Source: Tubiluchus corallicola (taxonomy: Eukaryota > Animalia > Priapulida). Taken from it: a stretch of DNA of 64,000 bases. A model generated the notes under the pieces. That model had not been told where the DNA came from and ran no database searches. It saw nothing but the letters and a program-made list of their open reading frames with translations. The translations under genes were made by a program, and so were the position numbers. Shown piece by piece: positions 1 through 64,000 of the stretch. The first letter of the stretch is position 1, and each line of letters begins with the position of its first letter. Location: positions 310,001 through 374,000 of the forward strand of contig JAQGDQ010000165.1 in the NCBI GenBank assembly GCA_030141605.1, written 5' to 3'.

Positions 1-160
1 AAAAATTCTGGAGCAGCATTTCAATGACTAATTGGCAATAAAGACTAAACACAACAGAATATGAATAAATTTCGATAAAAATCTTACATGCAACCATTGA
101 GGGTAATGATTATGCAAAACAAACCATTAACTACTTGACCAACGACAATTTATCCCTTAC

Positions 161-3100
161 ATCCAATTCAGGATCTGTATCCGTCAGAGAGTCCCACGGC
201 GAAGCCATGATTTTCTTTTGTTGCGTTTTTGATGAGAATTCCTGCATATGAATATCGTAATCACCCTCGTTTAACACGCAGCGGTTGTGTTTGTCGTAGA
301 CCGTTAACTCCGCAGCATAACACTTTATATCACGTCGATCCTCGTCAAACGTGCGCCCGTTTTCCCGAACCGAGCTACGCAATTTCTTAAGAGGTGGTTC
401 CTCTGTTAAATATATAAAGTAATTTGAATTTAACGTTGCTGACAACAAAACTAAGTAGCACATATAGGTGCAGCTAATGTTGCTTCCTCATTGGTCTGTA
501 TCAACTTTTGCACCAAAATATACTCTGTATTTCGATTCTGTATACTGTTTTTAATAACATGCCAATACAAAAATTTTTGCTTTATAAAAAATGTTCCAGA
601 ATTTTATATAAAATTGTTAACAATAACGGTTGGTAAAACGTACAGTAAGTCCTCGTTTAACGATGCTAATGCGTTCTACCAAAACGTGCCACGTTAAGCA
701 AAATTTCATTAAACGAAGCCAAAACATCCTTAGAAAGTAATGTAAGAGTTGAAATACGTTCCAGAGGCAAAAATCAATGCTGCTTTAAACATATAATTAA
801 AACATTTTATCAGTTTTATTCATATTTCTATTGATTAAATTCTTTCTGCTTGCTTGAAACCACCAATCTTTCTTTTTCATAAACATTAAACCCTACGCAC
901 TTAGAGGTTAAATACTGCGTAGTGAAAGCCAAGCCTTAGGGCAATCTCGAGACAGTTTTTTTGTAGATACTCAGTCTGGTTGCTGGTTGTGGGCATAATT
1001 CTGTCACATAAAGTTTGCATTCAGGTGCCTTGAGGCATCTAAACCGCGAATAGGTCACGCTCAATCTTTTAATAGGCAGTCGGGAAGCAAAAACGTATAA
1101 TAACTGTGCTGCTTTACATTACTAGTACGTTATTAGTATAGTATATGAATTGTTTTAATGCTTGAAATATGGTAAAAAATGTGTTGATCAAATAAAAAAT
1201 GGCTTTGAGCAAAATAAAAAAATCATCGTTAAAATGAAATGTGCATCGTTTAGTGACGAACAGGTGTCAAATGTTCAGCATCATTAAAGCGAAATTTAAT
1301 CAGTCGTTAAGCAGGGACTTGCTTAATTGATAATAGTTAAAAACATCAGTCAGTGTGAAAGTTTAGAGAAAAAATAGCACTCCAAATCTCTTATTGCTAC
1401 TAGGAATCAAAGGTCTGAATGTTTATGACACAAGTCAAACAAGATCTTAGAATGACAAAGATCTACAAAGTATTTGTAAACAAAACATAATTTATTTAAA
1501 AATTTAAATGACTAGACTAAATGTTAAAAAACTGATCACCTTATGTTATAATTCTAAATTATTGTAATAGCAAAGATAGAGACAATAGAGGCAGGCCATG
1601 AAAACTTAATTCTAAACACTACGTGCTCATAAACAAGACACATTTCAAAGGTGTATTCAAGTAATTCAAGAGACCACTCAAATATAATGAATTCAAGATA
1701 TTATATGTGCAACATAGCTGTGCTTATTTGGACGTATGTGGTTGACCCCACTGTACCTTTCAGCCTAGTAAGTTCTACTAGAAATACTCAACAAAGAAAT
1801 AGACCTTAAGAACTAATGCTATCACATTAAGCCTTTCTGCAGTAGTGAAAAAATAGCACAGAACAAATAAGTGTAAAAAAGAAAGGTTCATTCACCTCCT
1901 TCATTTTCACCATTGCACAACAGTTTGTTATTCTTGGATGAGTTTGCAGCCTGCAGCACAACTCTGAGAAACAGCATGTACGATTCGACCAAGTGTCCAT
2001 TCGTCAGATTGAAGCTCTCACTGGACACGGATATGGCAGTGGTTGTTTTCGGACGATTGTCGTCGTCAGGATTGCACGGTACCTCTCCTGAGCCGACTAC
2101 GACCTCTTTCACAGGAGACGAGACCTCCTATCAAAATACAAGGCATACATCATGCACAGATGTAATTGTAAGTACATTCTCCTCTTCGCATGCTCTCTAA
2201 CAAATGAAAATGCTTTACCTTCTAACTAAATGGTGATAGCATTAAAAACATGTGAATTTTCTATTGAGGTCAATAACTAGAAGCTGTTTGGAGGAAATTC
2301 CATGTCTTTTGGTTATTTAATCAAAATGATTATTGATGTCAGAGATCTACGACAGTTCAGTGATTTTTAAACAATATTACAGTAACAGTAGACATAAACA
2401 AACACCATACCTTTCGCTTTTTGTGATATACTTTTAAAATGATAGCTTCTACTTTTACACTTGTACCTGAAAAGCAATAACATACATAAACAACAACAGT
2501 TAATCATAATATAACATAATATACATCATTTAACATAACCAAATTCTGTGCTGTTTACAGTTACCGTGTTTCACAATATAAACATTAATCATGTGAACAT
2601 ATTTATTGAGGAAGTCAGCAACAATTCAGCTAATTGAATGACCACGGCTTTCTTGCTTATCTTAGCATTTCTCATTATACTGTTAATTCTTCACAATGAC
2701 TTCTGCATGTCCTTGGGCAGATCTACACGAATTTCTGGGAGCAGCAGTATTAAATTTGCATTCTGGTTAGCAACTTACGTTTCTGTTCTGGATCGTAGAA
2801 GCCCAAAAATATGATGTTCATGTATCGACCTTTGACCCTGTTAAAAATCAATAAAGCTAAAAGTTAACAGTAATTTGTAATAAGTGATTAACACCAGCTT
2901 CCACGAAGTATACAGGATTATAAGAGAACTAGACAAAAAAGTGATGAAAATAATTGACTCAACAGTCAAGACTATTAACACTTTTAACAAAATTGCATTA
3001 ATGATAAAGGAAAAATGGCATTGACAAGATAATAAAGAGCAATTTACCCATGAGATATGGCTTGTTTTTCTTTGGTTAGACATTCCAGTAAGTCATCAAT

Positions 3101-5547
3101 TTTGCATCTTTTTCTACAACAAAATTAAGAAGCATAAAATGACAGCTGTAATCAAATAATAACAATTCACAATTAAAAAGGCCCGGGAATTACTAACATG
3201 TCATATGTGCTCACATACTAATCGTGCTTTCGAATTAAAATCAGTCTCTTGGTTATGACTTAAACTGTATTCAAAAGAACTGGCAAATATGTGATTAGGA
3301 GCAATGGACAACATTAATGTCGTCCATTGAATTGATGTCAATGGCTCAAAATAATGAAACTTATACTACATGTAACGTTTAAAACAAAAAGAGATATAAA
3401 ATACCCCGTAGTGCAACTACATTAAAAGTTAACAGTTGTAACAACACACTTATATAGATAATTGTTATCAATGCTTTGGACAAAGAGCCTCAAAGGATCC
3501 TGAAACACTGCTGATTATTGTTATGAACCATCACAGCCTGTCACATATTATGTTTGTTTAATTTTGGCTAGTTTATTTTCAGTAAAAAATTATGAATGGC
3601 TGCCGTTATTGCTATAACGACAACTGCACCTAATCAGACTGCAGTAAAAACGAAATAGCAGTTTGACATGAACAAGCCTCCAGTTTAAAACAGCACCATG
3701 ACTTTTAAAAGTAATTTATAAGTCATAAGAACATAAACACATTGAACAGTTGCACTTTAGAACAACATTGATATAAAAAAGTGAAGTCAAAAAACTTTAA
3801 ATACCATTTTTGACACTTGTATTTGTGCGAATGCACAAATATTTCTTTAAAAATTGCGATGTATATGTACACCAAAATATGGTGTGTCATACTTTCTAAA
3901 CTACAAAGCTGTCATAGAGCTGGTAATAAGAAAAACCAAGCAAACAGCTTTACATACTTAATTATTAACTAACATAAAACAAAGAATAACATACCTAGTA
4001 TTACGATCTCTAGATAGTCTCTGCCTCAAGTACAAAAGGTTCCGTTGAAGAAATATAGGCTGCAAATTAAAAACAACTCATTAGTGTAGAACCTACATCC
4101 TACCTGTATACAACACAACTTGATTTATAAATACCTTATTAACTTAAGATGCGAATGGTATTTATCAATCAAAGATCGTGAACACTCCTCTTTTTATCGC
4201 TACTAAGGTTAATGAGAAAATATTTTTGGAAGTTTTTCTCAGTAAATGAATTAAGTTTAACTATAACAAACAACAAAAATAGCATAAACAAATAATTTTA
4301 TATTCAAAATCACCTTTCTGAATGACCTAAATGGACTTTCTTGTATTTTAGAAGGGCTATAAACTCATCGTGCAAATTTAGTAAATTTTAAATTCATACT
4401 GAATACTTACAGCTTTAATATTACGCTGGCGTAGAAATCTATAAATCTGTGTTGGCTCTGAAAAAATAGACATCTTTAGAAAGCTAGCTTACATAGAAGT
4501 ATGGAAGTAAGACCACTTAAAAAATAATGTAATTTAGAATTTAGGACAGTTTATCTTTTAAAAGTGTAGAATTCATATAAACAATTGCTTAAACACCATT
4601 CAGAAAAATTATCCATCAATATTAAAAATAGAAAACCTCAAAATACCCTCATTTTTACACATTACACTAAGTGAACAATTTTTACTTATAGCTTAAAAAG
4701 AATTATAGATGTTATAACTACAATAATCACGAAGAAAATGCACGCATACGGATTTTGGCTCCCAGCTTGCACTGATTTTTTTAAATTTCTTCTTTTACTC
4801 CACTTTCAGTCATACTACTAGAAATTGCAATGCCTGTATCCGTGAATGCTGTGCATACTAGCAAATCTCAGTGTTATTTCTGCCAATTTCTGGCTCTTCA
4901 GCTACATTCACAATACCACAGATGTATACTTCCTCCATCTGTCTCTGGTACCAGAAATGGGAAAACTCGCCAAAAAGTGCTAAACCACCTAGCAACGGCA
5001 ACTCCTGGTTTACGTATTGCGGCATATTCCGTATTCAGATGAAAGCAATCGCTCTTGGGTAAATTTGCATCATGCATTATTTACACATCAAACCACTCCC
5101 TCTTACCCATTGTATATTTTTCTCTCTGGACAAGAATTAATAAAGATAAGTTAGGCTATGCAGAATTTGCGTGGCCAGGACTACTTTACCAAGTTATCTG
5201 AAATACACCTGAAAACAGGCAACAGTTTAATCTGAAGTATGATTTTGGAAGTTGAGACGTACCTAATAATTTGCACTGCACAACATTGGAATACGTGTAA
5301 GACGAAATATAAACAGCAATGTTTAACAGCAAATGGTAAACGATAGTGAATGATCAAAGCTGACCAACATATTTCTACTGCATGATAATGCTTCACTCAG
5401 TTGCTCATTCATTATTATAGCAGGGGGCATTAACTTACTCTCAAAAGCACGTAAGAAGCCTTCGTGCTCCGCTTGCAATTGCTCTAATTGAGCGGAATCG
5501 GTTTGTTCTGACCCTTCATCGGACTTGCCACGGTGTTTGGGGGGCAT
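161..5547 (-). CDS. SUZ12: Polycomb protein SUZ12, 5' exons only (gene continues beyond left edge). Exons ~5547-5439, 4457-4411, 4059-3995, ~3113-3048, ~2838-2779, ~2466-2411, ~2128-1893, ~403-161
   Basis: Manually spliced GT-AG exons give [58 protein letters not shown], VPCNP...SYMLFLRV and AELTVYDKHNRCVLNEGDYDIHMQE. These match my recollection of SUZ12 N-terminal motifs, in the same order. Confidence 0.92.
641..1322. mobile_element. Degenerate Tc1/mariner-type MITE in a SUZ12 intron
   Basis: Imperfect terminal inverted repeats (tacagtaagtcctcgtttaacga ... tcgttaagcagggacttgc). Related ends occur at ~55378 and ~58455-58610. Confidence 0.5.
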
Positions 5548-5727
5548 TTTTGTTCATAACGAACAATTTTTATTGAATTTTAATTTAAAACTGCTAACAA
5601 AACACACAAAAGCTCATTTTGGAAACGGAAACAGCGATGTTAGCGCCGCCTTACATTCAAAACGAAAGCACACTCAGAAATATGTGTTTTTTCAACGACC
5701 GCTACACCTTTTAAGTTCACCCGGAAA

Positions 5728-6006
5728 AAGCGTACGCAGGAAGTCCGGGGCACGATTCGGGCAACCACATTTTTTTTGGGCATTCATCAGATTTTACGGG
5801 CACAGGCCCAAATAATGCAAAAAATAAAATAATAATTCTTCATCAAAGGAAATCTCGAAATTTCTCAATGCCGCCAAATGAAGTGCACGAATTCTGGGCA
5901 TTTTTTTTATCATGGGGTGGTGTGAGAGAATTCCCGACTGGAACTTGACCCTAAATTTTTCGGACAAAAGTGACCCTTCCCCCCTAAAAAATCGGCCCGT
6001 ACGCCT
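5728..6006. mobile_element. MITE-like element, with a second partial copy at ~6447-6668
   Basis: Short inverted ends (aagcgtacg ... cgtacgcctg). About 230 bp is repeated directly at 6447-6668. Confidence 0.5.
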
Positions 6007-6034
6007 GTGCGGAGAAGAACAACATTGGCAGTTT

Positions 6035-6447
6035 AAGACTAGTTTATGTTAAACATGCTCTACCCAAGTTACACCAGGTTAACTCCACATACCTGGAACA
6101 TAAGACTAATTCTCTATTCACACTCTACCCAGATTACTCAGGTTAACTCTACATACCTCGAACACAAGACTAGTTTATGTTGCTCATACTCTACCCAAGT
6201 TACTCAGGTTAACTCTACATATCTGGAACATGAGATTAGTTTCTGTTACTCATGCTCTACCAAGATTATTCAGTTAACTCTACATACCTGGAACATAAGA
6301 CTAGTTTCTGTTACTCATACTTTACCCAGATTACTCAGGTTTATTCGACATACCTGGAACATAAGACTAATACTGCTACTCACACTCTACCCAGATTACT
6401 CAGGTTAACTCTACATACCTCGAACACAAGACTAGTTTATGTTACTC
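6035..6447. repeat. ~61-bp minisatellite, ~7 units, same family as the CYP intron-1 arrays
   Basis: Unit ctctacccagattactcaggttaactctacatacctggaacataagactagtttctgttactca. Confidence 0.9.
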
Positions 6448-7149
6448 GGGCAACCACAGTTTATTGGCCAATCATCAAATTTTTTGGACACAGGCAAAAA
6501 TGATGAAAAAAATAAAATAATAATTCTTCATTAAAGGAAATCTTGAAATTTCTCCAGGCCGCCAAATGTAGTGCACGAATTCTGGGCATGTTTTTCATCA
6601 TACGATGGTGTGAGACAATTCCTGACTGGAAGTGAACCCACCTCTGAAAAAATCGGCCCGTACGCCTATGCGAAGAACAATAATTGCAGTTCGAAACGTT
6701 ATGCCCTTTCTTTTTCCTTGTTTTTTAATTGTGGGATTTTTTTTTATTCATCGTTACTATTCTTGTCTTCAAAAATTAATCTGTCCTTGTCAACAGGAAC
6801 TATATATATTGTAAATATTGTAACAGACATTGTAAATTTTCCACGATAATTGCAGCTTTTGCAAATTATGCTTACAAAATGAATAAAAATGACTACTAAA
6901 TTTTGTAATTACTCATTATTGTAATCACCTCTGTTTTATTATTTGTTTTAAATGCGTTTCAGTTAAATTTCAAGATGAAGCTGCTTTCACCACTCAGTCT
7001 TATATATTATTAGCTCAGTAGTTTTAGTAATTATTATTTGTGATTTTTTTCCTTTTTGTTACCTTCACCTGAAAAATAACTACAGCTTGGTTCAAGGGGT
7101 TGTGCCTTTTCTTTTATTCTTTTGGTAAATGGCTAGATCAATTTATTTA

Positions 7150-7720
7150 TCTTATATAATAAGATGCAGTACTGGTGATTTGAAAAACCTGTTTTGCCCG
7201 TTTTTTCGCGAAACTCACACTCCTTATTTCTAGAGAGCGGGAATGTACCTGGGCTCGTACCGGTGGTTGGATGGTCAGTTCAACGATGGGTGTCATAGGG
7301 CCATTTCGATTTCATGGCAGCTGACTGCTTCTCCCAAACGCCATTTTCACGAAACAAACTACCCGATTTTTTTTCGAAATCTTGACAAACCTGTAGAACA
7401 AAACGTCGTTTGGTACAGGAAGATTTGTAGTTCTTTGGAAAGAGGGATTGTGCTGCTCGACGATGTGTATCACTTAGTATGCCTCCACCAGGAGGAACGG
7501 CCACAAGTTAACTGACGTTCCATTCCGGTAGATTCTTCCTTGGAAGCTTCAGTGACGCTTGCGTTGTTCTGATGCCATCTCATTGCACTCTTCTTATTAT
7601 CGGGAACATGCGATATCTAACGTTTAAAATGCAAGGATAGTAAATTAACACTATGTGAGATGTTCGCGCATTGTTGATTATGTAAGTGAATTTGCGAGCA
7701 AAATCTTTTGCGGGACCATG
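7150..7720 (+). mobile_element. Old diverged copy of the non-autonomous Helitron
   Basis: Shares the blocks gttcaacgatgggtgtcatagg and cgattttttttcgaaat, and the terminal hairpin gcaaaatcttttgcggg, with the units at 12095-15190. Confidence 0.6.
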
Positions 7721-8663
7721 GCATTAACTATCTTGTAGTCAAAATTATTACTTTTCTTTTGATGAGCTCACAACTATTCAATATTATCTTGCACTATTGT
7801 AATTCTAAACGCTTCTTCTATTTCTGTTTCTCTCAAAATTCGAAATTAGCATCAACACATTTGCACAAAATCACCGTGTAGTTACACACTTTTACCTGAA
7901 GGGATTTTTTGTTTATTTATTATGATACATTTGATCAAACCTGTATATTTTAAGTTTAAACCATCGTAACAGCTGCACACAAGCCGACTGGTCCCCATTT
8001 TCTACAAATTGTGGAACATTTATAAATATCTTAAAGCTAAAATGAAAAATAATAATAATATGCAAAAACTAACGTTAGTGTTGTCACAAAATTATAAGTT
8101 GTTGCCTTTAAGATTACAGTCTGATCAGTGACGATTATTGTGATACGTGCATTTACTACACCCAATAACAACAGATTTTATTTATGACATAATAATGGAA
8201 GGTGTACATATGAATAGTTATGAATACGAAGCTATCATGATACTGAACCAGGCGCTAAGTTGCACGTCTTTAACCGACCTGAGTGTCAGGCCAGTCCAAC
8301 AGATTTACATGCACTTCATCCCAAGCTAAACATAAATTTAAGGCTAAAATAAAATATTTTACGTGACGAATTTACCAGGCTCATTCATACCAATGACAGT
8401 AATAAAAAAAACATGAAATTTATTTATGTACACGTAGTGCAAGTTTTAGCGAGGAACAAGGCAGAAGGAGTAAACAAATTACAACGCCAAATTCAGAGCG
8501 TAAACCAAATACAGAATCATGCACATAAGTTTTAACTAACAATTATAATTACTTCAATAATAACACAACAAAAGTATTGAACTTCTGTTGCTGATGATCT
8601 CTACTGACGTCATTGCTTATTTTAAGCTTGCAAGTATGATTGAAAATATGATTTTATTTTGTT

Positions 8664-11600
8664 CTATCGCAGAGTTACTTTCATTTTATAAGCCTTTGGC
8701 GAACAAGTAAAGCCAACCACGGGCTCCAAGTCCAGTTTGGTGTCGCCATCTGGCAACTGTACATTGAAATGTTGAAGTATGCTAGTGAAGTACAGGAAAA
8801 TCTCCATACGTGCCAACGATTCTCCCAAACAAACGCGACGACCTATAAAACCAGCAAACAAAACTGGAATTACGTTCAAATAATTGGCTAAAATTATTTA
8901 TCTTAGGCTAGGCCTAAAGACTATACACAGCATAAAATTATATAGAATAAATTCTATTAGCTGCTGCATTTCTTTGTTTTTACATACCTACTGAAAACGG
9001 CATTAAGTTTTCGTTTTTGACAAATTGCCCATTTTGATCCAAATGGCGTTCTGGTCGAAATTCATACGGTTCTGGAAACTGTTCAGAATCGAGCAGTACT
9101 CCAGTAAGGTTGAGCACAATTGGTGTGGAAGCCGGTATCGTGTATCCATTAAATACACACGTCTCAGAAGTAAGATGCGGTGCTGCTATTGGAGCGATGT
9201 TACCTGTGCAATAAGACAAAGACTGGTATTACAGGTTTGGTTACAAAGTCACTGGAATTAATTACAGTTTTAAGAAACTTAGGAGTGGAAAGATTTTATT
9301 ACAGTTGATTTAAAGAAGTGCGAAACGTGTAACAGTTCATGCATTTTTGTAAAGGAACTAGAATCATGCTTTTTTTTACCAAACTTCCATGTAAGACATT
9401 TTTATAGTTATTTATATTCCCTTTAGAATGCAATCATGACAGCTTTTATCATTTTAACAATGTGTCACTCTCAATACTGATTATACAAGCTTCCCTAGAG
9501 TAGCAAGTTTATCAACAGCAGTTATTGAATTTGCATTTAGTAAATTTGACACAAATGGCAATGTCTTCAAAGTATGTGAGTAACGCATCATGTAATTACG
9601 TATCCAAACTATTTCAGAAATTGAAGAAAGCACTTGACATTCTTGGCATTTTTATAAAGCTTTTTTATTATCATAAAGTAGTTTCTGGTTCGGCAAAATG
9701 TGAGGATTTTGTAACAACAATGATAATGGTGGACAGGTGTGGTTGACGATGACAACAATGAAGACGACGATGATGACTATGATGACGAGGATGATGATGA
9801 TAATGATGGCAATGGGGATGGTAAATGGTGATCTACTCTGCTGCTTGATTGTCGAATTCTACTGATGGGACAATCAATTCTTGATAAAATCGAACACTAG
9901 TATAAAAATTTACACCTGTCCAACCTTTTCTCTCTCTCCATTTTCAAAATCTAAACACCTGAAAAAGTGTAGAACGTTGGCAATGGATTACCAAGACAGG
10001 AAGTATTCCTAAAATATCAAAATTTTGGAATTGAAATTCGCTGACTTTCAGGCACTAAAGAAAAACAGGAATTATGAATTTGGTAAATTACGGAATTTAT
10101 GTTACCTTGGTTCATATAATTTGCAAAATTTATCCCATTAAAAGGTTTGACTGCTACACAGTGCTCTTACCTAGTCTTAGCGTTTCTGTTATACAGGCCT
10201 CTACATAGGGCATATTGGAGCGGTCGCTGCAACACGGCATGCGGCTTCTTCCGACGACATCCTCAATCTCTTGCTGGGCCCTCTTCATCACTTCCGGATG
10301 CTTCATCATGAAGAGAAATGCCCAGCGTAAAGTTGTGGCTGTTGTTTCAGTTCCAGCGAAGAATAAGTCGGCGACGACTGCACTCAACTCTAATTCTAGT
10401 AAATTCATAATTGCGTTGGTAAGTGAGGCAACGACCACAGCAAATATTTTATATATTATTAAAGTATTCTAAAGAGTATTTGAACACTATAAATTTCATA
10501 ACATTAATTTGATCAATCAAAATAATGAATTATTTGTATTATAATAAATATCATAACATTTTTATCAAGCATCACAACTATTCTACAAGAACTAACCGTT
10601 GAATGTTGTATCTTTAACACCCTGGGCCTGCAGTTGTTGCATGTGACTTAAGTAGGCATCTATAAAATCTCTGGTATTTTCAGGATCGTAAGAGTCGATG
10701 TGTTCATTAGTGACTTTCACTATAAAGTCAAACAGCAGAGATTGATTCTTCACAAAACTGTCATAGCTGAAACAACAAAAAGAAACAAATGAGAAGCTTA
10801 CGACGGAAAATTAATTATAAAATCACTGGCTCCTTCATCACTGCCATGACCTGCTGCTTTACCACCACAGACCAGTGTTGATGGTACAACAATAAGGTGT
10901 AACAGAAACTGTTGTTTCGCCACAACTAACAGTCTAAGGCATCTTTTTTGTAAGCAGAAGAACCCTGGTTTAAATCCAAGTTGTATTCCAACTATTTCAC
11001 GTTTCAGTCTTCAAAGAAGCAGTCAATAGAAGGAATACAAGAAGAGCTAAACCAAGTTTCCTTTACAAATTTTGTACAAGGGAAAAAGTTAATTCTCATC
11101 AAAAAATTTGCCCTTGCATAAAATAACTTTAGCTGATTAACATCAGAGTAATAAGGCCAAATTTATATTCGTCCTAAATATTTTTCTTAGGCTGCCTTGC
11201 AGAATGTTTCTCTTAAGAATTCAGGTTAAATTAAACGTATTGGAAAGAAATATCAGTTTGCAAATCAAAACTAACACAAGTCACCTCTGTCGAATAACTG
11301 GGAGAAATCGGGTCCATGGGAAGATCTCTATGACACCTTGAAGCAAAGTGTTAGAGGAGTCTTCGCTGATACATTTCATTAGCAGCTTGAAATCTTCATT
11401 AGTGTAATCGTAAGTCCTGCCAAGTACTATGGAACAAATTACATTTGAAACGCTATTATTCATCAAAATGTGCACGTTAAAAGGTTGTCCATCTTTCTGT
11501 TTGAGTTCGTTCAAGAAACGAGCTATTTCTTCTTTCACCTTTCCTTCCAAGCTAACTTTTCCCATACCAAATTCTCTGAGTGCAGTTAAAGCGAATTTTC

Positions 11601-14600
11601 TCTGTTCCTTCCACACCCTGCCTTCTGACATCGCCAGACCTTAAAAAGTCGAAAGTTAAAATCATTAAACTATAAAAGTACAGAGCAAATGATTAAAATG
11701 CCTAAAGACTAAGACAGTTCAACACCTGCAGCAAATAAAACTGATTAATGTTTGGTTTTATTTTGTAATATCGCTAACAAGTTCAGGCGTGTGACTGCAT
11801 GTTACTCGCAGGAAGTAGGATGGTTAGACGACACAGAACCCTGCATTGCTGTCTATAAGATTTATTACACCTAAAACTTAGTATGTACTTTTTTGAATTT
11901 CATAAAATAGCGCCAAGAAAGAAAAAATCAAAACTTTAAATAATATATCAAATATGTGCCAACACAGCGCGGGCCTAACAAATATGCACTACGTATTGGG
12001 CTTACACACTTGTATATGCATACAAAAAAGTAAAAGATCAAACAAGATGATACTAACAAGCCTCTGATATAATGTTGGCACGATATTTCTATTATCTATC
12101 TATACTCTTATATTAATATTCTTGGGATATATATATAACATTCAAGGCTACAGCTTCGACGAGGGCACCATTTGTGGCGATCTATACATCAAACGAAAGG
12201 TCTAGATCTAGTGTCGTCTCATTGGGGGCTTATTTTTCGAATGGGGCCCACCGCGAGGAACGGGGGGAAAAAAACCTCCAAAAATGGCCATTTTTTGCAC
12301 AAGTTATACGGCTGAGATGTAGAGAACGGGAATGGGCTGAGGGTGGTGCTGGGTATGGATAGATAGCCCGTTCAGCGATGGGTGTCATAGGCCTATTTAG
12401 AATTCGTGAGAGGGCCACGGGGTCCCGCAACGGGCATTTTCCCGGACCCAACTCGCGATTTTTTCGAAATTTTGGCCAAACAGCATGCGGCAAAAACGTT
12501 CTAGCGGCGAATGGTGGGACTCTCGGAAGGAAATATACGGTTCTTTAGAAAGAGGAAGAATGGGGCTATTCGATGATGTAAGATATATGTTAGGACAGGT
12601 TCACCAAGAGGAGTACCGACGAGTTAATTAGATGTGCTATTTTTCGCAATTTTCGCTTGGAAAAGTGCTGACGCAATGCCATTGTTGTGACGTCATCCAT
12701 TGTACTCTGCATATAACTTTAATTCAGTAAACCCTGCCTGCTGTACTCTGTCTATAACTTTAATTCAGTAAAAAGCTGCTACAGGGTTTGCGTTAGATAA
12801 ACAAACAGTAGGCTAGATGTTATGGGCTGTGTGTTTTATAAATGAGGACTGTGTAGGATGTTCGTGTGTTATTTATTATACGTGGTTTTTTATGCAAAAT
12901 CTTTTGCGGGGCCTTTGCTAGTCTATTATATTAATACTCTTGGTATATATATTTATATATGAGATTCGAGGCTACAGCTTCGACGATGGCACCATTTGAG
13001 GCGATCTATACATCAAACGAAAGGTCTCGATCTAGTGTCGTGCCACTGATGGTTTATTTTTCGAATCGGGCCCACTGGGAGGAACGGGGGGCGAAAAACC
13101 TCGAAAAATGGCCATTCTTCGGCCGTTTTTTACAAAAAATTGCAAAAGTTATACGGCTGAGATGTAGAGAACGGGAACGGGCCGAGGGTGGTGCTGGGTA
13201 TGGATAGATAGCTCGTTCAGCGATGGGTGTCACAGGCCTATTTAGAATTCGCGAGAGGACCACGGCGTCCCGTAACGGGCGTTTTCCCGGACCCAGCTCG
13301 CGATTTTTTCGAAATTTTGACCAAACAGCCTGCGGGAAAAACGTTCTAGCGGCGTCTGGTGGGACTCTCGGAAGGAGTTATACGGCTCATCAGAAAGAGG
13401 AAGAACGGGGCTATACGATGATGTGGGCTACATTTTAGGGCAGGTCCACCGAGAGGAGTAGCGACGAGTTAATTACATGTTCTATTTTCGGCAATTTTCA
13501 CTTAGAAAACTGCTGACGCAATGCCATTGTTGTGACGTCATCCATTATTGCTTATAGCTTTAATTCAGCAAAAAGCTGCTACAGGCAACAAACAGTAGGC
13601 AGGATGTTACGGGCTTTGTGTTATAAATGAGGACTTGGTAGGATGTTCGCGTATTATTGATTATACGTGTATTTATACGCAAAATTTTTTGCGGGGCCTT
13701 TGCTAGTCTATTATATTAATTTTGCTGGTATCTTAATATATATATTTATATATAAGATTCGAGGCTACAACTCTGACAAGGGCACCATTTGCGGCGATCT
13801 ATACATCAAACGAAAGGTCTCGATTTAGTGTCGTCTCATTGATGGTTTATTTTTCGAATGGGGCCCACCACGAGGAACGGGGGGCGAAAAACCTCCAAAA
13901 ATGGCCATTTTTCGGCCGTTTTTTGCAAAAGTTATACGGCTGAGATGTGGAGAACGGGAATGAGCCGTGGGTGGTGCTGGCTATGGATAGATAGCCCGTT
14001 CAGCGGTGGGTGTCGGTGTCATAGGCATATTTAGAATTCGCGAGAGGGCCACGGGGTCCCGCAACGGGCGTTTTCCCAGACCCAACTCGCGATTTTTTCG
14101 AAATTTTGATCAAACAGCCTGCGGGAAAAACGTTCTAGCGGCGCCTGGTGGGACTCTCGGAAGGAGATATACAGCTCATCAGAAAGAGAAAGAACAGGGC
14201 TACACGATGATGTGGGCTATATTTTACGGCAGGTCCACTGAGAGGAGTACTGGCGAGTTAATTACATGTTCTATTTTCGGCAATTTTCGCTTAGAAACTG
14301 CTGACGAAATGCATTTGTTGTGACGTCATCCATTGTACTCTGTCTATAATTTTAATTCAGTAAACGCTGCGACAGGCTTTGCGTTAGCTAAACAAACAGT
14401 AGGCATGATGTTAAGGGCTTTGTATTATAAATGAGGACTAGGAAGAATGTTCGCGTATTATTGATTACATGTGTGTTTATACGCAAAATCTTTTGCGGGG
14501 CCTTTGCTAGTCTATTATATTAATATTCTTGGTATGGGCTTAATATATTTATAAATAAATATATATATATATATATATATAAGATTCGAGGCTATAGCTT

Positions 14601-17600
14601 CGACGAGGGCACCATTTGTGGCGATCTATACATCAAACGAAAGGTCTCGATCTGTGTCGTCTCATTGGGGGTTTATTTTTGAAATCGGGCCCACCGCGAG
14701 AAAGGGGGGGGCGAAAAACCTCCAAAAATGACCTTTTTTCGGCCGTTTTTTGTAAAAGTTATACGGCTGAGATGCGGAGGACAGGAATGGGCCGAGGGTG
14801 GTGCTGGCTATGGATAGATAGCCCGTTCAGCGATGGGTGTAGTAGGCATATTTAGAATTCCCGAGAGGGCCACGGCGTCCCGCAATGGGAATTTGCCCGG
14901 ACCCAAGTCGCAATTTTTTCGAAATTTTGACCAAACAGCATGCGGAAAAAATGTTCGCCTGGTGAGACTCTCAGAAGGAGATATACGGCTCTTTAGAAAG
15001 AAGAACAGGGCTACACGATGATGTGGGCTATATGTTAGGACAGGTCCACCGAGAGGAGTACCGACGAGTTAATTAGATGTTCTATTTTCGGCAATTTTCG
15101 CTTAGAAAACTGCTGATGCATGCCATTGTTCTGACGTCATCCATTATTGCTTATAGCTTTAATTCAGCAAAAAGCTGCCTGCTGGCTTTGCGTCGAGAGA
15201 GAAAATAAAATAAGTTTGCATTAAGTATAATATTTTGAAAACCAGCAATAGTATTTTATTATTTGATTGAATATTAACCACTAAACGGTTAAAGCTAAGT
15301 TTTATTTGACATATGCAATGTGTATATTATTGTTATGAAGGAAACAAAAATAAAAATATTGTTTGAATTTATGTTTAAAATTAAATTTTAATAATCAGGT
15401 CAAGTTGATCATAGTGCAAAATCAGAATTTTCTTTCGGATAAATTTTGTGGCCCTGAAAAGGGCCAGTTGGTTATTTTAGATACTTTGTCACAGCTTTGG
15501 TGCGCTCACTGACAGCGTGCTAGGATAGTTCCCCAGAAAGGAGGAGGCGTAATGTGTTTGGATTCCTCAGTTGAAGAAATTGTAAACGCATCTACAATTG
15601 TTATGTATGGTTGTCCGTCGTCTGTTGTATGGTTGTTGTCTGTATCTGTTTCTGTTTCTGTGTTGTTGATGTATAATTTGCTGTTGTTCTAATTGTTGCT
15701 GTATGTGTGAAATTCGGTTAAGTTGTGTTTGTACGTGTGCCATGAATTGTGCTATCATTTGTTGCTGCTGTTGTTGTTGTGGTTGTGGATCTGGTTCAAG
15801 TTGTGGTTGTGGTTGTTGTTGTTGTCTATGTTCGTCGTCCGGTCTTCCTTGTATTGCCAAGCCTTCCAGTCTCTGTAACATAGAGATATTTTTGTTAAAA
15901 AAACAAAGATTTTTCAAACAACATGGAAAATTATTCTTTATTTCATTTAGATTCATTTTAAGCCCAACATGTTATTCATAAACTTTAGACTTAAATCAGC
16001 AATTTTAGATATTTCCCTTTGATAATAAATGCTAATGCGTAGGCATAGTGATTGTTAAAATATTTATTACCTTCGTAATATTGATTTTGCCTCCGAACAC
16101 CAAAGCCAAAGTTGCAAATACCAGGATTAAACGCAGCATCTTGACCTTTTTTGAGGTAGCGGTGAACCCGTGCCAATTACGACGCCAGAGTAATGTGGTG
16201 CACGGTTAATTCTGTTTTCTATCCGTCGAAGTGTATAAAACACGACGCTGCTAAGTGCCAAGTTATTAATTGAGTCATAGAATTTTGCAATGTTTTGACA
16301 ATGAATAATAATCGGCTAATTATAATAATAATAAAAGCAAAGGCCCCGCAAAAGATTTTGCGTATAAATACACGTGTAACTATTATTATGGGGAATATTA
16401 GTGAACTATTAGTAGACCTATAAAGTTATTATTTTCACAGCAATTATTAAATTAACATTAAAGGAGATTAAATTTTACTGCCATGTATCCACATTTGAGA
16501 TACCAGTGTCACCTTTGACTTCACATGTGTCTACATTTGACTTACCAAAAACGCTTAAGATTTCTTGAAAACTATTGTTAACACATTTGAACTACCTAAG
16601 TCTACATTTGAGTTAACACAGGTCTACATTTGACATGTAAAACCTATAGTAAGTTTACCTCAAGCTGAGTAAATGTCGCTAAAACATATGATATGAGAAA
16701 CATTCATTTGATAAAACATATGCAAATCCTACTTAACAATTGTATTTTCATACCTTTTACATTATATCATGTCATATCATACGATATTTTTACATTTTGT
16801 TACACCTTAATTCAACGTTTATTTTTTTCTCAGTATGTTCTGCAATATCACTCAAACGTAAGAAAGCCTCATAATGAACGCACGAAGTCAATATTTGCAA
16901 ACAGATTCTTCTTCCGCTATGAAAACAATATTTCGCAAATTAATTAGATAATATTTGCTAATAGTTCACAAAATTTAAGCCAAAGTGGTAATGTACAATT
17001 ATTACAATTATTTGTTATCGACATCACGGTATCTAATGGTTAACGTATAATCTATTATATCAATAATAATAATAATAATAATATTATAATATAAGAATAA
17101 TTATAATAATATAATTAATATAAATTAATATAAATAAATATAATATTAATATAAATTTATAAATATAATTTTTGACATTCGTATATACGGTATCGGAAAT
17201 GATTACTGCTGTCGCGCGACAGATGGCAGCACAATGTCATAATCAACAAGCAAAGAATAAATTACTGACACAAGATTGCAGAAACTCTTGAGATTTCATT
17301 AAAGACAGACATAACCTACTTCTTACAGAAAGTTTACAAATGAGAACTAATACATCTAATGCCCTTTATACTACATTATGTTACAAAGTGTTTCTAAATT
17401 TCATTGCATTTATCTAAACTAGGCCGAAATAAACAAATTTCTTTGGCACTTAAAAATACAATTAATGTACCCGATATTCAATACACCCAACAATTGCTAC
17501 AATAACTGACAAATGAATCCTTGCGTAAAAATACAAGCTGTTAATACTCTGCAGGGATTGGTGAACATATTATATATATTATTATTATTATAATTATATA

Positions 17601-20600
17601 TATATATACATTAATCAGTTGGTTTTTTTACATTGAATAAGATATTAAAAATGCTGTGACATGGCCTTCTAATGTCGTCTAACTCAAAATATGCGTGCTA
17701 ATGTGGACGAAAGGGAATTTGTCTCTTGGCAAATGATGCTTGGTGATGGTAAACATCCAAGAGAGGTGCCTGATCAGCCTAATGCTGTCAAAATACCAAG
17801 AGCGTGTCTGGCTGTATCAGACATTATTACAGAAATTTTTGGACATGAAATACAAAATTCTGAAATGCTAAAAGATAATGTGATTTTAACATCGAAAAAC
17901 GATGTTTGCTTACGAATTAACGAAAACGTATTAACCAGACTTCATGGCATTGCACGCACTTACTTTAGTGCTGATACTATTGCCGAGAATGATCCGGAAC
18001 AGGCAGAAACATATCCAACAGACTATATCAACAAACTGACACCATCAGGTCTACCGCCTCATAAGCTGACGCTAAAGGTGGGTGCAATTGTGATGTTATT
18101 GAGAAATATAGATATACGGCAAGGTTTATGTAATTGTTGCAGATTAATCGTTAGAGAGATGCACGAAAATTTTTTAATTTCTGACAATATTGAAAATTCT
18201 GGCAGAGGTAAGAGGGTGTTTATTCCTCGGGTAACTCTGTCACTGTCAGACACCCAGTTGCCATTTAAAATGACTCGGCGTCAGTTCCCTTGCCGTTTGA
18301 GCTTTGCATTGGCTATTAACAAGAGTCAAGGTCAAACTTTTCAAAAGGTTGGTATCTACTTGCCGAGGCCTGTTTTTACTCATGGACAAATGTATGTAGC
18401 CGTGAGTAGAGTCAGACGCTTTGCAGATCTCAAAATAATGATCGAGGAAACTGCGCAACAAGGTAACTTGTTGAAAAATAGAGATGATGTATTCACGCAA
18501 AACGTAGTATATACAGAAGTACTGTAAAATGCAAAGAAATGCTTACAAACATGTACTAATGGAGCCAAAAGATTGGTATGTACAGTAGTAAAGAGTTTAG
18601 AGCTACATGTTGTTGCCAATCAAGTAAGACAGTTGGTTAGCATTAAAATGTTAGCAAACGATGTGCAAAATGGCGTGATAGAAGTAAAAGGCAAGAAACA
18701 GCTAATTGTGCATTCAGGGGTAGAAATAGCAAGTTTTACAAAAAAACTGATGCAAAACGAATCAGAAAATAAGTCGTCAAATGTTACATTAATGATACTG
18801 CCGTCTTTCTTTAGATATTTTGATTAATAAGAGTGGCCAAAAAGTAGACACTTAAAGATTTGAAACAGCTACATTAAAATTTTGTTCATTTTGAGCTATT
18901 TCGTCCCCGCCCCGAGTGGCTCTGAAAAAAGTGGTTTCTTTATTAAAAGATACTATAATTGTGCATTCATGTATGAGCGTGTATTATTGACCATTCCCTG
19001 GCAAAAAAGCAATTGTTTGAAAAAGAGCACTTCATATTTTGCAACCCTATTCAAATTTCTGTATATTCTTTAATAGTAATATTCTCCATCTTTCTGTCTG
19101 ATGGAGTACATATGTGGCAAGAAAAAATAAATAAATTCAGCAAAAAAATGCTGTGCCACCTCTCCCTGTCAGAAATAAGTGCTGATCTTGTAACAGCTGT
19201 TGCTGTGTTTCATTTTTCTTTAACAATGTCTCTGCAAGTAAAGTGGGCTTCTCGTGAGAAGATACAGGTGACTGGATCTGTTTCTGGTAGGGTGGGTTGA
19301 TTGGCGAGAAGAAAATAAAGCAATTGACGACCAGCACTCTCTGTCAGACAGGTAAGCACAAATCTTGTACCGCTTCAAATCGGGAAACTTTACACCCTCC
19401 CAAAATTTCCGAAACCCTTTTTTTCAATATTTTCCAAATCCACCAAAAATGTGACACACAAACCTGAAAATTTAAAAAACCAAATTAAAACAGAATTCTT
19501 CTGACTTTTCAAATGATGAACAGACGAAGATCAACATAAATATAACATTTTTAAATGAGAATTTTTGAATGTTTGATGTTTTGCTAGCTTGTACACTCGT
19601 TTTTCTTGTTGCTCATGGTCATTGAAAAGCATTTCCAAATTGTACACGTTATTCAAGTGAGTTTCTCATGGGAAATCCGGCAAATTGGATCTCCTCTCTG
19701 ATAGGGTTTGTTTTTTTCGGTGTGAAGAAGAACGTAACTGCTGTGTCACCATGCTCTGTCAGAGGTAAATGCTAATACCTGCATTTTGAGAAGCATTATA
19801 CTCGCCCAGCGTTTCTGAGTGTACGTGTTTCTAAAGGGCAAAATGTTTTATTATTGCGAAACCAGAAACAGATAGGCATAAAAATGTACAGTATATAGCT
19901 TCTCATGGAAAGGGCTAGGGGACATGATCTATCTCTGGTAGGGCATGTTGTTGGCGTAAAAGAATTATCAGCAGTTGCATGCCAGCACTCTCTGTCCAAG
20001 GTATGCGCAAATTCAGCATCGCTTCACATCAAGAAACTTGTTACTCTCCAAACATTTTAAAAAATGTGTGTTTTGGAAAAAAAATGCAAGTTTACAAAAA
20101 ATCAAATAAACTGGTTTAAAAATTTAAGTCAAATTAAACTAGAATCCAGACCGTTCAAATAATTGATAGACGATTTTTGAACCTATGGTATTCTGTCAAT
20201 CTGATTTTTAACAACTTGAAGTTTTAGGTCTTAATTATAGTTAATTTAAAAAATATGTCTTCTATTGAAGTGAGTTTCTTATGCGAAGGCCTGGATATGT
20301 CTCTGATAGGGTGTGTGTTTTTTTGGCAAGAAGAAAATTAAAGTAACTGCCGTGGCCACTGCTCTTTGTCAGAGGTAAGCGCAAATCCATGACCGCTTTA
20401 TATTGAGAAGCTTTACAGCCTCCCGGAATTTCTGCACAATTTAAGAAAAGAAAAAACTGTTTGGTCACGAAACAGTTGCCAAATGGATTTAAAAGTTGTA
20501 ACAAATGCAAACTAATGCAAATAATGCATTTTGCTAGCTTGATCACTAAGCTTTTGTTGTGGATCATAGTCTACAAAATCTGTTAAAAACTATGCCTGCT

Positions 20601-23600
20601 GCTGAAGTTAGCTTCTCGTGGGAAGGTCCCGGAAATGGATCTATCTCTGATGGGGTGCGTACGATGGCGAGCAGAATAGTGAAAAAAAATATCACTAGCA
20701 GTTGCTAGCCAGCACTCTTTGTCAGAATGTAAGCGCAAGTCCCGGTACCGCTTCACATCTAGAAACTTCACATCCTTCAAAAATCTATAAAAACATGTGT
20801 TTTGTTAAAAAATATTTTGAATGCCCACAATAATGCAACAAATATGCCTGACAATCAAAAAAATCAGATTAAAGTCGACTCATGAATGTTCAAATAACGG
20901 GACAGATGAAAATTAACGTAATACATTGCATTTTTGCCAACTTCTTCACTGAACTGCTGGTGTTGCTCACAGTCAAATGAAAATCATGTCTAAAACATAC
21001 ATACCATTGAAGTGAGTTTCTCGTGGGAAGGCTTGGAAAACTGGGATCGCATTCTGATGGGGTGTGTTAATTGGCGGGTAGAAAAATTTTGCATTGCTCT
21101 GTGCCACACTTCTCTGTCAGAGGTAAGCACTAATCCTGCACCACTTCACGCTGAGAAGCTTTACAGCCTCCCAGAACGTGTGTCTTTTTAAAAAAAGGAA
21201 AAAACTGCATGGTCGCAAAACAGGTGGAAATAGATTTAAAAGATGTGTATCAAAATGCAAACTAATGCGAGAAATGCATTTTCCTAGCTTGATCACTAAG
21301 CTTTTGTTGTGCACCATAGTCTACAAAGTCTGTCAAAAACTATGCCTGCTGCTGACGTTAGCTTCTTGTGAGAAGATCCTGGAAATGGATCTATCTCTGA
21401 TAGGGTTCATTAGATGGCGGAAAGAATAGTAAAAAAAAAATAAATGGATGGAGCAATGCCAGTCACCACTCTCAGTCAGAAGTATGCGCTAATCCTGCAC
21501 CGCTTCACGTTGAGAAGATTCACACTCTCTCAAAATTTCTAAATACACGTTTTTAAAAAAAAAATTACAAGGTCAAAAAACATGCTACAAATAGAAATAA
21601 AAGGTACAAAAGCCAAACAAAAATAGAGTCCTAATTGTTGATGTGATGGTCAGGCAAAACTAATTGTAGCTATTTGTAGCCTGGTCATTGAGCTGTTGGT
21701 GTTGTTCATGATCAGTTGAAAAGTACAGCTAAAAATGCCCCTGCTGCGAAAGTGAACTTCTCATAGGGAGGCATGGAGAAACTTGTAATTGGGTGTGTGG
21801 CGAGAAGAATATTTCTTGGAATATTTCCATGTATCCAATTGCTTGCCACCGCTCTCTGTCAGAGTCAAGCGCAAATCCTGTACCACTTCACCATGAGTGG
21901 CTTCATGCCTACCCGGAATTTCTAAAAAAACGTATTTAAAAAAACAAAAATAAAACCATTCGACAAATTGGCTGGAAAGGTTTAAACAGTCAAATGAAAA
22001 ATGGTGACGTAACTTTTCAAATGATGGGCATATAAAAAGGAATTGAACAATTGCATCTTGCCCGACTGATCTTTCTGCTCTTTGAATTGTTAATAGGCAG
22101 TAAATAGCCTCTCATGGGAATGTCTAGGAACTGGATCTGTCTCTGATTTGAGAAAAACGGTAAGTGAGCAGGAGTCAGACGGGGTAAACCTGCCTAGATC
22201 TAAATGCATATTTTGTTGACTGCATTTAGATCTAGCACATTGCAAGCCGTGACAAAAGGTGAGCACTCCCTCTGGCATTATAAGCACTGTTTCAGAAAAT
22301 AACGTTTCGAACAATAATTAATGGAGTTCTTATAGGAAAGCTTTTTCAGAAAGAGGAGGAACTGGACTACATGATGACGAGGGTAACTCAGAAACACTAC
22401 GACCACAGGTGACAAGATTAGAAATAATTGTACGTTTCACTTCAGGTTCCTTACTTACAAAGCTGCATGGTGTGGCTGATATGGTGTGAGTGGTGTGGAA
22501 AGTGTGGATAATGCGGTGGGGTGCTATGGTGTGGGTGGTGTAGTGTAGGTTGTGTGTTCATTTATGCGCAAAATTCTTTTGCGGGGTTTCGCTAGTGTAT
22601 ATATTAATATTCTTGGTATGTTATATATATATATATATATATATAAGAGTCAAGGCTACTCGGAAGGAGATATGGGGCTCTTCAGAAAGAGGAAGAACGG
22701 GGCTACACAGTGATGTGGGCTATGTTTTAGGGCAGGTCCACCGAGAGGAGTACTGGCGAGTTAATTACATGTTCTATTTTCGGCAATTTCGCTTGGAAAA
22801 CTGCTGACGCATGCCATTGTTCTGACGTCATCCATTGTACTCTGCCCATAATCTTATAGCTTTAATTCAGCAAAAAGCTGCTACAGGCTTTGCGTTAGGT
22901 AAGTAGGCAGGATGTTCGCGTATTTTTGAGCACTATGTAGGATGTTCGCGTATTATTGATTACATGTGTACTTATATGCAAAATCTTTTGCGGGGCCTTT
23001 GCTAGTAAATGAATATTTCTATATGAACATTACATAACTTTATTAACCGTTTTCTTCTACCTATTAATTTTTTATTTAACTACTAAAATTATTAGGGATA
23101 ACTAACCATACTGTAGCAGCTAGAGACTAGTTTCTCCTACCCTGACTATACCCACATTACTCAGGTTTAGTCTACGTGTCTGGAATACGAGACTAGCTTC
23201 TTTTAGCTAGACTCTACCCAGATTATTCAGTTAACTCTACATACCAGGAACATGACTAGTTTCTGTTACTCATACTCTACCCAGATTACTCAGGTTAACT
23301 CTACATACCTGGAACATAAGACTAGTTTCTGTTACTCATGCTCTACACAGATTACTCAGGTTAACTCTACATACCTGGAACATAAGCCTAGTTTCTGTTA
23401 CTCAGAATCTACCCAGATTACTCGGGTTAACTCTACATACCTGGAACATAAGACTAGTTTCTGTTACTCATGCTCTACCCAGATTACTCAGGTTAACTCT
23501 ACATACCTGGAACATAAGACTAGTTTCTGTTACTCATGCTCTACCCAGATTACTCAGGTTAACTCTACATACCTGGAACATAAGACTAGTTTATGTTACT

Positions 23601-24547
23601 TATGCTCTACCTAAGTTACTCAGGTTAACTCGATATACCTGGAACATCAGACTAATTCTCTATTCACACTCTACCTAGATTACTCAGGTTAACTCTACAT
23701 ACCTCGAACACAAGACTAGTTTATGTTACTCATACTCTACCCAAGTTACTCAGGTTAACTCTACATATCTGGAACATAAGATTAGTTTCTGTTACTCATG
23801 CTCTACCAAGATTATTCAGTTAACTCTACATATCTGGAACATGAGATTAGTTTCTGTTACTCATACTCTACCCAGATTATTCAGGTTAACTCGACATACC
23901 TGGAACATAAGACTAGTTTCTGTTATTCATGCTGTACCCAGATTACTCAGGTTAACTCTGCATACTTGGAACATAAGACTAGTTTCTGCTACTCATGCTC
24001 TACCCAGATTATTCAGGTTAACTCTGCATACCTCGAGCACAAGACTAGTTTCCGTTACTCACACTCTACCCAGATTACTCAGGGTAACTCTGCATACCTG
24101 GAACGCAAGACTGATTTCTGTTACTCACACTCTACCCAGATTATTCGGTTAACTCTACATACCTGGAACATGCTTAACGTGTCCGAATCCAAGTTTTTGT
24201 AAAAGGTCGTCAACGAAGAAGGTTCGTGGTCGCCCCGAAAAATTCTCTCCTTGTTTTAGGAAAGCTTCGCGTGCTAGCTCGGCATCATTAATTACTATGT
24301 GCAGTTTACTTCCTAAGTAGACACTGAATATTTTCCCGTAAGTCTTAGACAGCTCTGTGAAAAATTCTCCTATATGATTTCCCGCGGACAGTATGGAACC
24401 AATGTAGGGCCATCCAAGAGGGCCAGGTGGTATATTCGAAGGTCTCTTGAGGTACTGCCACAATTTTAGCGCAAGAAGGACACACACGCTAGTTGCTACA
24501 CATTTCAAAATTGTACATCCAAATAAACACGTGTGTTCGGCAGACAT
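8664..24547 (-). CDS. Cytochrome P450, clan 2 (CYP2-like), copy A. Exons 24547-24163, 11639-11285, 10766-10597, 10395-10171, 9203-8988, 8842-8664
   Basis: N-terminal membrane anchor plus PPGP, WKEQR, I-helix [16 protein letters not shown] and heme motif PFSVGRRVCLG. All introns are GT-AG with consistent phases (1,2,1,1,1). Confidence 0.93.
9745..9830. repeat. Imperfect (GAT/GAC)n microsatellite in a CYP intron; paralogous copy at ~27995-28095
   Basis: Direct reading of the sequence. Confidence 0.8.
12095..15193 (+). mobile_element. Four head-to-tail non-autonomous Helitron units: 12095-12921, 12922-13706, 13707-14510 and 14511-~15193 (truncated)
   Basis: ~800-bp repeats joined by exact ...ggggcctttgCTAG|TCtattatattaat junctions. 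Confidence 0.9.
15450..15465 (-). promoter_or_regulatory. Histone-type 3' stem-loop with candidate histone downstream element (~15428-15438)
   Basis: The minus strand reads aaccaact-GGCCCTTTTCAGGGCC-acaaaa...ccGAAAGAAAA, matching the metazoan SLBP-binding stem-loop consensus and its flanks. Confidence 0.8.
15567..16139 (-). CDS. Predicted two-exon 124-aa Gln-rich protein with a signal-peptide-like N-terminus (exons 16139-16071, 15872-15567)
   Basis: ATG...AAG|gtaata and ttacag|AGA join in phase 0 to give [44 protein letters not shown]...[18 protein letters not shown]. No family recognised. Confidence 0.55.
16337..16381 (-). mobile_element. Inverted Helitron 3'-terminal fragment lacking the final TAG
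   Basis: The reverse complement reads tatacgcaaaatcttttgcggggcctttgc, then tttt instead of tag. Confidence 0.75.
17691..18527 (+). pseudogene. C-terminal PIF1-like helicase portion of a Helitron RepHel protein (5'-truncated)
   Basis: Motifs [56 protein letters not shown] and terminal NVVYTEVL. The Rep domain and Walker A are absent, and the usual LCNGTRL reads LCNCCRL. Confidence 0.9.
19095..22150 (+). repeat. Array of 9-10 diverged ~150-170-nt self-complementary (long hairpin) units separated by AT-rich spacers
   Basis: Recurrent blocks GTGAGYTTCTC..GGAAG..GGATCT.TCTCTGATRGGG..TGGC..GCCA..CTCTGTCAGAGGTAAGC..CTTCAC..GAGAAGCTTTAC start at ~19240, 19657, 19896, 20268, 20606, 21010, 21356 and 21750, with partial units at ~19095 and ~22100. 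Confidence 0.85.
22597..23005 (+). mobile_element. Internally deleted Helitron unit supplying the final 3' CTAG, preceded by a variant terminus (gcaaaattcttttgcggggtttcgCTAG, ~22568-22595)
   Basis: Sequence shared with the 3' half of the 12095-15190 units. Confidence 0.8.
23125..24172. repeat. ~61-bp minisatellite (~17 units) at the start of CYP-A intron 1
   Basis: Tandem units. The last unit overlaps the exon-1 donor CCAG|GTATGT on the minus strand. Confidence 0.92.
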
Positions 24548-26251
24548 CGTTGCACGTAACGAATTCAACCTTTCGAAGTTTAATTTATAAAAAAGCGTAG
24601 GTTATTTTCGTATACTAGAAATTCTACTTTTCGTGCTGCACGTTAGCGCCGCCTAACATTCAAAACGAAAGCACGTTCAGAAATATGTGTTTTTTCAACG
24701 ACCACGACGCCTTTCAAAGGGGAGCATCTTGAAAATCAAGTTAGCTTATTTTATAGCTGCCTTCCCCGGGAACAACTTGGCGAATTTTTTTAGCAGTACG
24801 TTGTCTAATTAATGAGTAATTAACTTTTTTGTATCTCACGTGAAACGCCATGGAGCTGCACTTGTGCCTCTCCCGGTGAAAACATTGAACTAGCGAAGCT
24901 CAGGCTGATGATGCAACAGAGGGTACACGCAGCCTGTTGTGATACTGTCGTTCACGCCTGGGCGAAAAATAAAGCTGGTATTACTATATTACAGCATTTG
25001 ACCTTGGTTTGGATAGGTAGTCAGCTGATAGAAGCGGTTTTCATCAAAAGCTATATTTTACTACCGTAGAAAGTTATAGGTCTACTACAGCATATTGTGA
25101 AAATTCTTGTGGCATTAATTGAAAACGTCGTCAGCAATGCAAGCTGCAAAAGTCTGGGCCTCGGTAACAAGTTTTTTTCTTGTAAAACAAGTCCGATATA
25201 GTAACTTCATTCTGCTAGAAGAATTAATGAATTTGTAAACTGAGAAACTCACTGAAGCATAACTTTAATATACTATAAAATATTAGCTGTACACTTATTG
25301 ATTAAACATATATGAACATTTTTAACTTTGTCGTGTTTCAGTTATTTGAATCAGCAAGTTATTTCTGTTTCTCTCATCATTCGAAATATCAACATCAACA
25401 CCTTTGCACAAAATCACCGTGTAGTTACACGCTTTTATCTCAAGAGACTTTTGTTTATTTATTATGATACATTTTATCAAAACTGTATATTTTAAATCTA
25501 AACCATCGTAACAGCTGTACATAAGCCGGCTGGTCGCCATTTTCTATTAATTATGGGAAATTTATAAATATTTTAAAATTAAAATAAAAAATAATAATAT
25601 GCAAAAACAAATATTAGTGTTGTCACAAAATTATAAGTTGTTACCTTTAAGGTTACAGTGTGATTATTGTGATACCTGCATGTACTATACCCAATAACAA
25701 CAGATATTTTTTTTATTTATGACATAATAATGGAAGGTGTACATATGAATACCTATGAATACGAAGTTATTATGATACTGAAGCAGGCGCCAAGTTGCAC
25801 GTCTTTAACCGACCTGAGTGTCAGGCCAGACCAACAGATTTACATGCACTTCATCCCAGGCTAAACATAAATTTAAGGCTAAAATAAAATCACCTACAGT
25901 AGCTTATTAAATGACAAGTTCATATCATCAAATTAAGTTGAAATATTAGCTGAATTTACCAGGCTCATTCATATCAATGACATGAATAAAATAACATGAA
26001 ATTTATTTATAAACATGTAGTGCAAGTTTTAGCCAGGAACAAGGCAGAACGAGTAAATAAATTACAACGCCAAATTCAGAGCGTAAACCAAATACAGAAT
26101 CATGCACATAAGTTTTAATTAACAATTATAATTGCTTCAATAATAACAAAACAAAAGTATTGACCTTCTGTTGCTGATGACCTCTACTGACGTCATTGCT
26201 TATTTTAAGCTTGCAAGTATGATCGAAAATATGATTTTATTTTGTTTTATC

Positions 26252-26667
26252 CAGGGGCGGAACTAGGGGGAGCGAGGGGGGAGGACGCCCCCTGTCAAAA
26301 TTTGTGCCCCCCTGCAAAATCGGACAAATAATTTTTTTTGCAGTGAAAATTGCAGTTCACATGTAATCATTTTCAATATGAATTAGAATTGGGTAAAAAA
26401 ATGTTTGGTAGGGTCAGTGTATTATTTTCTTAAAACTTGTGCGTGATAAATTTCTGTAAATAACAATTTAGTTAGAGGCACATTAATAACGTTAGGTTAA
26501 CTGTGAGTTAATTTTCTCGTTAGTGCTCTGTCCGCTACGCCGTCCTACACACATGCTAATTACAGGCCTGCATGCAGTATGAAAGGGGTTTAATATTGGC
26601 TTAACAATTATTTAACCACTTCAGATACCTCGCCCCCCCCTGCTTGCCACATCTAGTTCCGGCCCTG
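26252..26667. mobile_element. hAT-type MITE inserted just after the CYP-B stop codon
   Basis: TIRs CAGGGGCGGAACTAG / CTAGTTCCGGCCCTG and 8-bp TSD GTTTTATC (26244-26251, 26668-26675). Absent from CYP-A. Confidence 0.88.
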
Positions 26668-26670
26668 GTT

Positions 26671-29600
26671 TTATCGCAGAGTTACTTTCATTTTATAAGC
26701 CTTTGGCGAACTAGTAAAGCCAACCACAGGCTCCAAGTCCAGTTTGGTGTCGCCATCTGGCAACTGTACATTGAAATGTTGAAGTATGCTAGTGAAGTAC
26801 AGGAAAATCTCTATACGTGCCAACGATTCTCCTAAACAAACGCGACGACCTATAAAACCAGCAAACAAAACTGGAATTACGTTCAAATAATTGGCTAAAA
26901 TTATGAAATCCTGTTTGCAGCAGGCAGTTACGCTGTTGTACAACACGCCCATTTAATAGCTACAAAACATTTAAATATTACAGGCCTACATTTCTGGAAC
27001 ATTTATACTGAAAAATGGGCTTGTTACATAGGTAAGACATTACAGAAGTTATAATTACAACATTAATATGAATAGCACGCAATGTCTATAGTGAATACTG
27101 CAAGTAGAATTACAGCATGCTAAACTTGTAATTAACCGAACTGCAATATAATTATACCTACATAGGACAGGCCTAAAGACTATACACAGCATAAAATTAT
27201 ATAGAATGAAATCTATTAGCTGCTGCATTTCTTTGTTTTTACATACCTACTGAAAACGGCATTAAGTTTTCGTTTTTAACAAATTGCCCATTTTGATCCA
27301 AATGGCGTTCTGGTCGAAATTCATACGGTTCTGGAAACTGTTCAGAATCGAGCAGTACTCCAGTAAGGTTGAGAACAATTGGTGTGGAAGCTGGTATCGT
27401 GTATCCATTAAATACACACGTCTCAGAAGTAAGATGCGGTAATGCTATTGGAGCGATGTTACCTGTGCAATAAGATAAAGACTGATATTACAGGTTTGGT
27501 CACAAAGTCACTGGAATTAATTACAGTTTTAAGAAATTTAGGTGTAAAGACTTTATTACAGTTGATTTAAAGAAGTGTGAAACGTGAAACAGTTCATGCA
27601 TTTTTGTAAAGGAACTAGAATCATGTTTTTTTTACCAAACTTCCACGTAAGACATTTTTATAGTTATTTATATTCCGTTTAGAATGCAGACATTACAGCT
27701 TTTACCATTTTAACAATGTGTCACTCTCAATACTGATTATACAAGCTGCCCTAGAGTAGCAAGTTTATCAACAGCAGTTATTGAATTTGCATTTAGTAAA
27801 TTTGTCACAAATGGCAATGTCTTCAAAGTATTTGAGTAACGCATAATGTAATTACGTATCCAAACTATTTCAGAAATTGAAGAAAGCACTTCCTTTAACT
27901 TAACATTTTTGGCATTTTTATGAAACTTTTTTATTATCATAAAGTAGTTTCTGATTCAGCAAAATTTGAGGATTTTGTAACAACAATTATAACAACGATG
28001 ATAATGGTGGACAGGTGTGGTTGACGATGATGACAATGACGATGACGACGACGATGGTGATGATGATGGCAATGGGAATGGTAAATGGTGATAAAGGCGA
28101 TCTACTCTGCAGTTTGATTGTCGAATTTTACTGATGGGGCAATCAATTCTTGATAAAATCGAATACCACTACAAAAATTTACACCTGTCCATCCTTTTCT
28201 CTCTCTCCATTGTCAAAATCTGAACACCTGAAAAAGCGTAGAACGTTGGCAATGGTTTACCAAGACAGGAAATATTCCTAAAATATCAAAATTTTGGAAT
28301 TGAAATTCGCTGACTTTCGAACACTGAAGAAAAACTGGAATTTTGAATTTGGTAAATTAAGGAATTTATGCTACCTTGGTTCACACTTTTTGCAAAATTT
28401 ATCCCATTAAAAGGTTTGACTGCTACAAACTACCTAGTCTTTGCGTTTCTGCTATACACGCCTCTACATAGGGCATATTGGAGCGGTCGCTGCAACACGG
28501 CATGTGGCTTCTTCCGACGACATCCTCAATCTCTTGCTGGGCCCTCTTCATCACTTCCGGATGCTTCATCATGAAGAGAAATGCCCAGCGTAAAGTTGTG
28601 GCCATTGTTTCAGTTCCAGTGGAAAATAAGTCGACGACGACTGCACTCAACTCTAATTCTAGTAAATTCATAATTGCGTTGGTGATTGAGGCAACGATCA
28701 CAGTGAATATTATATATATATTTAAGTATTCTAAAGAGTATTTGAATACTATAAATTGCTCATAACATTAACTTGATCAATCAAAATAAGGAATTACTTG
28801 TATTGCAATAAATATCACAATATTATTATCAGCCATCAAAACTATTTAAAAAACTAACCGTTGAATATTGTATCTTTAACACCCTGGGCCTGCAGCTGTT
28901 GCATGTGGCTTAAGTAGGCGTCTATAAAATCCCTGGTATTTTCAGGATCATAAGAGTCGATGTGTTCATTAGTGACTTTCACTATAAAGTCAAACAGCAG
29001 AGATTGATTCTTCACAAAACTGTCATAGCTGAAACGACAAAAAGAAACAAATGAGAAGCTTACGACGAAAAGTTATGCCATGACTTGCTGTTTTACCACC
29101 ACAGACCAGTGTTGGTGGTAAAACAATAAGGTGTAACAGAAATTGTTGTTTCGCCACGACTACCAACTACATTCCAACTACTGAGCAGTCAATGACGGCA
29201 CAACCCACAAATGATTAAATTTTGATACTAACCTTAAAAAACAGACCGGATTTGAATCAGGGACCTTCTGCTTACAAAGTAGATGTCTTACACCACTCGG
29301 CCACATCTCCCACCGGTCAAAGCAGTCCAAAGTTGGCCAACCTAATTCAACATTTCTAATGTTAGATCGTTCATATTAGAGTTAGAATAACTCCAATGTG
29401 AGCGTTCTAACATTGGAAATGTTGAACTCGGTTGGCCAACGGATGAACTTTGGACCCTTGTCCTTTGGAAATAACAGTCTAAGGCATCTTTTTTGTAAGC
29501 AGAAGATCCCTGGTTCAAATCCAAGTTGTATTCTAACTATTTCACGTTTCAGTCTTCAAAGAAGCAGTCAATAGAAGGAATGCAATAAGAGCTAAACAAA

Positions 29601-31877
29601 GTTTCCTTTACAAATTTTGTACAAGGGAAAAAGTTAATTCACACCAATTCCCCTGCATAAAATAACTTTAGCTGATTATTAACATCAGAGTAATAAGGCC
29701 AAATTTATATTCGTCCTAAATATTTTTCTCGGGCTGCCTTGCAGAATGTTTCTCTTAAGTATTCAGGTTAAATTAAACGTATTGGAAAGAGATATCAGTT
29801 TTCAAATCAAAACTAACACAAGTCACCTCTGTCGAATAACTGGGAGAAATCGTGTCCATGGGACGATCTCTATGACACCTAGAAGCAAAGTATTAGAGGA
29901 GGCCTCGCTAATACATTTCATTAGCAGCTTGAAATCTTCATTGGTGTAATCGTAAGTCCTGCCAAGTACTATGGAACAAATTACATTTGAAACACTATTA
30001 TTCATCAAAATGTGCACGTCAAAAGGTTGTCCATCTTTCTGCTTGAGTTCGTTCAGAAAACGAGCAATTTCTTCTTTCACCTTTCCTTCCATACTAACTT
30101 TTCCCATACCGAATTCTCTGAGTGCAGTTAAAGCGAATTTTCTCTGCTCCTTCCATACCCTGCCTTCTGACATCACCAGACCTTAAAAAGTCGAAAGTTA
30201 AAATTATTAAACTATAAAAGTGCAGAGCAAATGTTTAAAATGCCTAAAGACTAAGACGGTTTAACACCTGTAGTAAATAAAAACTGAATAATGTTTGGTT
30301 TTATTTTGTAATATTGCTAACAAGTTCAGGCATGTGACTGCATGTTACTCGCAGGAAGTAGGATGGTTAGATGGCACAGAACCCTGCATTGCTGTCTATA
30401 AGATTTACTACACTCAAAACTTACTTATGTACTTTATTTTCAATTTCATAAAATAGCGTCGATAAAGGAAAAGTGAAAACTTTAAATAATATATAAAATA
30501 TGTGCCAATACAGTGTGGGCCTAACAAGTATGCACTACGTATCGGGCTTACACACTTGTACATGTATACAAAAAAAGTCAAAGATCGAACAAGATGATAC
30601 AAACAAGCCTCTGATATAATGTGGGCACGATATATCTATTATAAATGATATGAACATAGCTTCTTTTAGCTAGACTCTACCCAGATTACTCAGGTTAATT
30701 CTACATACCTGGAACATAAGACTAATTTCTGTTACTCATGCTCTACCCAGATTACTCAGGATAACTCTACATACCTGGAACATAAGACTAATTTCTGTTA
30801 GTCATACTCTATCCAGATTACTCAGGTTAACTCTACATACCTGGAACATAAGACTAATTCTGCTACTCACACTCTACCCAAATTACACAGGTCAACTCTA
30901 CATACTTCGAACACAAGACTAGTTTATGTTACTCGTACTCTAACCAAGTTACTCAGGTTAACTCTACATATCTGGAACATGAGATTAGTTTCTGCTACTC
31001 ATACTCTACCCAAGTTACTCAGGTTAACTCTACATATCTGGAACATAAAGACTAGTTTCTGCTATTCATGCTCTACACAGATTATTCGGTTAACTCTACA
31101 CACCTCGAACACAAGACTAGTTTCTGTTACTCATACTCTACCCAGATTACTCAGGTTAACTCTACATACCTGGAACATAAGACTAATTTCTATTACTCAT
31201 GCTCTACCCAGATTACTCAGGTTAACTCTACATACCAGGAACATTAATTCTGTTACTCATACTCTACCCAAGTTACTCAGGTTAACTCTACATACCTGGA
31301 ACATAAGACTGGTTTCTGTTACTCATACTCTACCCAAATTACTCAGGTTAACTCTACCTACCTCGAACACAAGACTAGTTTATGTCACTCATACTCTACC
31401 CAAGTTATTCAGGTTAACTCTACATATCTGGAACATGAGATTAGTTTCTGCTACTCATGCTCTACCCAGATTATTCGGTAAACTCTACATACCTGGAACA
31501 TGCTTAACGTGTCCGAATCCAAGTTTTTGTAAAAGGTCGTCAGTGAAGAAGGTTCGGGGTCGCCCCGAAAAAATCTCTCCTTGTTTTAGAAAAGCTTTGC
31601 GTGCTAGCTCGGCATCATTAATTACTATGTGCAGTTTACTTCCTAAGTAGACACTAAATATTTTTCCGTAGGTCTTAGACAGCTCTGTGAAAAATTCTCC
31701 TATATGTTTTCCCGCTGACAGTATGGAACCAATGTAAGGCCATCCAAGAGGACCAGGTGGTATATTCGAAGGTCTCTTGAGGTACTGCCACAATTTTAGC
31801 GCAAGAAGCACGCACACGCTAGTTGCTACACATTTCAAAATTGTACATCCAAATAAACACGTGTGTTCGGCAGACAT
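26671..31877 (-). CDS. Cytochrome P450, clan 2 (CYP2-like), copy B. Exons 31877-31493, 30181-29827, 29028-28859, 28658-28434, 27462-27247, 26849-26671
   Basis: Close paralog of CYP-A with the same exon structure and an intact heme motif. The I-helix reads FSTGTETM. Confidence 0.9.
29243..29310 (-). mobile_element. tRNA-derived sequence (SINE head or tRNA pseudogene, Thr-TGT-like)
   Basis: Minus strand ggagatgTGGCCGAGTGGtgtaag...tttgtaa...GATTCAAATCC shows A-box and B-box-like motifs, but the acceptor stem pairs poorly. Confidence 0.55.
30660..31502. repeat. ~61-bp minisatellite (~14 units) at the start of CYP-B intron 1
   Basis: Same unit and same position as in CYP-A. Confidence 0.92.
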
Positions 31878-32079
31878 CTTTGCACGCAACGAATTCAACT
31901 TTTTGAAGTTTAATTTATAAAAAAAGCGTAGCTTATTTTCATATAATGGAAATTCTGCTTCTCGTGCTGTATTACTAGCGGCCGTATATAGTACAGTGAA
32001 TGGCAGATTGACTAAATGCATTTGTGAACCTTGGTTGGCCTTGACAAAGTTGTTTGCTATATGATTCACGCAGGGGCTA

Positions 32080-33930
32080 TTTAGTGTGGCACAGCTCGGC
32101 TTAAGGGTATGATATTAGGTTAAAGTGCCACCTATCATTGACTTCTGCAACTAACTTTATTTTGCTTTATTTTTACATAAAAAAAATGTTGGGTTCAGCT
32201 TTGACAATATCTTGAGGCTACTTGTAATTCAAATTTAAACTGAGTAAAAGCAACAACAAGTGAACTAAGATTAAAAATAATTTATTCTATTGGCTTTACT
32301 ATAAAATACAGCTAATTTTAGTTAGGTAAAATCCACAATCATCAATACTATTCTTGTTTCTAGTTAAAGAAATCTTCTGTAGCAATTGCAATTGGTCATG
32401 CAAAGAATGCTAGAGTCCAGGTTTCAGTAAGATTAAGCAGTTGCAATTTTCATGCCAGTCCTGTGTATAGGTACTATGTTCCTGTTCCACATTTAACTAA
32501 AAGTGAGCAAAACTATGATCCAGTCTCTTCTTTCACTTATTTGTATAAGATCTCGAATAACCCCGGATCAATAGCTAGCTGACTTGTGATCTGCAACTTT
32601 TTTTTAAGTGGAACTTTTTCATTCCAGGAATTTTCTGCAACTTTTCTATTCTGCAACTCTTTAAATTCTGCAACTCTTTAAGTTCTGCAACTCTTTAAAT
32701 TCTGCAACTCTTTTCAATTCTGCAACTCTTTTCAATTCTGCAACTCTTTTAATTCTGGAACTCTTCTATTCTGCAACTCTTTTCAATTCTGCAACTCTTT
32801 TAATTCTGGAACTCTTCTATTCTGCAACTCTTTTAATCCTGGAACTCTTTTATTCTGGAACTCTTCTATTCTGCAACTCTTTTAATTCTGGAACTCTTTT
32901 AATTCCTGGAACTCTTTTAATTCTGCAACTCTTTTAATTCTGGAACTCTTTCATTCCAAGAATTTTCTGCAACTCTTTTAATTCCAGGAAATTTCTGCAA
33001 CTCTTTTAATTCCAGGAAATTTCTGCAACTCTTTTAATTCCAGGAAATTTCTGCAACTCTTTTAATTCCAGGAAATTTCTGCAACTCTTTTAATTCCAGG
33101 AAATTTCTGCAACTCTTTTAATTCCTGGAAATTACTGGAACTCTTTTGATCTTGGATTTTCCTGGAACTCTCAGCAACTCTTTTAAATCTTGGATTTTCC
33201 TGGAACTCTCAGCAACTCTTTTAAATCTTGGATTTTCCTGGAACTCTTTTTGTCTCTGCAACTGCTTCAATCCTGAAACCCTTTTCTAGCTTCTCTTTTG
33301 GTTTCTAGAACCTAGTGTTTCTGAAACTCTTTTCATTTCTGGAACTCTTTTCTAGGTTCTAGATTCCTGACACATCCTAGCTAGTTTTGAAAGCTAGCTT
33401 TATCTAGTAAGTTAAAACTTACTTCTCATCCTGCTTCTTTTCCATGTTTAGATGAATCTTCAGTTGCTGTAGCTCTTTATCACTTTGAAAATGTTCGGAT
33501 GTGTGTGGTCAATGGCCTGGCCCTCCCTTTATATAGCCGCCTGAGCGTCGGCGTCGCTAAGTTACCATGGATTGTGCATTGTAACCGAGGGGTGGGCTGT
33601 TCATTACACTTTGTTACTTTCAGTCTTCTAATTATAATTTCATCAATTTGTTTTGCTCTTTTTTTAACAGCGCATATGTTTGTCTACATTTAATCTAATT
33701 TATCAGCTTATGTTTGATCCTTTTTGTTTTTATTTTCTTGTTTTCCAAACCGGGAATTCACCGGGTTCTAAAGTTTCATCGCCCTGTGTTTATCTTTCGG
33801 TCAGCATCTGGTGTGCTCGCCGAATAGCGAAGATGTGCATAACATAAGAGCATCCATAATGGCTGCGTCCATAGTGCGTGTAAACAATATTAAAATTCCG
33901 ATGATTATATTTTTTTTAGAGAATATTACA
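32080..33930 (-). repeat. 3' LTR, with an internal ~20-bp tandem array at ~32590-33360
   Basis: Direct repeat of 41760-43544. Preceded on the minus strand by the polypurine tract AAGAAAGGGGGAAT (33931-33944). Confidence 0.93.
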
Positions 33931-34383
33931 ATTCCCCCTTTCTTAAAACTGCACCTGCCCTCAGGTGCTCTGTCTCCTGTCAGCATCAGGTATGCTTACC
34001 AAACTATTGTTGAGTTTTGTTGACTGCTCCTTTAAAATTTTTTTTTTTTGTTTCTTTGCCATCCTGATATTGAAATCCAATACAGCTTATATACTTACTA
34101 AACTGAATACAGCTTTATTTACTTGTAAAATATAACGGAATTTTTATACATCCATACATATTCTTGATAGCACCATTCTAGTAAACAATATAAGTAAATA
34201 AGCAAGTATATAATACTGGAACAACCCGTTGTAGATATGCTGATATATTCCTTCAAATGATATATATATATATATAAAAGATATATAATTTTTAATCTAA
34301 TTTATCTAGGAAATATTGGAATGTATATATGAACGTAGGTTGAACGTAGGTATGAATATATATTGGAACGTAGCTGCATGGCC

Positions 34384-35332
34384 TTAGTCCTCTTCACTGG
34401 AGAAGTCATCCGAGGAGACAGCTAGATCTATAGAAATATCTGTATTTGTGGGTGGCATTTGTTGTTGACCTTCAGTGTTCTTCTTTTCAGCCAACTTTTC
34501 CACCTCCTTTCTCACCAACTTGCTTACAGTTGTTTCCATTCTCTCATACATACGATCAACTGCCTCATTCCACTCTTTTTCTTTCTTCTCCGTAATTTCT
34601 TTACTCTTCTTCTCTAAAACTGCTTCCCACTTATTTAGAGCTGCTACCCTGCATCGCTCCTCTAGTTCCATGATCTCATTTTTTAATTTTAATATCTTTT
34701 CCCTCATGACTATCTGATCTAGCTCTGTGCATGGAGGTGGAGCTTTTCGTGGCACCTTGTCCGACTGCGGTGCAAGGAATACTGGCAGATTTTTCGACTG
34801 TGTTTCCTTGTATGGTTTATAGTGTGGTAAGGCAGGTCTAGTTGGTTTTCTAACTTGGTTGGTCAGGTTATGGGTGCTGTTCTGCCTCACAATACTTCTG
34901 CTTCTGAAATTTCTGAAGGTTGAGTTGCTTGTTGGTGGCTTGAAGGCCCTGTTCTTCGGATTACTTAACTCAGGCCTTACTGTAACTGGGGAAGTTCCTC
35001 TTTTTGTTTTGGGTGATTTTGCTGTTTTGATTTTGCTTTCCTGTTCCGACCTCTGATTATGACTCTTTAAATCTCGCTCTTTCTTCCCGTCTTTTCTTTC
35101 CAGACTGCTGTCACTAGTTGTACTCCATTTGGAGCGGCTCAATCTTGGTGATCCTTCTGGTGACAGAGGTCTTTTATCAACAGAGGTTGCCTGAGGTGGC
35201 CTTTCAAGACGCTTAGTTGGCCAAGTAGCGGGAATTTGTCTACTCCCATGACATGCCTTCCAGTGTTTTGACATATAGGCAGTCCTTTGAGACCTATAGT
35301 CACAGTTTGTACAACAGTACACTGTCTCCCTC
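34384..35332 (-). CDS. Accessory ORF3 of the LTR element: C2H2-like zinc finger, basic low-complexity region, predicted coiled coil and acidic tail; probably spliced to LTR mini-exon 43059-43037
   Basis: CTNC-x12-HWKACH motif and no hydrophobic transmembrane segment. Splice acceptor ttattttgtctattttag|G lies at 35333/35332. Confidence 0.75.
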
Positions 35333-35703
35333 CTAAAATAGACAAAATAACAGTGTTTTAATAACTTCATTTTCCACGGTTACGTTTTTTTTTTACTAAG
35401 GTACCTTTGCCTATTTCTTTTTTTTCTACATTGTAATTGTAATAAGTGACACATTTCTAAGTGACATGTGATTATCAAGTGTCACTAACTCATACTTTTC
35501 TATATTTTTTTTTCTTATGCTGGATGCAGTTTAATGCCTTGCCCAGGGCAACTAATCCAGATAACAGCTTTTAACAGAAAATTAATGCAGCAGCAGAGGA
35601 AAGGAAGAAAATATGGTTAAGTTATAGGTCAAGTCTGTTTGGAGGTTTCCTCATCCGCTGTCCTCTTCCTAGCATTGTGTCAGAAGTGCTACTGGACGGT
35701 TCA

Positions 35704-38700
35704 TCATTTTTTTTCTTGAATTGTGGTAGTTCCTGTTGTATACATTTCTTCTTTCTCTGCTACTTCTTCATTAACTGTAGGAAAAATTCTACTCAATTCA
35801 AATTCTTCTAGTTGCTGTTCATCATCAGAATTTGCTAGTTTCTCTATTTCTGTCCAGTCTATTGGTGGTTCATCAGTATGATAAAGCTTCAAGTTGTCAA
35901 TATGAACTACTTTAACAGGAGCTTTTGCATCTCTCTGGATTTGGTATGTCACATTATTAATCTTCTTTAGTACTAGATATGGGCCTTGCCAGCCTTGGCC
36001 TAATTTTCTCCTGGTAGCTGGTGGATACCAGTACCATACCCAGTTACCTTTATCAATGCTAAGCCTTTTCACAAATTGATCATAATCTCGTTTTTGTCTT
36101 TCTGCAGCTTTTCCCAGTGATTCTCGAGCAAAATTGTGTGCCTCTTTTATAACATCTCTTATCCATTCTACGTATTCCTGTGGACACTGTGTAGGTCTTT
36201 CTGGCTGTGGTGGAGGTCCCACCATCACATCTAATGGCAAATGGTTTTCCCTACCAAACATCATTAAGTTTGGCGAGCAATTGGTAGACGCATGTGCGGT
36301 TGCCCTGTATGCCATCATGACATAAGGGAGGTGGTCATCCCAGTCATCACGATGATCGTTAACAAATATAGCCAGCATTTGCTGTAATGTCCTCATAAAT
36401 CTCTCAACGAGACCATCTGATTGTGGATGATACGGGGTTGTCCTTGTTTTGTCAATCTGCAAAGCAGCACACATTTCTTGAAATAACTTTGACTCAAAGT
36501 CTGGCCCTTGGTCACTATGTATTTGAATTGGTACTCCAAACCTGCATATAAATTCGGTCACCAACACATCTGCAACAGTATATGCCTCGTGATTAGGAAG
36601 TGCATAGGCTTCGGCCCATTTTGTAAAATAGTCACAGACGACCATCACCACCTTATTTTTCTTATCAGTCTCTTCTAGTGGTCCTAAAATGTCTATTGCT
36701 ATTCTTTCAAATGGTCCAGTTGCCCTCTGTTGTTGCAGTTTACCTCTTTTTGGTCCTTTTCCAGGTTTTCTTCTGGCACAAGCAGCACAATATAGGCACC
36801 ATCTTTTAATGTCTGCCTGATAACCTGGCCAGTAATACCGTTGCTTTAATAATGACAGACTCCTCTGTATTCCTTGGTGTGCACCAGTTCTGGTTTCATG
36901 CAAAGCTCTAAATAATTTCCTTCGTAATGCAGTTGGTACAACCATCTGGTATACAGGAGCACTTGGTGTTACATCTGTTTCCCACTTCTTGTACAGCAAT
37001 CCATCTCGTACCTCTAATACATCAAACAAGTTCCAGTATGCCTTGAAATCTGGGTGTTTATCTTTCACATCTTTCCAGCTGGGTCGGTCCAAATCTTCTT
37101 CTTTCAACTCCTTGAATAACAAAACTGCTTCCTCTTCCTGTTGCATGTTAATAACATCTTCTCTTGACAAATCTAAAACAAACTTTTTCTCTTCTTCATC
37201 TTCTACCTCTATTTCTTGACTTGCCAATATTCTGCTGGGAGCCACTACAAAACATGAACCATGCGCTGCTTCCTCAGCCATATAGGGAGCCTCTCCTAAA
37301 CACAAATCGTGCGCTGCTTCTTCCATATGAGGAGGAGCCTCTACCAAACACGATTTCTGCGCTGCTTCCCTGATATCACCAGGAGCCTCTACAGAACACA
37401 AGTCGTGCGCTGCATCCTTTCCACAAGTAGGTGCCTCTGTTATGCACAGTCTGTGCGCTGCTTCCTGGTCTTCATAAACATTGTCAAGTCCATCTTCCCC
37501 CTTTCTGGAATTACCTTCCATGCATAAGCATTCTTTTCTACATCTTACTTTACCTTTTCTGAAACTACTGCTTTCCTCTTCTCCATTTCCAGCTGGTATT
37601 GCATAGATAAAATCACACTCAGCATTGTTTGGAACTTTTAAAATATCGTTACGTGTCCTCTTGCTAATTTCTTTAGAACTGTGGGCTTCTTTCGTGCCTT
37701 TATGCCTGTCGTCATTACAGTCCTCTCTTGGGCATTTGCTAACCCTTGTATTTGGTTTTCTGGATAATCCATCAGCATTCCCATGTTGTGTTCCTTTTCT
37801 ATGCTCAACACTAAAATCATAAGTGTCTAAAATAGATAACCATCTTGCTATCATACCTTCTGGGTTCTTGAAATTGATGAGCCAAGTTAGTGCTGCATGA
37901 TCAGTCCGAATCCTAAAATGTCTTCCCCATAGATAATGGTGGAATTGTTTTACAAATGTGATAACAGCCAGTAATTCTTTTTTTGTAGTACAGTACTGCC
38001 TTTGTGACTGGTTTAATGTCCTACTAGCATAAGCAATGACTTTCTCTTCATCGACTTGTAACTGGGATAAAACAGCTCCAATCCCAGAGTTACTGGCATC
38101 TGTATCTAAGATGAATTTTCCCTCCTGTGTTGGATATGCCAATGCAGGACTTCGTGTTAAAAGATCTATTAAGGTGTTAAATGCTGCCATACATGAATCA
38201 TTCCAAATAAATGTTGCTCCTTTCTTTGTCAAGGCAGTAAGGGGGTCTGCAATTGAGGCAAAATGTGGAATGAATTTTCTATAATATAAAGCAAATCCCA
38301 AGAAGCTACGTACTTGTGTAGGTGTTTTTGGGAATGTCCAATTCTTTACAGCCAGTATTTTGTCTGGATCACATCGGATGCCTTGACTATCCACTACATG
38401 CCCTAGGAACCGAACACTTGTCTGAAACAGTGTGCTTTTTGATGGCTTGATTTTCAAATTTGCTTTCCTCAAGCGAGAAAATACTGTCTTTAAATTATTT
38501 TTAGCCTCTTCAAAGTTTTTGCCAAAAACAATAATATCATCGAGATAGACAAGACAATTCTTCCATTGTAAGCCTCTAAGTACTTCTTCCATTAACCTCT
38601 CAAATGTGGCTGGTGCATTACAAAGGCCAAACGGCATCACTCGAAACTGAAATAATCCTTGTCGTGTAACAAAAGCTGTTTTAGGCTTCGACGTTTCATC

Positions 38701-39870
38701 CATTTCAACTTGCCAATACCCGCTAGCTAGGTCGAAAGTAGAGAACCAGTGGGACCCACGTAATGTGTCAAAAATCTCTTGAATGTTTGGCAGTGGAAAC
38801 CCATCTTTAATTGTCTTTTCATTTAACTGACAATAATCAACGCAAAATCGTGTGGAGCCATCCTTTTTAGTCACCAACACGATCGGTGAGGCCCAGGGAC
38901 TGTTGCTGTGTTCAATAATTTGTTCTTTGAGCATTTTATTTATTTCAGCTTCAGCAATGGCTCTTTTCTGTTCAGCCAGTCTTCTCGGAGCTTGTTTAAC
39001 TGGGTGCTCAGTACCAGTGTCAATAACGTGTCTTACCAAGTTTGTCCTGCCATATTTATTATCGGGCCCCACAAATATATCCTGATATTCCTGTATCAAA
39101 TTTACGAGAGAAGATTGCTCACTAGGTGAAAGCTTAGAGCTGATTTCTTCTATTAGTTGATGCAAGTGCTCAGGGAGCAGAGATTTCGGAGCACCCTTTT
39201 CACCAATATTTTCTGGCAACACTAAGTCAATCTGATTATCTGAAGAAGACTCATGTTCATAATCTGAACTATCCACTGAATTCTTGAAACATTGTATAGT
39301 AACTTCACCAATATGGAGAATTCCTTGCTGCATATCTAGCACAGCACTTCTTGGTTCAAGAAAATCCAATCCTAAAATTCCGAAGGGCCCTCCAATGGAA
39401 GCGACAATCATTGTACTAGTGGTACTTATTCCAGCTAATATAACTTGGAATTCAGCTTCTCCCATTTGAATCAGTGTACTAGTGGTACTTATTCCAGCTA
39501 ATATAACTTGGAATTCAGCTTCTCCCATTTGAATCAGTGTGTGTCCACTAGCTGCTTGAAGATTCTTTTCGGCGCTTTTCAAGACTGGTCTTTCTTCTTC
39601 CGGAATACTATAATACATGTAAACATCTAATATGCTAGCACTGGCTCCACTATCGATTACAAAATCTACATCTAAACTGTTGATTAATAATTCTACATGC
39701 CAACAATATTTATAATCTACTGGTAGAACTACAATGTTCTCACTTCTCTTCTTTATCAGATCGGAGTGAGGAGGAATAACTACTTCTTCTTTGTTCAGAG
39801 CTGCAACTACCTCTTGCTTTCCCGTCACGGGGCCAGTGCAAGGTAGTATTCCTGAGGCCTGTGTATTCAT
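35704..39870 (-). CDS. pol: Gypsy Pol polyprotein (protease, reverse transcriptase, RNase H, integrase)
   Basis: Protease DSGA; RT SPWASP, FDLASGYWQ and YLDD; RNase H TDAS...ELLA...TDH; integrase HHCC, AIDI...SDQG...E and GPY/F. The C-terminus is cut by a frameshift in an A8 run. Confidence 0.96.
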   Translation of the reverse strand: MNTQASGILPCTGPVTGKQEVVAALNKEEVVIPPHSDLIKKRSENIVVLPVDYKYCWHVELLINSLDVDFVIDSGASASILDVYMYYSIPEEERPVLKSAEKNLQAASGHTLIQMGEAEFQVILAGISTTSTLIQMGEAEFQVILAGISTTSTMIVASIGGPFGILGLDFLEPRSAVLDMQQGILHIGEVTIQCFKNSVDSSDYEHESSSDNQIDLVLPENIGEKGAPKSLLPEHLHQLIEEISSKLSPSEQSSLVNLIQEYQDIFVGPDNKYGRTNLVRHVIDTGTEHPVKQAPRRLAEQKRAIAEAEINKMLKEQIIEHSNSPWASPIVLVTKKDGSTRFCVDYCQLNEKTIKDGFPLPNIQEIFDTLRGSHWFSTFDLASGYWQVEMDETSKPKTAFVTRQGLFQFRVMPFGLCNAPATFERLMEEVLRGLQWKNCLVYLDDIIVFGKNFEEAKNNLKTVFSRLRKANLKIKPSKSTLFQTSVRFLGHVVDSQGIRCDPDKILAVKNWTFPKTPTQVRSFLGFALYYRKFIPHFASIADPLTALTKKGATFIWNDSCMAAFNTLIDLLTRSPALAYPTQEGKFILDTDASNSGIGAVLSQLQVDEEKVIAYASRTLNQSQRQYCTTKKELLAVITFVKQFHHYLWGRHFRIRTDHAALTWLINFKNPEGMIARWLSILDTYDFSVEHRKGTQHGNADGLSRKPNTRVSKCPREDCNDDRHKGTKEAHSSKEISKRTRNDILKVPNNAECDFIYAIPAGNGEEESSSFRKGKVRCRKECLCMEGNSRKGEDGLDNVYEDQEAAHRLCITEAPTCGKDAAHDLCSVEAPGDIREAAQKSCLVEAPPHMEEAAHDLCLGEAPYMAEEAAHGSCFVVAPSRILASQEIEVEDEEEKKFVLDLSREDVINMQQEEEAVLLFKELKEEDLDRPSWKDVKDKHPDFKAYWNLFDVLEVRDGLLYKKWETDVTPSAPVYQMVVPTALRRKLFRALHETRTGAHQGIQRSLSLLKQRYYWPGYQADIKRWCLYCAACARRKPGKGPKRGKLQQQRATGPFERIAIDILGPLEETDKKNKVVMVVCDYFTKWAEAYALPNHEAYTVADVLVTEFICRFGVPIQIHSDQGPDFESKLFQEMCAALQIDKTRTTPYHPQSDGLVERFMRTLQQMLAIFVNDHRDDWDDHLPYVMMAYRATAHASTNCSPNLMMFGRENHLPLDVMVGPPPQPERPTQCPQEYVEWIRDVIKEAHNFARESLGKAAERQKRDYDQFVKRLSIDKGNWVWYWYPPATRRKLGQGWQGPYLVLKKINNVTYQIQRDAKAPVKVVHIDNLKLYHTDEPPIDWTEIEKLANSDDEQQLEEFELSRIFPTVNEEVAEKEEMYTTGTTTIQEKK

Positions 39871-39902
39871 GACCGGGACACTGGCCCCATGCCCGGTCTC
39901 CT

Positions 39903-41668
39903 TTAGTTTAACTGCTTATGTACCTGGTTTTCAGAACCAACAGCTTCTTCTCTTGGTCTTTTTGGAGATGTAGCTATCGAAAACTGTGTCATCTTGGGAA
40001 ATCTTTCTCTGCAAAATCTCATCACATGTCCAGGCTTGTGACAGTAGTAACATTCAACCTTCGCACGCCAGTCATTTTGATTTCTCACCTCATTTTGTTT
40101 TTGCATATTTGATTCAACGTTAAACTTCTTTTCTTGTTTTTCAGTATTAGTGAGTTCACGCAGCTGGTATTTTACACTGTTCAGCTCTTTCATAATTTCT
40201 TCCAAAGTTATTTCTTTGCTTGATGATGCTTTGTGTGTATAATTCACTTGGTTGATTCTCGGTTGTAGCGGCTTCTTGCTTCTAGCTTCGGCGGCCTCCT
40301 TAGTCACTGCCTCATATTGTGCAACTTTTGTTATTGCATCCTCAAGCGTTTTTGGTTCCTGGAGGCTGGCATGCTTTCTGACTTCTATGTCACCAAGTCC
40401 TTCCAGGTATTTATCAATTAGTAAAGCTTCACTAGCTTCTTTTGACAAACCAGGATAGGCTAAGCCAAACAAACGTCGAACTGTAGCTCCAAATTCTTCC
40501 GGAGTTTCACTTAATTTTCTCATTCGATGCCTCAGCTCACTGCGATGTTGTAGCATGCGTTCAGCTGGATCAAAACGTTTACCCAGTGCTTGGATGAGTG
40601 ACATGTAAGTCACTTCACCAGAATCCAAATCCATTTCCATTGCAACTTCAAGTGCATCCCCTTCCAAGCATAAGGGTAGGTGGGTCACCCATTCAGTTCT
40701 TGGCCAACTGTTGTGTTTTGCAACTAGTTCAAACTTTGCAATAAATTGTCTGAACTGCAAGCCATCTCCTGTTTTAAAAGTAGGAGGCTTCTTTTCTTTG
40801 CGTATTTTGCCTGCTCCTTTTGCTTGTGTTGTCGCAGTTGGAGTTGACTGTTTGGTAAGATGGGGCAGTGGTGTCCATCCAACTTCAGGCTGATTTGGTG
40901 TTGTATAACTTATATGTGGCCATCTTGGTTCTACTTCTTCACCAGCTTCTGATGCATTTCCCTCTGTTGACCATTCTGACCATGGTGAATGTACTTCTAC
41001 AGGTGGTGCTTCAATCCAGCCTGTATGTCTCGCACGTTTTCGCTTGCTTTCAGTACTAGGTGTACCGAGATTGGATAAAGTTGTTTTTGGTTTTACAGAT
41101 GGTGTTATCTGTAATGTAGTCGGCTGCAAGCTTTCTTCGTTTTGCAGTGCTGCTGGGAGTGTTGCTCTTCTCTTGCTGAATTTTCTATCTTGTTAAGATG
41201 TGGCAGTGGTGTCCATCCAACTTCAGGCTGATTTGGTGTTGCATAACTTATATGTGGCCATCTTGGTTCTACTTCTTCACCAGCTTCTGATGCATTTCCC
41301 TCTGTTGACCATTCTGACCATGGTGAATGTACTTCTACAGGTGGTGCTTCAATCCAGCCTGTATGTCTCGCACGTTTTCGCTTGCTTTCAGTACTAGGTG
41401 TACCGAGATTGGATAAAGTTGTTTTTGGTTTTACAGATGGTGTTATCTGTAATGTAGTCGGCTGCAAGCTTTCTTCGTTTTGCAGTGCTGCTGGGAGTGT
41501 TGCTCTTCTCTTGCTGAATTTTCTATCTTGTTCTGCTCCATCTGTTTCCATCTTATGCATAGCATTTTCTATGTGGACCTCTGTATTTTGTGCTCCCACA
41601 ATTGTATCAGTGTTACTTTTAGGAGTGGAAGTCAGAAAGGATTTTAAGTAGGATAATATAGCTGTCAT
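39903..41668 (-). pseudogene. gag: gag, split into two ORFs by a 338-bp internal tandem duplication
   Basis: Capsid-like region (LPLCLEGDA) and CCHC knuckle CYYCHKPGHVMRFC. ORFs 41105-41668 and 39903-41129 share a duplicated peptide. Confidence 0.88.
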
Positions 41669-41738
41669 TTTACCAATTTTATTACAGCTTGCCGTTCTTA
41701 CTCAGTTTGAATCACAATGCCTCAAAACAAAATTCAAA

Positions 41739-41756
41739 ATCCCGGACGAGCCCCCA
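41739..41756 (-). promoter_or_regulatory. Primer-binding site complementary to tRNA-Pro
   Basis: TGGGGGCTCGTCCGGGAT lies 3 nt inside the 5' LTR boundary and is the well-known 18-nt tRNA-Pro PBS. Confidence 0.92.
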
Positions 41757-41759
41757 AAA

Positions 41760-43544
41760 TGTAGTGTGGCACAGCTCGGCTTAAGGGTATGATATTAGGT
41801 TAAAGTGCCACCTATCATTGACTTCTGCAACTAACTTTATTTTACTTTATTTTTACATAAAAAAATGTTGGGTTCAGCTTTGACAATATCTTGAGGCTAC
41901 TTGTAATTCAAATTTAAACTGAGTAAAAGCAACAACAAGTGAACTAAGATTAAAAATAATTTATTCTATTGGCTTTACTATAAAATACAGCTAATTTTAG
42001 TTAGGTAAAATCCACAATCATCAATACTATTCTTGTTTCTAGTTAAAGAAATCTTCTATAGCAATTGCAATTGGTCATGCAAAGAATGCTAGAGTCCAGG
42101 TTTCAGTAAGATTAAGCAGTTGCAATTTTCATGCCAGTCCTGTGTATAGGTACTATGTTCCTGTTCCACATTTAACTAAAAGTGAGCAAAACTATGATCC
42201 AGTCTCTTCTTTCACTTATTTGTATAAGATCTCGAATAACCCCGGATCAATAGCTAGCTGACTTGTGATCTGCAACTTTTTTTTAAGTGGAACTTTTTCA
42301 TTCCAGGAATTTTCTGCAACTTTTCTATTCTGCAACTCTTTAAATTCTGCAACTCTTTAAGTTCTGCAACTCTTTAAATTCTGCAACTCTTTTCAATTCT
42401 GCAACTCTTTTCAATTCTGCAACTCTTTTAATTCTGGAACTCTTCTATTCTGCAACTCTTTTCAATTCTGCAACTCTTTTAATTCTGGAACTCTTCTATT
42501 CTGGAACTCTTTTAATTCTGCAACTCTTTCATTCTGGAACTCTTCTATTCTGCAACTCTTTTAATTCTGGAACTCTTTTAATTCCTGGAACTCTTTTAAT
42601 TCTGCAACTCTTTTAATTCTGGAACTCTTTCATTCCAAGAATTTTCTTTTAACTCCAGGAAATTTCTGCAACTCTTTTAATTCCAGGAAATTTCTGCAAC
42701 TCTTTTAATTCTGGAACTCTTTTAATTCCTGGAAATTACTGGAACTCTTTTAATTCCTGGAAATTACTGGAACTCTTTTGATCTTGGATTTTCCTGGAAC
42801 TCTCAGCAACTCTTTTAAATCTTGGATTTTCCTGGAACTCTCAGCAACTCTTTTAAATCTTGGATTTTCCTGGAACTCTTTTTGTCTCTGCAACTGCTTT
42901 AATCCTGAAACCCTTTTCTAGCTTCTCTTTTGGTTTCTAGAACCTAGTGTTTCTGGAACTCTTTTCTAGGTTCTAGATTCCTGACACATCCTAGCTAGTT
43001 TTGAAAGCTAGCTTTATCTAGTAAGTTAAAACTTACTTCTCATCCTGCTTCTTTTCCATGTTTAGATGAATCTTCAGTTGCTGTAGCTCTTTATCACTTT
43101 GAAAATGTTCGGATGTGTGTGGTCAATAGCCTGGCCCTCCCTTTATATAGCCGCCTGAGCGTCGGCGTCGCTAAGTTACCCTGGATTGTGCATTGTAACC
43201 GAGGGGTGGGCTGTTCATTACACTTTGTTACTTTCAGTCTTCTAATTATAATTTCATCAATTTGTTTTGCTCTTTTTTTAACAGCGCATATGTTTGTCTA
43301 CATTTAATCTAATTTATCAGCTTATGTTTGATCCTTTTTGTTTTTATTTTCTTGTTTTCCAAACCGGGAATTCACCGGGTTCTAAAGTTTCATCGCCCTG
43401 TGTTTATCTTTCGGTCAGCATCTGGTGTGCTCGCCGAATAGCGAAGATGTGCATAACATAAGAGCATCCATAATGGCTGCGTCCATAGTGCGTGTAAACA
43501 ATATTAAAATTCCGATGATTATATTTTTTTTAGAGAATATTACA
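41760..43544 (-). repeat. 5' LTR, with TATA box (TATATAAA ~43142-43149) and ATG mini-exon 43059-43037
   Basis: TG...CA termini. Direct repeat of 32080-33930. Confidence 0.94.
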
Positions 43545-44682
43545 ATATTACTCGATTTTGTTCTGCAGTAAAACCATCAATAATTTGTTTGAAAATTGTG
43601 CACAGAAATCACAGCTAAATTATTTTAATTGCATGATGTTTCAATCATTTTAATGATATGGAACATATGTGATTGAAGTGCCAAATTATTCGAATCTATA
43701 GTTTTACATTCGAATCTAGTTCGAACTAAAAAACTCGTTCGACTCGAATTCAAATGTTCGTATTATTGATGGCCATTATACTGCTGTACCATATACAGCA
43801 TAATTGTTGTACCTCAACGAGATATTCTTTTAGCCTTGAGGGGTGATAGATAGGAGAAATAGCCTCCTAAAACATGCAGTGTTTGCAAACTAGTTGGAAT
43901 GCATTCAAGGGGTATCTTGATGACATATGGCAAAACTGCTGCTGCAATACTGAAGCAGTGCCTTCAAGCAAATTTTAGTCAATATGTAATGTTCTTTGTA
44001 ATCTTAATGAGGACATTACAGGGCTTTACGTTTTTAATGTTAAAGATGACAGGTCTCACTCATAATTAGCATTATCTTAATAATTATTTGTATAGTTTTC
44101 AAGAACAGAATGGTCAACAGGCTAATGCCTAACACGTGGGTGATGGTATGGTGTCCTAAACCACTATTTCACATGGAGTAGTTTGCCAGCAGATATCATA
44201 TTGCCTCAAGCTCTCGAGTGTAACGTTTTTTTAAAAATGGTTACTGTTTTCAACTTTCTGCAGCATTATCTTCTTTGCAATGCTTTTAAGTTATTTGTTA
44301 TTTTGTTTAACCAACTTTCATGAAACACACGGACCTGTATATAATTATAATAATGACATTTACTCAGTATTTTTTTACAATTTAATAAAATTTAAAAATA
44401 AATTCTCAAAAGCATAAAGTGGTCGTGTAAGCGTACCTTTTGATGTTAATAAAATTGTAGTGACGTCATACGCACAGGAGTTTTTAACTATTGCTGAATT
44501 ACAGTGGTTCCTTTAGCGATAAAATAGGAACTCTTGGGACGAAACATTAGTGATTTGCCGAACTTCTGTGTCTTAAAAATGCCCAAACCTAACGCTGTTT
44601 TAGAAAAAAAACTTTAGAGCAACATTGACGAGTTTAAAACCTATAACTTTGGGTAGTCACCGGTATACCTTGACATTTCAAA

Positions 44683-60162
<15,480 letters not shown>

Positions 60163-60699
60163 ATTTTGTTAGTCTGTGATGATGAAACATGAAATGTATA
60201 TTTATCAGTTTATAACCTGTTACTTGGAGTCTGTTGTAACTCATCACCTGTACGTCGTTTAGTAGTTTTGCAGGTAAATACTTTGTTTGATACGCAGGGA
60301 GGCGAGCAGTAGCAAATCCAAAAGTGCATGAAATTCCAACTTTCGGCTGTAACCGTAGCCGTAGCCGTAGGTACACAATATGGTACGTGCATTTCCATTT
60401 GTAAAGTAACAGAAACAGGTTTTCGCATTTGTTAATGTAGAACATGATAAGTATATTGCTTATTTGTGATTTTGTATGCTAACTTCCTTCAAGTTAAAGT
60501 TGACACGTGTATAAGATGCGGCTTCGTACAATAAATTCAAGTTTGACAGGTCTGTGCAGCGCAATTTACCTTCAAATTACACTTATATCTTAGTTTGCCG
60601 GATCTCGCTTTTACGGATGTCGGAGCAAAACCTGGACTGTTAAAAAGTCCCACATACTAGAGACACAGTCCGTTGTTTCACGAGCTGAACGCTAGTTGA

Positions 60700-60877
60700 C
60701 CGTCACTTTGTTTACATCATTACATCTGTGTAACCAAGCAGCGTGTCACTTTGTTTACATCATTACATCTGTGTAACCAAGCAGCGTGTCACTTTGTTTA
60801 CATCATTACATCAGCGTAACCAAGTAGTGTGTCACTTTGTTTACATCATTACATCAGTGTAACCAAGCAGCGTGTAA
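60700..60877. repeat. ~43-bp tandem repeat, four units
   Basis: Unit gtcactttgtttacatcattacatc.gtgtaaccaagcagcgt. A monomer also occurs at ~57947 within a dispersed repeat. Confidence 0.85.
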
Positions 60878-62084
60878 CGACACGTGTGTAGCTTGTATGT
60901 CAGCTTGTTTAACTGGTTTTGATTAGCAGAGTTATTTGAGTCAATTGCTGACAGTTTTTATACACTTTTGCATAATTGCATGTGGGAGACCCGAACTAGA
61001 CGTTTTTGAGACAATTTGGTGATTGATTCTACATTATCGTGAGTCTAATACACGGCAGTTACTGTATTAGTTTAGTATCGGTAAATACGGACAATCGGCA
61101 AATTTGGACTGACGTCTCCCCGCTTTTGTCCAGCGAACTGAGATATGAATGTAGTTCATTTAGGTAAGCTGTGTCTTAGCTGATACTAGCACGGCATAAT
61201 TTTACTGATATGTTTACTATATAAGATACATAAATGTGGGTTTATGCTATGATTACATTTCTAATGAAATACATCAATCGTCAACATATAAGATCAGTCA
61301 ATGATTTAATCCACTGTTGTTTGTTTGTTTAATATTCGAGTATATAGTCATTTAATGAGATTTTGCTATCTAATTAATAATGCTGCACATAATCTATGCA
61401 TACATGTGCATAAATTATGCAAATTTTTCCTGAGATGTAATATTTACCTCAACGTAAGCATATAATTACAATTCTTACTACAAGCGTATAATCAATACGT
61501 ACAATTCCTAGAACTCACGTGAATTTTATTCTCAACATTATAGCGAGAGTGACGACCGTTTACAATCTTGCTGTTCGACGTACCTCCATGTGCAAGCCTG
61601 CCTGCCTGTTCCTGTCGTGAATAATATCTTCACGTATTCTGCCTGCTTATATCCTGCCGTGAATAACGACTCCAAACATTCAGTTTGCCTAATCCTTCTG
61701 CGCCTTGTTGGCTGTGTTGATTAGTTGTAGATATTGAAATTATGTGATAGAATAAGTAAGCAAGTCGTTTGTTGCAGTTAGTAAAGATTGATGAATTGTA
61801 GAAACTTTGACGTAAGGTATTTCTTTTGAAAGTTTTAACACGTATGATATCCATTTCTCGAAGAACTAGGTTTGAAAATGCTGTGAGTTTTTTTCAAGTA
61901 CAATGTTGTCATCCTTAAAAGTATGTTATTCTCAATTGTTAAGTGTGTTTATGTCTTGCTTATATCTAAATTGATGTAAAAATGTTTGTTTAAATGCAGT
62001 AGCTGAACATATTTAAAAGCTAATATATTTTTCACCTTTATTATCATAAATCTTTACTTAATTAACGTCTAGCATAACGTCAGT

Positions 62085-62350
62085 CGTTCCCGTCGACCGC
62101 CCAATAAGCGTGCAAGATTTTTTCACACCCACGCAGAGCTTATTTAACGCGGTTCTTTCGGGACATTTAGCTGCAGCTGCATATTGCCGGGCATCTAATA
62201 CTGTTATGAAAAATGCAGTCATTCCCGTCAACAGCCCAATCAGCGTGCAGGGTTTTTTCACACCCACGCAGAGCTTATTTAACGCGGTTCTTTCGGGACA
62301 TTTACCTGCAGCTGCATATTGCCGGGCATCTAATACTGTTATAAAAAATG
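62085..62350. repeat. ~135-bp direct tandem duplication
   Basis: tttttcacacccacgcagagcttatttaacgcggttctttcgggacattta... occurs twice. Confidence 0.85.
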
Positions 62351-64000
62351 CTCAACTTTTCATTAGTTAGCGGGAGAAATATTGGCCTGGTTCTAGATTT
62401 CATTATTGTTGATTTAAATTGCCAGTGAATTGGTGGAAATATATAGTCTAGTTTTGTTTATTATAGGAAGAAATGCACAGCGCTTGAGTCTATGAGTTGC
62501 TGATTAAATCATTTTGCTATCAATAAAACACACAGTTTAGTTGTGCTTATGACTTTGCAAGTTAGATAAAAAGCTGAAACAACCAATATGATTGAAAAGG
62601 ATAAATTAACCTAACGAGGTTAGGCGATCATGATTAGACATTAGTTGTCACGTTGTTTACTAAAGACAGTTGTTATCCAGCGTGAGCTGCTGTCCCAAAT
62701 ACCGCTAAGCAGGCTTACGTTACAGCGCACGCGGAGCGACAGACCAATATACTTGACGTCGATTAAGACGTGATGCGTGTCATAGATTAGAACGGACTTT
62801 GGCATTTTCAGTTTTTGTCCTGTGCCATCAGTGTCGTTGATCAACATTTTTAGTACCTGCTTTTTGTGATACGAAAGCAACTTTTGACGAATTTGAAGTA
62901 ATGCAGAGTATTTTAGCTTTCAGACTGTATTATGTCGGCTAAAAACCTTGTTGTTGGTGTGGAAACTTATTAGCGTCTGATACACAATAATGTAAATTTA
63001 TAAAAAAATAAGCTAGAATGCTACAACGTAACCCCCCTCCTGAGAACTGAAAACGAGTATTCCAGATCATTCTGATTTTCCAGGAAGATTCCCGAATAAC
63101 TTGACCTAAAAATGAAATATTAAGTGGCGTTTATGTAGCATCTGGGTGTGGGGAGTCGGTTTACAATGTACCCGTTTACGCAGCCTGAACGTGCATTTTT
63201 TTCCGCAGGTGGAAAACGCACCTGCATTGGCATCCGCGATTCCGGATGCTACGAAAATGCCACATTAGTCTGAATTTCTAATAAGACTAGCAAGCAGTTC
63301 AGTGAATAACTTGTAAAAAAAAGATCATAACACGCAATGATTCAGCAAACGAGCCACAGAGCCGTTTGTTACCATTTCAGATACAATCAATTTGTAAGCT
63401 GTAGCTAATATAAGACACTATAGTCTTTTTTTAAGCAAACATGTACACTAATGTAGTTTTTGAAGGTTCTTAGTAATTATTTCTCGTTAATCAGTCATTT
63501 AAAACATTGTAACTAGAACCAATTACATGTTCCAATTTCTTCGGGTTAATTAACTATATTAGCTACATAAAATTAAATTAAGTTTTATACATTGAATAGG
63601 AAAAACAGCTATGTCTTAGCTAGTTTTTTGTAGGACCTTTAATTTAAACTGTTTATTGATACGATATTTTCACTGTTTGATACACAGATTACATTAAAAT
63701 AATTCAACAGTGATTACATGCTGGGTTAATTGTTTATGGTAAATACTGTGTTTATGTTTAAAGCAAGACTTGTAATATAATTAATTTGTATAATAAAAAT
63801 AAAAACTATTGAACGTTTAATTGAGAAATCACTTATTTCTTAACAATGATTGACGAATCATTATCATTCACATTAAAATCTCATTCCATATCAGATACGT
63901 AATCAGTAGACATTGAATAAACAAACAGTTGTAAATTAATATAAAACTTTCAATTACTTGTGGTGTATTAGAAACAGTATTAAACTAGTTTCTACCTGGT

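What the first reader, a model, noticed from the sequence alone, without database searches (positions are those of the whole stretch)
15425..16139. Non-histone, intron-containing Gln-rich gene ending in a perfect histone mRNA stem-loop, carried inside a Helitron
Seen: about 100 nt after the stop codon, the minus strand has AACCAACT-GGCCCTTTTCAGGGCC-ACAAA followed ~13 nt later by purine-rich GAAAGAAAA. The upstream two-exon ORF (124 aa; hydrophobic N-terminus, poly-Q/P, Arg-rich tail) shows no histone fold. Established: this 16-nt stem-loop binds SLBP and, with the U7-pairing downstream element, makes non-polyadenylated, S-phase-regulated mRNA ends. It is almost exclusive to intronless replication-dependent histone genes. 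Inference: a transposon cargo gene may use histone 3' processing for S-phase- or oocyte-coupled expression. Alternatively the stem-loop is a captured histone-gene 3' fragment.
Basis: partly seen in the sequence, partly recalled or inferred. Interest (0 to 1): 0.85.

Follow-up and report, generated by a model that had tools for sequence, protein, structure and literature searches.

The report
Helitron-captured histone H2B gene tail
The histone-message hairpin is real, but it sits at the end of a broken piece of a histone H2B gene inside a rolling-circle transposon, so it is most likely a leftover of gene capture and not a sign that the neighbouring glutamine-rich gene borrows histone RNA processing.

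Summary
The stem-loop is real (15450-15465, minus strand; Rfam RF00032, 37.8 bits). It lies in a 10.9-kb Helitron block (12095-23005, A|TC...CTAG|T) whose empty site is seen in a paralogous P450 intron. The piece keeps 22 of 30 H2B residues and has a frameshift, an internal stop and a shortened end. An intact 16-mer needs no selection at this decay (P about 0.10; Fisher p=0.19). The Gln-rich ORF has a strong signal-peptide-like exon but no homolog, and an intron is reported to block stem-loop processing (PMC3661734). Contigs show a second form that also joins the ORF's stop to the hairpin, so co-option stays open (about 15%). Decayed histone fragments in a Culex Helentron are a published precedent (PMC4067079). 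The scan had not seen this sequence, but noted non-histone genes with this hairpin on other DNA (unchecked AI notes).

The parts
15450..15465 (-). Histone mRNA 3' stem-loop (6-bp stem, 4-nt loop), identical to the commonest H2B stem-loop in the comparison set
   Evidence: Rfam RF00032 37.8 bits; same 16-mer in 28 of 65 real H2B genes; folds as a hairpin
15428..15449 (-). ACAAA (predicted cut near 15445) and purine-rich HDE-like element
   Evidence: GAAAG 13 nt after the stem; in 62 distinct real H2B genes a similar core lay 10-17 nt after the stem in 26, at 3 or 22 nt in 3, and was not found in 33. U7 pairing could not be tested.
15472..15572 (-). Decayed H2B C-terminal coding fragment (last ~30 codons before the final TSSK), with a 1-nt deletion, an internal TAG and a shortened end; its frame closes at TAA 15474-15472, 6 nt before the stem
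   Evidence: phmmer vs PDB E=1.4e-6; nhmmer 15572-15482 E=2.7e-15; codon table, and 15 nt from the Tyr codon to the stem against 38-55 nt in 62 real genes
15567..15872 (-). Predicted exon 2: Gln/Pro-rich (CAA repeats), Arg-rich tail. An intronless 104-aa version could start at ATG 15881.
   Evidence: no homolog; any frame open in 226 of 3000 dinucleotide shuffles
15873..16070 (-). Predicted 198-nt intron (GTAATA...TTACAG); part of it matches a more abundant repeat
   Evidence: many divergent contigs laid at 15872-16037
16071..16139 (-). Predicted exon 1, signal-peptide-like, 23 codons
   Evidence: The only one of 697 open ATG starts in the window that reaches its own hydrophobicity score with a basic n-region; a diverged copy aligns from 16140 into the intron
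15193..15427 (-). AT-rich downstream flank, shared by other copies; holds AATAAA at 15306 and 15260
   Evidence: a contig joint 16444->15197 links it to a Helitron 3'-terminal piece in other copies (orientation inferred)
16334..16690 (-). Very abundant non-autonomous Helitron unit; its 3' hairpin and degenerate CTAG junction lie just upstream of the ORF
12095..23005 (+). Composite Helitron block, TC...CTAG inserted at A|T without target duplication, in an intron of a minus-strand P450 gene; tandem ~800-bp units end in hairpin+CTAG at 12921, 13706, 14510, 22595, 23005
   Evidence: Empty site in the paralogous P450 intron near 30642; ends; P450 Pfam
17676..18527 (+). C-terminal ~280 aa of a Helitron Rep/helicase; no Rep or N-terminal part found in the window
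   Evidence: PF21530 E=2.3e-16; 49% identity to PF14214-bearing proteins; 46 of 46 long relatives hit only here

Best explanation
The hairpin is the native end of a histone H2B gene fragment that a Helitron most likely captured and that has since decayed, so it is probably a passive hitchhiker and not the working 3' end of the Gln-rich gene. Shown: H2B coding remnant directly before the hairpin, its lesions, the Helitron ends and empty site, and a contiguous ORF-H2B-hairpin junction in two samples from two studies. Inferred: rolling-circle end bypass or template switching copied the 3' end of a replication-dependent H2B gene (last ~30 codons, UTR, stem-loop, HDE). It placed this behind a separately acquired two-exon segment with a signal-peptide-like exon. 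Point changes, a frameshift and a deletion of at least ~23 nt then ruined the H2B part. If the chimera is transcribed and spliced, it would more likely be polyadenylated downstream (AATAAA at 15306 or 15260) than cut at the hairpin.
For: H2B match: PDB E=1.4e-6; nhmmer 15572-15482 E=2.7e-15; 22 of 30 residues kept, with frameshift and internal TAG. The 16-mer is the commonest H2B stem-loop, 28 of 65 genes. Decay at near-invariant H2B columns is 7 of 53 (one synonymous), so an untouched 16-mer has P about 0.10 (CI 0.01-0.36; Fisher p=0.19). The 5' flank is atypical: T at -1 in 2 of 62 real genes. Helitron anatomy and empty site. All 8 codon changes computed from the variants displayed are non-synonymous (80% expected without selection; 50 further variants were not displayed). 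Precedent: Helentron-Cq-32A carries H4 and H1-type fragments with stops and frameshifts (PMC4067079, passages read). [quoted passage not shown]
Against: The hairpin, ACAAA and HDE-like motif are all intact while the adjacent H2B piece has several lesions. One X2 contig joins the last base of the ORF's stop codon to the same 8-nt flank and hairpin through 38 other letters (depth 114.5, only 24 nt on the short side). A diverged exon-1 copy aligns from exactly the ATG (X1 record 4, X2 record 13, same sample). Exon 1 is the most signal-peptide-like start in 64 kb. Summed contig depth is far higher on the hairpin and its flank than on the H2B piece; this is no copy number, and host histone genes would add to it.
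Confidence: 0.72

Rival explanations
1. Co-option: the captured H2B 3' end now serves as the 3' end of a Helitron-borne gene for a secreted Gln-rich peptide. The message would be cut at ~15445 by U7 snRNP, bound by SLBP and expressed in S phase or oocytes, while the H2B coding remnant decays into UTR.
For: Intact hairpin, ACAAA and purine-rich element. A second form joins the stop codon to the hairpin through a 46-nt spacer, and a diverged copy aligns from the ATG. Exon 1 is strongly signal-peptide-like; the given frame is open in 80 of 3000 shuffles.
Against: An intact hairpin is compatible with neutrality. An intron is reported to block stem-loop processing (PMC3661734). The 5' flank is atypical. 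No homolog of exon 2 was found, and the displayed variants are all non-synonymous. The second form's spacer holds a 16-nt inverted copy of exon 1, which looks like a templated repair event (read by eye).
Confidence: 0.15
2. Fusion relic: the ORF was once fused in frame to the H2B C-terminus, or the element once carried a working H2B-derived cargo gene, and the hairpin ended that gene. The present TGA would be a nonsense change of the H2B Arg codon.
For: The profile alignment puts the ORF's TGA on the Arg codon of REIQT, and the ORF frame continues as G-I-Q-T before the frameshift.
Against: The first ten aligned positions have low posterior. No H2B similarity upstream by DNA or protein profile, and the apparent TISS likeness was reached by 1259 of 2000 shuffles. 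One frame in three is shared by chance.
Confidence: 0.08
3. The hairpin matters through the host gene: it lies in sense inside an intron of the minus-strand P450 copy, and could cut part of that pre-mRNA early.
For: The P450 exons at 24601-24158 and 11640-11284 flank the block on the same strand as the hairpin, and the exons compared are open.
Against: No expression data. Histone processing is concentrated in histone locus bodies (PMC9756948, passages read). It would be a side effect and does not explain the origin.
Confidence: 0.05

Closest known systems
Helentron-Cq-32A of Culex quinquefasciatus carrying H4 and H1/H5-family fragments (Thomas et al. 2014, PMC4067079, passages read)
   Same: A rolling-circle transposon with histone gene fragments that bear premature stops, frameshifts and indels, in several genomic copies
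   Different: Here the fragment is H2B, the element has canonical Helitron ends (TC...hairpin-CTAG, A|T site), the stem-loop and HDE-like motif are kept, and a signal-peptide-like two-exon ORF lies upstream. The passages read do not mention a stem-loop.
Replication-dependent histone H2B gene 3' end (Rfam RF00032, SLBP, U7/HDE)
   Same: Identical 16-nt stem-loop, ACAAA, purine-rich element 13 nt downstream, H2B C-terminal codons directly upstream
   Different: Only ~30 codons remain, broken. The Tyr-codon-to-stem distance is 15 nt against 38-55. The 5' flank is atypical and the upstream reading frame is intron-containing and non-histone.
Helitron gene-fragment capture giving chimeric transcripts (maize, bats, silkworm; e.g. 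PMC4528327, PMC3288121, PMC4778049, seen as search listings with abstract starts only)
   Same: Pieces of unrelated genes joined inside a non-autonomous element
   Different: One of the pieces is a histone 3'-end processing signal

Membership tests
Replication-dependent histone mRNA 3' end (RF00032) | 16-nt stem-loop of conserved sequence | tested here: met
   37.8 bits against gathering 34; same 16-mer in 28 of 65 H2B genes
Replication-dependent histone mRNA 3' end (RF00032) | Purine-rich HDE about 10-17 nt after the stem | tested here: met
   GAAAG at offset 13; motif only
Replication-dependent histone mRNA 3' end (RF00032) | HDE pairs with the host U7 snRNA | not testable with these tools
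   No host genome is held
Replication-dependent histone mRNA 3' end (RF00032) | A-rich 5' flank typical of SLBP sites | tested here: inconclusive
   Window CAACT; T at -1 in 2 of 62 and C at -2 in 10 of 62 real genes
Replication-dependent histone mRNA 3' end (RF00032) | Ends an intronless histone message, non-polyadenylated in vivo | not testable with these tools
   No RNA data; the upstream ORF has a predicted intron
Functional histone H2B gene | Full ~125-aa open frame with the histone fold | tested here: not met
   Only profile positions 265-356 of 372 are matched, with frameshift and internal stop; nothing upstream
H2B pseudogene fragment | Significant H2B similarity with disabling lesions, followed by the histone 3' signal | tested here: met
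Helitron (non-autonomous, composite) | 5' TC, 3' hairpin and CTAG, insertion between A and T without target duplication | tested here: met
   12095-23005; empty site in the paralogous intron
Helitron (autonomous) | Complete Rep/helicase ORF | tested here: not met
   Only the last ~280 aa are present
Secreted peptide gene | Signal peptide, spliced and expressed, coding frame under selection | tested here: inconclusive
   Signal-like exon by a hydrophobicity scan only (SignalP not available); no homolog; displayed variants non-synonymous

The most novel reading that the evidence does not exclude
A Helitron family built a new spliced gene for a secreted Gln-rich peptide and co-opted a captured H2B 3' end as its terminator. 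This would be a non-histone, intron-containing message made by U7/SLBP processing, with the H2B coding remnant caught midway in decay while the hairpin is kept across paralogs.
Probability: 0.13. Interest if true: 0.75.

Novelty: new member of a known kind. Interest (0 to 1): 0.24.

Why it matters
As it most likely stands, this is another case of Helitron gene-fragment capture. It is also a caution for scans: a histone stem-loop after a 'non-histone' ORF should be checked for a decayed histone remnant in the UTR. It does show a route by which a complete histone 3' signal can be placed behind an unrelated reading frame. If the co-option reading were true, it would break the rule that U7/SLBP processing serves only intronless histone messages, and it would give a natural test of whether splicing and stem-loop processing can coexist.

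Tried and rejected
No host genome is held, so family copies, the host H2B source and U7 snRNA could not be examined.
Expression: no RNA holder listed. The one RNA-guess run X6 laid 1 piece, outside the gene. Neither says anything on expression.
Run X3 has little or no cover over exon 1 and its upstream; a part without cover proves nothing.
Homologs of exon 2: 0 of 37 candidates at E<=0.01 (lengths 55-177 only); 0 hits at E<=0.001 among 1.84 billion representatives for the C-terminal 63 aa; no usable Atlas hit; 0 of 3 exact look-ups; Pfam DOR E=0.074, below cut-off; PDB best E=0.1. The spliced protein was not searched as a whole.
Idea that the ORF is a remodelled H2B (YNRRR and TISS look-alikes): rejected; no profile support, and 1259 of 2000 shuffles did as well.
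The exact hairpin with its flank gave 0 matches in metagenome contigs, and the hairpin gave 0 in viral contigs. No Helitron relatives were found in viral contigs. The plasmid search gave only 4 chance hits. A protein search with the short H2B remnant returned nothing at E<=1, a limit of query length.
The 151-nt 3' region does not fold better than shuffles overall (z=-1.45).
Literature: no paper in the library held Helitron + histone H2B + gene fragment, or SLBP + non-histone mRNAs + stem-loop + U7 snRNP. Searches listed nothing on a transposon gene using a histone stem-loop (listings only). The library lacks most subscription papers, and supplements were not read.

Full report
Observation. The minus strand carries GGCCCTTTTCAGGGCC at 15465-15450, then ACAAA and a GAAAG core 13 nt after the stem. 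Rfam Histone3 scores 37.8 bits over 15424-15470 (gathering 34; E=1.9e-7) and is the only Rfam match in the window. The degenerate consensus with one mismatch allowed occurs once, against 0.04 expected from 100 shuffles. The proposed gene model works on paper: exon 1 16139-16071, a 198-nt GT..AG intron and exon 2 15872-15567 give 124 aa with 28 Gln. An intronless 104-aa ORF from ATG 15881 is also possible.

The stretch between the ORF's stop and the hairpin is histone H2B coding DNA. Read with X at stops, residues 15-41 match H2B chains in the PDB at E=1.4e-6. Of these, 65 held a full gene (50 were left out as incomplete by my filter), and 62 were distinct. 56 of the 65 hit the window by blastn at E<=1e-3, the best at 76% over 83 nt. 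A DNA profile of their coding regions hits 15572-15482 at E=2.7e-15, the only significant hit in the window. Codon by codon, 22 of 30 residues from REIQT to TKY are kept. There is a 1-nt gap at codon 6, Lys to TAG at codon 17 and five missense changes, and the first codon (Arg) falls on the ORF's TGA at the weakly aligned edge. From the Tyr codon to the stem there are 15 nt against 38-55 (median 45) in the 62 genes, so the last H2B codons and part of the UTR were likely deleted. My search pattern bounded that range at 22-58 nt. The 16-mer is the commonest stem-loop among the 65 genes (28 of 65). The simplest reading is that coding remnant, hairpin and HDE-like motif are one captured H2B 3' end.

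Is the perfect hairpin a sign of selection? Not by itself. 7 of 53 near-invariant H2B columns have changed (one synonymously), which gives P about 0.10 (CI 0.01-0.36) for 16 untouched bases, Fisher p=0.19. The 5' flank is unusual, with T at -1 in only 2 of 62 real genes. [quoted passage not shown] PMC9756948 (passages read) describes processing in histone locus bodies and polyadenylated histone transcripts that retain the stem-loop. AATAAA hexamers lie at 15306 and 15260 in AT-rich DNA.

The element. Two tandem P450 genes lie on the minus strand. In one, a 10.9-kb block from TC (12095) to CTAG (23005) sits between A and T; the paralogous intron shows the empty site without target duplication. 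The block holds tandem ~800-bp units ending in hairpin+CTAG (12921, 13706, 14510, 22595, 23005), a minus-strand unit end at 16361-16334 just upstream of the ORF, and the last ~280 aa of a Helitron Rep/helicase (PF21530; 49% to PF14214-bearing proteins; 46 of 46 long relatives hit only this piece). 'Inside a Helitron' is thus correct, and the element is non-autonomous and composite.

Other copies (contigs of four runs, X1 and X2 from one sample, X3 from another study, X6 uninformative). The exon 2-H2B-hairpin junction is contiguous in X1 (15436-15722, 0 differences), X2 (15374-15722, 2) and X3 (15449-15722, 1), so it is not an assembly artefact. A joint 16444->15197 (depth 73.5 in X1 where identical contigs have 9-11; 2182 in X2) most simply means that other copies run from the hairpin's downstream flank into a Helitron 3' terminal piece. 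The kind of joint was not displayed, and I infer its orientation from the shared letters. Summed depth is about 30 over the H2B piece and exon 1 in X1, 137-352 over the flank and 971 next to the stem. The tool warns that this is no copy number, and host histone genes would add to the last figure.

Two points favour a real gene. A diverged exon-1 copy (16 other letters, 9 gaps) aligns from 16140, the ATG, with unlike sequence upstream. One X2 contig joins the last base of the stop codon to the same 8-nt flank and hairpin through 38 other letters (24 nt on the short side). Those letters contain a 16-nt inverted copy of exon 1 (read by eye), which fits a templated repair as well as selection. Against constraint, all 8 codon changes computed from displayed variants are non-synonymous (80% expected at random; 50 variants were not displayed).

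The ORF. Exon 1 is the only one of 697 open ATG starts in the window that reaches its hydrophobicity with a basic n-region (the threshold was set by exon 1 itself). Exon 2's frame is open in 80 of 3000 shuffles, and any frame in 226. No homolog was found and there is no H2B similarity upstream of ~15572. It is plausibly a piece of a lineage-specific secreted-peptide gene, but neither splicing nor expression is shown.

Mechanism. Most likely (0.72): Helitron capture of an H2B 3' end behind a separately acquired two-exon segment, then decay, with the hairpin a hitchhiker. The H2B origin, lesions and Helitron context are shown; capture by end bypass or template switching, and non-use of the hairpin, are inferred. 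Rivals: co-option of the hairpin as the ORF's 3' end (0.15), a relic of an in-frame ORF-H2B fusion (0.08), and an effect on the host P450 pre-mRNA, in whose intron the hairpin lies in sense (0.05).

Comparison. [quoted passage not shown] This case works like that one, with H2B, a canonical Helitron and a retained 3' signal. My searches found no paper on Helitron-borne H2B fragments or on non-histone mRNAs using SLBP/U7; the library is partial. The scan's notes hold no look-alike of this sequence and nothing on histones in this genome. They do list non-histone genes with this hairpin in other genomes. These are unchecked AI notes; they did not change my odds much, and I count them as leads only.

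Verdict. Real feature, ordinary origin: new member of a known kind, interest 0.24. The co-option reading stays at about 0.13-0.15 and would merit 0.75 if shown.

Noticed in passing
window 8400-24600 and 26000-32100, minus strand: Two tandem cytochrome P450 paralogs (aligned segments 90-98% identical in DNA, exons compared are open); the first has the 10.9-kb Helitron block in an intron.
   Followed up: partly
window 32079-43546: LTR retrotransposon with a gag-like frame and a 1403-aa pol frame (RT, RNase H, integrase) on the minus strand, flanked by ~1.8-kb repeats at 95.6% identity that hold 17- and 28-bp minisatellites; a 338-bp tandem duplication lies at 40852-41532.
   Followed up: partly
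window ~46700-57800, plus strand: Exons of a VPS4-like AAA ATPase (MIT, AAA, Vps4_C domains). A 15-bp repeat at 46766-46933 lies in the same open frame just upstream of the MIT exon.
   Followed up: partly
window 19241-21950: Diverged ~370-bp tandem repeats (65-75% alike) inside the Helitron block, after the helicase piece.
   Followed up: no
window 18528-18824, plus strand: 99-codon open frame directly after the helicase stop; only a weak Pfam hit (E=0.044, below cut-off).
   Followed up: partly
window 15473/15567 and 16089-16104: A contig of run X2 replaces the 93-nt H2B remnant by 38 letters that include a 16-nt inverted copy of exon 1; origin unexplained.
   Followed up: partly
window 6034-6447, 23124-24171, 30674-31501: 66-bp minisatellite arrays, two of them in the matching intron of the two P450 copies.
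   Followed up: no
window 7231-7731 and 54385-54767: Further partial copies of the same Helitron unit.
   Followed up: no

Follow-up and report, generated by a model that had tools for sequence, protein, structure and literature searches.

A Helitron of Tubiluchus corallicola carries, between its helicase gene and its 3′ terminus, an array of repeated units that likely fold as RNA hairpins, since the paired portions show half the divergence of the intervening DNA. The pattern of substitutions supports selection on the units. The array lies in a 64,000-nt stretch of DNA, here termed the window. It is best read, tentatively, as a selected plus-strand cassette resembling a primary microRNA transcript (pri-miRNA). 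Features and coordinates are listed in Table 1.

Table 1. Features of the Helitron insertion and its array; positions are counted from the first letter of the window.
Feature	Position	Strand	Basis or remark
Composite Helitron1 insertion, head-to-tail concatemer in P450 intron	12095–23005	+	flanks adjoin in paralogous P450 intron at 30636
Helitron copy with the array, showing internal deletion/rearrangement	14511–22595	+	start directly after CTAG of preceding unit; end is hairpin plus CTAG
RepHel Pif1 helicase, C-terminal 284 codons	17673–18527	+	Pif1_2B_dom E 2e-16; 5′ part lost, in-frame stops upstream
u0, inner hairpin alone	19088–19186	+	covariance model 33.5 bits, model positions 40–125; inner fold z −3.1
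u1, full unit	19243–19393	+	covariance model
u2, full unit, 3′ linker partly deleted	19657–19799	+	covariance model
u3, full unit	19894–20040	+	covariance model
u4, full unit, side hairpin deleted	20270–20416	+	covariance model
u5, full unit, inner hairpin folds best among full units	20607–20771	+	inner MFE −33.7, z −2.6
u6, full unit	21012–21164	+	covariance model
u7, full unit	21357–21523	+	covariance model
u8, full unit, 5′ arm decayed	21752–21906	+	unit alignment, fold and contig comparison
u9, 5′ half of unit	22102–22147	+	nhmmer E 1.8e-7
Near-perfect 17-bp inverted repeat, ~350 nt before terminus, unrelated to units	22191–22237	.	DNA fold −13.4 kcal/mol
Helitron 3′ terminus: 7-bp hairpin 22567–22583, CTAG 22592–22595	22567–22595	+

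The open reading frame upstream of the array had been taken for a Helitron helicase, and its Pif1 C-terminus, 45–49% identical to proteins that combine Rep and helicase, bears this out. A RepHel protein joins an HUH Rep to a Pif1 helicase; the C-terminal helicase part alone is left in the array-bearing copy, where the Rep half is gone and the helicase end (18527) is decayed, and the best relatives bear the Helitron Rep domain PF14214. Besides the helicase, no open frame exceeds 134 codons in 14500–22600, a region of an internally deleted copy whose short frames lay outside the Pfam scan. The composite insertion starts with TC after an A and ends with CTAG before a T, shows no target duplication, and its A|T site is empty in the paralogous P450 intron. 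These are the features of Helitron1: 5′ TC, 3′ CTRR, a short hairpin ∼11 nt upstream, and A/T insertion without duplication. The terminus recurs in five other copies (plus or minus strand) and in one truncated inverted copy, and behind 22596 unlike sequence follows in 29, 13 and 4 contigs of three DNA runs. No unit is contained in the non-autonomous copies that share these ends, of which four lie within the composite insertion and one is solitary at 54403–54767.

The array comprises eight full units of 143–167 nt (u1–u8), one unit reduced to its inner hairpin (u0) and one 5′ half (u9), all downstream of the helicase stop and ahead of the CTAG terminus. The 9–10 units originally noted downstream of the helicase are thus present, with ten nhmmer matches and ten units or parts mapped. 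Within the 64-kb window no unit copy was found outside the array by nhmmer (10 matches) or by the covariance model (nine real matches, and two further AT-rich ones with E 0.097 and 0.63). Within the window, then, the units are linked to the Helitron as an internal part and are not the ordinary dispersed MITE that had been named as an alternative. Damage private to the array-bearing copy at 19675, 20328 and 21797 is repaired in majority contigs; at 21797, in u8, contigs of runs X2 and X4 have 5 extra bases, which give the 5′ arm its usual 23 nt.

The tandem amplification is old. Units are 34% apart, compared with ∼2% of sites between the array-bearing copy and the eight contigs listed from run X2, possibly the same sample as the window. 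The strong divergence noted earlier holds for units and for spacers (40% apart), but the spacers are homologous, not unrelated. A higher-order duplication of units 4+5 and 6+7 is present (19958–20844 versus 20682–21593), but its overall identity is just 71%: only u5 and u7 with their upstream spacers are a close pair, 18% different, and u6 clusters with u2 rather than u4 (support 95) in a tree built from full periods.

Pairwise difference is 0.20 in stems, 0.34 in whole units including loops and 0.40–0.42 in spacers; the spacer comparison covers six of the eight units (spacers of u1 and u3 are mostly deleted), and the choice of stems for being conserved inflates the stem/spacer contrast. Stems are better conserved than spacers, differing half as much (20% versus 40%). 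Invariant columns number 53 of 155 in the whole unit and 36 of 178 in the spacer (p 0.003). Neutral decay simulated at the spacer rate leaves 70% pairing and reached 88% in 0 of 600 runs; at the stems' own divergence 88% was reached in 11 and 80 of 1500 runs. Among 15 A–T pairs, A>G, which keeps a plus-strand G–U pair, occurs at eight and T>C at none (p 0.002), an asymmetry absent from unpaired columns, where T>C occurs at 12 of 24. G>A, which breaks G–C pairs, equals C>T (10 versus 10 sites), and pair-keeping transitions overall are 21 of 31 (p 0.11). In a contig of run X5, matched at 80% likeness so that paralogue swapping is possible, the helicase is 87% identical, the 3′ arm of u3 and the 5′ arm of u4 show 8 differences in 59 and 9 in 55 positions, and 219 other letters replace the 223-nt u3–u4 spacer.

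The nested complementary blocks are all present. Standard pairs fill 254 of 288 cells (88.2%) of 37 pairs, a figure favoured by deriving the structure from the same unit sequences; pairing falls to 44–49% when partners are slid by 1–3 columns. As predicted, plus-strand G–U pairs complete the inner stem, two of them invariant in 8/8 units, and the inner hairpin is more stable on the plus than on the minus strand in 9/9 units, to which composition contributes in part. The description of the units as long hairpins fares worse: taken whole, the units lack stable folds, with z between −2.7 and +0.9. The inner hairpins are weak, at −14 to −31 kcal/mol per 100 nt, with z below −2 in two of nine and an arm duplex of 13–17 bp; at the top of the inner stem two registers are equally good (30/32 cells each, first four pairs). 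A side hairpin, in which GGAU finds a local partner, folds in six of nine units, with GNRA-type loops (GUGA in u1, GAAA in u5 and u7). The outer 5′ strand can also pair in a local hairpin (37/40 cells).

Covariation was not detected: both partners had changed in two pairs, where shuffling gave 3.1 and 460 of 500 shuffles were as high, in a low-power test on eight paralogues. These counts do not show structure to be conserved more than sequence, and the largely unpaired 3′ strand and linker are conserved too (column identity 0.72, stems 0.73–0.78), sequence being kept about as well as structure. In the youngest pair, u5/u7, spacer (0.18) and stems (0.14) differ about equally.

The units are best read as copies of one RNA hairpin module, likely kept by selection in this Helitron family. 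The module would lie in the 3′ part of a putative plus-strand helicase transcript, where the host microRNA machinery (Drosha, then Dicer) may cut the units as it does a polycistronic pri-miRNA. Cutting would fall ∼10–13 nt above the GGAU/AUCC base of the folded hairpin and release RNAs of 22–26 nt with a common base-side half and a different loop-side half. Such processing could yield small RNAs that act on host genes, or the cleavage itself could limit the transposase message.

Several dimensions are consistent with the pri-miRNA reading. The inner-stem strands are near-fixed in length (5′ strand 32 nt in 6/9 units, 3′ strand 34 nt in 7/9) around a variable loop of 24–43 nt, and the putative 5′ arm opens with an invariant U. 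CNNC begins 16–19 nt behind the putative cut in 8/9 units, inherited from a single ancestor, with a chance expectation of ∼9% for a three-position window. UG stands 9–11 nt ahead of the putative 5′ end in 8/9 units (one, u8, has a decayed arm); the canonical position of the basal UG is −14. Apical UGU/GUG is found in one of nine. Annotation of microRNAs calls for at least 16 paired bases between arms, and the arm duplex has at least 16 bp in 4/9 units. Papers cited by PMC number are drawn on in excerpt; for mammalian pri-miRNAs they give a stem optimum of 33–39 nt, with bulges that are frequent 5–9 nt above the base and scarce at 16–21 and 28–32 (PMC5340965). The inner stem falls at the lower edge of that length, and its 5′ strand is unpaired at 5–8 and paired at 9–19 and 29–32. 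Pairing is lower, at a consensus of 19–21 pairs in 32–34 nt compared with the 82% or more used for mammalian pri-miRNAs, and the loops are longer than the enriched 8–16 nt, as far as the excerpted figures go (PMC5340965). The large size and asymmetry of both internal loops prevent the cut site from being fixed.

The pri-miRNA reading accounts neither for the outer 19 × 21-nt stem nor for the conserved 3′ linker. Sites complementary to the arms were sought in the 64-kb window with nothing notable, 11–13-nt chance matches alone. Run X6, guessed to be RNA, contributes three short records that each match within the terminal 80 nt, and it speaks neither for nor against expression. In its fullest form, the pri-miRNA reading has an animal rolling-circle transposon encode its own polycistronic small-RNA cassette: ten hairpins of constant base and diversified upper arms would be cut from the transposase transcript, tune host silencing or germ-line genes, and possibly be switched off by splicing at stem-base donors. 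That whole is doubtful.

The fold had not been recognised as an RNA family, and Rfam 15 agrees: nothing came near a gathering score in 18500–22700 or 20580–21200 (E up to 10). Neither viral nor metagenome contigs contain the exact two-gap pattern of the inner hairpin (0 matches each). Other helicase loci (109: one viral, the best 80 of 590 confirmed metagenome loci, drawn from 7 of 64 parts of the set, and 28 from prokaryote genome bins) yielded no unit copy by nhmmer (best E 1.7). The covariance model, run on 100 of the 109, gave a single match (E 0.076), on the opposite strand inside a helicase gene and judged to be chance. These helicases are only 31–53% identical, and the blank says little on close kin.

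It is possible, short of probable, that the units act uncut, as multivalent RNA elements that bind proteins within the 3′ region of the transposase message, serving germ-line transport, stability, or as a decoy for double-stranded-RNA-binding defence proteins. The evidence of selection and the plus-strand G–U pairs would be shared by such elements, weak folding would be tolerable, and the conserved unpaired 3′ linker (0.72) is what a binding site would show, as may be the GNRA-type side hairpin in 6/9 units. A precedent in the excerpted literature is the I element, whose RNA stem-loop is required for oocyte transport (PMC6719617). No known motif is matched, however, covariation is absent here too, and protein binding does not demand arms of near small-RNA-duplex length.

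An ordinary internal tandem array is unlikely; on this view a single MITE-like palindrome multiplied through rolling-circle or unequal recombination and has decayed without function. Tandem arrays are frequent in Helitrons, according to excerpts (PMC12001565, PMC4067079), and a direct repeat occurs in 29 of 50 other helicase loci with at least 1.5 kb downstream, with at least six matches in seven (some may fall outside elements). The absent covariation and the u5/u7 values (spacer 0.18, stems 0.14) fit such decay, and A-rich spacers and loops perhaps just mutate faster. Against decay stand the better conservation of whole units, loops included, than of spacers, the strand asymmetry (0/15 versus 8/15) without such bias in unpaired columns, arm lengths that are fixed, and a diverged relative that keeps the arms and swaps the spacer.

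Rather improbable is a coupling to splicing, in which a 5′ splice site at the inner-stem base would bind U1 against polyadenylation or define a non-coding exon. A cut at this site would deprive the outer helices of their 3′ partners and let the 5′ half switch to local hairpins; every 5′ strand partnered behind the site has a local alternative (37/40 cells, and GGAU in the side hairpin). AGGTAAG at the inner-stem base, noted earlier, is exact in three of eight full units; GT is found in 7/8 and AGGTAWG in four. By acceptor and branch-site consensus, an acceptor-like pyrimidine tract plus TAG lies upstream of u2, u5, u7 and u8, with CTAAT ∼20–25 nt before the acceptor in three of them, and AATAAA or ATTAAA occurs in the loops of u0, u1, u4 and u7. 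u8 and u0 have lost the site and u2, u5 and u7 have a weak one, the acceptor AG is missing in u4 and u6, no reading frame is common, and the entire strand is conserved with the donor not singled out.

The hairpins might instead form in the displaced single DNA strand of rolling-circle transposition, as pause, priming or second-strand signals. The strand with TC...CTAG ends is the transferred strand, and the plus strand bears these ends. Strand bias does not separate RNA from single-stranded DNA, because G–T is also the mildest DNA mismatch. Single-strand excision of Helitrons is described in excerpt (PMC13565253). The array is not needed in cis, because the four composite and one solitary non-autonomous copies with the same ends hold no unit, and under DNA parameters the inner hairpin has just −2.6 to −14.3 kcal/mol. 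Of the functions in the original prediction, a small-RNA or decoy array gains from the selection on units, while single-stranded DNA signals are weakened to the point of being quite improbable. Enhancer modules in double-stranded DNA are scarcely credible: RTGRGAA, which we take to resemble a Su(H)/CSL site, stands on the plus strand in the 5′ part of u1, u2, u5, u6, u7 and u9, but it covers 7 of ∼155 nt, has 41 matches window-wide, and leaves out the nested complementarity, strand bias and fixed arm lengths.

Coding alternative exons were rejected, as frames shift between blocks, most units contain stops, and no open frame is shared from acceptor to donor. A Fanzor/OMEGA guide array would have a TnpB/Fanzor gene and unrelated guide segments; in the present, internally deleted copy the loops and spacers are homologous to each other. 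Hammerhead, HDV-like, twister, SECIS and H/ACA readings, and likewise spliced-leader, tRNA/SINE and heat-shock-element readings, were set aside on by-eye comparison with consensus features, and Rfam gave them no support.

The usual picture of an animal DNA transposon is a transposase and the signals at its ends. An accessory RNA function is suggested by a non-coding cassette of 3 kb that the element lineage has kept and that its non-autonomous partners dispense with. Protein binding, if true, would represent a new multivalent RNA signal.

The adenovirus VA RNA is a virus-borne structured RNA, transcribed by polymerase III, that ties up host RNA-binding proteins. It presumably resembles the units in its similar size and its layout of terminal stem, central domain and apical stem; there is no sequence match, and polymerase III transcription is made unlikely here by runs of at least four T within u2, u4 and u6. 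The I-element stem-loop, as excerpted, is also a transposon-borne structured RNA that recruits host RNA-binding proteins, a binding that is putative for the units (PMC6719617). The two differ in sequence, and the I signal consists of just one short hairpin, located within a retrotransposon open reading frame.

Canonical Helitron1 has 5′ TC, 3′ CTRR, a 16–20-nt palindrome ∼11 bp from the end and A/T insertion (PMC4067079, excerpt). The present element has such termini with the terminal hairpin, sits at an A|T site without duplication, forms head-to-tail copies and carries the helicase part of RepHel, the Rep half being lost. It differs from the excerpted description in the 3-kb array of ten selected-looking fold-back units that fills most of the space from helicase stop to terminus. 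Internal tandem arrays are known from the same partial sources, as the 166-bp minisatellites of Heli2Xen and the central repeats of DINE-1/HINE (PMC12001565, PMC4067079). Tandem units inside a rolling-circle element and a variable copy structure are common to both; the present units are old (34–40% diverged), with conservation concentrated in complementary arms, and are absent from the window's non-autonomous copies rather than their main content. A literature search mostly without subscription papers, and without supplements or Repbase, found no Helitron hairpin or miRNA cassette.

With animal polycistronic pri-miRNAs, as excerpted, the units share a ∼33-nt stem, fixed arms, a free loop, a bulge near the base and, as candidate motifs, downstream CNNC and a stem-base UG (PMC5340965, PMC10954719). 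They pair less, are less stable, and have large asymmetric loops, a long apical loop and an extra outer 19 × 21-nt helix, which places them closer to the weaker non-miRNA Drosha substrates (PMC10954719, excerpt). Rice CACTA transposons bear miR820, which targets OsDRM2, and the excerpted 2019 review lists just three cases of anti-silencing encoded by transposable elements, all from plants (PMC6719617). Small RNAs from the units, if real, would offer a testable animal case of transposon counter-defence or self-control. Both systems are DNA transposons with a hairpin RNA that possibly benefits the element, a candidate role here. In the plant a single miRNA gene has a known target; the animal Helitron has ten putative hairpins, and if these do form a small-RNA cassette of its own, they would represent an animal, multi-copy counterpart of miR820.

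The hairpin cassette is real and linked to a mobile element, and it is probably under selection. The array consists of eight full units, a unit with the inner hairpin only and a 5′ half; nhmmer and covariance model searches found no further units in the rest of the 64-kb window. A full unit displays, in order, an outer helix (19 × 21 nt), a loop, a 4 bp GGAU/AUCC helix, a loop and an 11 bp inner helix, above which are a loop, UGGC/GCCA and an apical A-rich loop. The complementary blocks of the original prediction (outer, GGAT/ATCC, inner 11 bp and TGGC/GCCA) are borne out, with standard pairing in 88.2% of 288 cells (a cell being one base pair of the 37-pair model in one unit), and the inner stem, read on the plus strand, has two invariant G-U pairs. 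The spacers had been described as strongly diverged, but they are still alignable across the array, whose period is 224–406 nt. There are alternative local folds: the outer 5′ strand is a small palindrome by itself (37/40 cells), and a side hairpin can be closed by GGAU in six of nine units. Whole-unit folding is modest (z −2.7 to +0.9), and the inner helix has a probability >0.5 in five of eight units.

Minus-strand P450 gene duplicates, whose nearest named relatives are in Priapulus caudatus (45–50% identity), and a Gypsy element mark the window as eukaryotic. The P450 relatives make a priapulid-like animal the likely host. An extra 328-amino-acid open reading frame of the Gypsy element has no Pfam match. 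Comparison with a P450 paralogue, where the site is empty, delimits a 10.9-kb insertion, with TC as its first letters, just behind an A, and CTAG as its last, just in front of a T. It is formed of Helitron1 copies chained head-to-tail, each closed by an identical 7 bp hairpin and CTAG. These termini agree with the definition of canonical Helitrons (PMC4067079). The predicted tie to a Helitron holds in that the array lies inside one copy, between helicase end and terminus, but the helicase is reduced to the final 284 codons of RepHel, with in-frame stops upstream. A 99-codon open frame directly follows the helicase stop in the same frame. Also in the element are an inverted 45-nt piece of the family 3′ end that lacks the final AG and, ∼350 nt before the terminus, a near-perfect 17 bp inverted repeat followed by a GT-rich microsatellite-like stretch. 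A candidate two-exon gene would encode a small protein rich in Q and P, whose hydrophobic start resembles a signal peptide; its second-exon open reading frame has no Pfam match. About 100 nt past the end of this gene is a histone 3′ stem-loop (37.8 bits for Rfam Histone3), after which comes a purine-rich box.

Features of the Helitron insertion and its surroundings (window positions)
Feature	Position	Strand	Remarks
CYP2-like P450 tandem duplicates	7819-12095 / 23080-24638 and 25360-31969	minus	85-93% identical
66-bp satellite	third block 6034-6447		same intron of each P450 duplicate
Helitron insertion	12095-23005
Helitron1 copy ends	12921, 13706, 14510, 22595, 23005		7-bp hairpin + CTAG
Fourth copy	14511-22595		order: helicase remnant, array, terminus
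Candidate gene	15424-16139	minus	inside fourth copy
Candidate gene exons	16139-16071 and 15872-15567	minus	GT-AG intron, matching phases
Inverted 3′-end piece	16334-16379	minus
99-codon open frame	18528-18827	plus
17-bp inverted repeat	22191-22237
Gypsy-type LTR element	32079-43546		repeats of 1.85 kb with 95.6% identity; ORFs resembling gag and pol

In three DNA sequencing runs, 29, 13 and 4 contigs depart from the window right behind 22596, as expected of one terminus present at many sites. Between the window and the eight longest contigs listed for run X2, 48 of 2655 letters differ, which places the window copy near the family majority (or near its own sample); the units are far older. X2 contig joints at 19335/19737 and 22038/20992, where whole units are skipped or repeated, hint that unit number varies among Helitron copies, unless paralogous contigs were misplaced.

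In the six units with full spacers, between-unit difference is 0.20 in stems, 0.30 in the 3′ linker, 0.40 in spacers and 0.52 in other loops. Whole units including loops were also compared, to limit bias from choosing conserved stems; difference is 0.34 vs 0.42 in spacers, and invariant columns are 53/155 vs 36/178 (p 0.003). In star-tree simulations, none of 600 runs at the spacer rate attained the observed pairing; with divergence set to that of the stems themselves, 11 of 1500 runs did so under one transition share and 80 of 1500 under another. Of 15 A-T pairs, eight show A>G and not one shows T>C (p 0.002), while in unpaired columns the two changes are equally common (12/26 and 12/24). In G-C pairs G>A and C>T balance (10 and 10), so all transitions pooled are not significant (21/31, p 0.11). 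The covariation that had been proposed as a check is absent, two pairs having changed on both sides vs 3.1 in shuffled data. An X5 contig (helicase 87% identical) keeps two arms with the intervening spacer swapped for 219 other letters, and three damaged places of the window copy are intact in majority contigs. Overall, the units are likely to represent a selected plus-strand RNA element.

Length is the clearest additional clue to mechanism. The 5′ strand of the inner stem is 32 nt in six of nine units and the 3′ strand 34 nt in seven of nine; most units have arms of 23 and 21 nt, and the loop varies between 24 and 43 nt. The short arm of unit u8 is full length in X2 and X4 contigs. Each arm has a nearly constant base-side half and a variable loop-side half. 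CNNC, a single inherited motif and not eight trials, is found in eight of nine units 16–19 nt behind the putative cut (Drosha cleavage proposed about 10–13 nt above the GGAU/AUCC base), the canonical distance for this motif. In mammalian pri-miRNAs, stem length has its optimum at 36 ± 3 nt, bulges lie near the base, and positions 16–21 and 28–32 are paired (PMC5340965). The 5′ strand of the inner stem follows this pattern. Together, arm lengths, bulge/pairing pattern, CNNC and the constant base with variable upper half tentatively favour a pri-miRNA-like cassette that would be carried on a putative helicase transcript. As the units fail typical pri-miRNA thresholds for pairing and stability and the outer helix is left unexplained, the cassette might work like a miRNA cluster but is not classed as one. 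Drosha substrates that are weaker and more asymmetric have been described within mRNAs (PMC10954719).

Possibly the units serve instead as a protein-binding element. A neutral satellite is rather unlikely given the stem and spacer differences, although in the youngest pair, u5/u7, stems and spacer are about equally different, which counts against selection. An element coupled to splicing is unlikely, and ssDNA signals are more doubtful still, as non-autonomous copies with the same ends carry no units. DNA enhancer modules are very improbable, and an array of coding exons is excluded.

With respect to relatives of the putative pri-miRNA-like cassette, Rfam gave no match for the array, in keeping with the earlier failure to recognize the fold. 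The unit was not found in pattern scans of viral and metagenome contigs or around 109 distant helicase loci (one viral, the best 80 of 590 metagenome and 28 from prokaryote genome bins); outside the window it was seen only in DNA-run contigs. Some direct repeat is present at 29 of 50 helicase loci with enough downstream DNA; repeats behind Helitron helicases are thus common. Ten of the 28 prokaryote-bin loci (L088-L093, L098-L100, L102) are from one bin labelled Dehalococcoidia, with contigs of up to 540 kb, which are likely mis-binned eukaryotic contigs.

No Helitron hairpin or miRNA cassette was found in the accessible portions of the literature, and supplements or Repbase could hold a description. 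Helitron-borne minisatellites are already known (PMC12001565). Fanzor guide systems are present in some Helitrons (PMC13565253); an open-frame scan of the array-bearing copy made no Fanzor-type gene evident. Other transposons carry a miRNA, as in rice CACTA elements, or a transport stem-loop, as in the I element (PMC6719617). Beside these, the Tubiluchus cassette would represent a new form of transposon-borne structured RNA.

Follow-up and report, generated by a model that had tools for sequence, protein, structure and literature searches.

ORF3, the third open reading frame of a Ty3/Gypsy retrotransposon in Tubiluchus corallicola, is almost certainly a genuine gene. It is reasonably likely that this gene is under selection, is spliced from an exon lying in the LTR, and encodes a zinc-finger protein that acts in the nucleus as a regulator of the element. 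As judged from the sequences of related loci, a zinc-finger third gene in the env position is a widespread architecture of related animal elements.

The element and its third reading frame

The element occupies the minus strand of the window, by which we mean the whole 64-kb stretch of DNA analyzed. It was assigned to Ty3/Gypsy (Metaviridae) on the basis of two LTRs, a primer binding site (PBS), a polypurine tract (PPT), pol domains in the order PR-RT-RH-INT, and a Ty3-type capsid. The 5' LTR (41760..43544, ~1.79 kb, TG...CA) contains a predicted TATA box (43142..43149), whose context GGCTATATAA is identical in the nearest relative, L081, and, downstream of the promoter, a ~700-nt array of degenerate 16-18-nt repeats. 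It is followed by the PBS (41739..41756), which we take to be of the tRNA-Pro type, by gag (39903..41668), which encodes a Ty3 capsid-like domain and a zinc knuckle, and by an open pol (35704..39915) in the -1 frame relative to gag. The PPT (33931..33945) and the 3' LTR (32082..33930) lie at the other end. Fifteen substitutions, of which 4 fall outside the repeat array, separate the two LTRs, and depth was 183 on ORF3 versus 3-10 on the unique flank; the element is a young, multi-copy Gypsy retrotransposon. In this copy a 338-nt tandem duplication (about 40852-41527) distributes gag over two frames, the 3' LTR has no terminal CA, and the target-site duplication is imperfect.

The main exon of ORF3 spans 34384..35332 (minus strand, with the stop codon at 34386-34384), and ORF3 lies 387 nt from the pol stop in a different frame. 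Its stop-free frame of 331 codons is longer than any found in 1000 shuffles of the pol-to-LTR region, where the maximum was 234. Within the first 30 aa of the main exon lies C-x2-C-x12-H-x4-H, which agrees with the C2H2 pattern (C-x2-C-x12-H-x3-5-H with aromatic and hydrophobic core residues). The finger described as C2H2-like in an earlier note on this DNA is, therefore, present as a pattern, and the C2H2 model is also the best Pfam match, with an E value of 0.0047 that falls short of the curated cut-off. The ten best family-bearing look-alikes found with ESM are all C2H2 proteins, with scores <0.9, and AlphaFold confidence at the finger is low (pLDDT 40-46). The finger precedes a disordered, Ser/Thr/Pro-rich region of basic character (39 K+R versus 13 D+E), an 86-residue helix (aa 203-288, with pLDDT of 86-98 over aa 201-280), and an acidic C-terminal tail that bears a SUMO-interacting-like motif (SIM). 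The model as a whole consists of the finger, disorder, and one long helix (pTM 0.30); when this low-confidence model was compared with viral structures by Foldseek, 0 matches were obtained at E<=0.001, and our own heptad score gave no discrimination.

An envelope identity was considered and rejected. The highest 19-residue hydropathy is only -0.05, so ORF3 contains no transmembrane segment; it also has no signal peptide, both as the earlier note had stated, and Pfam gave no Env family match. ORF3 accordingly differs from the F-type envelope glycoproteins of errantiviruses and env-bearing Gypsy elements, which have a signal peptide and a transmembrane anchor.

It is highly improbable that ORF3 is a captured fragment of a host gene, or a chance frame, in neutral drift; a neutrally evolving host fragment was one of the outcomes that the earlier note had named as overturning its reading. 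Such an origin would agree with the scarcity of homologs: none was found among 5.8 billion proteins, and a search of 1.84 billion representatives gave one match, confined to the finger. The comparison of family copies that the earlier note had proposed was possible through run X1, which spans the predicted intron and the unique flanks, behaves as DNA, and is uninformative on expression. An X1 contig across ORF3 carries 6 synonymous and 4 replacement changes while the frame stays open, and these 10 changes in total, which are all that the selection test in the family of the window element comprises, give a pN/pS of 0.18 (P 0.008), or of 0.34 under a stricter, transition-only null, with which the test is not significant (P 0.08). 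Among the X1 indels listed, both of the 2 within ORFs are multiples of 3, and 8 of the 9 outside are not. Neutral drift is opposed by the open frame in these copies, by the occurrence of finger ORFs in the same slot of many families, by dN<dS in relatives, and by the lack of a second ORF3 match inside the window.

A candidate splice from an LTR mini-exon

The candidate coding mini-exon (43037..43059, minus strand, 23 nt), of which a second copy lies in the 3' LTR at 33445-33423, ends at a phase-2 donor, GTAAGT, at 43036. Its ATG (43059) is the first one beyond the TATA box plus 25 nt, is situated 90 nt from the first base of that box (43149), and has A at -3 and G at +4. The candidate acceptor (35333..35350, minus strand), ttattttgtctattttag, is composed of a polypyrimidine tract and an AG ending at 35333, and is followed by G, the first exon base, at 35332. 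Both sites are in phase 2, an agreement with a chance of 1 in 3, and the predicted join of 972 nt is open for 323 aa with one stop. The coordinates and the phase that the earlier note had given for the mini-exon, donor, and acceptor are, thus, correct.

On splice scores that are our own heuristics, the acceptor (7.3) ranks at the top among all AG sites from the PBS to the finger, the next scoring 4.6, and its score was reached by 0 of 500 shuffles; for comparison, a host acceptor found spliced in run X2 scores 6.3. The donor (4.9) outscores every other in the LTR and 300 nt of leader, the next one reaching 2.4; when the post-TATA stretch was shuffled, 5% of the shuffles contained a donor of equal quality (P 0.05). 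Run X2 is spliced RNA, as judged from one GT..AG joint in a host gene, and mismatches 8 of 114 bases there; 0 X2 contigs fell on the element, and the run is uninformative on its expression. Taken together, these signals suggest that the RNA for ORF3 is probably spliced from the LTR exon.

The earlier note had claimed a spliced, non-env finger gene, and this claim stands in part, in that the ORF is real, is kept in copies, and has splice signals matched in relatives, but it overlooked an in-frame ATG (35368..35370, minus strand) within the predicted intron. That ATG, with A at -3, lies 18 codons before the finger and would start an unspliced product of 328 aa. It is unlikely that ORF3 is a real gene made independently of the mini-exon, either with ATG 35370 as its start codon, by means of an internal promoter or another upstream acceptor, or through a weaker donor at 41701 and a later ATG, which would leave the mini-exon as a mere upstream ORF of 8 codons. 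The frame and context of ATG 35370 would suit such expression, as would the relatives L086/L087, which have their own ATG and no acceptor, and X1, where no frameshifting indel is found between 35333 and 35370 among the changes listed. However, the 12 codons from ATG 35370 to the acceptor are the polypyrimidine tract itself, and donor 41701 would leave the finger without a preceding ATG. In addition, the N-terminal extensions in homologs of the L081 protein do not align and end in F-R, a few residues ahead of the conserved Met, which, as inferred from protein only, fits read-through of an acceptor. As for the mini-exon, none of the X1 changes listed falls within it or its donor, and a minority contig has a 12-nt deletion immediately upstream of its ATG.

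Finger genes in related elements

The finger gene, which the earlier note had treated as peculiar to a single element, proved to be common: 15 of 55 related Gypsy loci, picked without regard to a finger, carry a sense C2H2-finger ORF after the integrase, where 0.75 were expected and 0 were found antisense. These loci represent about 7 independent clades, mostly from one bin, G001, and the relatives share 59-73% identity over RT-RH. Eight of the 16 closest have a C2H2-finger third gene, including L081, which is placed nearest to the window element in a quick tree (SH-aLRT 99). pN is lower than pS in 8/8 pairs of relatives, with dN/dS of 0.17-0.38 where measurable, and L087 has two tandem classical fingers that exceed the Pfam cut-off.

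The tails of these proteins are diverse. That of the window ORF3 has no detectable similarity to any relative's tail, and hhalign of ORF3 against the L081 family gave a probability of 0.8%. Because the tails are unrelated, the finger ORFs are better described as a shared architecture than as one protein family, and because, in addition, the distribution of the gene on the tree needs 7 gains or losses, a common origin is not established. A C-terminal SIM-like motif, by a pattern chosen after the data were seen, occurs in 2 of 21 (the window element and L087; 0.36 expected), and L159, L179, and L183 have RS-rich tails with 33, 21, and 10 RS/SR dipeptides, respectively. Viral contigs scanned with RT gave no match, and those scanned with an integrase alignment gave two distant loci only.

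Splice signals comparable with those of the window element are found in part of the relatives. An acceptor lies within 12 nt of the pre-finger ATG in 10 of 18 (2.2 expected) at a threshold of 2.5 that was chosen after the data were seen; the other 8, including L086/L087 and the L161/L163/L180/L181/L193 groups, are below it. With a threshold set beforehand, 11 of 33 pre-finger ATGs have an acceptor, compared with 52 of 575 other ATGs (P 2e-4). Donors lie 76 nt after the LTR TATA box in L081 (P 0.0015) and 77 nt after it in L173 (found by eye), and an automatic LTR scan detected a donor close to the TATA box in 2 of 5 finger elements, the window element included, versus 1 of 11 elements lacking a finger. 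Where a relative has an LTR donor, its first exon appears to be non-coding, with the ATG immediately after the acceptor, and a coding LTR mini-exon is, therefore, so far unique to the family of the window element.

Another, quite improbable explanation is that ORF3 acts in integration targeting or is associated with particles, and would then be a detached form of the chromodomain or finger appended to the integrase of some elements. In favor of it, the finger is in frame with the integrase in L173 and L198 and comes after the pol stop, without a change of frame, in L086 and L088. Against this, the finger of L173 is preceded by a strong acceptor and an ATG of its own, sister copies of L086 do not have it in frame, and the distance and frame shift between pol and ORF3 in the window element also disagree with such a link.

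Possible roles of the ORF3 product

A nuclear regulatory role is predicted for the ORF3 protein and is very probable. Transcription would start ~25-30 nt past the LTR TATA box, and the joining of donor 43036 to acceptor 35333 would remove the PBS, gag, and pol, as in env messages; the ATG would be supplied by the LTR exon in the window element, while the relatives mostly keep an ATG right after the acceptor. The protein would be soluble and nuclear and would bind nucleic acid through its finger and basic region, its long helix would provide oligomers or a spacer, and its acidic, SIM-like tail would recruit host factors. Because it would be made from default-spliced RNA, the ORF3 product would appear first and then feed back on the full-length RNA. 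Among the predicted roles we rank first the regulation of the element's own transcription, and tentatively propose that ORF3 is a DNA- or chromatin-binding regulator of its own LTR, working as a transactivator or an anti-silencing shield.

In second place, and somewhat unlikely, the same spliced gene might encode a Rev- or CERV-like factor that binds unspliced element RNA and lets it escape splicing or be exported. With the strongest acceptor lying after pol and the strongest donor ~90 nt past the predicted start, default splicing would remove gag-pol; the basic middle region of ORF3 and the RS-rich tails of the three relatives also accord with such a factor. However, DNA is more often the target of classical C2H2 fingers, ORF3 has no leucine-rich export-signal pattern, and errantiviruses splice env, yet to our knowledge no Rev-type factor has been described for them.

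The closest precedent is CERV of the Caenorhabditis elegans Gypsy element Cer1, which, according to the accessible text of its description, is a non-env accessory protein made from spliced mRNA, nuclear, equipped with a putative zinc finger, and needed for the nuclear export of genomic RNA (PMC10309623). CERV resembles ORF3 in being a finger-bearing, non-env Gypsy product and sets, as far as that text goes, a precedent for such a protein regulating its own element; among accessory regulators of animal Gypsy elements, it is also the only one with a tested function that turned up in the literature searched. CERV is described there as a 517-aa protein that has a C4-type loop and a G-protein-like domain, comes from 5 exons, three of which share the frame of gag, and has no homologs outside nematodes (PMC10309623). 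ORF3, in contrast, has one N-terminal C2H2 finger and is predicted to consist of two exons, of which the first lies in the LTR, with no gag sequence, and its finger, disorder, and single helix do not correspond to the H, M, and G domains, C4 loop, and gag-shared exons of the CERV type, which also speaks against a CERV-like function.

Other extra genes are known from LTR elements. For errantivirus env, the accessible part of one report places a peptide upstream of gag and does not state an LTR location (bioRxiv 10.1101/2023.08.03.551782). Non-env ORF3s of bdelloid rotifer elements (PMC5408684) and additional ORFs of plant elements (PMC7264820), for whose antisense members a regulatory role has been proposed (PMC7264820), are, from the accessible portions of these sources, like ORF3 in being family-specific and located between pol and the 3' LTR, and are reportedly expressed from spliced messages, as is predicted for ORF3. 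The types described there (Env, transmembrane, GDSL, DEDDy, and coiled-coil) differ from the finger of ORF3; in the accessible texts, the rotifer paper contains none of the words "zinc", "finger", and "C2H2", and "zinc" is likewise absent from the plant review. A Gypsy C2H2-finger third gene of the present kind was not found described in our literature search. The regulators Tat, Rev, Tas, Rem, and Rec of complex retroviruses, as portrayed in the accessible parts of two sources (PMC7264820, PMC7828637), share with the predicted ORF3 product a small size, a nuclear location, spliced or internal transcripts, and a place in the 3' half of the genome, but no sequence or fold similarity was found, and the likeness is one of analogy only.

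With still greater reserve, we suggest that animal Gypsy elements might comprise a broad, as yet undescribed group of "complex" retrotransposons, in which an env-type splice from an LTR exon yields their own C2H2 regulators with host-mimicking motifs (SIM-like, CtBP-like, RS-rich, and histone-tail-like) that bind the element and activate it or shield it from silencing. If this is true, element-encoded C2H2 regulators would be the counterpart of the zinc-finger proteins with which hosts repress transposons. The frequency of the finger gene among the closest relatives suggests that these elements commonly carry regulatory accessory genes, which have escaped notice because of being short, spliced, and impossible to align. 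ORF3 offers a testable candidate for self-activation, export of unspliced RNA, or resistance to silencing in LTR elements, and, among the zinc-finger genes annotated as "host" genes in invertebrates, some may be ORF3s of retrotransposons.

Structure of the element and reality of ORF3

The Gypsy element of the window is classified by structure as Ty3/Gypsy and lies on the minus strand, where the 5′ LTR (43544-41760) and PBS (at 41756) are followed by gag, which is split by a 338-nt duplication (40852-41527), pol (35704-39915, arranged PR-RT-RH-INT), a polypurine tract (33945-33931), and the 3′ LTR (33930-32082). With 15 substitutions between its two LTRs, all but 4 of them inside an internal tandem array, the insertion is young. 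The bivalve Pinctada is among the named close RT relatives (59-62%). The protease region carries a short in-frame duplication (39411-39475) that is absent from the contig of X1, a sequencing run compared with the window; either this duplication or that in gag might be an assembly artefact.

ORF3, the zinc-finger reading frame between pol and the 3′ LTR, is very likely a real gene. Its length exceeds that of every one of 1000 shuffles, and the domain layout proposed in the earlier note was borne out: a C2H2 finger, a disordered middle region that is basic, a confidently predicted helix of 86 residues, and an acidic tail; the protein lacks any hydrophobic segment. X1 represents DNA, since it covers the predicted intron as well as the flanks of the element, and its depth of ~183 over ORF3 versus 3-10 over the unique flank points to a multi-copy family, although contig depth does not measure copy number. 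Conservation of ORF3 among family copies gains modest support from the X1 contig, which keeps the frame and differs from the window by 10 substitutions, 6 of them synonymous, and one 3-nt deletion (pN/pS 0.18, P 0.008; 0.34, P 0.08 with a transition-only null); in pol, 16 of 23 changes are synonymous. Homolog searches gave no matches among proteins of 173-552 aa and one match, to the finger only, among 1.84 billion representatives. ORF3 (34387-35331) is covered 2.6-4.6 times as deeply as pol (40-70; 35704-39915), and the X1 contigs leave out parts of pol and gag, which hints at pol-less derivatives retaining ORF3, depth again not being copy number.

A predicted splice from the LTR to ORF3

All of the features from which the earlier note had proposed a spliced ORF3 (ATG, donor, acceptor, phase, and open join) were present on re-examination. 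The ATG at 43059 starts a 23-nt stretch (43059-43037) that is closed by a consensus donor; downstream of pol, an acceptor of matching phase (main exon from 35332) gives a joined frame open over 323 aa. When splice sites were scored with our own heuristics, the acceptor was the best AG between the PBS and the finger (7.3 versus 4.6 for the next), a score reached in none of 500 shuffles, and the donor had the top score in the LTR (P 0.05). An in-frame ATG at 35370, which had been overlooked, would yield a 328-aa product without splicing. Judged from these sequence signals, the LTR splice for ORF3 is probable. Transcription from the LTR would then yield a full-length RNA, from which default splicing would make a short ORF3 RNA; in the window's family, the start codon of the latter would lie in the LTR exon, and the protein made from it would be soluble and nuclear. 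A comparable arrangement is described in bioRxiv 2023.08.03.551782, where errantivirus env is spliced onto a short upstream peptide.

The stretch from the predicted start to the gag ATG (43059-41668) contains twelve ATGs, and good acceptors occur at 41918 and 41943, close to the LTR end; a spliced leader of its own, or internal initiation, may be required for gag-pol. Upstream of the element (44675-45493, plus strand), a contig of X2, a run of spliced RNA, crosses a GT..AG intron of ~675 nt belonging to a host gene.

Finger ORFs and splice signals in related elements

Metagenome contigs and animal DNA within prokaryote genome bins were the sources of the related integrases; five bins (G001-G005) held 231 Gypsy integrase matches, 110 of them in G001, on sequence that is evidently animal host DNA. 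Of 218 loci, 104 were analysed; those set aside were distant matches (L031-L080), short duplicate cuts, bacterial insertion sequences, and two loci from the viral collection. The integrase filter retained 87, and for 61 of these the downstream sequence extended over 1 kb or more. A C2H2 pattern was found within 2.5 kb downstream in the sense direction in 21 of the 61, against 0.8 expected, and in none in antisense. Removal of loci picked by the finger search left 15/55 (15/52 families), a count that errs low and in which most loci come from G001; by integrase identity class, the finger counts are 8/16 among the closest relatives, 7/23, and 0/16. In a quick tree built from 58 integrase rows, the trait is clustered (7 changes versus 17 shuffled), and the row nearest the window, L081, has a finger ORF. 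The trait may have had a single origin with losses, or it may have arisen by several captures.

A Pfam C2H2 match was obtained in 4 of 6 relatives tested, L087 exceeding the cut-off. The finger ORFs of the relatives typically combine one or two fingers at the N terminus with a low-complexity middle and an end that is often helical or acidic, and the tails are alike inside relative groups, unlike that of the window. pN was below pS in all 8 relative pairs tested, with dN/dS of 0.17-0.38 in four and saturated synonymous sites in the other four. Tail motifs include RS-rich runs (L159, L179, and L183), a PLDLS CtBP-type motif (L088), and a terminal SIM-type motif (L087), each weakly enriched over shuffles.

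In 10 of 18 relatives (2.2 expected; ~7 independent clades), an acceptor lies no more than 12 nt ahead of a pre-finger ATG, with a threshold set after viewing scores; at a pre-set threshold, 11/33 pre-finger ATGs qualify versus 52/575 other ATGs. The lack of the acceptor in two relative groups counts against such splicing. In L089, as in the window, no ATG separates the best acceptor from the finger. L081 shares the TATA context of the window and has a donor (AAG/GTGAGT) 76 nt downstream, L173 has one (TAA/GTAAGT) 77 nt past its TATA box, and neither first exon showed an ATG. Also against the splice, an automatic scan, in which most LTRs were cut off, found TATA-proximal donors in only 2/5 finger elements and 1/11 others. 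ORF3 of L173 (G001:C1091) is preceded by a very strong acceptor (score 10.1), shares its frame with integrase, and may resemble the histone H3 N-terminal tail over its first ten residues.

Possible function and known systems

From its sequence, we tentatively favour a role for the ORF3 protein in regulating transcription of its own element: the fingers are classical in type and tandem in several relatives, and the tails bear acidic or SIM-like motifs (SIM-like motif in 2/21, 0.36 expected, the pattern being picked after the fact). The strong splice sites of the window's element and the RS-rich tails of three relatives would fit an export factor like Rev or CERV, the accessory protein of the C. 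elegans element Cer1, but this analogy seems rather unlikely to hold. Less likely still is that ORF3 serves as an integration tether, which two integrase fusions would fit. CERV is the nearest functional precedent to the putative regulator, and differs, as described in PMC10309623, in having other domains and exons common with gag.

Gypsy elements with a non-env third ORF are known, and non-env third ORFs are described in rotifers (PMC5408684), plants (PMC7264820), and giant elements (PMC6431247); named Gypsy clades are treated in PMC6238403 and accessory regulators of complex retroviruses in PMC7828637. What appears new here is the C2H2 zinc-finger variant. No C2H2 third ORF in Gypsy elements was found in full-text literature largely outside subscription journals and Repbase, and earlier annotation is possible. 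The window's element is of added interest because it represents a zinc-finger class that is widespread.

A cytochrome P450 gene on the same strand has its first coding exon (31490-31877, minus strand) ~200 nt past the end of the 3′ LTR, and the promoter and donor of that LTR could drive, or splice into, this gene. Elsewhere, the window carries further long two-copy repeats, 91-97% alike, and several tandem arrays (8904-11435 and 27163-29977; 50959 and 59531).
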